From positions 22,196,001-22,260,000 of the forward strand of contig OZ249438.1 in NCBI GenBank assembly GCA_965235115.1: a stretch of DNA of 64,000 nt, read 5' to 3'. The translations under genes and the position numbers were made by a program. Under the pieces are notes generated by a model. That model did not search any database and had not been told where the DNA came from. It saw only the letters and a list, made by a program, of their open reading frames with translations. This stretch comes from Laetmonice hystrix (Eukaryota). This document shows positions 1-64,000 of this stretch, piece by piece (the first letter of the stretch is position 1; each line of letters starts with the position of its first letter).

Positions 1-280
1 ATACGGGTGACCGAGTTTCAGCAATGGCCTTGAAACCCATACAAATAGACCTACGTATGGGTAACTTTGTTGAATGTCACAACTTCTGTGGAACAGTGAT
101 GTTAGATGGTTAATGCTAGCAGGAGGAAATAGCAGGAGTCAATCTATATTGACATATACATGGTTCGATACATGGCAAGTGTCCTGTTGTAAATACATAG
201 GGGGCCTACATGTTTCAGACATTATATAGGTGCCTGCACATTGTGTTGGGTTTATGCAGTAATCTATCCCCTCATGGCTT

Positions 281-552
281 ACCACAGAGAACATCCCGAT
301 CAGGGTAATCCTTTTTCTCTTACCAGGGGGGCAAAGGAATTGCAACATATACTTAAGTCTTTATCTTTAGTGGTGTTGTCCTACCACAAAGTGACAGCTG
401 CGGTTGGTGCGGTTAACAGGTGTAGAGTCTTGGTGGTTGTAACGGGTAGCTTTATGTGTTACAGCCTCCGCGCGTTTAGTGTTGACTTCTAGGTTGCGGT
501 TAGTTTAAAAGTTTGTGGGGATTTCATTGCGGTTTGACGCGTAGAAACCACA
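281..552. promoter_or_regulatory. Homotypic cluster of 7 Runx consensus sites (TGYGGT/ACCRCA), candidate enhancer
   Basis: ACCACA at 281, 383, 547; TGCGGT at 399, 408, 495, 528. About 0.3 expected in 272 bp of random sequence. Function is inferred from motif only. Confidence 0.45.
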
Positions 553-3270
553 CCAGGTGTCAGTGGTGAGCATTGATGAAAACGTATGTGAACATAAGGT
601 TCTATTTAACTGGGTCGGGTGTTTGTCAGTAAACCTCAAACGCTACTTGTGGCTTACGTCATACCGTCTACAAGTCGAGAGTGACGTATGGGTGTTAGCC
701 ACGCACGCGTTCTACTCATGTCAAAACCGGAGATTTTGTTATGTGTTTGGATAGATCTATATCCATTACGCCTACAAGAAAACTAGATTCAGTTTACTGC
801 CTCTCTCGAGGAGAACTTAAACAAATTCCTATATTCTTTTCACACACTTCAAGGGGGTAGTCCCAGTCATATTTTGTTAATGGATGATAGGGCCTATAGG
901 CCTACCAACTTAATTGGATAGTCCGAGGGCCAGGGTTCTGTCAAAATGAGAAGAAATATAAAAGTCAATAAAACAGCGGAAAAGATTAAATAAAAACGTT
1001 ATAAATTAGACCAGGTTGCTTTGTTTCCGGTATTAGGTAATGTTAAGTAGGGATCAAGGGTTAATATATTAAGTTACGTTAGCCATACAGACAAGGTGGG
1101 TGCGACGGGTCATGGTCATATTTAAGGTTAAAGGTGGTCACTCTTCAGTGGCTTCAGCAGGCTACATTCATACAATAAGAGAGGGTCTCACTGACGACAT
1201 GCATGGAGTAAAGTTGTAAACATATAGACGATGTCATTGGATGGGTGAGGGTACATTGGTTACGTTCATAATAACTCAACAGGTGGCGCCGTCGTCGGCG
1301 TAGGCCCTGACCGACGTGCCGAGTCTCCCGAGTTGTCGACCACCAAACGACCCAGTTCGGATCCATGCTTGGTCAGGCCCAATCTACACTGACCTCTAGC
1401 GGCAACGTATGTCCTTCTGCAACCTTTCGGATCGTTTGTATATGTGCGACACCCTAGTTGGCATGTCATCTTCTTGGCATGATGTGTGGTGGGGTGAGGC
1501 CAATCGAGCCGTGACCTCCTCTCCTGTGTGGACCCCGTGGATTTATGGATACGTAACGCTAACGTTGACCGGCCCTGTAGACCTATAACTTAACTATCAC
1601 TTATATTTTACATAATTATTGAAGTGCTGTAAAGTGACATTTCTTAAAAACCAAAATAAAAACATATAGGCCCTACAGCCTAAATCCTGGATAAAATAAA
1701 GAGAGTCTTATAAATCGGCGAATCTGAAAGATTTCCATGCAGGCTACCACCCCAACAATATTCCTACAGGGTTAATTTTGAATAGTTCTATTCGGGAGAA
1801 CACCTGGTCAGGTAGGAGCCCCAGCAGATGGATACGTTAACGTGAGAGATTCGAAGCACAATCAGAACGCATGTAAATGTGGCATGTTATGATGTGTGCA
1901 TGCCGCGCTGGGCGCACACAATAGTCGCCATGCTAGGACACATGTCAGCGATCCCATGTTTCCGTGGACAATGACCAGGTGCTGTAAGACCCCGCCGAGC
2001 TGAGGACATGGAATGACTTTATGACGTCTTCGACCTCAGTAGTTCATTCACACGTCATCTGTATATGGCCTTCACGCCGGCCAACGGTCGGAAGGGCAAG
2101 GCGTCTTTGAAGTGAAGTGTATAAAACGCCAATCATGGCGGGGTGCTTACACTTCTAGACGGAATCTTTATGTGATTAGGGCAGATGGGAGAATTTCAGT
2201 CCCAAGTTTTATGTAGGCCTATAAGTGACTTTTTCAAGTTCATTCCTGTCACAGTGACACGTAGGTATAGGCCTACACAAGTTATGGTGAACAATTGAGA
2301 AACATTAAAATACGGTCATATTATGCATAATAAAAACATAATTCACTCTTCGACTTCATAATAGAGAACCGACGATTCGATGTAGAACTTAAAGGGGGTT
2401 ATTTAACAAATTCCACATCCACTGTCGCTTAGTTTTTCTAAAAGATTTCCTAATAATATACCTTTTGTGCCATGAATTTTGTATAATTTTCTTTTGTGGT
2501 AGACTTATTATGTGATATTAAAAAGGCAACTTAACGAAGTATGACTCGATGATTTGGGTATTTTTTTCCGGTTGCCGTTCGGGGCGTCACTGTAGCCAGG
2601 ATTGTCCGTGTTAACCTGGCCAGCGCGCATGACCGTAGCTCGGGCTTTGTAGGCTCGTGCAGCGCCATCTGGCTGGAGAGAAATTCGGCCAAACTCGGTC
2701 GGTGCTCACCATTGAAAGAACACAAAACCCTCAGTCTTACAGTTGAGCAACTTTCGCTAACATACCGGCTTGTCTTTCACGGCCGAGACGAGGGTCCACA
2801 GAGGCTAAGTTCATAAACAATACCCAGGGGTCAGGTCAGGCCTCGCTGCTAAACCCATCCGTCCTGCCCCCCTCGCCACCCCCACTTTGAACCCCAGCCT
2901 GCAGCCCCGAGCCTAGGTCGGCCAGGTGCGCGGTATGTGGGTGAGGTGTTATGTAGCGTTGCACCGAACCAGTCCTAATTACCGTCACGAATGGCCAGTA
3001 GTTTTCTATGGCAGGACGGCTGAATGTACAAAATGTAATGCCCCGCGTGACCAGCTTCCCGCCAGGCACGTATCCCTATCCGTGCTATATGGCCACCCGA
3101 TATCCCTTTTTTTGTTTAAGAGATAAGCAAACAAAACGTGCGACCTATATATCCGTCGATGACCACATAAACGTGCCGACTGCTAAGCCCATTGTTGCAG
3201 ATTTACGCCACCCATGCAAAACGGCACCAAGAACAGCTCAGTCTGTGCTGATTGGTGCAAGTTTCAAACC

Positions 3271-3320
3271 ATGTCGTCGGATGTCGTCGGATGTCGTCGG
3301 ATGTCGTCGGATGTCGTCGG
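3271..3320. repeat. Tandem repeat, 10-bp unit ATGTCGTCGG x5
   Basis: Five perfect consecutive copies. Confidence 0.95.
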
Positions 3321-6300
3321 ACTATTACCGTCTTTAGTTTAAATCATATTCTTATTCAGTAACAGAGGCACATCGTCAAACGCGAGTGAGCGTTTGAAGA
3401 AGTGTTACACTACGGTAAATATTTTATGTGGTAAAATTCATTAGAGAAATTTGATGACTAACTCACCGACTGGCCAACATGTTGACATTTTCAGCAACAC
3501 CGAGACTTTCACTTCAATTGGTACCCTGGTGGTGCTGAAATAATGGCCTGTGAATCCTAACTGGCCCGGGTGAAACCAAATCTTTCTGGTTGTTATAGAA
3601 CTAGTATGATGCTGGCAGCAACCAATGAGATTACGCCTTCTAAATGAAGGGTGTGGCAACACTATTATTACCCTTAATTTGGCGGTGTAAAATCCAGCTG
3701 TTGTCCATTGTGCGAGCCATGAGAGTTGGGAGATGGTAGAAACGGCCATTTCTATATTACTGTTTAAAGAGTCAGGTCAGATTTACTGGTCGGCAAACAT
3801 AAGGCTTGTAGTACATGTAGTACATGTAGTACGCTGGCTTTAAGACGATGATTTCAACAGGGTGCACTATTTAACATTCCCAACTAAATCGTGATAATAC
3901 AAGGTATGGCCCCATAAATTGTATCAACTTATCATTTTTTTCTGTTTTTCTTTGGGGGGGGGGGGGGGGGAGGGTTAGGGGGTATTGCAGGTAAGAGATA
4001 ATTCAATCCATGTGCAGCTACCACTGAGAGGTTTTACTTTTCTACGTCCTGACATTATGTAGGCCTATACTACTCGCGAAGTGTAAAACGAACGTGGTTT
4101 TTGGACACTCACTGTATGTGCCCCTATGTTTTACCATCGTCAAAATACGTTTAGAAAAAGTGTGTCGAACCAACAAACCATCCATACTTAGATATTTTAT
4201 GGTAAAACTAATCTCTCTTTGGATATATTTCGGTGCGGAAAATGAAAGTCTAGAACAAATTACAATTGGCTTCTCCACATAACGCTACTTATCTGCATAA
4301 TGTATTCTTGACATTTCGATTCCAAGAACAGATAATGAAATATTATGTATTAATATTCTTGGCAGTAGTTAAGATGTCAGTGTTTTATATAACGTATATC
4401 AAATTACCAGGAACCTATGAGATAAGAAGAATTTCATTATCTGTAAATGTTGTGTACATAAAGACCAACAACTGTCATTTAAATTAGGCCATGAGTATAG
4501 TATTGTATACTTCCTCCTTGAAATGTATCATTAAGCAAACAACACCAAAAGATGATGGTGCTTCGCTAACATAAGGTCTGTATCCTTGAGTAAATACTGT
4601 ATCATTATTTATTCTGAGAGACGCCGAGTGCATGACAATGCAGGATATGTTATTTCAATTAATAAAAGTAGCTTCATGCAAAAGAAAAAGTGCAGAGGAA
4701 TTAATATAAAACCCTTGACTGACAAGATGAATGCTGTCGAGTAGGCCTTAGGTTTTGAACACTGTGCGATGTGAAGAGGCGGATTAATAGTATAGAGCCA
4801 CGTGTCGAGGCTTAGCGGCAGTGGCGAGCAGGACAACCCATGCGCTGTCCCTTCACAATTGCAGCCATCACTCCCACCGTCACTAGGCTCTGTCTAGTTA
4901 CGACAGCAAAAATTCGCTACGAGATCACGTTGCCAGGCGTAGATTGAGGAGCCCGACTGAAGTTTTTTCATCGCGGAGATAGCCGTGTCCATTAAGTCGA
5001 CAGCGCTTGCTCTTACCGTGCCGAGTTTAATTAAAAAAGAAAACAGCGAAGGGCAAAGGGCTACGTCGGGAATTCTATTAGAGAGAGCGACAGGGCCGGA
5101 GGTGCAGCGGGGTAAACATCTCGGGGCTTTGTGGACCGAGGTGAAGTCTTGGCCCCTTCCGCCCGCACCTGGCCCGGGTCGGACCGACAGTTGGGGTGGG
5201 TCAGGCGGTGGGTCAAGGGTTCCACCAGGGGCAGTGGTCGGAGAAAGGGTTACAGTGGACCTAGGTGGACAGTCGGATACCGCCGTCCAACCACTCCATC
5301 CTCGGCGCCGGACCAGCTCATCCTGCACACTTTATTGAGTTGGGTGGTCGCGCCCTTTCCAACTCCTTTGTTACCTGTTTACAGTGTAACCGGTTGGGGG
5401 AAGCCAATAGGTTGTTCGGTAATCTCATCCATTATACAGATGGTCTGTAGTCAGTGCATCATGTAGTCAGTGGTATACTGAAATATACAAGATAACAACA
5501 CGAGAAGGCATTAATTCTGTAATATCAGTTTTAATCTTCCAAAACAATTTTTTCTTAAATTACAGATATATAGGTCTCCTTCTAACAAACATCCACATGG
5601 CGATAAGGGACAAGCAGCTAATGTCAAGGCACACAAACACTTAACTTATAGATAGGCCTACTTTATGGGTGTACTGCTATACTGCCAGGCAGGTTATATA
5701 ATGATAGGAAAGGGCAGTGAGGGGGCGGAAGGTCTGGTCTGATAGCTGCATAATTAAAATCTAGTTACATATAATATTATAGGGTTCCAATAGGTTAATA
5801 TAACGAAAGATCAATAAAGAGACACATAAAGAGCACATGTATCTACCTAGTATGGTCTTCCCTTCTGGTGCCATGGTAAATTAAACCATTATAGGCCTAT
5901 AGAATAGCAGGATATTGATACGTTTGCAGTACCACTGTCTTGCTCCGTAAGTTAGGAAAGTGTAAACTGGCGTAGGATATCACGTTGGTATAAAAGGAAC
6001 TGCAGACTTTGAAATCAGTGTACTTCAAGTGGTGATAGATGTACATCTGTGTCTCCTACTTGAGCTACTTGAGCCGATGGAAACCTGGCCATCTGCACTC
6101 AATCGTCTGCGCAGTTTTTGGTGTTCTAATCATAACGCTAACATTTGGGCTTTGATGATATATGGCAATGTAATTCAAAAGATTAGGCCAAATACGATAA
6201 TTGATTTTCTCACAACGTTTCTTGTTTGCTCTACTCAATGACGTGAACAACGTTCTCAGAGCGATATCCATTTAATCCGCCAATGCTAACACTGAATCCG

Positions 6301-7701
6301 CAAACACTTTGGACGGGCACCAAATCCGCCACTGTTTGCAAGCAAATAGGAGCACGCAGTCGCAACAGGCTTTCGTATATAGGCACCAAGCTTCCTTCAA
6401 TTAGTTGGCAGGTTTGCGGACAAGAAGAAGCATATGGCGCGATGTTTACGTCAAATGTCGTCTGCAGTGGTCACGTGGTCTGCCATTGAAGCCGCTCAGC
6501 GTCGACTGATTGACCGGGGTCAGGCGGAGGGAGCCTGGCCGGAGGAGGTAACAATGGCCCGGTCCGGCCCTGTCGGGGCTGACGGTCACTTCCTGCCACC
6601 AACAACTTATTTGCGACATTTTACAGCATTATCTGTAACTGGACATCTGCGTGCCGGTGTTACGAGGGGTTGCAGGGGGTCGGCGGAGCGGGGTTGGAGG
6701 TGACGGGTGTCACGGCCGTGTCACAGGGTGACAGTCGTGATCCCCGGGATCAGGCCACCCCTCTCTGGCCCCGCCCCTCGTACTCTTTGTGTGCGGACAA
6801 CTGCCGTGAAATTACCACCGTATGACCGTTCAACGCTTTGTTTTCGGCCGCCGGTCTTACATCTGTCCGTCCTCGGGGCCGATGGTCAGTTGTTCTGGCC
6901 GTAATCGATGAGGACAGAGCTCAAGCTATGGAACGGTTTATCTTACCCCTCACTGGACGCCGCTCAGTTGTTCTCACACCGGTGTTTGTTTTTGGCGGTA
7001 ACCGATTCCTTACGTCTACTCAATAATTTTCTAATTTGTGAGAGGATATCAATAGGGTTAATTTTCCCTATGAGAGATAATCTCTACTATATCTGTTGGT
7101 ATGCATCATGCGGCACGGATAACTATGTCGGTCATTTCGTTCGGTTAATTCATGGTTATAGCATCGGCTTGAAGTGTACAAACACGAAAGTAATCATAGT
7201 GATAGTATACATAAAATATTTTGCCTATAGAATAGCACTGAAGAAAGTTTCCACCAGATTTACATTGGAATATGTATGAGCATATAATATAAAGAACGTA
7301 AGATAAGAGAGAGTTAAAGGCGACTTTTATTTCGATGACTATCTTGTACTCATATTATGCTTGTAAAGTACATGCCATTCAGGGAAAGCATGTTTACTTT
7401 CATGTGGAACTCAATATCTCCATTTTGGCATCGCATCTAATCGCGTTTGATGACATGGCTTTTGGGTCGGTGGCGTTTGATATGTGGTAGAGTGTAAACC
7501 GAGCCCAGAGGATAACCATCACATACATCCATTAACATTTCACATATGTTTAAGTACACCACACGGCTTCCCTGTCATGCCTGATATCATCGACGTACGG
7601 CTATAGGTTTCACAGTACGCTCCACACGGCATCGGCTCTAATTGACTTACAACGTATGTACAGAAAGTACCCTCAAAATACATACAGACCTGTACTACTG
7701 C

Positions 7702-7940
7702 NNNNNNNNNNNNNNNNNNNNNNNNNNNNNNNNNNNNNNNNNNNNNNNNNNNNNNNNNNNNNNNNNNNNNNNNNNNNNNNNNNNNNNNNNNNNNNNNNNN
7801 NNNNNNNNNNNNNNNNNNNNNNNNNNNNNNNNNNNNNNNNNNNNNNNNNNNNNNNNNNNNNNNNNNNNNNNNNNNNNNNNNNNNNNNNNNNNNNNNNNNN
7901 NNNNNNNNNNNNNNNNNNNNNNNNNNNNNNNNNNNNNNNN
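7702..7940. other. Assembly gap (239 N)
   Basis: Run of N. Confidence 1.
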
Positions 7941-8432
7941 ACAACCATTCATACCGAACACGGGATGCCCTATATCTCCGACTTTATCTTACTCTTTTAC
8001 TAGAATAGTCAAGTATAGGTTTTCAACACGAAGAATGTGGTACATAGTTCATTGTCACCTGCTCTCGTTTTATAAACGCCTTCGGTGGTGTAAGGGTAGT
8101 TTTTCTCCTGCTATTAAGTGTCCTATACTAATTATGATGAGTGTGATTTTCTGTAAATGATGCTATTATTTTTATAGAGTAGTTTAAAGAGTTTGCCCCA
8201 TGTGTTTTCAATTTTTACTATAAAGGGTCAAAATTCACGTTTCTTGGGCAGAGTTCTACATGTAGTTCTAGATGAGGTAGATGACCCCAGAATCACGCCT
8301 ACCATCGTGACAGAGACAGATTGACTTATTGACTAGAAGCTCTGATTGCCAAGCAATACAGGTAGGATCCCATTTCCTCATTGGTTTTCTACCATTACCT
8401 ACATTTTTCTCTCCTATAATTTGACTGTCCTG

Positions 8433-8808
8433 CAGGCCTCGAATTACACGACGGCATCGACGGCAATTGCCGTCGTGCCCCTTCCATTTGCCATGGTGCC
8501 CTCCTATTTTTTGCACCATCGACGGCAGTCCAGTGCCGTGGTGCCCTTTTCCCTTGCTACCATGTGCCCTTCAGCTGTAATCAGCCATCCCTGACATCGA
8601 TCCCCTAGTGATCACCAACACAACTAACCTAAAGTGTGAAGATTCCTTGTTTTACTGTTAAGCCAGACATGCGAGGTTTGGTTTTGGAGAAGTAAATTTG
8701 CCGTGGTGCCCTTCTAAACTTGTTGAAAATGCCGTGGTGCCCTCCTTTAAACAAGGCCCTCGACGGCAATTTTTGCCGTGCCCCTTTTAACTTCTAATTC
8801 AAGGCCTG
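8433..8808. mobile_element. Non-autonomous hAT-like MITE (376 bp) with 14-bp TIRs and 6-bp flanking duplication
   Basis: Left TIR CAGGCCTCGAATTA (8433-8446); right TAATTCAAGGCCTG (8795-8808), 13/14 match. GTCCTG directly flanks both ends (8427-8432, 8809-8814). Subterminal motifs GCCGTGGTGCCC and CGACGGCA recur near both ends. Confidence 0.8.
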
Positions 8809-9064
8809 GTCCTGTGATTCTGCCAACTGTTCCACAGGTACACTGCTGTATCCCTGTCTCCGAGTTTGTTCCTACTCTTCACTCAAGAAATGACCCTTCT
8901 TTTGAGAAATCTTAACACGTCATCAGTCAGTGACGTTACGTCACAATGACGTAATCAGTCAATAGCTGATCAGTTTATGTCATGATCAATATTCCCATGA
9001 ACTTTCAGGAAGATACCTTCATGAAACCGAGATACGGCCATAGTCTAACTACACCAATAATATA

Positions 9065-9099
9065 GAAGAAGAAGAAGAAGAAGAAGAAGAAGAAGAAGA
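9065..9099. repeat. (GAA)n microsatellite, about 11 units
   Basis: Direct reading. Confidence 0.95.
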
Positions 9100-10221
9100 C
9101 TGAAAAAGAACAGTGTAGACGAAACCCAGTAATTTCAAAATCCTATTTCCCCCTTGGGAGTTGGGGGGGGGATTGGATAATTTATCGGTAGTTCTATTTC
9201 CAGCTGGTGTCATCTCGCCCCGTTTCCCATGCGCGTTTACACCCACGCTAATTATGAATCCCGATAGGACAATTGACCAATGTTGTCGCACGTGTTGATT
9301 TGTCCCCTAGAGCCAGCGACCAGTAGATGGAGGCAGGCTCGGAGTCAAACCAGGTATGACAGAAACACAGATGAACTCAGGTGAGCGTGCGAATTACCTT
9401 AGTGATACCTCGGCCCGGCCGTCCCTACGTTATCCGCCACAACGACCGTGCTCACGGGGTCGGAAGAAAGCAATCGGGAACAGGGCTTGTCCACCCCGGC
9501 CTGGTTCAGCCATTGGTCAAGCCAGCTATGACCGTGTGCACTCCACCGCACACAAGTTCATCGCACGCGTGCACGGTCGAGAGCACTGAACATGGCAAAT
9601 AAAGGACACCATAATCCTATAGAGGATATAGTCAAGTACCTTAAGACGATCGTGGGCCACGCATGCACGTTGGTGTGACGTATCCACGAAGTGACGGCAC
9701 GTTAATGCCGTCAGTCCTCACGAAGAGTGGCCTACACACGACCCGTCCGGCACCGCCGTCTCTGTAACTCAACTTGGTGCAAACTTCTCACTTTTGTAGA
9801 CGCCCAATCACATCCTTTGCCGAGCGAAAACTGCTTTCAGTGGCAAAGGTCTGACGATGAACTTTACACCTTAAAGTGTCCAGCTGACCAGAAACGCTGA
9901 CCCACTTCCACCGAAGGATTCTTTTTACAAATATCCACCCCCTATCACCTCCCTGGACGAAGACGTCATAATCGGGCTGACAAAGGCGACCCCTCCCACT
10001 TTCTGTCGGGCATAGAAAGAATTCTCCGATATATTGTGACCTCGACACGAACACCGCCCCAAACGTCAGCCTACTGGTATACAACAATGAGACAACTATT
10101 TCTACGGGCCCGAATTAATCGTACCTTCCTTAGTTTGTTACCCTTGGTGTCATAATATACCTGCATCGGGCGTGTATACATGTGCATGACTGTACGCCTG
10201 GGTCTGCTCAATGTAGAGACA

Positions 10222-10474
10222 ACATACTCCTCCTGTACGTACATACATACTCCTCCTGTATGTACATACATACTCCTCCTGTACGTACATACATACTCCT
10301 CCTGTACGTACATACATACTCCTCCTGTATGTACATACATACTCCTCCTGTATGTACATACATACTCCTCCTGTATGTACATACATACGCCTCCTGTATG
10401 TACATACATACTCCTCCTGTATGTACATACATACTCCTCCTGTATGTACATACATACTCCTCCTGTACGTACAT
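10222..10474. repeat. Minisatellite, 23-bp unit ACATACTCCTCCTGTAYGTACAT, 11 copies
   Basis: Direct periodicity; explains the overlapping repetitive ORFs at 10071-10569. Confidence 0.97.
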
Positions 10475-13400
10475 GTAGACCTGTACCTACATCAGGGCAT
10501 GTTGAGACTACTTATATACGAGGCAATCGGTTGAAACTGGACCACATCCGCTTTTCTTTACGTCCTTAATAAGGCAGTATACGGTACAGCTTATTAAAGG
10601 TGTACGAATGTATAATTCTATGGTCGACTATATATACATAGAATAACACTATGGAAAAGCCACAAGAAAACAAGGAGCAGCAATGCTGGGAGCAGTCCTG
10701 GCCATCCAGACAATCAACCAATGTAGATATCTCGGAATAAGTTGAATAGTTATCAACCCGTCATATGTCGAGGAGCATGCATGTGTACGCCTGTGAAGTT
10801 GCATGTGTGGTCAAGACATGAAAGGAAACGGTCCCCAGAGAGATACGAACTTGACCGATCCTGTAACTTAGATAACACGCTCGGTTGATGGTTTGAAGGT
10901 CGCGGAGAGGGAGGGTGGCGGTTTGCAGGTCGGCGGTATCCATTAAACGATGTTACTGACGGTTACGGCGGAGGGCGGGGGGCAGGCGGGGTCAGGGCCG
11001 GCTGACACGGTCCGGGCCCGTGACTGGCAGGGGACGGTCCGAGGGTTCAAAGGTGGACCACGCCGCTCCCCTCGCGACCCCACCGGTCATCCCCCACTGA
11101 CTGAAAATGTCCCGAAATGGTGTAAGGCTGGGATAGAATCCACGGTCATTGTATAGTCGTCATTGACGTTCCCACAGCCCCCTCGGCAGTATGTCTTAAT
11201 CTGACCAGTGGCCGCGATCGGTGAGTGCCATCAATATATGTAGCAAGGCTTGTCGCAGTGATTGATACCCGCGTGTGTTAGCCACCCCACCACACACCCT
11301 GACCCCGCTTTCTCAGACGCTGACCAGGCACCAGGAATTGGAGCAGTGCGTCCACAGAATGGCTTTACCTCATGGCGAGTAAGAGGCCCATCAGTAATTG
11401 AGCGTGGAAAAGTAGAAATCTTGTGAGCAGCTGCTTGCTTGGAATGATGGCCAATGTCCAGTTTGAAAAATGGCCCTGAGTCAAGTGTGAGACATCGTTA
11501 TACGTGAACCCGGCCCCGTTCTGTTTGACGTATAATGTCCCCTTCTTCTACTGAGGCTGCTTGGAGTGATTTAAGTTCGGAACTCGCAGCATTATGAGGA
11601 CGTACTTTTAGTGATTTACGTTGTATGGACGGAGGAGTGCGATATTAAAAGGTGCAATACTGGTCGTATAAACAGGAATAAAACAAACGCATTGCGGGCG
11701 TCTTCCGCTTTGAAAGGTCATTCCGTCATGGATATTGCGTTGAATTCGCGCACCAACACGCTCACGTGCCTCACATAAGGCCAGAATCCCTAGAAGCAAC
11801 CAGTCGTACGTCAATGCATTGCCACTGCGAATGGCAATTTTGTCCCAAGAACGTGCTTTACGCGTCCTCGGTGATGAACAAAAATTCAAGAGGGGCCCAT
11901 AAAGTTTGGACACCACAGCGTAAGGGACACATAAAGGTAGGGGGCGCCACCGGTGGCGGTGATTTATGGGTGGCAGCAGACGACAGAATGTCAGCTGAAG
12001 GCGTCTTACCCCTGCCCGCTGCCCACACAAAGTGACAGCCAGCCTATCGGAGCGCTATTCTAGATTAAGGACACACTGAGAGCGAAACGACAAGGGTTTC
12101 TGGGTTACAATCTCCGCGAAAAGAGAATAATGAATGGTCAGCTGGTTACAATCATGGAGACTGCACGGGGAGGTCTGCTTCCAACACTAAATATGCACCA
12201 AACAACCCCAAGCTACATAACCAATAGATGGAGATTGACAGTTTTCGACAGGTTCAAATACCTTATGTGGGCCTATTCTTTGTGCCTAATATATGAACCT
12301 AAAGTTCAGGGACTTCTATGGTGTAGTGAATTTCATGCCAAATTGAGCCCAAAACGTTTACTGTATGCCAAAATAATGAACAGTAATGCACATACAGTAT
12401 ACATCCGCGTCAAACTATAGAGGATTAAGCCTAACTGTGCAATCAAGTGGAATATAAATTTATTTGTGAAAATATAGAAAGGTTTAAGATATTTAAATAT
12501 TGTGTGTTCAGATGATCTCTTGAGTCGGTATCTTGTTGTCAGCTCAGTGGACGCACTTAGTTGCTAATAACAGAATTCCGTCAGTCTTCTGGGATAAGAT
12601 GACCATGGGATGTCATGTAGCTATCCATCTACTCTATGGGCCATCTCATCCGGGTATTCAGGGCCAGGCAAGGTGAAGGTCGCGAAGACGTCCTTTCAAA
12701 ACACGCTATAGCCTTTAATACACACGGACATCCATCATGGGTTTGTCACGTGCCAGTTAAATATCTGTCACATAAAATGACGTAAAATGCGTTGTCTCCG
12801 TTCCATAAAAGCACGCTCCCTGACCACCAAAGTTTGGCGATGGCTCTTGCAAGCCCGTTGAGGCGTTCCTGCCAGGCCAACTTGAAGGGGATGCTCGCTG
12901 ACGACTGACACTGGTTGGCCTCGCAATGGTAGAAGGGCGAAATGTGCACCGTTAGTTCGGATGACAAGGCTTCTGATGAAATGCGTGATTACAATGATAG
13001 ATGTCGGCCCGCGCCGGAATGTCGAGGTGTCGTGGAGGGACGGCCATCGCCGCCAGCCAAGGTCCGGTCCCGGCACGTTTCACAAGGCTACCACAGGCCG
13101 CCATATCTCACAGGCGTTTAGCAGACGATTTGCGCGCAAGCCCTCTGTCCGTGGCCTACGCGGCCGCTTGGAACAGATTAATGGCACTAAAACGATGAAG
13201 AATCCCTGAGAAAATTGTAGCGACGTGTGGTCTGAATGGATTAGGCATGCTCCTCCCCTGGAGAGCACAGGGAGACGGCGGTAGGTTAGACGGGCCGCCC
13301 TGGAAGGACGTAGGAGGAGGGGGGAGTTGGTGACGGATGGGTGCCGGACGGCCCGTGGCCATCAGCGTCGACTGGAGCTATGTTATTCAAACATCATTAG

Positions 13401-13556
13401 GGTCGAACTTTACACCAGTAAACCACCGCAAGCTACACGTCTCGACTTCAGCGCCATCTCTACGGTGTACACTTCAAATACATAACGAGGGTTCCTCGTC
13501 TATATCATACATAATATTCGGCAACTGCCAGAGTTTACTTGAAAAATGTATATAAG

Positions 13557-13907
13557 CAGGCCCGTAGCCAGGATTTTGTTGGGGGGGGGGGGGGGGCACA
13601 CGTCTCATGCGAGCGCCGAAAAGCGCGAAGCGGGGGTCTGGTGGCCCTCCCCCAGAAAAAATGAAAATTATAGTGCCAAATACGTAATAACGACATACTA
13701 AGTCGTAATAACGACATAGCTATGTCGTAATAACGGCATACTAAATCGTAATAACGACATAGCTATATCGTAATAACGACATACTAAGTCGTAATAACGA
13801 CATAGGCCCAGTCCACTGAGTGCTTGCAACTCTTTGAAGTTAGGGGGCGCTTGGGCTCTGGGGGGTTTGTGTATGCATCCTGCGCACCCCCTGGCTATAC
13901 GGGCCTA
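13557..13907. mobile_element. Non-autonomous TIR element (MITE) with poly-G tract and internal palindromic array
   Basis: Left end CAGGCCCGTAGCCAGG; right end CCTGGCTA(TA)CGGGCCTA is its reverse complement apart from a 2-bp TA insertion and the terminal base. No convincing TSD, so the superfamily is uncertain. Confidence 0.65.
13683..13805. repeat. Array of 6 palindromic units, alternating 21/22 bp (43-bp dimer x3)
   Basis: CGTAATAACGACATA cores start at 13683, 13704, 13726, 13747, 13769, 13790. The consensus core TATGTCGT-AATA-ACGACATA is an 8-bp stem with a 4-nt loop. Confidence 0.93.
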
Positions 13908-15828
13908 GAAAGCTAGGAAGGGTTAAGTAACTCTCTGTTGTTCTTCGAAGTATCGGAATATTCTTTGTGTTTTGCAGATCCCATTTGCAATTGGCCACAT
14001 CCCGGTGTGCATCAAGTTTCTTCCCCTGTTTCACCATCCGTCTTGCATGCATCCTTTAATAACAAAAACCTTTGAGAACTCTATCCGTGGTCAATTAATG
14101 CGCTAGGTCCCTTTGAATACATTGCCCTTTTCTCCGAGCACCAAAGAATGAGGTCTGGTATGGCGTACCTAAGGATATGACACGTTAGGTCCTAACTAAT
14201 GTGAGAGGTTTAATGTCCGGAGTTGCTGCTAGTGACATGTGTGCTGTAGTCTTCTCCAAGACAACGGTAAAATATGTGAAACCTGTGGCAGGTGGTTGGC
14301 CTATACATGGAGCGGTGCACGGCTTGCTTGGGACGGCACAATGTGCTTGATTTTACCTATACCATTAACAACAGCAACGTTTAAACAGGGTCCGGATCTC
14401 ACGAGACAATTGGAATTAGGGACGGCAATTTCTGGTGCTCCTGATGGCTCAATGCGAATGGAACAGGTGCTCGGGCCCTTCAACTGTGGCCGATCCTGAC
14501 AGAGCGGCTGGCAGGGTTGGGCTTCCTGTGTACAACTTCTGCTAGTCCTTGCTCGCCGCCACTTCAATAACAAGCAAACGCTCCTCTTCGTCCACTCGAA
14601 ATTTGGTGGAACACGGAAAAGTTTGAATGGCGACTTCTATAGCATGTGTTCCGGAATCGTAATACCGTAAAGCTTGGATAGGAGGGCGCCAATGCCTTCG
14701 TTCTGTTTCCGTGTAATTAGCAAATTAAAGTTTGGAGTGATGTCTCACGACGTCAGTTATAGATCGTAGATCGAGAGACGTCTCTTGCTCGGAGCAGAGG
14801 TACGATAGTATGCCGCTATTCTCGGGAAGGAGAAAGAAATTACAGTTAATAACCAACCAGGTGCGTTGGGGTCATAAATTGATTTGCCTTATACGACATC
14901 AACCGACATTGCCCGAAAGGATGCCAACGAAGCCTGTATTGAGTCAATAGATTTCCAGACGATTTATAGCTTCTCTGGACCAAACACTGTACGAGGACGA
15001 ATCTTTTCTTGGTGGGTAGAAGGGTGTCTATATACGGGGCACTTTAGTGGCACAGCGTGCCTTGTGTTACTATGGGGGTTTCTCGCATAATCTTGGATAA
15101 GCCGGGGTCAGTAGTAGAAATATCTTCCTTGCAAAGCACCACGGCTTTCATATCATCCATCAGTGGTCTCCAGATGCGATCTTCTAATCCCCTAAGATTA
15201 ACTCCCGGTGGGTAAAAATGCTTTTCTTCTGACCAGCCGTCTGAGGGAGGATGATTGAGGGGCGCGCAGGACGATATATGCCACATCCCATAATACCAAT
15301 CAAAGCGTCGCTCAGTTCACGTGTCTCGCCGTACGCGGAGCGGGAGTGCGGACACGCAGGACAATGACGTTTTAATTATATCGCGCGTCCGTAAACGTCG
15401 AGTGGTCCCTAATCGCCGGTGATCCCCAGTTGATCCGAGGATAACGTAACGGGGGGCTGAGCCGATCCTCACGGGCTGCTGGGCACTGGGCGCAATCTGT
15501 GTGGCCGAATGATCCCCAGGGAGCATGCGCAATGGCGTTGCTGGGACTGTCCGCGCCCATCGGACATTTCATCCATCCCCCGTCCGTGCCCATCAGACGC
15601 ACAGCACCCAGATTAATGGAGAGAGATGATCCTTTATCGCCACTATAAACAGATCGCTTCGGCCAATGTGTCTACCACGTCGGTTTTAATTACTCGCTTT
15701 GTATGGAGACTGGTTCTATGTGGGCGATATTTGAGGTGGTGACGGTCACAAAGGCGTGGCTATCCGTTATAATGTTAGCTGGCCTACAGCTCCGATTCGT
15801 CTTGGTCACTGCAATTGTATACGTCTAG

Positions 15829-15842
15829 CCACCAGAGGGCAG
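15829..15842 (+). promoter_or_regulatory. CTCF core motif CCACCAGAGGGCAG
   Basis: Exact match to CCASYAGRKGGCRS in the context TAGCCACCAGAGGGCAGTA; roughly 0.03 exact matches expected by chance in this window. Confidence 0.55.
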
Positions 15843-17577
15843 TATCATTTTCCGGTCGGCATTGCGCAATCAGCACCAAAACCATGGTTATCAGTCACCA
15901 TGTCAGAAGACCAGTGGCTATGACAGGTCTTTGGCCTTGCTTATTGCAGAACTATTTATAATTCATGACAAAAGAGACAAAACAATAGGAAAACATTATC
16001 ATTGCCATATAGCTCGCCACTTCTATTATGGCCACATGAATTGTTTATATTCAAGCCGTTTGTACAAGTATAGGCCTTATTCCAATGGACGTTGTACATT
16101 TGGGTGAATTTACACAATTCAGATGCTGTTCTGTGGTTATGAGTTACATAACGACTTAATTCTATTAATTTCCTTGACAAAATTTCATTGATTTATATTT
16201 CATGTGTTCATAGAGCATTAAAAATATTTAATATAGAAAGAAGATTAAATGGGGCAGGTCCTTAATTCATTTGCCACGAGCGTTTCAAAAGATATAAAAG
16301 GCAATCGTAAGTTATGTAAATCTGTTTTCATATAGATCTTGCTATTTGTAAAATACAAATATTTGTGAAATGCAACTACAAAGACTCTGATTTCTGTACA
16401 TTTTTGCTAATTAGTCAATTTGAGGGGGAAATTTTTCAGATAATTCAGCTCAGGGGCATACCATGCACACTATGCACAAACTTCCCCTCTTGTGAACTGC
16501 GTGGGTGTCGTGTTTGTTTCCTGCATGGGTGTTAGTTTTGCCCGAACACGACCTTCTTGACTCGTCCAACCATTAGGCCTCCGAGACGTTCCTGCTTCAC
16601 GAGTTGCCAAAACACCATACTAGTTAGCATTCGGCAGCGGCGCCTGCAGTACTTTACGATTTCGCCACGTTGACTTCAATTGGATTATAATTTTAGCTGG
16701 GGGTCGATGTTGTAATTTCTGTCGCATGACAATTACAGTCTCATCAGTCCAAACTTTGTCGGCAATTCCGCGCGATTTACTCAGGTTTCCGGCTTAGCGA
16801 GCATTCCTGGATTCTGCCGAGTCTTTCATTAAAGAACTTTGCACATACTTGTAGATTTTCCTGGACTGTAAATTATTTACCAAAGGGCATACGGTGGTTA
16901 ATTGAATTTTATTACGGCAGAGGCGCACCAAGTTGGGTGTTGTCATTGTTGCCTATATACGCTACTGTAGTTGTTAATGAAGTGTTCAGTATAGCCCACA
17001 ATGGTAATGATCATTAACTTCATCTTTCAGACCGCCTCCAGACTGACGCTGCAGCACGCTCCAACCGACGGCTCCTGTTTCTATATAGGGTATATAGGGC
17101 CTGTAGATTGTCGTATGCGTCATATCAACCCCACCCCAGCATTGACTCTATATGTTGGGGACATCAAATAATGTATGTACGGTATGGGGATGTGACGTTA
17201 TATATAGTCACCCGTTACATCATGGGATTGATACTTACATAGGTTGGTTGGTTGTTTAGGCTGTCATCAGAAAGTGACCGAAGCTGGTACATGTGTATCA
17301 TGTCGTTGTTTACATCTGACAACGATTATCATGAGATGTACCCACAGTACTTACAATATGTATATCATTTACTGCCTGTCCTTAGATCATGTACATGAAC
17401 TATACGCGGTTTTGACACAGCATGTAAGGGTCTGTAATTGTTGACTGTGAGATCCATCTTAATTATTCAAAAAGGGGAAAATTGAGTCACAGATATTCAA
17501 ATAGGTCTACATAGCGACTGCTAATCCCGTATAGATCCAGTACACGAGAACGGGATACATAGGTCAACAGAAGAAGA

Positions 17578-17761
17578 NNNNNNNNNNNNNNNNNNNNNNN
17601 NNNNNNNNNNNNNNNNNNNNNNNNNNNNNNNNNNNNNNNNNNNNNNNNNNNNNNNNNNNNNNNNNNNNNNNNNNNNNNNNNNNNNNNNNNNNNNNNNNNN
17701 NNNNNNNNNNNNNNNNNNNNNNNNNNNNNNNNNNNNNNNNNNNNNNNNNNNNNNNNNNNNN
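17578..17761. other. Assembly gap (184 N)
   Basis: Run of N. Confidence 1.
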
Positions 17762-19271
17762 ATATTGTCGGGGTAGAGAATATTCGCTCGGATTTCCCGT
17801 TCTCAGATCATCATTCTATACGGTATGTCATTGTGGACGTGACGCCTCCGTCCCGGGTGACATTTCATTATTCTGGGAGGTCCACCAACCAATGACCTCC
17901 TGTTGACTGAAGGGACAGCGGGACAGCAGATGAATGTCAAAGATGCCCGCCTGTTAACAATACACCGGTCGGCCCCTGTCACTGGCAGCGACACGTCGTC
18001 ATGGAGAAGGTCCTTCTCCCAGCTGACGACCACACCACATATTGGTTCCAAGACTCGAGAAACGTCGGGAATGGACGCCGCCCGGACGCTGACTACTGGG
18101 TGCCATCCCCCATAATGGCCCGCCGGCCAGATGGAAAGGGTCGCTCCGTGAATAGCGTGCGGCAGTCCCGCCGTTGCCCTTGGCGTTCCTCTTCCTTCGG
18201 ATGTGTAGGAAGTGAAGAAGAGGAGCCGGCGGTGGTGTCATGTCTGTCCTGGCTGTCAATATAGCTCGTCGAGCTAACCCTACTTTCTTCCAGATCTTGA
18301 TGATGCCATTGCCTGTGCTGATGTTGCAGCAGCCTGCAAGTGCTCGGCCACTTAGTGGGCCGCCGGCCGCCCACCTTTCGCACGGTGACGCCCTCCCGCG
18401 CGTGCCTTCTACAATGCCGGATACTCGTTACCCTCCAATGACACGTTAGCCAGCTTTTTGGCCAGCAGGTGAAAGATGATTATTTTAATTTACGCTCCCT
18501 CTCGCCTCCGTGTTGACCGGCGGGGACAGGGGTAAAAGGCAGGGGGTTTAATTAGGAGAAAAGGCAGGAGAAATGGGCACCAAGCGAGTGTCCGCGCGGT
18601 GGAGGCGGTGACAGGCGACCGAGGCCGTTGATCGGCTGGCGGGTGGCCCCGGGGCTAGGGGTCCGATTGTCGGGGACGTACAGGCCATCAGGCGGCCATC
18701 AGACGGTCATTATTAACCCGATCACCGACCGTTCTTACAACCGCTCGGCGCCAACGGTCGCCGACCCACGCACCGTCAGCCGGTCTGCCCAGGCTTTCTC
18801 GATGGACAGACGACATAATGGTATTATATTTATTATCTTATAAACATAATAATCCATGGGACCAGATCCACGATCAGGGCAACCATTATCCCTGTAAAGT
18901 AATTTTACGTGTTCTGGCGTCACCTGAATGTTTTATAATGTATAAATTTATGTTTAGGTCAGAAGTCTTCTGTGATTGCTGGCCGGGGGGATCCACGAAT
19001 AGCTGTCGGGGGAACAACTAAACTAAAAAATGGACATGACTGTGATAGGTGGATCAAGAACGCTGACTTTATGAATGGTTCATCACATTGAGACACTCGA
19101 TATCGATAAAATCAGATAGTAAACCTTGACTTACAGCTAGAGGAAAAAAAGTAGAAAGATGGACAGAACCTGGTTAGCTTAATGTCTCAAAGAAAGAAGA
19201 AAGAAAAGAAAGAATGAAATGGAAAATATTAAGAAGGAGAAGCATGAAAAGGGCGGAAAAAGAAAGGATAT

Positions 19272-19940
19272 ACAAATGTAGGCCTATATAACCTCCTTAC
19301 AAACTTACAAATGTAGGCCTATATAATCCCCTTACAAACTTACAAATGTAGGCCTATATAACCTCCTTACAAACTTACAAATGTAGGCCTATATAATCCC
19401 CTTACAAACTTACAAATGTAGGCCTATATAACCTCCTTACAAACTTACAAATGTAGGCCTAAATAACCTCCTTACAAACTTACAAATGTGGGCCTATATA
19501 ACCTCCTTACAAACTTACAAATGTAGGCCTATATAATCCCCTTACAAACTTACAAATGTAGGCCTATATAACCTCCTTACAAACTTACAAATGTAGGCCT
19601 ATATAACCTCCTTACAAACTTACAAATGTAGGCCTTTATAACCTCCTTACAAACTTACAAATGTAGGCCTATATAACCTCCTTACAAACTTACAAATGTA
19701 GGCCTATAACCTCCTTACAAACTTACAAATGTAGGCCTATATAACCTTCTTACAAACTTACAAATGTAGGCCTATATAACCCCCTTACAAACTTATAAAT
19801 GTAGACCTATATAACCTCCTTACAAACTTACAAATGTAGGCCTATATAACCTCCTTACAAACTTACAAATGTAGGCCTATATAACCTCCTTACAAACTTA
19901 CAAATGTAGGCCTAAATAACCTCCTTACAAACTTACAAAA
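19272..19940. repeat. Minisatellite, 35-bp unit ACAAATGTAGGCCTATATAACCTCCTTACAAACTT, about 19 copies
   Basis: Direct periodicity with high identity; most units contain TAGGCCTA. Confidence 0.98.
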
Positions 19941-22355
19941 GGGAAATGGGAATGACGTTAATAAAGATGCTGGTATGTGTCAAACCAAAGCCGAACTGTG
20001 CCGCCCTAATGACAGACAACCTTTCTGTGGAGAAAACATTTCCGGCGTGCCAGCCATTACGTCACAGTTGACATGGCCCCACGTGACATTGACCGACGTA
20101 TTCCCGTCCTAATGCTCCTCATGATGGCGTCGTAACCCCGCCTGAGACGTCAACTAACAACTTCATACACATTTATTATTACGAGGCACCGGACACTGGC
20201 AGAAGTCGGTAACTTCTTGGCCCCGAAATCCCTTTCGGGGAAGGCTGTCATTGGGTTGTGGAGTGAGGCGGTATTAGCGCGGCGAGCCGGACAGAGTGGA
20301 CAGGTTGACGGGTCCGTGCCCGGGTTAGTGGTGTAGGTCAGGCAGAGATCACGACAGCCAATGATCCCCACTGTCAGCGGGGCCACCGTCAAACACCGCT
20401 GACCAATTTCCGAGAGGAAGGCCCCATGGCCCGCGGGGTATTAACCAAGTAGACGGTGAACATGACAGCCACCACCACCTCATAAGTCGATGGATGACCT
20501 GGAGCCAAGACGGCTGGGAGGCCGCTGGGAGGTGGGCTGCTGTCTTGGCTCGCTATCCGATGGCGATGACCGTTTTATCAGAGTTTATTTCACCATACAG
20601 TCACCTTACGTGGGATTAGATACGTGTTAAACACGGAGACTAATACCTTTATCTATAAATTAATTGACATAAGTTAATAGGCGGTATAAGTTATACCTTG
20701 CCAGTGCTGTTCTGACCCCATCATGCAGCACACCTTGCACGTAAGGTGGACGTTTGTCCTCGATATAAGTATCAACGGGTGTGTATAATGTCTATCAGTT
20801 CGCAGGGCATAACAATATCTTCAATTATATAATAAACGTACATGTTGATTGATTGGTGTGGTGATCATGCAAACTTGTCAATCATCTCAATGAGACGTCA
20901 TCTCTTCCTGCATAGACCGTCTGGTTTTCTCTCTTGTTTAATCTTTGGAGAGAGAAAAAATGCTCTAGTCTGACCTCCACAAACAATCGTAGGTCAGGTC
21001 TCAGGATTCATAATTATACCCACTGTTGGGAGAGAAAATTCAAAAGCAAACAGCCAAAAGTACATTAGCTTATCCCTAGAGCAGCATCCTCTTATATTTT
21101 TAAAGAGTACACCATGCAATCTGTCTTAATTGTTTAAACAAGTGTGCACGTCTGATATATAGATCTAGGCCTATACTATAGGGTTGACATAATCAAGCAG
21201 TTTATCTGAGAAATGTTTTTTCCCGAGACGTCATCATACACAACCGCGGTCCGAAAGGCCGTGGAGTGGCAGACCATGCAGACAGCTTGACGTTACGTTT
21301 GTCATAATACATGACCTGCCATGGAGAACGGCGAGTGTTGGTCGTCTGCGTGTAGTACGCCAAAGTCACTGAAGAGGGACCTAGTTGTCGCTGGTCACCC
21401 TACCGATGACACTTGCTTCGTCTTGCCCAGCATTCTTTGTTACGTAGAGTCGCCTAACGCCAATCTCAAGATGGCCGCCCACATCAGTTCGAGCATCTCC
21501 TAGGTTACCGTGCTACTTGGTAACGATACCAACCAAGGGCGCTCGAGTGTGAGGCCGAGTGATTGGTGATGGTTGTGGAGGGGGTTGGGAGGTCGGTGGA
21601 AGAGGGGGACGGGGGGGGGGGGGTTGGTGGAGGGGTGTGTAGGGGGAGCCGGTTTGGGAAGCCCTCTGACACGGCACGTCCAAAGTTCGGGACCTCGGCT
21701 CCCCATCCGTGTCCGCTGGCGTTATTTTTATGGAGGAAAAAAAAGCTCGTGCAGTTTGAAATGCCACCATTGACATGGGAGCCAGTGGACCACGTCTTGG
21801 TCACAAAGCGGCCTGGCGAGGGACTGACGGCGGCAGTGACCCGGCGAGTCCTGGCCGCGACCTCTGCAGGCGGGCTACTCGGGTATCAGGCCTCCTCCCG
21901 AGCAAACTCCCAGCCCAACACAAATCAAACTCTTTTCGTGCTCCTTTTGTGCAGTTACAGTATTTAATTGTTGAAACTTAATGATATTTTGCACTGCAGC
22001 GTCCAAGCAACCAATAGGCCTACTGTCACCACCTACTGCCTCAGGCTCATCAGTCGACCGTGTCGTGATAACATTCGTGAAGTATCGACCCACTAAAAAA
22101 AGGTAGTCTGTCTTGTGCACGGACATATAATTTATATATAGGTCCTGTACCAGTATATAGGGTGGGCATATAGGAGTGAGAAAAGAAAAGGATGAGTCTT
22201 AGCGATATAGAGGCTCTGCATGTACAGAGGCCTCTGTAATGCCAACTAAAGCTCGAGTATGATGTGAAAGGATTTCTTTGTAAGGATATGTATCTGTTTT
22301 GGACTATTGTGACAATAACCCTCCTCCTATAGTCCTATAGTCCTGGTTCCTGTCG

Positions 22356-22432
22356 TCCTCCTCCTCCTCCTCCTCCTCTTCCTTCTCCTCCTCTTCCTCC
22401 CCCTCCTCCTTCTCCCTCCTCCTCCCCCTCCT
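22356..22432. repeat. Imperfect (CCT)n pyrimidine tract
   Basis: Direct reading. Confidence 0.9.
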
Positions 22433-25400
22433 ACTATACTACATGTACTTCCACTACAACTATCACAAGTAAATTGTAATTTGTATCAACTGTTGATATT
22501 CGTTGGAGGGCAACATTTTCATTGTTATTCAAGCCACGTGAAACAATACATTGAGACTTCTTATGAAAACCTGTTGTGCGGTACATTAACTGATGAGATC
22601 TTCCTCTGTGTGGAGTCGCCATGACCGTATACACGAACAAAACAAGACCGGCAGGCACTCATGACGTATGGTTTGGGATTGTACAGGGGCAACGGAAACA
22701 ATTGTTCTTTTGCTATGTACATATCTATTTCCCTTCACCTAGCAAAACCGAAGGAAAGGGGAGACTTCAATCGGAAATAGAGATGATATTATGATCCGCG
22801 TGGTATGATCAACACCCGCTGATGAAACTTTAGCCAGGACAACGACTTCTATAAGTTACATGTTTAACATGATACCTGATACATGAAGAAACCCTACTGG
22901 TCAGATTCATGTCATATCAGGCTACAAACAGAGAAACTCGGCATGCTCGTAATTATCGTAAGGTATTCCCGTTTTTATTGAAGTGAAATAGTGGGCGATG
23001 GGCTGGTGGGTGGACGTGTCACACTTATCAGATCTTCACTATATCAATGGCGGCCATGGACGCTGGGTCAGACATCCGTCGTTTGCCACCCCCTCCCGCA
23101 CCACTGCCCTCTCTACCATACCCCCTCCCTCCGCACACCCCCTCTCCTCCCCCACCACTGCCCCCTCCTACCGACCCAGTTTTGGGCGACTTCTACCAAG
23201 CGCAATACACCCCTCTTAGCTTGATCTATAGGCTCTCCTGGTTCTGATTAGGTGGACCGTGCGAGCGCCTATCATTGCTATTTTGAAATGTGGGCCTGAC
23301 TTTCACTTGGACCTCTAGTTGCTTAGAAATTACAGGTTTGGCGCTGTAACCTGGACCCTCAGCCTACATGCCCCCTCTAGTTGAGAGATCCAGTATCAGG
23401 GTAGGCTTTGTTTGGAGAGGTCAAACACCCCCTCGGCCGCCCTCGATCGCGGAAGGAGCCAAGGTCAGGCACAGACGATAAGCGTAACCGAATAGGTGAC
23501 CGCCAACTTACGCTAACCTAGTTTTGTCTGGGTGTCTGGGGTTGGGACCAGACTTGACCGACCAGTTCTAACTTGGGCGAGGGTGGGGGTTCGTTCACTG
23601 TTCCAGGGTAAACATGATCTCGGCAGGGTAGAGTTGGAGATGATATCTGGGTGGCTCACCATCCCGGAATGTGGGCTAATACAGGGTACACCTGTTCAAA
23701 ATGCTACCGCATGTTGTCGGCTGACAGGGCCTTGGGGCCCAGCCAGATACTATTGCAGTATTGGACAAGTTTAAACTTTGCGCTTTAGCCGAGTTCGAGA
23801 AACAAAGTTTCTGCAGAGTTGCTCCTAAAATGTGTGTAACATAGTGTTGTTGAAAAGTTGGCATTATCGAAGGGGGTTCAACAGGCTTTTATCTTTCCTT
23901 CCACTGTTTCTTTCAAACAATTTCATGACATAGAATCACGCCGCCAGTGATTTTCTTCGTCCTGTTCTTTCTGTTTCACCAAATACACCTTCTGGTTATT
24001 GTGAAATGAAAACTCAGCAACAATAATAAGTCATCTTTAAAACGTTAAGTGATCTAAAACATATACATGTGTGTGCGTGTGAGGGTGCGGTGGGGTGTAT
24101 GTGTGCGTGTATGTGTAATATTGGAGTAATAGTATCGTGTAATCACGAGGTGGAGATGATCGGGATGATCGTGAGACGAACAGAATGTAAATTTATACAT
24201 CTGCGCACAATGTAGGCCCACACTGCTGTACGCTGATATTATTATTATAGGTGTGTTTACGAATAATATTAGTTTCGATTACATAAAGGGGTACTTCTTT
24301 TTAAATATTATTAATATATAGTAGATTAATAGTACTGCCATCATAATGTCGCAGGGTTTTCAACATGATTAACTTTCCCCAAATTTTCAAGGTTATTCTG
24401 CGAGCAAATGGACACCTTAAAATTACAATGACCGCGAGGCAAAAACACAAAAGAAAGAAGAGCAGACTGGCGAAACTGCCGTTTGCGAAGATTAAGGAGA
24501 GGGATATGGTGTGTTGAAGAAGAACAAAGAAACGTGCAGACGTTGAACGATTGGTTTTAAGAGGCAGATGCGGGGCTGACCTTACAACCAGGATCTGACC
24601 GGTCAAAGGTCAGCAGTGCGTGGACAAATCCCCGTTTTTGAAGGTGACCTCCTAACCTGGCCACCAACGGTCGCTTGTTCGAGAAACATTTGTACTTGAA
24701 AAAATGACGGATTTCTTTTTCAGTCACCGTCATTGGGCTAGATGGATCAAAGTCCGGTTAAAGGTGGGTTGGGCCGTAATCGTGGGACCCGGAGTGGTGG
24801 TGGTCAATGTCGTCATTACTGATCACTGACTGGACACAAGAAGGGGGTGAACCGAACAAGGGGGCGGGCAGCGGGTGATGGATCTCATTTCAATTAATTG
24901 ATAACATCGGTTGGGAGAGCTCATGGTATCAGCACCAAATTGGCTTTTTGTCTTTGGGGTAGGTTTGGGGTGATCAAAGGAAGGTGTACAGGTGAGGGTA
25001 GAAGGGTTGTGAGAGAGGCAGGTCGTGGTGGGGGCGGGGCGGTCGGTGGGCTCACCTCTCGCCCCCTACACGGGGTCCAGCGATCGGTCTGCCGCGCAAT
25101 CATTGGACGCCCTGACGGTTCCGAGCGTGCGCGCTCGTTAGTGGTGCGTGACGTGTCGGAAGTCACCGGCCGACCGGCCCTTGTGTCCGCCGCTAATGAC
25201 CATATGGGCGCAAATGGCCACAGAAAGAGCCTGTCACTTTTCCTTTGTTGTCGTATCATCGTACAAGCGCGGCCATTGTCCCTGCCGTCCTTCCCATACA
25301 ACCGTAAACCGGCGGCAGCACTTCGCGGAACGCTAACGTACGAGCGCATTAAACCTCGTTGGCTTTTCACGCGTCTCTCGTGGGGCCCTTTCATTGGCCA

Positions 25401-26696
25401 GCGGAAGTAGCAGGGACATTGTGCCGCTGACAGCGACCGGGCCTGCGACTTGGCCGCAACAAGGCAGCGTGAACAAGGCACCAGTGCTCGGCCTGTCCGC
25501 ACTGTGATATATTGGACCATTTATCCAGCCGTCCGACATGGCTTTTAACTCCTTTAAATGTTTACATCAGCACTGCCGAAGGCATGGCCATGACTTCCCG
25601 GGCCATACATCAAGACACAGACGGCACGAGGGTCACCCCAAGTCGGACGCGCCTATCCCATCGGCCCCTTTGTCACAGCTGACCGGCTTTGTCCCTTTCG
25701 GCCGTCTCACCGTCGTCGTCTTACACAGGTTACGTCGTATTGCGTCAATGCACTACTTTTTTCGGTCATCTATATCCTTGCGCGCACCACCTAGCAACGG
25801 CCAATGAATATAAGGCGGACGTGATCAATTGTTTTCGTTGGACACATGCATGAGAAAATAAATTTTGGGCCGTCATCGCGAAATAATGCTTCGATTGTGT
25901 AGTGAAAATGTCGCGACGTTTATGTGCCGTTCTTGTAGCTTGGCGGCAGTTCCGGTACATTATAGCAGGATCAGTGTGTCATTGTGACTGGCGGTTACGT
26001 CAAGAATGTATTTGCCTATTTGTCTTGGAGCTTCCTGCAGGTTAGTCCGGTGTCAACAGGGGAACAGGGGAACTCAATGGCACCAGGTTCTAGACACAAC
26101 ACATAGAAAGACAAGAACACGTCTCTACACCTTGAGATACACTCCAACTGTGATAGCCTAAACTAATCTGTAGCCGACACACGTAGGTCTAGAGGAGAGA
26201 AACACCTCTGACATGTACTAGTAGGTCCTATTATAAAGTGAAGTGTTCAGCTTGTGTCTTGACGCGTGTCTCAAATACGAAAAACATCAGGCAATAGATG
26301 CAGATAAAAAAAGGGATGAAAACGTGCGCGTCTCAGTCTGTAAGACAAATGGTCTCCAATATACACGTGTCTCATTGACCGGCCCGTGTCCTCTCCGTCC
26401 CGACTGACCAAATATTTACCCGCTAAGTGTCACCGACTTGATGTATTGGAGTCCGGACAAGGGCTCGGCCGGCGTCCAGCGCACCCCTAGTGTCGCGACC
26501 CCCACCCCCACCCCAACCTTCCACCCCAACAACACCCTGGTTACTCAGGCAGCACCGGGAATTCTTTACTACGGAACCCAGCGAAAGTTTACTCAGATCT
26601 CAAAGTTATCGTCCGAAAAATGATCGTCTTGATTTATTAGAGGATGTGGGAGGGTAGAGAGGGAAGGGTGCGAGAATATAGAATCTGCATTATATT

Positions 26697-26765
26697 GTAG
26701 CGTGGCCGAGCTGGGAGTCCGACTGACAATGGGCCTCGGGTTGGGAGGGATCGGACCCCGCCCAG
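26697..26765 (+). other. Degenerate tRNA-like sequence, possible tRNA-derived SINE head
   Basis: Starts GTAGCGTGGCCGAGCTGG, resembling the tRNA-Ser 5' end with an A-box. A T-arm-like GAGGG-ATCGGAC-CCCGC lies about 50 nt downstream with a degenerate B-box. No complete cloverleaf. Confidence 0.28.
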
Positions 26766-28297
26766 GGGTGGGGTCTCATTTGTCACCGACAAGAACACGT
26801 AGACTACAATGGTTTGGCTCCATGGCCGCCCCAGCATCAGCAGCCTCGACCTGGTCCTCAGCCCTCTTACACGGCGCCCCCACGACCTTCCGGCCGTGAT
26901 CGATGTGGATCACCGCCGCTAAGGGCCACGTTTGTGCCTTCCCAGCGGCCCGCTGCAAGTGGATACCATAATACCCGTTACAACGCGGCACACCTGCACA
27001 CCAGGGCCTGTGCCCCCGCTGTGCTTGGAGCAAGCTCCATCGACGCCATGGCGTGACAGGGGCCGGCGAGGCCAGCTCACATGTTGCTGAGTTATGGTCG
27101 TGTTGGCCAAGCCTTGCATTCAGTTATTGCTTCTTACGCCAGCTAATTGTACGTCACCGGAGAACCCTGGTCGGCGACCCTATAAATTTGACATCGGACC
27201 GGTCGCTTGGTGTGGAAATTGTCACCGGGCAAGCGTCACCTGAACGCCCTAGGCTGGCCAGGCCGTGGCGTCTCCGACAAGATATACGCCCCACATAACG
27301 TCCATAAGCGGAGCCGACATGTCAAAACAAGTGATGTAAGTCGCAATAGCCGCGCACATTAAAACGCCTGTGAGCAGTGACTGTCACCAGCCCAGTGGCC
27401 GTTATGGTCAACCGGAGCAGGCCCAGCCGATCGGCCCGGGGACTCAGTGTCCATAGCTCACACCAATTAGGTCGCCATTAACATTCCCGCCATTCCCCGC
27501 CGGCTCATCATGCCCACCGATGGTTGTCATTAATTAGCACAGCCCGACTATTAGTTAACTTGACTGGCGTGACTCGGCCCGTCCACCACTCACCCTGGGC
27601 CAGGCCGGGGTAAACTCGCCTTCAGTCCGGCGGTCATCGGCTCTTAGCCCGTCCACCGTGCCACTTCACGGACCGGACAGGTTTGATTCTGGTACACAAA
27701 TCAACAACAAACATTAGACACAACGATTATGTTATGATGAACATAATTATTCAGATCACATAACGGTTGACAAAAGTCTACAAGGTCTGCCTGAAAGTTG
27801 TTGAAATACCCAAGGGTTGGCTTCATTATATCTCCCCACGTCTTTCTCCTCAAGATGACAAGATTCCCCACTTTATTTGACTCGCTTGAGGGAAGACGAT
27901 TACCACAATAATTTATTAAATCTCGATGACCCGTACTGTTATCATTTAAAAGTACATGTATTCCACATTGAAAGATTGACGTCAGAATATTATTTATTAC
28001 ATGAACGTTTATGGCACAACTGCTGTAAGAAACCCCATTATAAGCTATACCGCTCAGTAAGGAACCTTAAAACGGAGTTAGCATTATTCAGAATGTAATT
28101 TTTTATTGGAGGGCCTGGCCATATGTAGCGTCCAATGGTGAAAAACTTACCTAAATGTTTAGGGAAGAGTCCCTTTATTTCTCCGATCGACTCTGTTGCT
28201 TTAACGGAGCGAACAAACATGTTTCTAACGAAAGAACACGGGGGTTCGAACTGAACCGGAAGTCACCTTCGTTCCTTTTAACCGTTCTCATACCAAA

Positions 28298-28562
28298 CTG
28301 TTCGCAGTCCGTGGCTGTTCGCCGTGCAGTCAGTGGCTGTCCGCAGTGCAGTCAGTGGCGGTCCGCAGTGCAGTCCGTGGCTGTTCGCAGTGCAGTCAGT
28401 GGCGGTCCGCAGTGCAGTCAGTGGCGGTCCGCAGTGCAGTCAGTGGCGGTCCGCAGTGCAGTCAGTGGCGGTCCGCAGTGCAGTCAGTCGCTGTTCGCAG
28501 TGCAGTCAGTCGCTGTTCGCAGTGCAGTCAGTGGCGGTCCACGGGTGCAGTCAGTGGCTGTC
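28298..28562. repeat. Minisatellite, 22-bp unit GCAGTGCAGTCAGTGGCGGTCC, about 12 copies
   Basis: Direct periodicity; the edges are more degenerate. Confidence 0.95.
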
Positions 28563-30019
28563 TACAGAGTCATGTTGTTGAGGCCGAGCCAAGGTGGCCA
28601 TGGACAGTTTTATTTGACCTCCAGGCTGTAATTGGTGTAGATAACAAGCGCAAATATTTATCAGATGATGTTTTATACATGTCATTTAATGACAGGAGGA
28701 TGTACGTGTAATGACAAGCAAACAATTTTTTTATACTGGTATACACAAAGAAACGCTGACCTCTTACTATAAGATGTCCGTCTTCAGAACGTCTTGCTGT
28801 GTCGTCTGCTTCAGACCTACAATCGGCAAGGTCATGGAGATTTTGGCACATAAACAATGAGTGGTCTGTGTGCATGGAAGAGGTAAACATCAGCAATTAA
28901 TGCGCTACTGCCCTAACTGATCGTAGACGATGACGGCCAACTTTGGCCTCTAGCCAGGGGATTATCGGGGTGGTTGGCACGTCACCGGCCCTGCATGGGC
29001 AGGGACCTATGTGGCTGTCATGCAATTGCCGAGGGTCCTATAGCCATTACAGAGGTCTGATACCGTGGCGTGGGTCAACTCACTTCTGATATATGAACAA
29101 TTAACGCTCAGACTGGTAGGGAGAAAAAAACGGGGAAATGACATGACAGAGGTTACTGACATGTTAACGGTGGTCGACCTTGTTTGTTTCAGGGCCATTA
29201 AGATACAGCAAGATGGTAGATGTGATGGCATATTTTCTGAAGGGCAACACCCACGGCACATTTGGTACAGCCATCTGTATTATAGACAGCAGACCAACAA
29301 CTTTGTTGTGACATGGTGTACAAACGGTTTGTTAGGTTGGGGGAGGGAGAATATTTACTTTTTTTGCTCCCTAGAAGAAACACGGCTCGTTATTATAGGA
29401 GGAGATTCACGATAGATTTGTTTCCACCCCAGAATATATGTACAAGAAATCACAAAGAGCAGGTAATCATTAGCATTATTCTTTAGGGTTAAGTGCCAAC
29501 AACATTTTCAATAAATTTGTTTGATGCTACTTATATCAACAGCGCCAGTTGGTTTTGAACTTAGCCAAATATAAAAAGGAGTAGCACGCATATCTGTATT
29601 TTTGGTTGAAATTGTCACGAAAGGAAAAATGTATTCCCTGTTATTAAAAGAAAGGAATTCTTGCAGGACTGGAAGGCTGGGCACATCAATGGTATCTCAG
29701 GTAACAGACACAAGACAAACTAAACCATGTGGCTCGGTGAGACACGATATTGCACCATAAAAAGGAGGTAATTTCTTATGGCTGGAAACTCTTCCTTCTT
29801 TCGTAAAACTTTCCTTGAAACAGCTGTTTTATTCAAATCTCTCAATATTTTCCTTTACGCCATTCGTACATAAGAGCATCAACGAACGCACTGTGCAGAA
29901 TATTATGGATGATATAGTCGTATCTCTAGGTGCGAATGATTATGCCCTATCTCTGAGTTCATACATAGGCCTATATATTTGTATATAAGGTGCACTCACA
30001 CTGACAAACATTCATACCA

Positions 30020-31302
30020 GAGACAAGAAGTGACCAACACATGTCCACCTCAACCTTCGCGATATATTCCTAATGTCCCCACCATTCACACAGACAGGCG
30101 GTGACCAACACATGCCCACCAACCTCAACCTTCGCGATATATTCCCAATGTCCCCACCATTCACACAGACAGGCAGTGACCAACACATGCCCACCAACCT
30201 CAACCTTCGCGATATATTCTCAATGTCCCCACCATTCACACAGACAGGCGGTGACCAACACATGCCCACCAACCTCAACCTTCGCGATATATTCCCAATG
30301 TCCCAACCATTCACACAGACAGGCAGTGACCAACACATCCTCACCAACCTCAACCTTCGCGATATATTCCTAATGTCCCCACCATTCACACAGACAGGCA
30401 GTGACCAACACATGCCCACCAACCTCAACCTTTGCGATATATTCCCAATGTCTCCACCATTCACACAGACAGGCAGTGACCAACACATGCCCACCAACCT
30501 CAACCTTTGCGATATATTCCCAATGTCTCCACCATTCACACAGACAGGCAGTGACCAACACATGCCCACCAACCTCAACCTTCGCGATATATTCCTAATG
30601 TCCCCACCATTCACATAGACAGGCAGTGACCAACACATGCCCACCAACCTCAACCTTCGCGATATATTCTCAATGTCCCCACCATTCACACAGACAGGCA
30701 GTGACCAACACATGCCCACCAACCTCAACCTTCGCGATATATTCCTAATGTCCCCACCATTCACACAGATAGGCAGTGACCAACACATGCCCACCAACCT
30801 CAACCTTCGCGATATATTCCCAATATCCCCACCATTCACACAGACAGGCAGTGACCAACACATGCCCACCAACCTCAACCTTCGCGATATATTCCCAATG
30901 TCTCCACCATTCACACAGACAGGCAGTGACCAACACATGCCCACCAACCTCAACCTTCGCGATATATTCCCAATGTCTCCACCATTCACACAGACAGGCA
31001 GTGACCAACACATGCCCACCAACCTCAACCTTCACGATATATTCCCAATGTCCCCACCATTCACACAGACAGGCAGTGACCAACACATGCCCACCAACCT
31101 CAACCTTCGCGATATATTCCCAATGTCCCCACCATTCACACAGACAGGCAGTGACCAACACATGCCCACCAACCTCAACCTTCGCGATATATTCCCAATG
31201 TCCCCATCATTGACACAGACAGGCAGTGACCAACACATGTCCACCAACCTCAACCTTCGCGATATATTCCCAATGTCTCCACCATTCACACAGACAGGCA
31301 GT
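30020..31302. repeat. Minisatellite, 75-bp unit, about 17 copies
   Basis: Unit CAGACAGGCAGTGACCAACACATGCCCACCAACCTCAACCTTCGCGATATATTCCCAATGTCCCCACCATTCACA; gives the 25-aa repeat ORFs on both strands. Confidence 0.98.
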
Positions 31303-32107
31303 GTTATACGTCATCATGCACACTCTCTGCAGGTTCTCCACCATATTACACCCGAACAACATCTTTATTACTGACCACGTCAAGCCGTCGTGGTGTTATA
31401 ACTACAACGAATAAGAAGTGCCGTTACGCATTAGGCTCGGGCATGCGAACGACTCATTTCGGCTCGAGATCCAATTACGTGTCTTATTTCGGAGGTCCGA
31501 TCGTGTATGTCGGCAGGTTGTTGACGTAATTGGACGAACGCGTTGTATACAAGTGGGGGACGTCGGCGCAGGACATACGGTGAGTCCAGCGGTCACTGTC
31601 TCCACGCCGGCCGCACGTCCTCCCCGGCCGAAACCCCCCCCCCCCCCCGCCCGGCACAATTAACACCCATGTGTCTCGGTTACGTTTGTCATGTTTGTCC
31701 TCACATAATGGGAACGAGTGTGTCGCCCGTCAGGGATCACGCCTAGCCAATCAGGCGTCGCGTAATATGCCATCTGGCTGTAAAGCAGAGGTCAGGCGTT
31801 GGCTGATCAGGACGGCACGATAGCCTGTTAATTGAACGTGATAACGATGACCATATATGGCGCAGGGAAATCTATGGATTCTCTGTACGAGAGCTGCCTT
31901 CTTGGAAGAGGTTACGGCGCTCAGGACCGAGCGGAAATTTGTGTGATATCTTGTTAAGAAGATATGAAGGGATTAGTGCGGTCAACACCCGTAATGGCAG
32001 GCCTGTCTAATCTCTCACAGTCGCTCGGACCATGCTGACAGCTTTATTAGATTAATGGCAGTAGAGCCAAGGTGCGATGGGCGAATGATCAACTTTATGT
32101 ACGATGT

Positions 32108-32363
32108 TAATTGCCGTCAATATGCCCGCCTGGTGATTGGAATTGTACAAATTTGCTTCGCCAGATTACACCATTACCAATGCCTGGCGTGGTGAACAGA
32201 GGGTTAATTGTAGCCCGTGCATAAAAACAATAGCGATTAGCACGTGTAGAGTGGAGATAATTGGTGGAGATCACAACGCCGTGTTTGGCTCGTTGTATGA
32301 GGCAGGTTTTAATTGATACCTATATTGTGCACGAGTGGTGGCCATTGCTATAGTTGGTAATTA
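32108..32363 (+). promoter_or_regulatory. Homeodomain (TAATTG) site cluster with Sox-type sites, candidate enhancer
   Basis: TAATTG at 32108, 32205, 32258, 32310 and TAATTA at 32358; AACAAT near 32226 and ATTGT sites lie between them. Motif evidence only. Confidence 0.4.
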
Positions 32364-32583
32364 ACGACGTAAGGCATGAACTCTGTCCTCGTCAACTCTC
32401 GTAATGTCGGTGAACATGCACTGCGGGCCGGCGTATTAATGGCGGGCGTCACACCGACACCGGGCAGGCAGGCGGGCAGGCAGGAAGGATGGCTGGCAGC
32501 CGTGGCTGGCAGCCGCTCCCACGTGCCGCCCGGACGGCCGGACGACCAGCACCATCGGTCAGACCTATCTCAGCAAGCAAACG

Positions 32584-33151
32584 CTCACTGTACCAGAGCC
32601 GGTGTCCAGTCACCATGCACCACGACCAGTCGTGCCAGTGGTCTCAGCCAGAGTCTCACTGTACCAGAGCCGGTGTCCAGTCACCATGCACCACGACCAG
32701 TCGTGCCAGTGGTCTCAGCCAGAGTCTCACTGTACCAGAGCCGGTGTCCAGCCACCATGCACCACGACCAGTGGTGCCAGTGGTCTCAGCCAGAGTCTCA
32801 CTGTACCAGAGCCGGTGTCCAGTCACCATGCACCACGACCAGTGGTGCCAGTGGTCTCAGCCAGAGTTTCACTGTACCAGAGCCGGTGTCCAGTCACCAT
32901 GCACCACGGCCAGTGGTGCCAGTGGTCTCAGCCAGAGTCTCACTGTACCAGAGCCGGTGTCCAGTCACCATGCACCACGACCAGTGGTGCCAGTGGTCTC
33001 AGCCAGAGTCTCACTGTACCAGAGCCGGTGTCCAGCCACCATGCACCACGACCAGTGGTGCCAGTGGTCTCAGCCAGAGTCTCACTGTACCAGAGCCGGT
33101 GTCCAGCCACCATGCACCACGGCCAGTGGTGCCAGTGGTCTCAGCCAGAGT
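32584..33151. repeat. Minisatellite, 71-bp unit, 8 copies
   Basis: Unit CTCACTGTACCAGAGCCGGTGTCCAGTCACCATGCACCACGACCAGTGGTGCCAGTGGTCTCAGCCAGAGT; 568 bp = 8 x 71. Confidence 0.98.
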
Positions 33152-33538
33152 CACCATGGGTGACCGGGATCCAGCAATCTCCAATCACACAGAGCAGTAG
33201 GATCGGGCGGTCGGCACACACAACAGATTCTTTTTATAAACAGAGAGGGATGCAAAGGGAAAAGATGGGAATGGGTGGGGTGTCTTTTTTGACAAAAAAC
33301 CTCTCCATCTTAGTTATTAAAAGAGACGGTATAGGTTCTGTTTTAAGATGCCAATTCAGATGTTCCGCAGGAGTTCCAATTTGCTACGCACTGGCATTTG
33401 ACATTCCCTTTGGTGCGTGACCAACCAAGAATGGCGCAACTACTACCGCCGACCGAGTCAGACCTAGTAGTAGACCCGGCTGACTAGACAAACCTTTTGG
33501 TCGCCCTTGCTAACCGAACGGGGGCGGAGAACAGCAGG

Positions 33539-33540
<2 letters not shown>

Positions 33541-33615
<75 letters not shown>
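33541..33615. repeat. (CAG)25 trinucleotide repeat
   Basis: 25 perfect CAG units. Confidence 0.98.
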
Positions 33616-33616
<1 letters not shown>

Positions 33617-35462
33617 TGTGACATCACTTGGACTAGCGTCATCACCGTTGCCGACACTGACGATATCTTCACTTCAATCGCTTCAACAAACCTGACCGGC
33701 TGAAACCGAACCTCCATCGTTGTCCACAACCTGTTAGTATAGCTGGCACCCACTGCCCATGCAATACATTGCTCGACCCAGCCGTGCAACCTTTCTTCAC
33801 ACAGTGTCAGCGTCGATTCGGATCGACCTGTGTGCAAAAGCAAAGTCACTAATAGGGTGTTTTCAGCATCTACGTAAGAGAGGATTTGTTCCTGCATCTG
33901 ATGGGAGAACGTACGTTCTTGTTTTTTACCCCTATCGTCAATACAAATTAGACAAGGCATTTCCCTTCCTTGATGCACTTCGCAGCACACTGACAGAACT
34001 CTCATTCCATGCACAGGAATGACCCCTGCTGCATCTATCTCCTTGCCAGCCACAGGTCAGCTGAGAACCTCAGCGGTTATTCTAACACTCTCAAGGATCC
34101 CCAAAGCGGCCCCTGAGCTCACCATTAGCGGTGTCTATTTCGTCATGCGCTCTGACGATGTTATGGACTAGCACGGATCAGTCGATCGCACAGGCTTGCT
34201 CTGATTAACAGGCTTCGGACGAAAACGTCTATAAACGCAGATCGTCGTACACTTTCTCACTGTCTTCACTTCCCCCACCCATCGCTACTGGCGAAAGGAA
34301 GGAAGACCAGCTCAATTATCGGTGCCAGTGGTCCCTGGGGCAACCCTGGGAATTAGAGAGGCGATAGGGAGGGGGACAGCGGTCTCTCCTGACCCTGGAT
34401 GGCCAATGCTCGCCAGCCAAGCGCGCGTGCGTGCGTGCGCGTGCAGCTGCCTCCACTCCGCGCTGCACCGACCATCTAGAGGGGTTTTTTTCAGTGTGCA
34501 ATCAGTTTTTTTTTCTGGTGGTCCTTTTTTTTGTGCATGCCAATTTGTATCCCCTGGGTGCACCAGGGAGTGGGGAAAGGAAGTCAAAGGGACGCCGGCG
34601 ATTACTTATTTCACTTCAGGAAGTCCGAGCTGAAGGTAGCAGCCGATATTTATCGTCTGCCTTAATATTGAGACGAGTTCCCAGCCCCTGACCACATGCT
34701 CTTCTTTAGTTCCCAGCCCGCCGGCACTGCGGCGCTGCATACCCGACAGCGCTAAATGAGACCGCATTAAAATGCAGACTAGGATTTCTCGTTAAGATAT
34801 AATGGAATGCGTGGCTGGGAATGGACACTGCTAAATCAACACCGCTGAACACAATCACGCAGTTCTTGAATGTGCAATATGAACGGAAAATGCAGATGAC
34901 CTCGGCTGTCCTATCGCTGCGGCGTCGGGTGCAAAATCATAGCAAGCTCCCGGGACAAAAGTGGGTCATTATAGATTAGAGATCCACATTAAAGATGTAA
35001 ATATCATATCCGTGTGCGAAATCAAGAAATCGATGCGCATAAAACTCAGCCTTAAACCGTTAATTGCATCTAAATGTGCATTCCATCAGTGCACAGTCAA
35101 TAATATCAAAATCAGATAGCATTCCGTATAACGTTATGAAAATATGGTAATTAGGTGGTAGAATGTACCGCACCACAGACGAGTCAAGGTGCCATATCTT
35201 TCTCATCAGTTCTAGCTTCTTTCCCAATATTTTACATACCACATTATATATTATATATTGTATAATATTATCATTGTTTTTCAGGTAAAGGATTATTGTA
35301 TACCTCTAAATAATGTATGTATATGTAATGCATACATGTTTTCGTTTGTATACATTAAACGTATGTCTATGCATATGTAGCTATATATAGATATATTGAC
35401 ATATATATAGATGTATGTATAGATGTATGTCCCTTGTATGTATGTTGAGGGATAGAATGAGG

Positions 35463-35574
35463 GATGCACTAACACACTACCTTGCACTCACTTATATTAT
35501 TCATGCATCCGGGCGTACAAAAGTGCAACAAAGTGCGGAATTCCTTGTAATGCTAGGCTCAACTCTAGACAAGT
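35463..35574 (+). repeat. Dispersed repeat copy A (homologous to 49014-49122)
   Basis: Collinear blocks GATGCAyTAACA, TTGCACTC, AAAAGTGCAA, GAATTCCTTG, CAACTCTrGAC and AAGT are shared with 49014-49122. Internal inverted repeat TTGCACT...AGTGCAA. Confidence 0.7.
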
Positions 35575-38500
35575 ACATAAAACAGGCGTCCTGTCAAACA
35601 TACATTATCGGGTCCTCTGATTTCAACCAGCACGGCGCCCGTTCGATACGCACTGGCCTGCCCTGGATCGACGCGGGGACATGACACAGATATCCCATGA
35701 CGTCACAGAACGCTTCACTCTACGAGACAATTACAAACGCCATGCTAATTCTTTATCAAGTACACCGCCCCCCCCCCCCCACCATCAACACCCACAATGG
35801 GGTAACAAAGTGCATTGCCATCACCATGTAACGCGTTCATTCAGGACTACACCTGAACTCCGAGGACCGTGAGCCGTACGGCCGTGGCCCAGGTACGGAT
35901 TGGTAGGCCCCACCCCCACCCCGCCTCACCTCGCCTCGCCTCGCCTCGCCTCTCCAGGCGCTGCACTCGCTGGGATCACACCAACCCGACACACTGACGA
36001 GGCTTGCCTGATCGGATGCACTCCAGTCTGCATAAAATGCGCAGCGCGTGCAAAGAACCAGACGGCATCATGTCTGGGGGAGAAAAAAGGCGGCAACACA
36101 CGGGGAAAATAATTGAAAACGGGACAGTGAAAGAAAATACGAGGTTAAAATAATTTGCCGAATGGAATGGGTTGTTGATTTGGCATTCGCTGGTAGATGG
36201 CGCCACAGGAGGAGGCCGCGCTGGGTGGCGCCTGTTTTGGAATGTAACTTTCATTGATGGCATCTGATCATCTCTCCCGAGTGGTTGAGAGACCATTCCA
36301 AAAAAATGGGGGTTGTCCTTAAAAAATAGATTTAAGGTTATTCTGATGCGGAAATAATGCTCTGAAGCCGAAATTTAGTAAGAATGGAGATCTAACATAC
36401 ATGTCGATATATAATTTATATAAATCTCACCATGCCGGTGGCCTCTGGTTCAACTAAACATGTTTATAATATATAAATGAGATATAGAGTTGTGTGGTTG
36501 TCGGGTTGGCATGCGTACATTGGTGACCGCATGGGTGTGAATAGGGGTGACAAAGTGATGTTTAACCGTGTGACGTCAATTATTGTATTGGGGACGACAG
36601 TATTCCGTACAAATGAACTATTTTCATGTTTTTGTGTAGAATGATTTCATCCCCATTACATAATTTATGCAGTTCCCTTCACCTGCTTATAGAAAATATG
36701 TTCATCGCAAACGTATACCTATTCAAATAAACACACGTTTGTTTTTATACAGTTTCCCCCCAAAATAAAGTTTGAGCAAAATATCCACAAAATGTATCCG
36801 TACAAGTGTCTACAATATATCCCCCCCCCCCCGCCACACAGGGCAATAAATTCTATTGAGGCTCGGATAAATTCCCTTCAAATTTACTGGCCACCCCAAC
36901 CCAATGTCCCACCCCCCTAAAACTGCCTCTGGATGATATTAAGTTTGCATAGAATGGATTATTATTTCGTCACAAAGTCCATGTACACTGTGAACTCGTA
37001 TATTGTCCCATTGTGATTGCATCCATGCAGTGTGATAGGTTTGCTATCCCAGGTCGGGTCCAGTTACTATCAAGTATTATGGAATGGGTGGAGACTGGTG
37101 TCCGCTAACAAAAAATGTGACGACACAATATACAATAACTGTCTCCAAGTAGCACCAGGAAGCGGTTTCTTTATGTAAATCTGTACACAAGGAGCCCCTA
37201 TGACGCACAAGATGAAGAAAGTATGCCGAAGACGATGTGCGGCAGTTGATACATCATCTTGATGTGGCATCGATGACAGCTCAAAGGTAACGTTGTCGGT
37301 CACATGGCAGAGCTGACCCCGAGACATTTCACCGACGTCGACATTGTCGTGTGGGGGTGGGGTTCGGGGAGGGTTGGGGTGGGGGGGGGGGTGGGTGGCG
37401 GGCAGGCCACCTGCAATGTGTGAGCCTTGGCCTGCAGTAACTTAGCTCTATAAGGAACCGAGTCATCTATGCCCGAAAAACGTTCAACAGGCGACGTGAC
37501 GTCGACCCGCTCACGCCGCTCTTGACGTGGTCACACACGTAACTTCCTTACGTCACCTGCACTGTCTCTATTTATAGCCAGGTGGGCCGGTCAGTTCCGA
37601 TCTGTGGGCTGATATACTGTCGTAATGAACATCCCTATACATGTCCATATAGTTATAGGACAAGTCGTGTCTATATATAGGCCTATACCATGCGGGGAGC
37701 CGTATGTACGTCACCGCAGCCCTGCCCCCCTTTGACCCCCCTGGCCCCGCGTATTACCACAGTCAGGAAAGATAAATCATCTGCCTAGATAACGCAATGA
37801 TAAATTTACTAAGATTTCCATTAGGACGGCTTTTAAACCCATTATGGCTTCTTAAGCAATTTAAAATCGCCCGGCATGGTAGAGCCAAGGCCATTGTTAC
37901 ATCAAACGATGCCCTTTCGCACAAAGGCGACACTCCGGCAATATCTAAAGTACTCCCTTCATCACATAGATGTAGTAGGTCACAATGTAAAGAGGCGAGA
38001 ATTATTCGTTGAAAATACGAATACAATTTCAATTCCTAAGGGGTTTTCTTCATGGACGCAGGCTGAAGTATATTGCCTACCAATTTCGATATTGAATGAA
38101 TTCATTTGAGCCTCGGGTCTCTCACACGGACCATACACATTTGTGTTGTCAAGTTAATTGTCACGATTATCCAGCTATATGGTATGGGCAGATTGACTTC
38201 TCTCGCAGTTGAGTTCACGTCTAAAGGCAGGGCCGCCAGCGCGTCCGCGCGCCGGTGTCTTGGAGCAGACGACGTTTTCACTGATAATGGATCCCATACA
38301 AAAGGCTCTTCCCATGGGTTAATCCTGGACACACAAGGTTGCCCGTCGTTCCACTACCCCCTACATATTCAAACGCACAGCCTCACTGATTTTTCGAGCC
38401 CATTTACCGCGGAAACTGTATGAAAGACCTTTAGTGTTGAAATTTGAAGGCTGGCACTCTTCTGTAATATGGCGATGCGCACGAGGTTGGCCTGAGCAAA

Positions 38501-40841
38501 ATTAATAGGTGAACGGCTTACATAGACTTTTTGTAGATGTCGCCATGAAAGGGCGCCTGGGCGGTAAATAAGGTCGCTGGTGCTACAATAAGGCGGGCAT
38601 GTTTTGCTGGCAATGCTAAAAGGCGACGGTTCGCTCTCCAGCCGAGGTTGCCCTATTCCGAGTAATCTCGTAGGCGCGCACAATTAGCGACAAAAACGCC
38701 CAACATAATTTGCCACCGTCCCGCTGCACACGAAAGGGACTTAACAAGTTGCGCAAAGCGGAGACCTGTGTCGCTAATATAAACGGTAATTCCTCCCGTG
38801 ATCAGGGGGAAAGTCTCTGTGCAAGGGCAGAATATTGAATGAACTACTATGGATCTCGAAAAAGGAGGGAGGGGGGTAACATTACACAGTGTGTGGAGTG
38901 TTGCAATCGGAATGTCTTATTGTCTGTTGCACAGATCAGAAAGACATGTGGAAATGTACCAGGGTGAGAGTGGATCATGCCTCCCGGGCATATGTTTTTC
39001 AAAAATGAGCCGCATTCGTCCAGCTCTGATGTCGACCCGTGTGTCTCAGGGGTATCAACACAAAAGGCATTGAAGACGATAAAGGTTTGAAAAATTGATC
39101 GAGATTCTGCGCTCTTTTATGCTTTTCACAGGAAGTATAATGTACAACAAAGCAGTTCGGTAATACCATCGGCAGGCGTTGTTCCTTCGACAAAAGAGGG
39201 ATGTCTTTGAGCGGAGTCCGAGTGTTGGGGGTGGCGGCACACCGACACCGCAGATATATGGGGGGGGGGGGTTAACGTCAGATTATTATGGAGTGGCAGC
39301 ACATGTAGGCACCTGATGTCATCTGTGACTTGGGTAGAGGTTGGTGGGGGATGGGTGTGGTGGCCAGGCCCGTGAACAGCCCCCACACCCACCTTACCCA
39401 GCACCCCGCCGGCGACCTGTTCATTGTGATAAGTTAACGTCGACTAAATGCATCTCAGTGACTGGCTAATGCTGTAATGTATGCATGCGTGTGTAAGGCA
39501 TGGTCTGACCCTGCATATAGTGCCAAAACTAGATACCAGAATGATCATCCACTCATTGCTTACACACGCAGCTTGATATAATGACCCACAGGCCTCCATA
39601 AATGCAGGGCCGGCCACTATTTTAGAGATGTCAAAGATGATGTTGCTAAAACAGTCTGAGCTAATTTGCACGCATGCGTCAAGTCCTGAAACAGAAAGGG
39701 TTCAGGCTAACAATGCTGCTGTCTGTAATATTGCATCCTCTTGACATGATATGGCAATATACATAATTACAAAGTCTTCACTGCATTATTTACGTATAAT
39801 GTGCGCGTCCGATACATGCTCGTTACAAGCGTAATGACGAAGCTGTTATGAATACAAACTTATCAAAAAAATTCTTCGCCTGAGCCTCATGAAAAATGAA
39901 GAGCAATTGACCTGCTGTTAATATCACATGAACGATCATTCCAACTGTTGAAACGCTAAGGGCGTTTCGCCTGTAATTCGAATACTAATTTGAATATTTT
40001 CCCAATTAAACAACTATTTAAATATTGGGCTAATAAATTGAAGTGAATTCTCGATGCCGGTGTAAAAATATGCCAGTTTGTGCACCTGGAAAAAAAATAC
40101 TGGGCCGAGTCCTAATCATGGGAAGTGTCTTCTCGTGTTATACTTAGCCACGTGTTCTTTGGTGACCTGCTGTGGTCCATGTTGGCAAGTTGGCTTGATC
40201 AGCTAAAACCCTGCAGGAGATAGGGGACCACGGTGTCTGACAAAACAGGCCACTCAGGACCTGGCCGCCCCGTACAGCCAGCGGGGGATAGCGGCCAGTC
40301 GGGGCTGCGGTCACGAGCAGGGCTGGTCGGCGCCGTCACCGATCACAGCCGGCCAGAGAGCCCGGTGACCGGTGCCACTCGGCTCGCCGCCGCCGGGCGG
40401 GGTCAGGCGGCCCTAACGAAGGCCGCTCGGACTCAGACCGACCCCGACCACAACACGCCCGGCCAGGCTGAGCCTGTCGGAAAAACTCGCCGTTAGAAGT
40501 AGACGGAACTAAGCCACTCAGTGCCCCCATTAACAACCTCTGGCCGGTTTTTATGTGCCGGCCTGCCTCGGCGAAGGTGATCCGGACGAAAAAGGCGGAC
40601 ATCAAACAGATACCGCCGAGGAAAGTCAGTGAAAAAATGTTCCATAGATAGCGATACAGCTGGGAGTATTTTCAGACTTCTCTCGGCACTTTCGTAATTC
40701 GCTGCAATCTGCGCAATGCACCGACATAAGAATCTGCTACACGGGTTGTTTGATGTGTCGTTTGTAATTTTACAGCCAACGAAACGATTAGATGATGTAT
40801 CAAATTCATTGATGGTCACGTATATATGCACGTTCAAAGAA

Positions 40842-41063
40842 TACTCTATACACAGACATCAATGCATACAGACTCGTTTGTACTTTGTACAATACTCTAT
40901 ACACAGACATCTGTATCAATGCATACAGACTCGTTTGTACTTTGTACAATACTCTATACACAGACATCTGTATCAATGCATACAGACTCGTTTGTACTTT
41001 GTACAATACTCTATACACAGACATCTGTATCAATGCATACAGACTCGTTTGTACTTTGTACAA
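40842..41063. repeat. Minisatellite, 57-bp unit, about 4 copies
   Basis: Unit TACTCTATACACAGACATCTGTATCAATGCATACAGACTCGTTTGTACTTTGTACAA. Confidence 0.95.
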
Positions 41064-41921
41064 TTTGTACAAGTTCTCAATATAATAAAAACAAATATAC
41101 CTATACCTATATTATTCTTCAAAGGACTGCCCGCCTATTTTTAGTTTCCTTACAAACCTCTTGTCTCACTTTACTTGCATTATTTAAAAAGGTGTGTATA
41201 AGTCTATTGTTAGAATAACAGTAAGTCATCTTGCAATGATTGCCAGACCTTACTTGACATTACTTGAAATGTTTTCTATACTTTCCTTAATCTTCTTCAT
41301 CACTACCATGTTCATACCTTTGTCACGAACTGCGCCCGGGGCTCTGAGAATTGACTCCCCCCTCCCGCGTCATGAGAACCTAGGGGGGGGGGGCACTATA
41401 CCTGAAGACGGCAGTCACCACCATGGGATCCTAGGAAATATTGTTGGAGGAGGGGGGTCAGGAACCATGACAGTTAGTTAATTATTAGTTTATTGACCAG
41501 ATAAACATTTACACATTTCGGCCAGAGCAAGACGAACCCCCCCCCCCCTGTACATTGCACATACATGTATAGGTGGGCGGGTGCTCTGAATGACAGTAAG
41601 TCATCTTACAGTTTGCAGTTTGACAACTCGTTGCTCGTACTAAGATGGCTCTCAGTGAGCTGTCCTCGGATCTTGAGCAGGAGATGAGGTCTGTAGAGGA
41701 GGACAACGCCACCTACCGGACTGGACCACAACATAAGGACCGTCTGAATCAACTCATATAGTCAACAAGGCCATGTTATCAATGTTAACATATACCATAG
41801 AGTAATGGGGCCCAGAATGAACTCTTCGACATACGTTTGGTCCTCGTATCAGGAATAGGACAGCGGTTGGATCCGGCATGTGGTCCGGGTGTCATGCACG
41901 TACCGAGGTATGGTATCCGGG

Positions 41922-41935
41922 AGGTCAGGAGGTCA
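41922..41935 (+). promoter_or_regulatory. Perfect nuclear-receptor DR2 element AGGTCA-GG-AGGTCA
   Basis: Two exact AGGTCA half-sites with a 2-bp spacer, followed by ATGTCA. Motif evidence only. Confidence 0.35.
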
Positions 41936-43649
41936 ATGTCAGGAGTTCTAATATAGTTGGGCTCAATGAGTGACCAGATAGAAACAACCTGTAATTATGG
42001 ATAGGATCATTGATAGCAATATATTACAATTAGGTCCTAATAAGACAGATGTTAAGACGTCTTGGTATCTTTTCTGATCCATGTGTACTGCGCGGTCGGC
42101 GAAGATGTGCCGAGTATAAGGCGAATGTTTCCTTGGCGACGGTGGTGCCACCTGGTATGAGGATCAGCGAGCAGATCGGGGCGCGGCCATTAAAGGCGTA
42201 TTTTAATTTGGCCGGCAGAGAGAACCACTTCCCATCTTGGCCCTGGTAGTCAAGATTTCTACCGATATGCATTTGAGGGTCTTGTCATTGCGCCTGTCCC
42301 TTACAATCATAGATTGACCATAGGAGCTCCGAGCCGGGGCTAATGGACGCCTGAGAGTCTTAACATCAATCTGATTATGACCTAATTGCGCAGGAGTCTT
42401 GGCGTTATGTGTTCCCCGAGTAATCACCTCTGCCAGTGTATGAAGTGCTGGGCGCTTATAAGATGGCTGAAATTAGTTATTGGACGTCTCCGCCAGCCTC
42501 TCGGCTACGCTGGACGAGACATCAATAGCGAATATCATTGCGACTGTCCGCAAGGATCGCCCAGAGACACTCTCCAGTCGTGGGCCGAGCGCGAGCCACC
42601 AACCTAGCAGCTAAGCCAGGCGGAAACTCGCCCAGCTACCGGCTTTGTTCGTGGTAAAAGGCGCCGGGCGATGCCGGGTCCGCCGGCCGCTATCTTTTTC
42701 CCCCCTTTGAGGTGTCACTCGGAGCAGGTGACGAGGGCCGCCGAGGGTTCGGAGGAGTTCTTACACGTACGGTGTCCACGATGGAGACTCGGCGTTCCAG
42801 GGGCCACAGGAGGGTCAGTGCGACCGAAGGGGGTGTGGTGGTGGGGAGAGGGTGATGGTGAGTGGGGTGGGGAGGGAAGTGAGCTTCTCTCTCAGTCACC
42901 TCTCTCCCCTCCCCCTCTCTCACTGTACTGGTCCCCTATTCATAACGTGCATGGGATCCGAAACCGATTCGTTATTATCGCCTCCTCATCTCTGCGCGAG
43001 CCGTGCAGTCTAATAGCACATGCTGAACGATGGGCATCGACATGGGCACAACCAGGTTCTCATTAACGATACGTAACGTTACACCCGGGCAGCAGGCACC
43101 CAGCCCAACGCTGTATTCTTGTAATTAGTGAGCACCTTTGGAAATGGCCTCACCTGTCCAGAGAAACCGCCTCGACGGAAATAGTTCTTCATTGGAAGCT
43201 TTAAAGGACAGTTCATAACCTTTCCATTTCATAATGATGGTGGAAGCTTTTCTTAGAGATCTAGACTGTGATCTTAGGGCGGCTGCTGTGGGTGTTTCAG
43301 TGGAAATGTTGTGTTGTGTAGGGATCATGAGATTTACCAGTTATTACGTCTCTATCCCTTTCACAGTACATACGAAAGAAATAAATACATGATTGATACG
43401 CTCAAAGTCAGGCTTGGCGATTTTTTAAAAATCAGTTTCAATCTGAAACAGTGGTTATTTCAACTCGTATTTCGTTCTGGGTTTGACAATCTTATAGTAA
43501 TCTGTATGCATACCCTTAATTCATGCAACTCTGAGTAGATGTTTCATTATATAAACAGTATAATACAAAATAAGTGCCTTAATAAATATAGGATATACAC
43601 TAGTCTTTCTTCAATCACAGAACTTCTGCAAGTATAGCGGAAACTGGGA

Positions 43650-44441
43650 CCAAGCAAAGGTTGCCCTTCCACGTCAGTGTAACAACATCATTCCACAGAA
43701 CCTCGGCCAAGCAAAGGTTGCCCTTCCACGTCAGTGTAACAACATCATATCACAGAACCTCGGCCAAGCAAAGGTTGCCCTTCCACGTCAGTGTAACAAC
43801 ATCATATCACAGAACCTCGGCCAAGCAAAGGTTGCCCTTCCACGTCAGTGTAACAACATCATATCACAGAACCTCGGCCAAGCAAAGGTTGCCCTTCCAC
43901 GTCAGTGTAAACAACATCATTCCACAGAACCTCGGCCATGAGCAAAGGTTGCCCTTCCACGTCAGTGTAACAACATCATATCACAGAACCTCGGCCAAGC
44001 AAAGGTTGCCCTTCCACGTCAGTGTAACAACATCATAGCACAGAACCTCGGCCAAGCAAAGGTTGCCCTTCCACGTCAGTGTAACAACATCATACCACAG
44101 AACCTCGGCCAAGCAAAGGTTGCCCTTCAACGTCAGTGTAACAACATCATAGCACAGAACCTCGGCCAAGCAAAGGTTGCCCTTCCACGTCAGTGTAACA
44201 ACATCATATCACAGAACCTCGGCCAAGCAAAGGTTGCCCTTCCACGTCAGTGTAACAACATCATATCACAGAACCTCGGCCAAGCAAAGGTTGCCCTCTC
44301 ACGTCAGTGTAACAACATCATATCACAGAACCTCGGCCAAGCAAAGGTTGCCCTTCCACGTCAGTGTAACAACATCATATCACAGAACCTCGGCCAAGCA
44401 AAGGTTGCCCTGTCACGTCAGTGTAACAACATCATATCACA
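43650..44441. repeat. Minisatellite, 57-bp unit, about 14 copies
   Basis: Unit CCAAGCAAAGGTTGCCCTTCCACGTCAGTGTAACAACATCATATCACAGAACCTCGG. Confidence 0.98.
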
Positions 44442-46127
44442 AGTGTAAAGAACTGTTATAAACACATACTTTATTTTCATGGAGGTCTTGAAATCGGGTA
44501 GCCTCACACCGAGCGCCAAACAAGTGATCGGTTTCCTTGCCGACCCTACAAGGAGTATATGCAGACATTGTTATATTCCGTTACTTTGACCGGCCACGGT
44601 GTTGCTGCGTGCTATAATTTACCAGGACCCTCTAATGTGATCCCGTGGGCGTTCAAGCATTTTATCGAGCGTATGATGTACGCCTTTCCCAATGGTTGTC
44701 GTTGTTGCCCCTCTCCCAAATTACATCAAGTCGTTGTAGCCCTACATAATGACCGCACCGATCGCCCGAGTTCGTCTCCCTCAACGTTCTACTAGACTGC
44801 ACTCCTGAATCACGGCTATTTCCGCTCTCCTGGAATGGAGGTGTGATTTTATTGTATACGAGTGGAGACTCGGAGAGCGGTGGAGGCCGCTAGCCGAGCT
44901 ACTTGCCAGGGAGCGGACTGTTCGGGGCTATTAGATAGGGCGTAGGGCTAATTGGACGGGCGAGGCGAGATACTCCCAATCTTAGACCGGACGCAGGCGC
45001 CAATGATCGGATCAGCTCGGGTAGAAAATTTCCATTTTCTCCCAGCATCCCCGACCAGGTGACAAAGTCGCCAATGGATTAATCCTAACGGTAGTAAAAT
45101 AATTTCAACACCCGCCGAGGCGCGCACCCAGCTTGGCTGGGACCCGGTCGGTGGCCGGCCGGTCGGCCGGTGTGCCGAGTGGTGGGCTTGGCGGGAGGAG
45201 AGACACTAATTGACCGGAGTGGTAACTGGGCTGCAGGCCATGGCGCCACAGCCGTGTGCCGCACAGGGAGTGCAGATGAAAGCGACGTAATTTGTTTTTG
45301 TTTGAGACCGCTCGCTAATGACAGGGATCCGTACGAGATTCTGGCCAATATGTCGGCGTGAGATGGGAACGCCGGGAGCCGGGGGAATAGGGTGGCAGAT
45401 TGATTCGGGGTGCTAAACTGGGGACATAATTACCCCCTGAGTCTCACCGGGGTGGTCCCGGCCGCCCGGACTCGCGGGGACGAGCTCTCTCTCTTCCCTC
45501 GGGACCCCCACATCCGTCTACCCCACCCCTCGCCGGCGACCGGACGCACCGTCCAAACCACAGCTTCTATAATCACTTGCCCAGGAAAAAAAGAGAGATG
45601 GAATTGACATGTGGACGGGCGACACTCGGAGGAAGCGCCAAAGTTGTATAATTGATGGACGACATTTGACTGGGATAAGAAATCAATCAAGACGTGAGAG
45701 CCCAGGGGGAGGGGGGACAGATGGCCCCAGGGACGGGCCGGGCGCCCTGCCCCACCCCACAGGCCATCATTTGTGTCACCGTCTCAGGATCTATGGCGTA
45801 TCGTATACACAGCATGTAATGATCAAACAAACTTAGCTTGCTCGGCCAGGCCATACAACCTTGCTGTGTCAATGGTGTTTGTGCTCGCCATTGTAGCGTA
45901 GTGTAAGCAATCGCTGGCAGCAAACAATCTGGGCTGTGAGTAGTATACTAAAACACCACTTTACTGCAGGCTAAATTAACACCAGTCCGACGAGTCCGAA
46001 CCAAGCACCATGTCGTTAGACTCGAAAATATCTCCTGGAGAATAGTGGGAATGTATGGTTATGTATGTCAATCAACGCCAGTAATGATATAACTGAAACA
46101 GACCTGCGCGATTGGCGGTAATACTAT

Positions 46128-49008
46128 AAGTGTGTAGGTATGCATAGATGCAAGTATGGGTATAGATATACGTAGATGTAGGCCTACAGATTGTATACAG
46201 CTATAGATGTAAGTATGGGTGTAGGTAAAGATGTACAGATTGTATAGTTATAAGATGTAAGTATGGGTGTAGGTATGGATGTACAGATTGTATAGAGCTA
46301 TACATGTAAGTATGGGTGTAGGTATAGATGTACAGATTGTATAGAGCTATAGATGGAAGTATGGGTGTAAGTATAGATATACAGATTGTATAGAGCTATA
46401 GATGTAAGTATGTGTGTAGGTATAGATATACAGATTGTATAGAGCTATAGATGTAAGTATGGGTGTAGGTATAGATATACAGATTGTATAGAGCTATAGA
46501 TTAAGTATGGGTGTAGGTATAGATATACAGATTGTATAGAGCTATAGATGTAAGTATGGGTGTAGGTATAGATATACAGATTGTATAGAGCTATAGATGT
46601 AAGTATGGGTGTAGGTATAGATATACAGATTGTATAGAGCTATAGATTAAGTATGGGTATAGGTATAGATGTACAGATTGTATAGAGTTATAAGATGTAA
46701 GTATGGGTGTAGGTATAGATACAATGTATACAGATTGTATAGAGCTATAAGATGTAAGTATGGGTGTAGGTAAAGATGTACAGATTGTATAGAGCTATAT
46801 ATGTAAGTATGGGTATAGGTATAGATGTACAGATTGTATAGAGTTATAAGATGTAAGTATGGGTGTAGGTAAAGATGTACAGATTGTATAGAGCTATAGA
46901 TGTAAGTATGGGTGTAGGTAAAGATGTACAGATTGTATAGAGCTATAGATGTAAGTATGGGTATAGGTATAGATGTACAGATTGTATAGAGTTATAAGAT
47001 GTAAGTATGGGTGTAGGTAAAGATGTACAGATTGTATAGAGCTATAGATGTAAGTATGGGTATAGGTATAGATGTACAGATTGTATAGAGCTATAGATGT
47101 AAGTATGGGTGTAGGTATGGATGTACAGATTGTATAGAACTATAGATGTAAGTATGGGTGTAGGTATAGATGTACAGATTGTATAGAGCTATAGATGTAA
47201 GTATGGGTGTAGGTATAGATATACATATTGTACAGATGTAAGTATGGGTGTAGGTATAGATATACAGATTGTATAGATCTATAGATTAAGTATGGGTGTA
47301 GGTATAGATATACAGATTGTATAGAGCTATAGATTAAGTATGGGTGTAGGTATAGATATACAGATTGTATAGAGCTATATATGTAAGTATGGGTGTAGGT
47401 ATAGATGTACAGATTGTATAGAGCTATAGATGTAAGTATGGGTGTAGGTATAGATGTACAGATTGTATAGAGCTATAGATGTAAGTATGGGTATAGGTAT
47501 AGATGTACAGATTGTATAGAGCTATAGATGTAAGTATGGGTGTAGGTATGGATGTACAGATTGTATAGAACTATAGATGTAAGTCTGGGTGTAGGTATAG
47601 ATGTACAGATTGTATAGAGCTATAGATGTAAGTATGGGTGTAGGTATAGATATACATATTGTACAGATGTAAGTATGGGTGTAGGTATAGATATACAGAT
47701 TGTATAGATCTATAGATTAAGTATGGGTGTAGGTATAGATATACAGATTGTATAGAGCTATAGATTAAGTATGGGTGTAGGTATAGATATACAGATTGTA
47801 TAGAGCTATAGATTAAGTATGGGTGTAGGTATAGATATACAGATTGTATAGATCTATAGATTAAGTATGGGCGTAGATATAGATATACAGATTGTATAGA
47901 GTTATAAGATGTAAGTATGGGTGTAGGTATGGATGTACAGATTGTATAGAGCTATAGATTAAGTATGGGTGTAGGTATAGATATAGAGATTGTATAGAGC
48001 AATAGATTAAGTATGGCTGTATGTATAGATATACAGATTGTATAGAGCTATAGATGTAAGTACGGGTGTAGGTATAGATATACAGATTGTATAGAGCTAT
48101 AGATTAAGTATGGGTGTAGGTATAGATATACAGATTATATAGAGCTATAGATTAAGTATGGGTGTAGGTATAGATATACAGATTGTATAGAGCTATAGAT
48201 TAAGTATGGGTGTAGGTATATACAGATTGTATAGAGCTATAGATTAAGTATGGGTGTAGGTATAGATATACAGATTGTATAGAGCTATAGGCCTAGATTA
48301 AGTATGGGTGTAGGTATATACAGATTGTATAGAGCTATAATTAAGTATGGGTGTAGGTATAGATATACAGATTGTATAGAGCTATAGATTAAGTATGGGT
48401 GTAGGTATAGATATACAGATTATATAGAGCTATAGATTAAGTATGGGTGTAGGTATAGATATACAGATTGTATAGAGCTATAGATGGAAGTATGGGTGTA
48501 GGTATATACAGATTGTATAGAGCTATAGATTAAGTATGGGTGTAGGTATAGATATACAGATTGTATAGAGCTATAGGCCTAGATTAAGTATGGGTGTAGG
48601 TATATACAGATTGTATAGAGCTATAATTAAGTATGGGTGTAGGTATAGATATACAGATTGTATAGAGCTATAGATTAAGTATGGGTGTAGGTATAGATAT
48701 ACAGATTATATAGAGCTATAGATTAAGTATGGGTGTAGGTATAGATATACAGATTGTATAGAGCTATAGATGGAAGTATGGGTGTAGGTATATACAGATT
48801 GTATAGAGCTATAGATTAAGTATGGGTGTAGGTATAGATATACAGATTGTATAGAGCTATAGGCCTAGATTAAGTATGGGTGTAGGTATATACAGATTGT
48901 ATAGAGCTATAATTAAGTATGGGTGTAGGTATAGATATACAGATTATATAGAGCTATAGATTAAGTATGGGTGTAGGTATAGATGTACAGATTGTGTTAT
49001 AGATGTAT
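46128..49008. repeat. Satellite array, about 49-bp monomer (about 59 copies) with higher-order structure
   Basis: Monomer GATGTAAGTATGGGTGTAGGTATAGATATACAGATTGTATAGAGCTATA and shorter variants. Diagnostic variants recur at about 148, 431 and 286 bp spacing. Confidence 0.98.
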
Positions 49009-49013
49009 AAAGA

Positions 49014-49122
49014 GATGCATTAACAATTTAACACTCTGCCCTTTGCACTCGCTACTATTGTAGCACCCCGGTGTATAAAAGTGCAAGAAATTTCCGAATT
49101 CCTTGCAACTCTGGACCAAAGT
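49014..49122 (+). repeat. Dispersed repeat copy B, abutting the 3' end of the 49-bp satellite
   Basis: See copy A at 35463-35574. Confidence 0.7.
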
Positions 49123-51983
49123 CTACAGCATAATGTATGCATCATACTTATACATATGTAAATATAATATACAAATAGCATCAGAGTGTTATTTGATTAG
49201 GAATGTCATTAACATACCCTTGGCCTTGCCCAGCCCTGTGTGGTCTGTGGATGAGGTAGAACCAGGGATGGCAGACCTATGCAGTAGGTTGGGAGCATGC
49301 AATTTGTGTGCCGTCCTTCGTCACACCATAAGATGTTCCGGCCCAAGCCGCCCCTTTTTCCGCATTAGCAAAGCTTCATCTTTTCGTGTTAAATGCATTC
49401 GTCATCATCATGGATATGATGAGCGTAATTATCTTTAACATGCTTATCTTCACATCGTGAATCCTATTAGCATAATAAATACCATTTGAACGTCATTATT
49501 ATCGACGGCCAGTTATTACGTAAGTGCATGGCCGTAGGCAGGCATGCCTTACCTATGGCTAGGACTACTCGACGCGCCGGGTCGCCGTGTGGGCTAACAC
49601 ACTCTATTTCCTTATCTAGTCGAGGATGTCTTCATACAACATTCATGCCGCGAGCAAATTTGATTAAAGTTGATAATTATAAGGAATCGGTTGTTAATTG
49701 CATTTTGCGTTCGACCATATTCGAAGGCCATTTAGAACTCTCAGAGCGGCGTGTTGCTTTTCATGTCGAACATCATTTTCTTGTACAAAAGGAGACGTGA
49801 TTAAAATCTAATTTGTCCGCCTTTTTATGAAAGCACTGCAGTAGCCGCGGCGTACGCTGAGCAGGCCGCACGTGCAAAGTAAGTGCAGCTTGCTATGTTC
49901 CCGCTCGAGCGAGCTGAGGTTCGAGGGTCCATAGTTTTCCAGGGTTGTGCCAGTTACAGCGTACAACCTTGCGATACGTCAGGGCCGTGATCATCTAACG
50001 ACGACATGTCGTTAATGGACGTGAATGACCGTCTATAGTCGTACATCGTCTTTGATTACATCCATTCATGACGAAACGGAACACTTACAATATTCATAAG
50101 TTTCTGATTTGTCTTTGAAGGTTTGAACAGAAATGATGATTTCTCCAAAGTCAAGTGGAGGGGACGTATCTGTATCAACACGTAGATTCTCTACAGGAAT
50201 GCAGCTGTCCATTTTACTATATCCCTCTCGATGAAGTACGTACGGCTATAATAGAGGTATGCATCCAGGGCTGCGAGTAATGGGAAATATAATACACTTT
50301 ATTCTACAACTTGGGTTTCAATACGGATAGAAGTGGCCCAAACCTGCACGATTTCTCGTCTGCTCATCACTATCTTATAGATGCTCTACACCAAGACCGT
50401 TTTAATTGCGTCTGTCTTATTTCATTCCTCATTTGTCGTGACAACCATGTGTGTTTTACATTTTCAGTACGCATCGTTGGATACCTTCTCAGATACAACT
50501 GATCAAGAGAAATTCCCGGGCCAAGGCCCATCTCAATATTGAATTACGGTCTCGTATTTCGAAGCCGGCTTCAAATACATGTTTGAAATTGAGATGCTGC
50601 CGTTGGATGCCTTCCAGTGACCAGACAACCAAACAGATGGATTGGGGATTTGGAGCCGTCACTGGAAAAAAATGGTCGAGAAACGTGATCCACACTCTAC
50701 GATCGGCCTCGGCTTAAGCAGTAGCTGATGAATCTGAAGCAGCATGAGCACTGCAGCACGACCATCAACACCAGCAGGAGCAATAACAACGGCACGAGCA
50801 ATGCAATAGCTCTCATTAGCCCATGGGGGGGGGGGGGGTGTATCCTAAGTAGACCACGTTTCAAAGTGATTTTTCAAGTCTGAACGAACTCGTGACGCAA
50901 TTTAATTTGATGGATCGGTGACCTCCTAGGCTGGCGCTGGTCACCAAAGCCCGCAGTCCGCATACTTTCAGCGCAACTCCTGCAGGCTCGGTGCCAATAC
51001 AATGTATATTTCCCGAGCGTCTCATTTAAAGACATATACCCAAGCAGACTTTTAAATAAAAGTAAGTCATGCACCGTGTATAAAAATATAGTGAACGTTC
51101 TGATCTTTGAATTGATTAGAACTTCCAGGTATAGCCGTTCGTGGACCAGATGGTCTCTTGGTCTGAGCAGCAGTCGAGATGGAAAAAAGGGAATTTTGGC
51201 TACGACGGCTGTAATCAATTTCAGCACTGAAGAAAGCAGACTGCGGGGGCAATATAATATTATTTCGCTGTGTTCGGAGGGTCCAGCGGCTCTGTGATGG
51301 GTCGATGTTGTAATGAAAACGATGTCAGGGTGGGTAATATAACCCTGGTCGGTTGCTGTCTGTGATGGCGAAGGTAGCAAGACGACACATTCCGATGGCG
51401 TGACTCATTCAGTGAATCTCAGCCGGGCAATACCTCGACAGAAGACAATGGTAGCCCTCCTTCTCTCTGCTTCCCTTGGGCGATAAACTTAAACGTCCCC
51501 CTCCCTCTCCTCCACGCCCCCTCCACCCCCACCCCCACCCCCCACCCCTCCCAACACACACAGCCACCGCCAACCATCACACCTCACAGGACATGAAACG
51601 CTAAAAATGCCTCTGTGAATTCACCTCATCAAAGGTCGCTGACATGACGACAAGGTCCAACAAGTACCCCGCTCCCTCCCACCCCTATCTTCATGCACCC
51701 TCCCTCTACCCATGTCATCAGACGTATCACCCTGGCCCAAACTGACCGTCCATCCGGAACCTCTCCATGCATGCAGTGTCTGTGGTTGTGTTTGGAGAGG
51801 TTGCGTCCCTCATCACCATGGATACGGATACCACGGACGGTGCTGCCTCCACCGTCAGCGGCGACCACCAGCGTTACCACCAGTCGGGTACGTACGTCCT
51901 CCAGTACCGTGGGTTGAGTCACTGGAGGAGCGTCACTCCGGGCAAAAATACTGCCAGAGACTGGAAGCAACCTCTATGTACTG

Positions 51984-52157
51984 TAATCTGTGCACGTGTA
52001 CCCTATACCAATAATCTGTGCACGTGAACCTACCAATAATCTGTGCACGTGAACCTACCAACAATCTGTGCACGTGTACCTACCAATAATCTGTGCACGT
52101 GTACCTATACCAATAATCTGTGCACGTGTACCTATACCAATAATCTGTGCACGTGTA
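51984..52157. repeat. Minisatellite, 25-28-bp unit TAATCTGTGCACGTGTACCTA(TA)CCAA, 7 copies
   Basis: Units start at 51984, 52012, 52037, 52062, 52087, 52114, 52141; each contains CACGTG. Confidence 0.95.
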
Positions 52158-54817
52158 GCTAACAACGGTTTACTTACAGCATGGCACATATTACATGGTT
52201 GTACTCTAGGTACATGTATACAAGCTTCACCCGCTTATGCTTTGAATTTACATGTTATATCGTGATATACGACAACAATTACATATATATATATATTTGT
52301 AAATACATGTATAATAACTATGCACAGACATGGATAATACATTGAAGATATGAATATAAATATGAATGTTAACCTCCATCCACTCATCCATACAAGCTGA
52401 TGCACATATAATGTAGGCCAACATATACATGCATACATCCCCTATAGTACATATTTTACATTATTTTGACATTCCATACGACCTTTTCTACTACTCCCCC
52501 TGAGGTCCCTGTATAAGCCTATAAGTCGTACCAAGTTAGTTCCTGCTCTCAGGTTAAGAGTAGGGTCAGCTCCCGATCTGGGTGACATGGCGATGGACTC
52601 TCTGACCAGACTTTGATGATATTCATATAATGTCGCCCTTCCCTCACACCTCGACTGTACCCGTTCCCCCCTGTTGCTGAAGTCGCTGCAATTTGACCCT
52701 TACATTGTGACGGCCGTGCCTGGCCAGACTCGCCAATTCTCCGCCCCTGGCCACCTCCGCCCTCCACCACTGCCCCCACCTTCACCCCGAGCATCACCCT
52801 CCGGCCCTCCCAGGGACGCGTGGCCGGCTAATCCTGCGCGATCTCCGGATCATCGCGTGATGCCAGGCATAAAACCATCAAAGTGTCACCGACACGAGCG
52901 CCGCCCTCCGCTCGTGGACGTAAGATGACCACACGCGATCGGTCGACCGATCGCGGCCGTGTCACGCGGGGCGTCGAGTGGCTAGCTGTAGGCGTCACGT
53001 CCCGATCGGTGCCCGGCCGCCCTCCCACCCTGCCATACCCGGCGGACGGTACGGCCGGACACGCCGTCCACAGTGGCCGGTCAGCCATCGAACACGCTGC
53101 CCCCGGGGGTCGTGGGGCGGGCTGGATGCGGGCAGCGACACGAGGCGTGACCCGACCGATATCGGCCTCGAATACGACATCAGTTCCGGGCCTGGACCGG
53201 TCATGACCGCCAACCTGCCCACACGTGCAGCGATAACACATCTCGATCTCTGCAGACGGTCAGGCAGGCCCCGGTCACACCTGTAGCAAGGTCAGCACGG
53301 CCACCGCATGCTAGTAGTACACGAAATTGGGCGTTTGTAGCGGGCACCAGGCCCATTGATCGCACAATGAACACGTCAAAATCAAATAGTTCTTCGCCTG
53401 TCAGCAGACAAGACGAAGTGGTTTGAGTTATTCTGATCCCACTCATGATATAAAAGAGGCGTTTGATCTAAAAGAGCATGTTCTTGTTCTGCTGCGAGCC
53501 CTTGGTCTAAGGTCATGGACAGCGCAACTACTCATCACGTCTGGTCATTACAGTAATGACACCGCGCCCGTCCACAGTTAGCCCTCATCATACGTACACG
53601 ACCTGTAATATGGAGTCAGCCAGTCAATAATCCGCCTGCCCATATCTCCTTTCTCCTTCTCCTTCTCATCGGTTCCGCCCAGGAAGGGTCAGACAAGATC
53701 GTGGCGGGTAATTGAACCCTTCGACCGGTGTCCGGCCATCGGTTTCGTTCTGCCTGTGCTCCTTTACTGAGATGGAAGCTCGACCCGTGCGGAGAGCAAA
53801 GTGTCCGCCAATATTTGACAATGGCGCAATGTGTGGGAGTAATGGACGATGAGATCAAAGCGTCCAGGCGCTGATCCGTGGTGTGCTCGCCTTGCCCAGG
53901 GGCGCTGGACATTGATCTCAGACTGGAGCGACCCTCAGCCCGGGCGTCCGTCTGCACGCCCTGACGGCCGCTCCAAGGCTCCGTCACCAGACACACCCTT
54001 GTCATAATAACACACAAGTACACATGTAATGTTATCGATGCCAATAAGACGTGCCATCAAAGATCTCCCGCGGGGCTCGCACTGCCACACCCCAACCCCG
54101 ACCCTAGGGGTGCTGGGGGTGGTTGGGGATTGAAGGGAAGATGTGGGGCAGGGGGAGGTGAACTGCCCACCAGGCTAATGGCTGCATGGCCTTATTGGGC
54201 CATATCTGCTGTCTTCTTTAACTGCAGGGCAGTCGTTGGATGTGTGCGGGAGGGGAGGCGGGCAGGGCAGCAGGTACTTGACCGCCACCTAGATATGTCA
54301 TGACAGTGGCACATCATCAGGGTCCTCTTTATATGATTAATGACAAACAGGAGGACTATTGTCTAGTGTCCGACTACTGCAGGCAGCGGGTGGGGTGGGG
54401 TTGTCGGTGGGTGGGGGTGGCCCCGTGTTAGTACGTCCCCACATCGGGTCAGTCCAGGCGATGACTTTCACGAAGAGATCTTGTCGCCCCGTTAACCATT
54501 AGCTGTCCCTACTTGTTCTAAGGCCTCCACTAAGTGGCGCTTAAGCTTGGCCCCGTAACACCCGGGCGATAAATACAATCATTACTGGCACGAGTTTACA
54601 ATCCCCGAAAGTCCAATGAACGCATCAGTCGTAATAGCATTTGTTGTCCCGGGCAATAGCCACCCACTAGCCCGATTGCCCGTCCATTTGCCTGGTCATT
54701 TAACGTCCAGAATGGTTGGAGTGGCCAGGATTATTGATTTCGGTAACTGATTACAGGGTCGGGATGATCCAAAACTGCCAGTGCAAGAAAAGGTCTGCAC
54801 ACCGGTCGGGTAATGTG

Positions 54818-54830
54818 GGGTCAAGGGTCA
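54818..54830 (+). promoter_or_regulatory. Nuclear-receptor DR1 element GGGTCA-A-GGGTCA
   Basis: Exact RGGTCA-n-RGGTCA match. Motif evidence only. Confidence 0.3.
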
Positions 54831-57800
54831 AATGATGCTGCTGACTGACTCCGAGGTGTGGTCTGACGGGGAAGACGCCGGGTCAGTGAGATCTTTCATG
54901 GTCACCTACCTCAACTTCCGAACACTCTGTGTACATGGGGCCTCTTTAACGGTTAATCCACCATGCACCCTGAGGGTTGTCCATGGACGGGTTGGGTTAG
55001 GGCCTCGAGCCAGGCGGACATCGTAACAACATAAAGGATTACTTAACCCGATTCTTAATGTATGCATATACATGGAATGTAAATGGAATGACTTTAGAAA
55101 AGTAACAATACCGTAAAACGTAATAAACGTAATTAAAAATATATCTATTATCATATCCATAGCAATAGCGGAATAAAGATGATGTTCTACTTTCAGGTCA
55201 ACTAATCTTCCTAAAAGCAATCCACGACTATCTCTCATTTCAATGACTCCAAAATGAAGACATGGGCTGTAACTTAAATAATGCCTTAGACTACATAAAT
55301 CAATATGTATGGGCACAGAAATGGAGAACTCTAATCAAATTCAACATTCCAGTTGCCTGTTGTCGCTATGAAGTAATCGTCTTATGGCTGGTTGTTGACA
55401 AAGTAGTTGACCTGTCATTCATGTTCGACTTGGCAAAGTGTTGGTATGCCTTGGGTGCTGTTGTCTCTATCCAAATTTTGTTACTTTGAGATAGTCGTGG
55501 GCTGCTTTAAAGTCAATATTCAGTTATTACATCTGTTCCAAATTATTATAGTTGGATCTGTCTCCAAAGTCGTACTTCTACACAAATACCAAACTCTCAA
55601 GCCTGTTCATCGAGCCAAGCATTTTTGACATATAGACCTTTCTTAACTGCTTAATAGAGTACTGACTGCTGAGAGTGATTAAAAAATGGCCATGATTCTT
55701 TTCCGACCCGGTGCTCCTGGGCCCTGCTCTGATTCGATTGACCTTTCGCCGTGTTCGCCGAGTCGATGGCTCCGTGCTTCCGAAGCCGTTGCGGTCACAT
55801 TGTGACTGGTCACTCGGCTCTCGTTAAAGGTGACGGCTGAACAGGCGGCGCTCACCGTGGGCCACGGATCAAATCCACCGCGATACCCCCATTACAAGCC
55901 CCGTCTGGCCCTTTCTGTGGCCGGATCAGGCTGGACTTTCAGGCCTCTACCGCAGCAGTGAGCTGTGAATTGACCACAATTGCACATGCAACACGTTAGG
56001 CATCTGAAGCGATGCCAGACTGTCCCCACCTCCTCCAAGACCTGCCCCTTTCATTGCCCTTTCCCATTGCCAGCTGCCGTTGCTCATGTGGCCAAACGCT
56101 TGCAGGTCGAGGGACTGGATGTCCATTTAAGCTGTGCCCGTCAGTCACTTCAGCCGCTGCCGAGACCTCTCTATTACAGTGGCCCCTTAACAAATTGGTA
56201 TTGACCACAACAGGAAAAGCGGTCGTTTGTCCACCGACGATGCTAACTGCATTAGGGTGACACGCGGCCATGTAAGTGAATGCCCATTGGGCACACCTTT
56301 AACGCCTAATGGCCGGAGGGGAGGCTGCTTCGTTACTGCTGGCCCTCTCGGCCCTCGCTCACTGCCCTCACGTCAGCGTAACACACGTCTGGAACACGGT
56401 GGACAAGAAGGTCACAGCCCTGGCGGCTAACGACGAACACGATGCGCTTTGTACCGGACATGACTAGTAAATCGTACCATATGGCTATAGTGGAAGGTTG
56501 ACGAAACAAAACAACAACGGACTGCCAATCGGCCTACTTGTTGTAACCCCAATAGTCCTTCATTGATTGGACTCAGGGTTGTGTGCGTGTCCCTGAAAGA
56601 CTCCCTTTAAGAACATTCGGAGTATGGGTAGGAGACAGTGAGAGGAACAGACAGACGGTTCGGCTCTACGACAGAGATCCTGAATGAGTCATCGACTAAA
56701 ACAACAACGTAATCAACCAACTGTATGTCCGAGGACGATCTTCCGCCGGGTTATCACGCGAGTGTCTTTAGTTATGTCCAGGCGACATGCCACGCCATGC
56801 AGGGTTTACATTACAAGCCCACTTTCCTGAATCCACCGCTTCCATCAGGATCCACCAGCAACTTCCACAAGCGTCTAGCCTTACAGGTGTCTTGAGGGGA
56901 GCAGTGCCATCTGCGCACGCGGCGAGCAGCAGCGACCAAGGCCCATGTCTGACTCGATGTTTGGCCACTGCAAGGCTAAGATGGCATTGGTCATGTATGA
57001 TTACTGCTGTGCGTGCCACCCAAACAACCACGACATCCACATAAGACACTGGCGGCATATAACCTTACGGTGTGGCGGGCCCCTTGCGTGTTTACAAGAC
57101 CCACCTTCAGGGACTTGTTCTTAAACAAAACGCAATGTTCTCTGACACACCTGGTAGGTAGCTCTGGCAAAAGAACAGACGCGTCCTTTAGAGAGAATCA
57201 GGGCAGACTGGTATACATGCAAACCACGTGGTTCCGACATGTATCCTAAATAGGACATGGGCCATGTTGTATATAGTGACTTCCGCAGAAAAGGTTTCCT
57301 CGATTCGCTCACCCGTACGGTTTGCATCTAGCCTTGCTATATTCTGTTGAGTCATTACAAGTATAGGCGGCAAATCTTGTGTTGTGTGACTATATCATCT
57401 TGAATTTCGAATATTACGCAGTAGGACATTCGACCAATGAATTTAAAGTCCTGAATCACTGGTTGTGAGGTCCATTTATAACCCGTCACGCACCGGTAAA
57501 ATATATCTAATATAAACGTAAGCCATGGAAATGTGAGAAACTTTCCCTTACAGAAGCAAATCAATAGTTCTTAATGCAAACTTCTGAATGCATCACACAT
57601 CGAGGTTTCGTTGAAGGGATCGACCACTATGGGAGGTTCAGCCACTCATATGGCATTTTTGTTGGCTGCAGGAAGCGTCGGGGATCATCCGTCATTTCCC
57701 TCACAGCGAACGTTTGTATAGGTGAGCCAAGATGTGTTGTGGGGGTCATTGCACTGCCCATTGGCGCTCGCTCTGGGTGTTATGACAACGTAGTCTGTTG

Positions 57801-58103
57801 GTCAGCACAGTCAGTCGGTTGGCCAGATTACACCTTTGTTGGTCAGCGGGCTTGAGCCTCTTTCATTTCCGCTACATCTGAATTACTCTCGCATCTCAAG
57901 CTAATAAACTGTCCCGTATTGGCCAACAGAACAATGTGGCCCGCAACAAAGCTCTGTCCCCCACCGCCCGGCGCACAAAACTCGCTGTCCTTTACTCCAC
58001 GCCTATCTGTTCAACGGTTTCATTTCCTTCGTCGGATGGCATCGGGATCCCTTCTCAATAGGATGGGCAGCATCGAGAAGCACCTTTGGCCACGTCGCCC
58101 AGG

Positions 58104-58105
<2 letters not shown>

Positions 58106-58139
<34 letters not shown>
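58106..58139. repeat. (CT)17 microsatellite
   Basis: Direct reading. Confidence 0.95.
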
Positions 58140-58142
<3 letters not shown>

Positions 58143-58943
58143 ATGCTAAAGATAGGGCCCCCAGATGTTAGATAGTTGCCTTGCACTTAAATCGTTAATG
58201 AAGGCTTTACGTGTAATTTACTTGAATCGGGACTCTGATATTTAGTATGTTTCTCTTGCGACCAGTGTGGATATGCCCATGATAACATGGCAGTCATAAC
58301 TAGGGAAAGCGTTGATTGCATGTAGTGCCATAACAGATAATGACACAATGTGAGATGTATATAATGTGTTTTCTGTCTGCCCTTCATACACAGAATCTAC
58401 ATTTCAACCTTCACAAAATAACTTTTCCGGAAACTTGCATTTGTGACTTTAATGTTGCGAACAGATGGAAATCTTTGTAAGTCATGAATATGCAGAACGG
58501 TCAGAAAGAATGCGTTTCACACACAATCAAATACAACTCTGGAAACTATATACCGAAACTTCTGAAATTAAATGTAGGCTCCTATTTGACGTCTACCTTC
58601 ATCTCCTTGGGGTATAATGTAACATAAGTTCTTACACGTATTAACATATAGGAACAATCGATTCATTTAGCCTCATCCTCCCCGGGGGCCATTGCTCCAC
58701 GTATCGCTATGAAAAAGATCCATCATAGTCGTCTCGTTAAGGCGTTTCCGTTGCTCCAGATCATTTTCTTATCGTAAAATTGAACTTCTTGTCGAATTTA
58801 ACGAGAACGAGACGAGGTGGTCAGAGGTACCAATTTATCGTAAAAATATCGTTATAGTCGATTAGTGCGCACCGTTTGTCTTGGGGCAGGCCACATGACT
58901 AACAACATGGAGCGTGTGGAGAACGTCCGTGTGGACGCCCTTG

Positions 58944-59111
58944 GGCCTTGCTGGAGATACCTGTGTCTGGGTGGACCTGCTTCAACAACTTGTAGATGTA
59001 GATGGAGTAGGATTCCCTCTTCCTCTTCTTGCGCTTCTTGTCGCCCGTGCGGACGGCGTTGGCCTTGCTAGCAGCCTTCTTGGCTCCCTTCGACGCTGGT
59101 TTTGGCGGCAT
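58944..59111 (-). pseudogene. H2B: 3'-truncated histone H2B gene fragment (first 56 codons; orphon)
   Basis: [56 protein letters not shown] matches the H2B tail and helix 1 ([24 protein letters not shown]). Homology stops after SSKA; helices 2/3, the C-terminus and the 3' stem-loop are absent. Confidence 0.95.
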
Positions 59112-59152
59112 GATGTCAGTGTATCGACTAAGATGCCAGTCGGCGCGTTTTG

Positions 59153-59177
59153 TTTATATATGGCGTCGTATGCAAAT
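59153..59177 (-). promoter_or_regulatory. H2B core promoter: octamer ATTTGCAT plus TATA box
   Basis: Minus strand reads ctaATTTGCATacgacgccaTATATAAAc. Octamer at 59170-59177; TATA at 59153-59160, 41 nt upstream of the ATG. Confidence 0.85.
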
Positions 59178-59425
59178 TAGGAGTGAGTTCATCGTGAAAG
59201 GAGCCATTCATGAGTCATCCGCGTTCCGTTGGTGGCGCCACATATTATACCCCGACGCCGTGCCTGTTAGGGAGCAGCTTTGGCGCTGTAGTCGCCGGGC
59301 AGGTTGCCGCCGTCACGTGTGACGCCTAGGCCAATCAGCAGCCATGTATGAACGCGCCGTTTCAGAAATCTAAGCTACTGGCCAGTTACCGGCCCATTTG
59401 ACCAGCAAGATGGCGTCGCTCGCCA

Positions 59426-61064
59426 TGTTACGCGCCATCGGTCGATCTGACCCATCGGCCGATGGGTCAGACCCATCGGTGGATCGGCCAACGGGTCGCC
59501 CATCGACCGATGGGCGACCCATCGGTGGATGCGCGGCGCGCCAGGGTCGCGGCCCATCGGCCAATGGGTCTGACCCATCGGTGGATGGGTGGTTGGTAAA
59601 CCAGGAGACATGGAATGACATGAAAACCTAGAGGAGACAACCTCTCAACCCGAGCCGCAGGCCTCCCTTCAGTCAAGAACTCAGATCACCCAGCCACCTC
59701 CTGTCCAGACCCCACACCCACCTCCTCTCCAGACCTCACACCCACCTCCTGTCCAGACCCCACACCCACCTCCTGTCCAGACCTCACACCCACCTCCTGT
59801 CCAGACCTCACACCCACCTCCTGTCCAGACCCCACACCCACCTCCTGTCCAGACCTCACACCCACCTCTTGCCCAGACCCGACACCCACCTCCTGTCCAG
59901 ACCTCACACCCACCTCCTGTCCAGACCTCACACCCACCTCTCCAGACCTCACACCCACCTCCTGTCCAGACCCGACACCCACCTCCTGTCCAGACCCCAC
60001 ACCCACCTTCTATCCAGACCCCACACCCACCTCCTGTCTAGACCTCACACCCACCTCCTGTCCAGACCTCACACCCACCTACTGCCCAGACCTCACACCC
60101 ACCTCCTGTCCAGACCCCACACCCACCTACTGTCCAGACCTCACACCCACCTACTGCCCAGACCTCACACCCACCTCCTGTTCAGACCCCACACCCACCT
60201 CCTGTCTAGACCTCACACCCACCTCCTGTCCAGACCTCACACCCACCTACTGCCCAGACCTCACACCCACCTCCTGTCCAGACCCCACACCCACCTCCTG
60301 TCCAGACCCCACACCCACCTACTCTCCAGACCTCACACCCACCTCTCCAGACCTCACACCCACCTCCTGTCCAGACCCCACACCCACCTCCTCTCCAGAC
60401 CTCACACCCACCTCTCCAGACCTCACACCCACCTCCTGTCCAGACCCCACACCCACCTTCTCTCCAGACCTCACACCCACCTCCTGTCCAGACCTCACAC
60501 CCACCTCCTGTCCAAACCCTACACCCACCTCCTGTCCAGACTCCACACCCACCTCCTGTCCAGACCTCACACCCACCTCCTCTCCAGACCTCACACCCAC
60601 CTCCTGTCCAGACCTCACACCCACCTCCTGTCCAGACCCTACACCCACCTCCTGTCCAGACTCCACACCCACCTCCTGTCCAGACCTCACACCCACCTCC
60701 TGTCCAGACCTCACACCCACCTCCTGTCCAGACCTCACACCCACCTCCTGTCCAGATCTCACACCTCCTGTCTTAAATCGGTCACCATTGTTGCCATGTT
60801 TGATTACCCCCGGATTTACCCACTGTTAACAATACTCAATTTTTTTCACACACATTTCAAGTTCTGTTAAAGTCTTAAAAGTTAGGGTGCCTACGGCTAA
60901 ACGTTTTTCCTTCATGATAACTAGAGTATAGTCCGTTTTATGTATTGCATCCATGTCTCCTGGTTTACCAACCACCCATCCACCGATGGGTCAGACCCAT
61001 CGGCCTATGGGCCGCGACCCTGGCGCGCGACGCGCATCGACCGATCGACCGATGGCGCGTAACA
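59426..61064. mobile_element. Non-autonomous DNA transposon (1639 bp), TGT...ACA termini, long TIRs, 4-bp TSD; Ginger-like
   Basis: The terminal 22 bp TGTTACGCGCCATCGGTCGATC are perfectly inverted at both ends, and a further approximately 90 bp is also inverted (left TIR 59426-59614, right TIR 60950-61064). GCCA flanks both ends (59422-59425, 61065-61068). No transposase ORF. The superfamily call rests on termini and TSD only. Confidence 0.88.
59693..60772. repeat. Minisatellite, 24-bp unit CACACCCACCTCCTGTCCAGACCT (some 21-bp variants), about 45 copies, inside the TIR element
   Basis: Direct periodicity; source of the SRPHTHLL and GVRSGQEV ORFs. Confidence 0.98.
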
Positions 61065-61675
61065 GCCATAACCCTAGATTTCATAATTTTCATTAATATC
61101 TTATAATAGAAATTATTTACAATAACAATTTATGGATAGTCGTTGCACTTTTAGTCTCGCAGACAACATATCAAAATCCAAGGTTTGGGTTGTGGCTACA
61201 AAATGCTGAAATCTTATCATAAATAAGGTGGTTGGCGCGGGACATCACTCTGGAGGTCCGGCGCCACCTCGATACTATATATAATATGTAGTGAACGGTC
61301 ACGTCTGAAAGTATCGCTTAGATAGATTCGGGTCTGTCTCCCATGAACTGGCTGATGGCTCGGAAGGAGCTTGCATGGGTCCACGTTCGGTCGTAGTCTG
61401 GCAAGACGTGCTGATGGTCACACACTGACAGTATGATGAGTCACCTAGTGTCCACTTGGAGCCGGGAGGGTGCAAGGCTGAGAAAAGTGCGACATGACTC
61501 TTCTAAAGGGATGTAGCAATACAACCCGTTCCCCGTAGTGGGTCGATCTGTGGCATAGTTCCGTATGGCGGCTACCATTGGGTTATCACGTGTTGTCTCA
61601 GACGCCAGATCTTCGAACGTATCTAGTCGACTAAGACCAAGTTCACTTTTTCTTCTTTTTTTCTTCTTCTCTCTG

Positions 61676-61676
<1 letters not shown>

Positions 61677-61728
<52 letters not shown>

Positions 61729-61736
61729 CTCTCTCT
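61677..61736. repeat. (CT)n microsatellite, about 30 units
   Basis: Direct reading. Confidence 0.95.
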
Positions 61737-64000
61737 AAGCACTGGTGCTGTTTTATTGACATTACTCCAGTGCGGTAATGTCCTGTCGAGGCACGCCGAC
61801 CATCGACCTCGACAAGCTAGCAGTGGAGCAGCGTTGCAATGCCTCGTGCTGATTCTTCCATATTAGTGTCAATTTCCAGTTGAATCCAATTGCTATGTTA
61901 TCCTGTCAGACAGTGGTGGACGGCCTACTGGCCAATCGTTCACACGACCATGGCTACTTTGTAACGGGATGACAATGACAATGACCGTCAAACAGATTTA
62001 CTCTTTCCCCTGGCAGACCCGATAGTGCACAGGTTGAGCCGGTCGAGGGGTCGGTTCTTGACCGCAATCGGTCTCTTACCTTCGATGAATTATTATATTA
62101 ACATAACCCCATCATCAACACCAAACATTTCATTTAAAATTTGAAAAGAATAGGTGTTAAAATTACTGGACTGAGTATTCGTATGGAGTAAGATAATTAG
62201 TTCGCATTAAATTTGAAATTGATCTGTATTGACGTATTCACATATGGACAAGTTTGCCGCATTTAATTTTGTTACACCGGGAAGTTAATCCACTGTATTT
62301 TACGCTGATCTAGACTAAACCAAACTTGAGTGGCATCTCGAAATAAACGTCCCTCAACTGGGACAGCAGTGGTCAGATGTATGGGTGTGACGTCATGCTG
62401 TCACATGACGTGTTCACGAGCAAACCAAGACGTCCGCGTCAGGAAGTTAGATAGATGGCATGATTCATACGGAGGTATGTCCATGACATTCCGACTTTTC
62501 CAATCTGTGGGGACAGCTCGATAGAGCCCTACATCTCTACTGCTAAACTCGAGATTACCAGTCAGATTTGATTGTAAAATTTAGACGCTGTTTAGGTGGC
62601 ACGTGCAGGCCAGCAACCTAGTAAAGTCTTCCGCGTGAAGAGCAGTTTGTTTAGCTTTGATGTAGGTCGAGGCAGTGGATGGTGTAGATGGATTGATTGA
62701 ACACCTCTTGCTGGTCAATCATCGATCACGAATCAAGGTCACACCTCTTTTTCGATTGTTTGGCCAACCGAAGGTGAAGGTCACTTCATCCTGCCCCGCT
62801 TCCGGTGAGGGTACCACGTGATGCTGTGTTTGAGTGAGGTGTTGTTGTAGCTGTGTGTGGGTGTGTGCGTAGACCAGTTTGTTTGTTTCTGGGTACCATG
62901 GTAGTTACCAAACATTGTCTATATGGGAAGGTGTACGTGTGGATGTGGTTGTATGGGTGGGTGGTCTCGGGGTTGCAACTACGGTCGGGGGAACAGGGTA
63001 GTGTCAACATTTGCCTTCGGTGCGAGTTGCTGTGGAAGCCAGGCAGGACCAAGTCAACAAGAGCATTAGGCCATTGTCCATGGCCGGTTTGGTCAACATT
63101 GGGATGAATCGATCGATCCGTCGATCGACCGTTCAGGTGACCGTGGTCAGCCAGTCCGGTCTGTGTCATTTACCTAGCGGCGAGGGAGTCTCGCTGCCAG
63201 CTATCGATGGGTACAGCAAAGTCAGCAAGGCAATCATACTATATACAGTTCATGTAGTCAGCCAACACATGCTGACCAGTCCAGCCAGGCAAGACCAAAC
63301 CAAAGAACAAGACCAAACTAAATACTGTCTGTCTGTCAATACAGCCAGCGGGTAGTACCGCGGTGAAACCACGTGTACAGACATTGGAAGTGGTGAAAAA
63401 GCATGACCCCAAGGTTGTATCACGAGAAAACTATGCGGAGGAAGTACAGGTTTTCGATTTTTGGAGACCGAACGGGTTATTTCGTTGGGGGGGGGGGGGG
63501 GGGGCTGCAAGTAGTCATACTATAACTCATATTTTTTAAAGGAACTCAGTACTTATGTGATTGTGTAGGCACATTGCAAGGGTCTTCCGCGATCGGTAAT
63601 TCTATAGTGTCTTCCTTTTAGATGACGTACTCGGCCTATCCATGACATACCCACCCATTGCGTGTTTCCACTCAGCTGAACCTGAGCATTTGTATGCTTT
63701 CCCCATCACTGCTGGGGCAGTTCGGTTTTACGAGCCACGGTGGCGACACATTTCCCGAGGCGAGGGAAACATTTGAAATTTACTGAATGAAAGGTTACGT
63801 TTACTTCCTCGCAAGCAATGATAGTATAATGAAGACGTCAACGGTTCATTATGACAATCTTAAAGTTTCTGATTGGTTGCATGTGACAATGGCGCCGAGC
63901 CTGTTCACGTGGAGCAAACCTACAGTACCGTTACAGTTGTTGGATAGCACTTCACTGACGGTGGCAGTCAGTGACAGGTTTGGGATCGAAAAGAAACAAA

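Follow-up and report, generated by a model that had tools for sequence, protein, structure and literature searches.

Transposases of the Tc1/mariner group cleave exactly at the 3' ends of their element and 2-3 nt inside its 5' ends, and the TA at which the element inserts becomes duplicated (PMC2170065). As a result of this cleavage geometry, the flanks of an excised element keep the TA plus two or three bases of the element itself. The scar left in Caenorhabditis elegans by Tc1 and Tc3, members of the IS630/Tc1/mariner superfamily, is TA-CA-TG-TA and resembles in several respects the sequence TAGGCCTA that we describe here from the genome of Laetmonice hystrix: both amount to a net gain of 6 bp at a TA, both are palindromes that can be read as a duplicated TA around the two outermost bases of either end of an element, and a symmetric preference for AT-rich targets is common to the two. 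Unlike the Tc1/Tc3 scar with its CA/TG, TAGGCCTA has GG/CC as inner letters, and its source element was not found in the approximately 300 kb that were sampled.

Minos, another Tc1-like element, leaves a 6-bp footprint of different composition, namely the TA and the four terminal nucleotides of a single end, with a stagger of 4 nt. A Minos-like geometry for TAGGCCTA would need an element starting with GGCC, whose overhangs would anneal to themselves, and a 2+2 and a 4-nt origin of GGCC are indistinguishable in these data. Among PIF/Harbinger-ISL2EU elements, ends beginning with GG or GGCC are frequent. Termini of this kind are a point of likeness to the present case, as is the AT-richness of the target, and PIF-like transposase genes are very abundant in this genome (at least 720 candidates), but the duplications made by PIF/Harbinger-ISL2EU elements are TWA (3 bp) or AT (2 bp), with AT being typical of ISL2EU (PMC4122938). 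A footprint of this group was therefore rejected, the duplication here being TA and neither TWA nor AT. In addition, ATGGCCAT is not among the enriched 8-bp palindromes, either in the window (the whole stretch of 64,000 nucleotides of contig OZ249438.1 that was analysed) or in 18 random loci of the genome. A literature search for TAGGCCTA, alone or combined with 'transposon', returned primers and unrelated uses only, and no description of it as a footprint.

Two gains within a 49-bp satellite

The window contains an array in which Tandem Repeats Finder recognises 58 copies of a 49-bp unit with 90% matches (46185-48995). It was split into its monomers at each CAGATT, a conserved word, and most of them read CAGATTGTATAGAGCTATAGAT(G)TAAGTATGGGTGTAGGTATAGAT(A/G)TA. 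The array is a built-in empty-site control for the gains that it carries. The features of this region, none of which is assigned to a strand, are the following.

46185 to 48995, no strand: array of the 49-bp satellite, from Tandem Repeats Finder and the monomer list, about 58 monomers with the consensus TACAGATTGTATAGAGCTATAGATGTAAGTATGGGTGTAGGTATAGATA
46179 to 46186, no strand: first gain (putative scar 1), TA-GGCC-TA, a 6-bp gap against the sister monomers
48288 to 48295, no strand: second gain (putative scar 2), TA-GGCC-TA, within a monomer between GAGCTATA and GATTAAG, either the original or a copy
48574 to 48581, no strand: copy of the second gain via the 286-bp higher-order repeat
48860 to 48867, no strand: copy of the second gain via the 286-bp higher-order repeat
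48223 to 48987, no strand: six-monomer higher-order repeat of 286 bp in 2.7 near-identical copies

The first gain is situated at the edge of the satellite, at the junction of GATGTA and CAGATT of the first monomer. Both the segmentation and a BLAST comparison of paralogs show TAGATG-TA-(GGCCTA)-CAGATT at this place, where over 20 sister monomers have ...GATGTACAGATT. The first junction of the array is ...TAGATGTAGGCCTACAGATTG, that of over 20 sisters ...GATGTACAGATTG. Its target lies in the preferred TGTACA context (ATG-TA-CAG). The second gain occupies another position of the monomer and reads GAGCTA-TA-(GGCCTA)-GATTAAG at 48288, 48574 and 48860 vs. GAGCTATAGATTAAG in the sister monomers; the monomers concerned, which start at 48271, 48557 and 48843, contain ...GAGCTATAGGCCTAGATTAAG..., their neighbours ...GAGCTATAGATTAAG.... 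An all-against-all BLAST of the sequences sampled returned exact 6-bp gaps at all four places. The two clean TA to TA-GGCC-TA gains of the original prediction were thus recovered with the right coordinates and letters, the monomer alignment that it had proposed as a check gives clean GGCCTA gaps at 46179, 48288, 48574 and 48860, and sister monomers do keep the empty TA at both monomer positions.

The unit of the higher-order repeat is composed of six monomers (48+50+47+48+48+45 = 286 bp), and its second and third copies are identical over 286 of 286 positions (lag 286). Because the three occurrences of the second gain are spaced by 286 bp within this repeat, and because copies 2 and 3 are identical, they represent a single event; the earlier claim that the gain at 48288 had been copied to 48574 and 48860 by the repeat is in agreement with this identity. 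The satellite therefore holds two independent events at two monomer positions, the second of which is older than the very recent, last amplification of the 286-bp repeat and would subsequently have been multiplied through unequal exchange of this unit. The exact placement of the added letters is ambiguous around AGGCCT, since the gain can be aligned as TAGGCC in front of a TA, as AGGCCT between T and A, or as GGCCTA behind a TA. Local templated repair is excluded, because a GGCC that could have served as template is absent near the satellite sites.

Abundance, target context and recurrence of the sites

The satellite gains are a local case of a genome-wide process and ordinary members of a class of approximately 1.7x10^5 sites. 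Across the whole 627-Mb assembly, TAGGCCTA was counted 168,757 times vs. 3,469 times for the reversed control, which corresponds to a 49-fold excess. It is the most frequent 8-bp palindrome of the window, with 30 copies at about 13 independent loci where shuffled sequences predict 0.98, and 60 copies were found in 18 random 10-kb loci, 17 of which contained at least one. Given that the genome has 0.27 sites per kb, an array of 2.8 kb would be expected to hold 0.75 events. In view of this expectation, and of the preferred target TGTACA being offered by many of its monomers, the occurrence of two events in the satellite is unsurprising and typical. Outside the satellite, the window contains the following sites, again with no strand assigned.

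19271 to 19939, no strand: 35-bp minisatellite whose founder unit already carried TAGGCCTA
897 to 5899, no strand: six TAGGCCTA sites clustered in unique DNA, at 897, 2214, 2268, 4060, 5653 and 5892
21166 to 37685, no strand: four more isolated TAGGCCTA sites, at 21166, 22015, 29966 and 37678

In the 35-bp minisatellite the site is intact in 16 units and point-mutated in three (TGGGCCTA, TAGGCCTT and TAGACCTA), from which it follows that TAGGCCTA decays like ordinary germline DNA. The neighbourhood of the cluster at 897-5899 additionally holds the variants TAGGGCCTA (at 888) and TAGGGGGCCTA (at 198).

The flanks of 65 unique sites are symmetric and follow the pattern A-T-G/TA/C-A-T, which is enriched over that of all TA sites: G at position -1 has a frequency of 0.43 (0.22 in the background of all TA sites), T at -2 of 0.48 (0.33) and A at -3 of 0.42 (0.30). 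Position -1 is G or A and position +1 is C or T, with T at -1 reaching only 0.15. A dimeric transposase would produce such a pattern, and the symmetry points to a precise, transposase-like cut.

Indels that distinguish paralogous or tandem copies were furthermore catalogued in the window, the random loci and the transposon loci (about 300 kb in total), and about 15 independent 6-bp gains remained with simple tandem duplications left out. Four of these are a change from TA to TAGGCCTA, making it the most recurrent non-slippage gain of 6 bp. Besides the two events in the 49-bp satellite, one was found in an 865-bp satellite (L013), where the empty site is kept in sister units, and one in a single unit of a 68-bp minisatellite (L014:1196), where GGCCTA was gained by AAATATAG-TA-CAGTTAC. 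All four events have the added letters flanked by a TA duplication, TA-GGCC-TA standing against a single TA in the sister units. One further gain, from TA to TACATGTA, is located within a Tc1-like copy (L040:2743) and was polarised by paralogs, and the remaining ones are each different from every other. GGCCTA at TA had been expected to form a dominant class of 6-bp indels, and it does so between paralogs (4 of about 15). Within the individual that was sequenced, contigs of three runs made on one sample and covering window positions 1-6000 displayed no 6-bp presence/absence at any of six sites, a small sample by which the rate is scarcely informed.

Proposed mechanism and candidate source elements

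It is moderately probable, in our judgement, that the TAGGCCTA sites are footprints left behind when a cut-and-paste element, one that duplicates TA and has GG...CC ends, was excised. An IS630/Tc1/mariner-like transposon with the termini 5'-GG...CC-3' would have inserted at a TA, which would thereby be duplicated, and would later have been excised, leaving a TA plus a GG 3' overhang on each flank. Since GG overhangs cannot pair with each other, they would have to be filled in and joined, and this would give rise to TA-GG-CC-TA. We infer here that an element with such termini existed, that its stagger was 2 nt and that the events took place in the germline; a transposase cut would fit both the constancy of the size (2+2) and the symmetry of the target. 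ISY100 from the IS630 family likewise has a stagger of 2 nt inside the 5' ends, as we propose here, and its donor backbone rejoins to a predictable junction (PMC2170065). The overhangs of ISY100 pair to yield TATATA, a gain of 4 bp, whereas GG overhangs would need fill-in and thus yield 6 bp.

An excision process with CA...TG ends demonstrably works in this genome. The textbook Tc1 scar TACATGTA was counted 79,253 times vs. 28,579 for its control (2.8-fold), and Tc1-like elements with TA-CA...TG-TA ends (TA-CAGT...ACTG-TA) are resident, their ends being TA-CAGTTGTGCCC...TA and TA-CAGTCTGTTCGC...TA. Together with the paralog-polarised gain described above, these observations bear out the original prediction where it invoked TA-CA-TG-TA as a Tc1 footprint. 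Set against tens of thousands of scars, this Tc1-like family has only about a hundred gene fragments that can still be recognised (DDE_3 candidates at first look: 113). Copies of TAGGCCTA outnumber those of TACATGTA by a factor of about two, and their excess over the reversed control is far larger (49-fold vs. 2.8-fold).

We searched the window and the 18 random 10-kb loci for TA-GG...CC-TA elements with inverted ends and obtained no valid candidate at several stringencies; in the window, in 244 kb of random sample and in about 300 kb overall, the last equivalent to 0.05% of the genome, no element combining a TA duplication with GG...CC termini was found. Those k-mers at TA-GG junctions that are shared between loci are either GGCCTA itself or internal repeat sequence only. 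In three TA-flanked families the ends could be resolved by a DDE_3-guided approach (CAGTTGTGCCC, TA(C/G)TCTGTCC and CAGTCTGTTCGC), and these start with CA or TA. Mariner-type transposases (Transposase_1) gave only three good matches. Pogo-like DDE_1 transposases gave at least 216 candidates, many of them intact, for which the 600-bp windows stop short of the element ends. A 4.4-kb unit with a PIF-like DDE_Tnp_4 gene has neither inverted ends nor a duplication.

Three candidates were considered and rejected. An element with perfect GGGGCATTCCACAGTA inverted ends flanked by TA (L006:2109-4683; ends GGGGCATTCC...) is no TA-duplicating source, as five copies make duplications of 4 bp. The motif GGATTGGGATCTGG (L014:3250-4115), taken as a possible TA-GG end, turned out to be internal to a larger repeat, and TAGGCAGACCTA, which occurs twice in the sample, has 45 copies only in the genome and represents a chance match.

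For a GG family of a size similar to the Tc1-like one, 0.05-0.15 occurrences would be expected in the 0.3-Mb sample, and the negative outcome of the element search is for this reason a weak one. What stands of the TA-targeting element with GG...CC ends that had been postulated for the two satellite gains is thus the TA duplication, the constant GGCC, the recurrence, the symmetric AT-rich flanks and the Tc1 analogue, but an element of this kind was not met in about 300 kb.

The interest of the phenomenon is in its scale and in the missing source element. If the sites are footprints, the genome documents that a transposon family of which nothing is evident any more has visited it well over 10^5 times, and provides a rare quantitative view of the cut-and-paste traffic borne by a germline; excision scars could then rank among the main origins of short palindromes, every scar creating one AGGCCT site plus two additional TA targets. 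Where empty units are preserved, satellites offer a simple means to polarise and date such events.

Alternative origins, age and decay

A smaller but appreciable chance attaches to the possibility that TAGGCCTA was written by a vanished hit-and-run family with about 170,000 scars as its sole remnant, or else by a process independent of transposons in which TA is duplicated and both 3' ends receive GG, possibly in connection with the unusual excess of long poly-G tracts in this genome. Either of these would account for an 8-letter word more enriched than any other in an animal genome. Some probability is also left to the recurrent motif-writing repair process that the original prediction had offered as an alternative. 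If no GG-ended element exists at all, one would be dealing with a new mutation process that writes motifs and calls for an explanation.

Untemplated addition of G, which we regard as improbable, would start from a TA-ended double-strand break, the 3' ends of which are G-tailed by a TdT-like or Pol-mu-like polymerase, filled in and joined. Such breaks might be left, for instance, where any element flanked by TA is removed precisely or where a nuclease specific for TA cuts, and GG...CC would then not be derived from a transposon. In line with this, forms of the type TA-G(n)-C(m)-TA make up a graded series: the 9-bp forms TAGGGCCTA and TAGGCCCTA (G3C2/G2C3) are enriched and reach about one tenth of the canonical count, TAGGNCCTA was counted 24,642 times, about 80% of its first 100 matches having G or C as N, and TAGGGGGCCTA occurs at two independent loci. 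So are the unusual richness of the genome in long poly-G/C tracts (91 runs of at least 9 nt in 244 kb vs. 25 poly-A/T runs) and the lack of a GG-ended element in the sample of about 300 kb. Tailing should spread broadly, however, whereas the observed peak lies exactly at 2+2: in the sample, neither TAGCTA nor the two forms of 7 bp (TAGGCTA, TAGCCTA) rise above background and TAGGGCCCTA is absent, and the sharply peaked size argues for a defined cut and not for random addition. The resident Tc1-type scars, moreover, keep their element-derived CA/TG and are devoid of G tails. Interstitial TTAGGG-type repeats are present in the genome. Healing by telomerase, with TTAGGG-type ends joined head-to-head, was rejected, as it predicts TAGGGCCCTA together with a preceding T, and the former is absent and the latter has the low frequency given above.

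We are just as sceptical about a self-contained micro-insertion, in which AGGCCT would be placed between T and A, or GGCC be added with duplication of the TA, and no longer element would ever have been involved. The writer could be, e.g., an integrase-like enzyme with a short oligonucleotide, or recurrent templated repair. The constancy of the inserted letters, the fact that no longer intermediate was seen and the ambiguous alignment of the gain are compatible with it, as are runs of two and three (GGCCTA)n units. Re-use of a scar TA, which also speaks for the excision reading favoured above, may be recorded in TAGGCCTAGGCCTA (L009:6676), and two paralogous loci differ in having one vs. two GGCCTA units (L043 and L044). 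This difference and the double and triple units imply that scar TAs are hit again or that the unit slips, and the runs are thus explicable without such an insertion. The parallel TACATGTA class, in addition, has an obvious transposon source, and we know of no enzyme that performs a self-contained insertion of 6 bp.

Returning to the excision footprints that we favour, the variants of TAGGCCTA with one mismatch lie about 40 above expectation, compared to 66 unique perfect sites, and this excess suggests a mean scar age corresponding to a few per cent of divergence. No scar was found in about 25 kb of young repeats (at most 1% divergence), and all six TAGGCCTA sites of window positions 1-6000 are carried by contigs from the three runs, with no 6-bp indel among them; this small test gave no sign of current activity. 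These data also bear on programmed or somatic elimination, in which germline-limited, TA-bounded segments would be cut out in the soma by a domesticated transposase, and what was assembled would be the somatic genome. It would agree with the very large number of sites, their very uniform junction and the lack of a resident source element in the sample, but we consider it very improbable: the scars are point-mutated like germline DNA (in the 35-bp array, in the one-mismatch excess and in a heterozygous T>C at 5898, inside a TAGGCCTA site), they were multiplied by satellite amplification, and the contigs have no loose ends or joints at the six sites of window positions 1-6000.

The absence of any insertion process, with the sites being due to chance, to an assembly or library artefact or to a selected transcription-factor site, is barely credible in the face of the 49-fold excess over the reversed control, the presence of six sites in contigs of three read sets and the polarisation of four independent gains by empty sister units, and selection cannot make a TA-duplicating 6-bp gain within satellites. 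One of these six sites is situated within a heterozygous indel of 62 bp.

Transposable elements and transposase genes

Pogo-like DDE_1 families are candidates for the GG...CC element, the TA-duplicating transposon with GG and CC termini proposed as the source of the TAGGCCTA scars. The Laetmonice hystrix assembly (G000) holds at least 216 candidate pogo-like DDE_1 transposase genes, and several multi-copy families of this type retain intact frames (441, 544 and 563 aa). Three Tc1/mariner-like families with intact frames are flanked by TA:

L038-L041: frame of 340 aa, ends TA-CAGTTGTGCCCAAAAG
L046/L047: frame of 490 aa, ends TA-TA(C/G)TCTGTCCGCGC
L048/L049: frame of 435 aa, ends TA-CAGTCTGTTCGC

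PIF/Harbinger-type DDE_Tnp_4 genes with open frames form long tandem arrays, and the 4.4-kb unit carrying DDE_Tnp_4 at L027/L031 has neither inverted ends nor a target duplication.

G000:C12:27558645-27930799: about 25 copies, spaced roughly 13 kb apart
G000:C1:26032355-26081760: 8 copies, spaced 7 kb apart

A further element, found at one of the randomly sampled loci, was mobile in the recent past:

L006:2109-4683 (G000:C3:10002109-10004683): non-coding element of 2.57 kb

Its termini are perfect 16-nt inverted ends, GGGGCATTCCACAGTA, with repeated subterminal GTTGCGGACGGGAC motifs, and its near-identical copies (n = 5) are associated with 4-bp target duplications (TACA, AATA, TTGA).

Sites that carry the proposed scar word

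The segment at window 4010-4071 is a heterozygous indel, as contigs from all three runs, which are read sets of one sample, include an alternative form that lacks these 62 bp. The segment contains TAGGCCTA at 4060 and is devoid of obvious transposon features. The scar word is also found once per unit in a satellite of ~865 bp (G000:C1:19565-90405 and L013), in which sporadic doubled spacings of ~1,700 bp mark units without an intact TAGGCCTA.

Tandem repeats and homopolymer tracts

Minisatellites with periods of 10-75 bp are unusually abundant in the window, with some twelve arrays longer than 200 bp, among them:

10222-10474
28304-28562
30021-31303
32584-33152
43650-44441
59694-60765

The last of these, with a 24-bp period, lies between inverted repeats of 84 nt (95% identity) and 22 nt (100% identity) within 59426-61064, a region that resembles a foldback element.

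Long poly-G/C tracts of 9-20 nt are very frequent in the window and in the random loci L001-L018, an abundance that is atypical among animal genomes. Examples in the window include:

3954-3970
13581-13596
31634-31648
63487-63504

A connection is possible between these tracts and the G(n)C(m) variants of the scar, the TA-G(n)-C(m)-TA forms that occur in addition to the canonical 2+2 form. Runs of at least 9 nt in 244 kb number 91 for poly-G/C versus 25 for poly-A/T, and the window itself has 13 poly-G/C runs of at least 7 nt.
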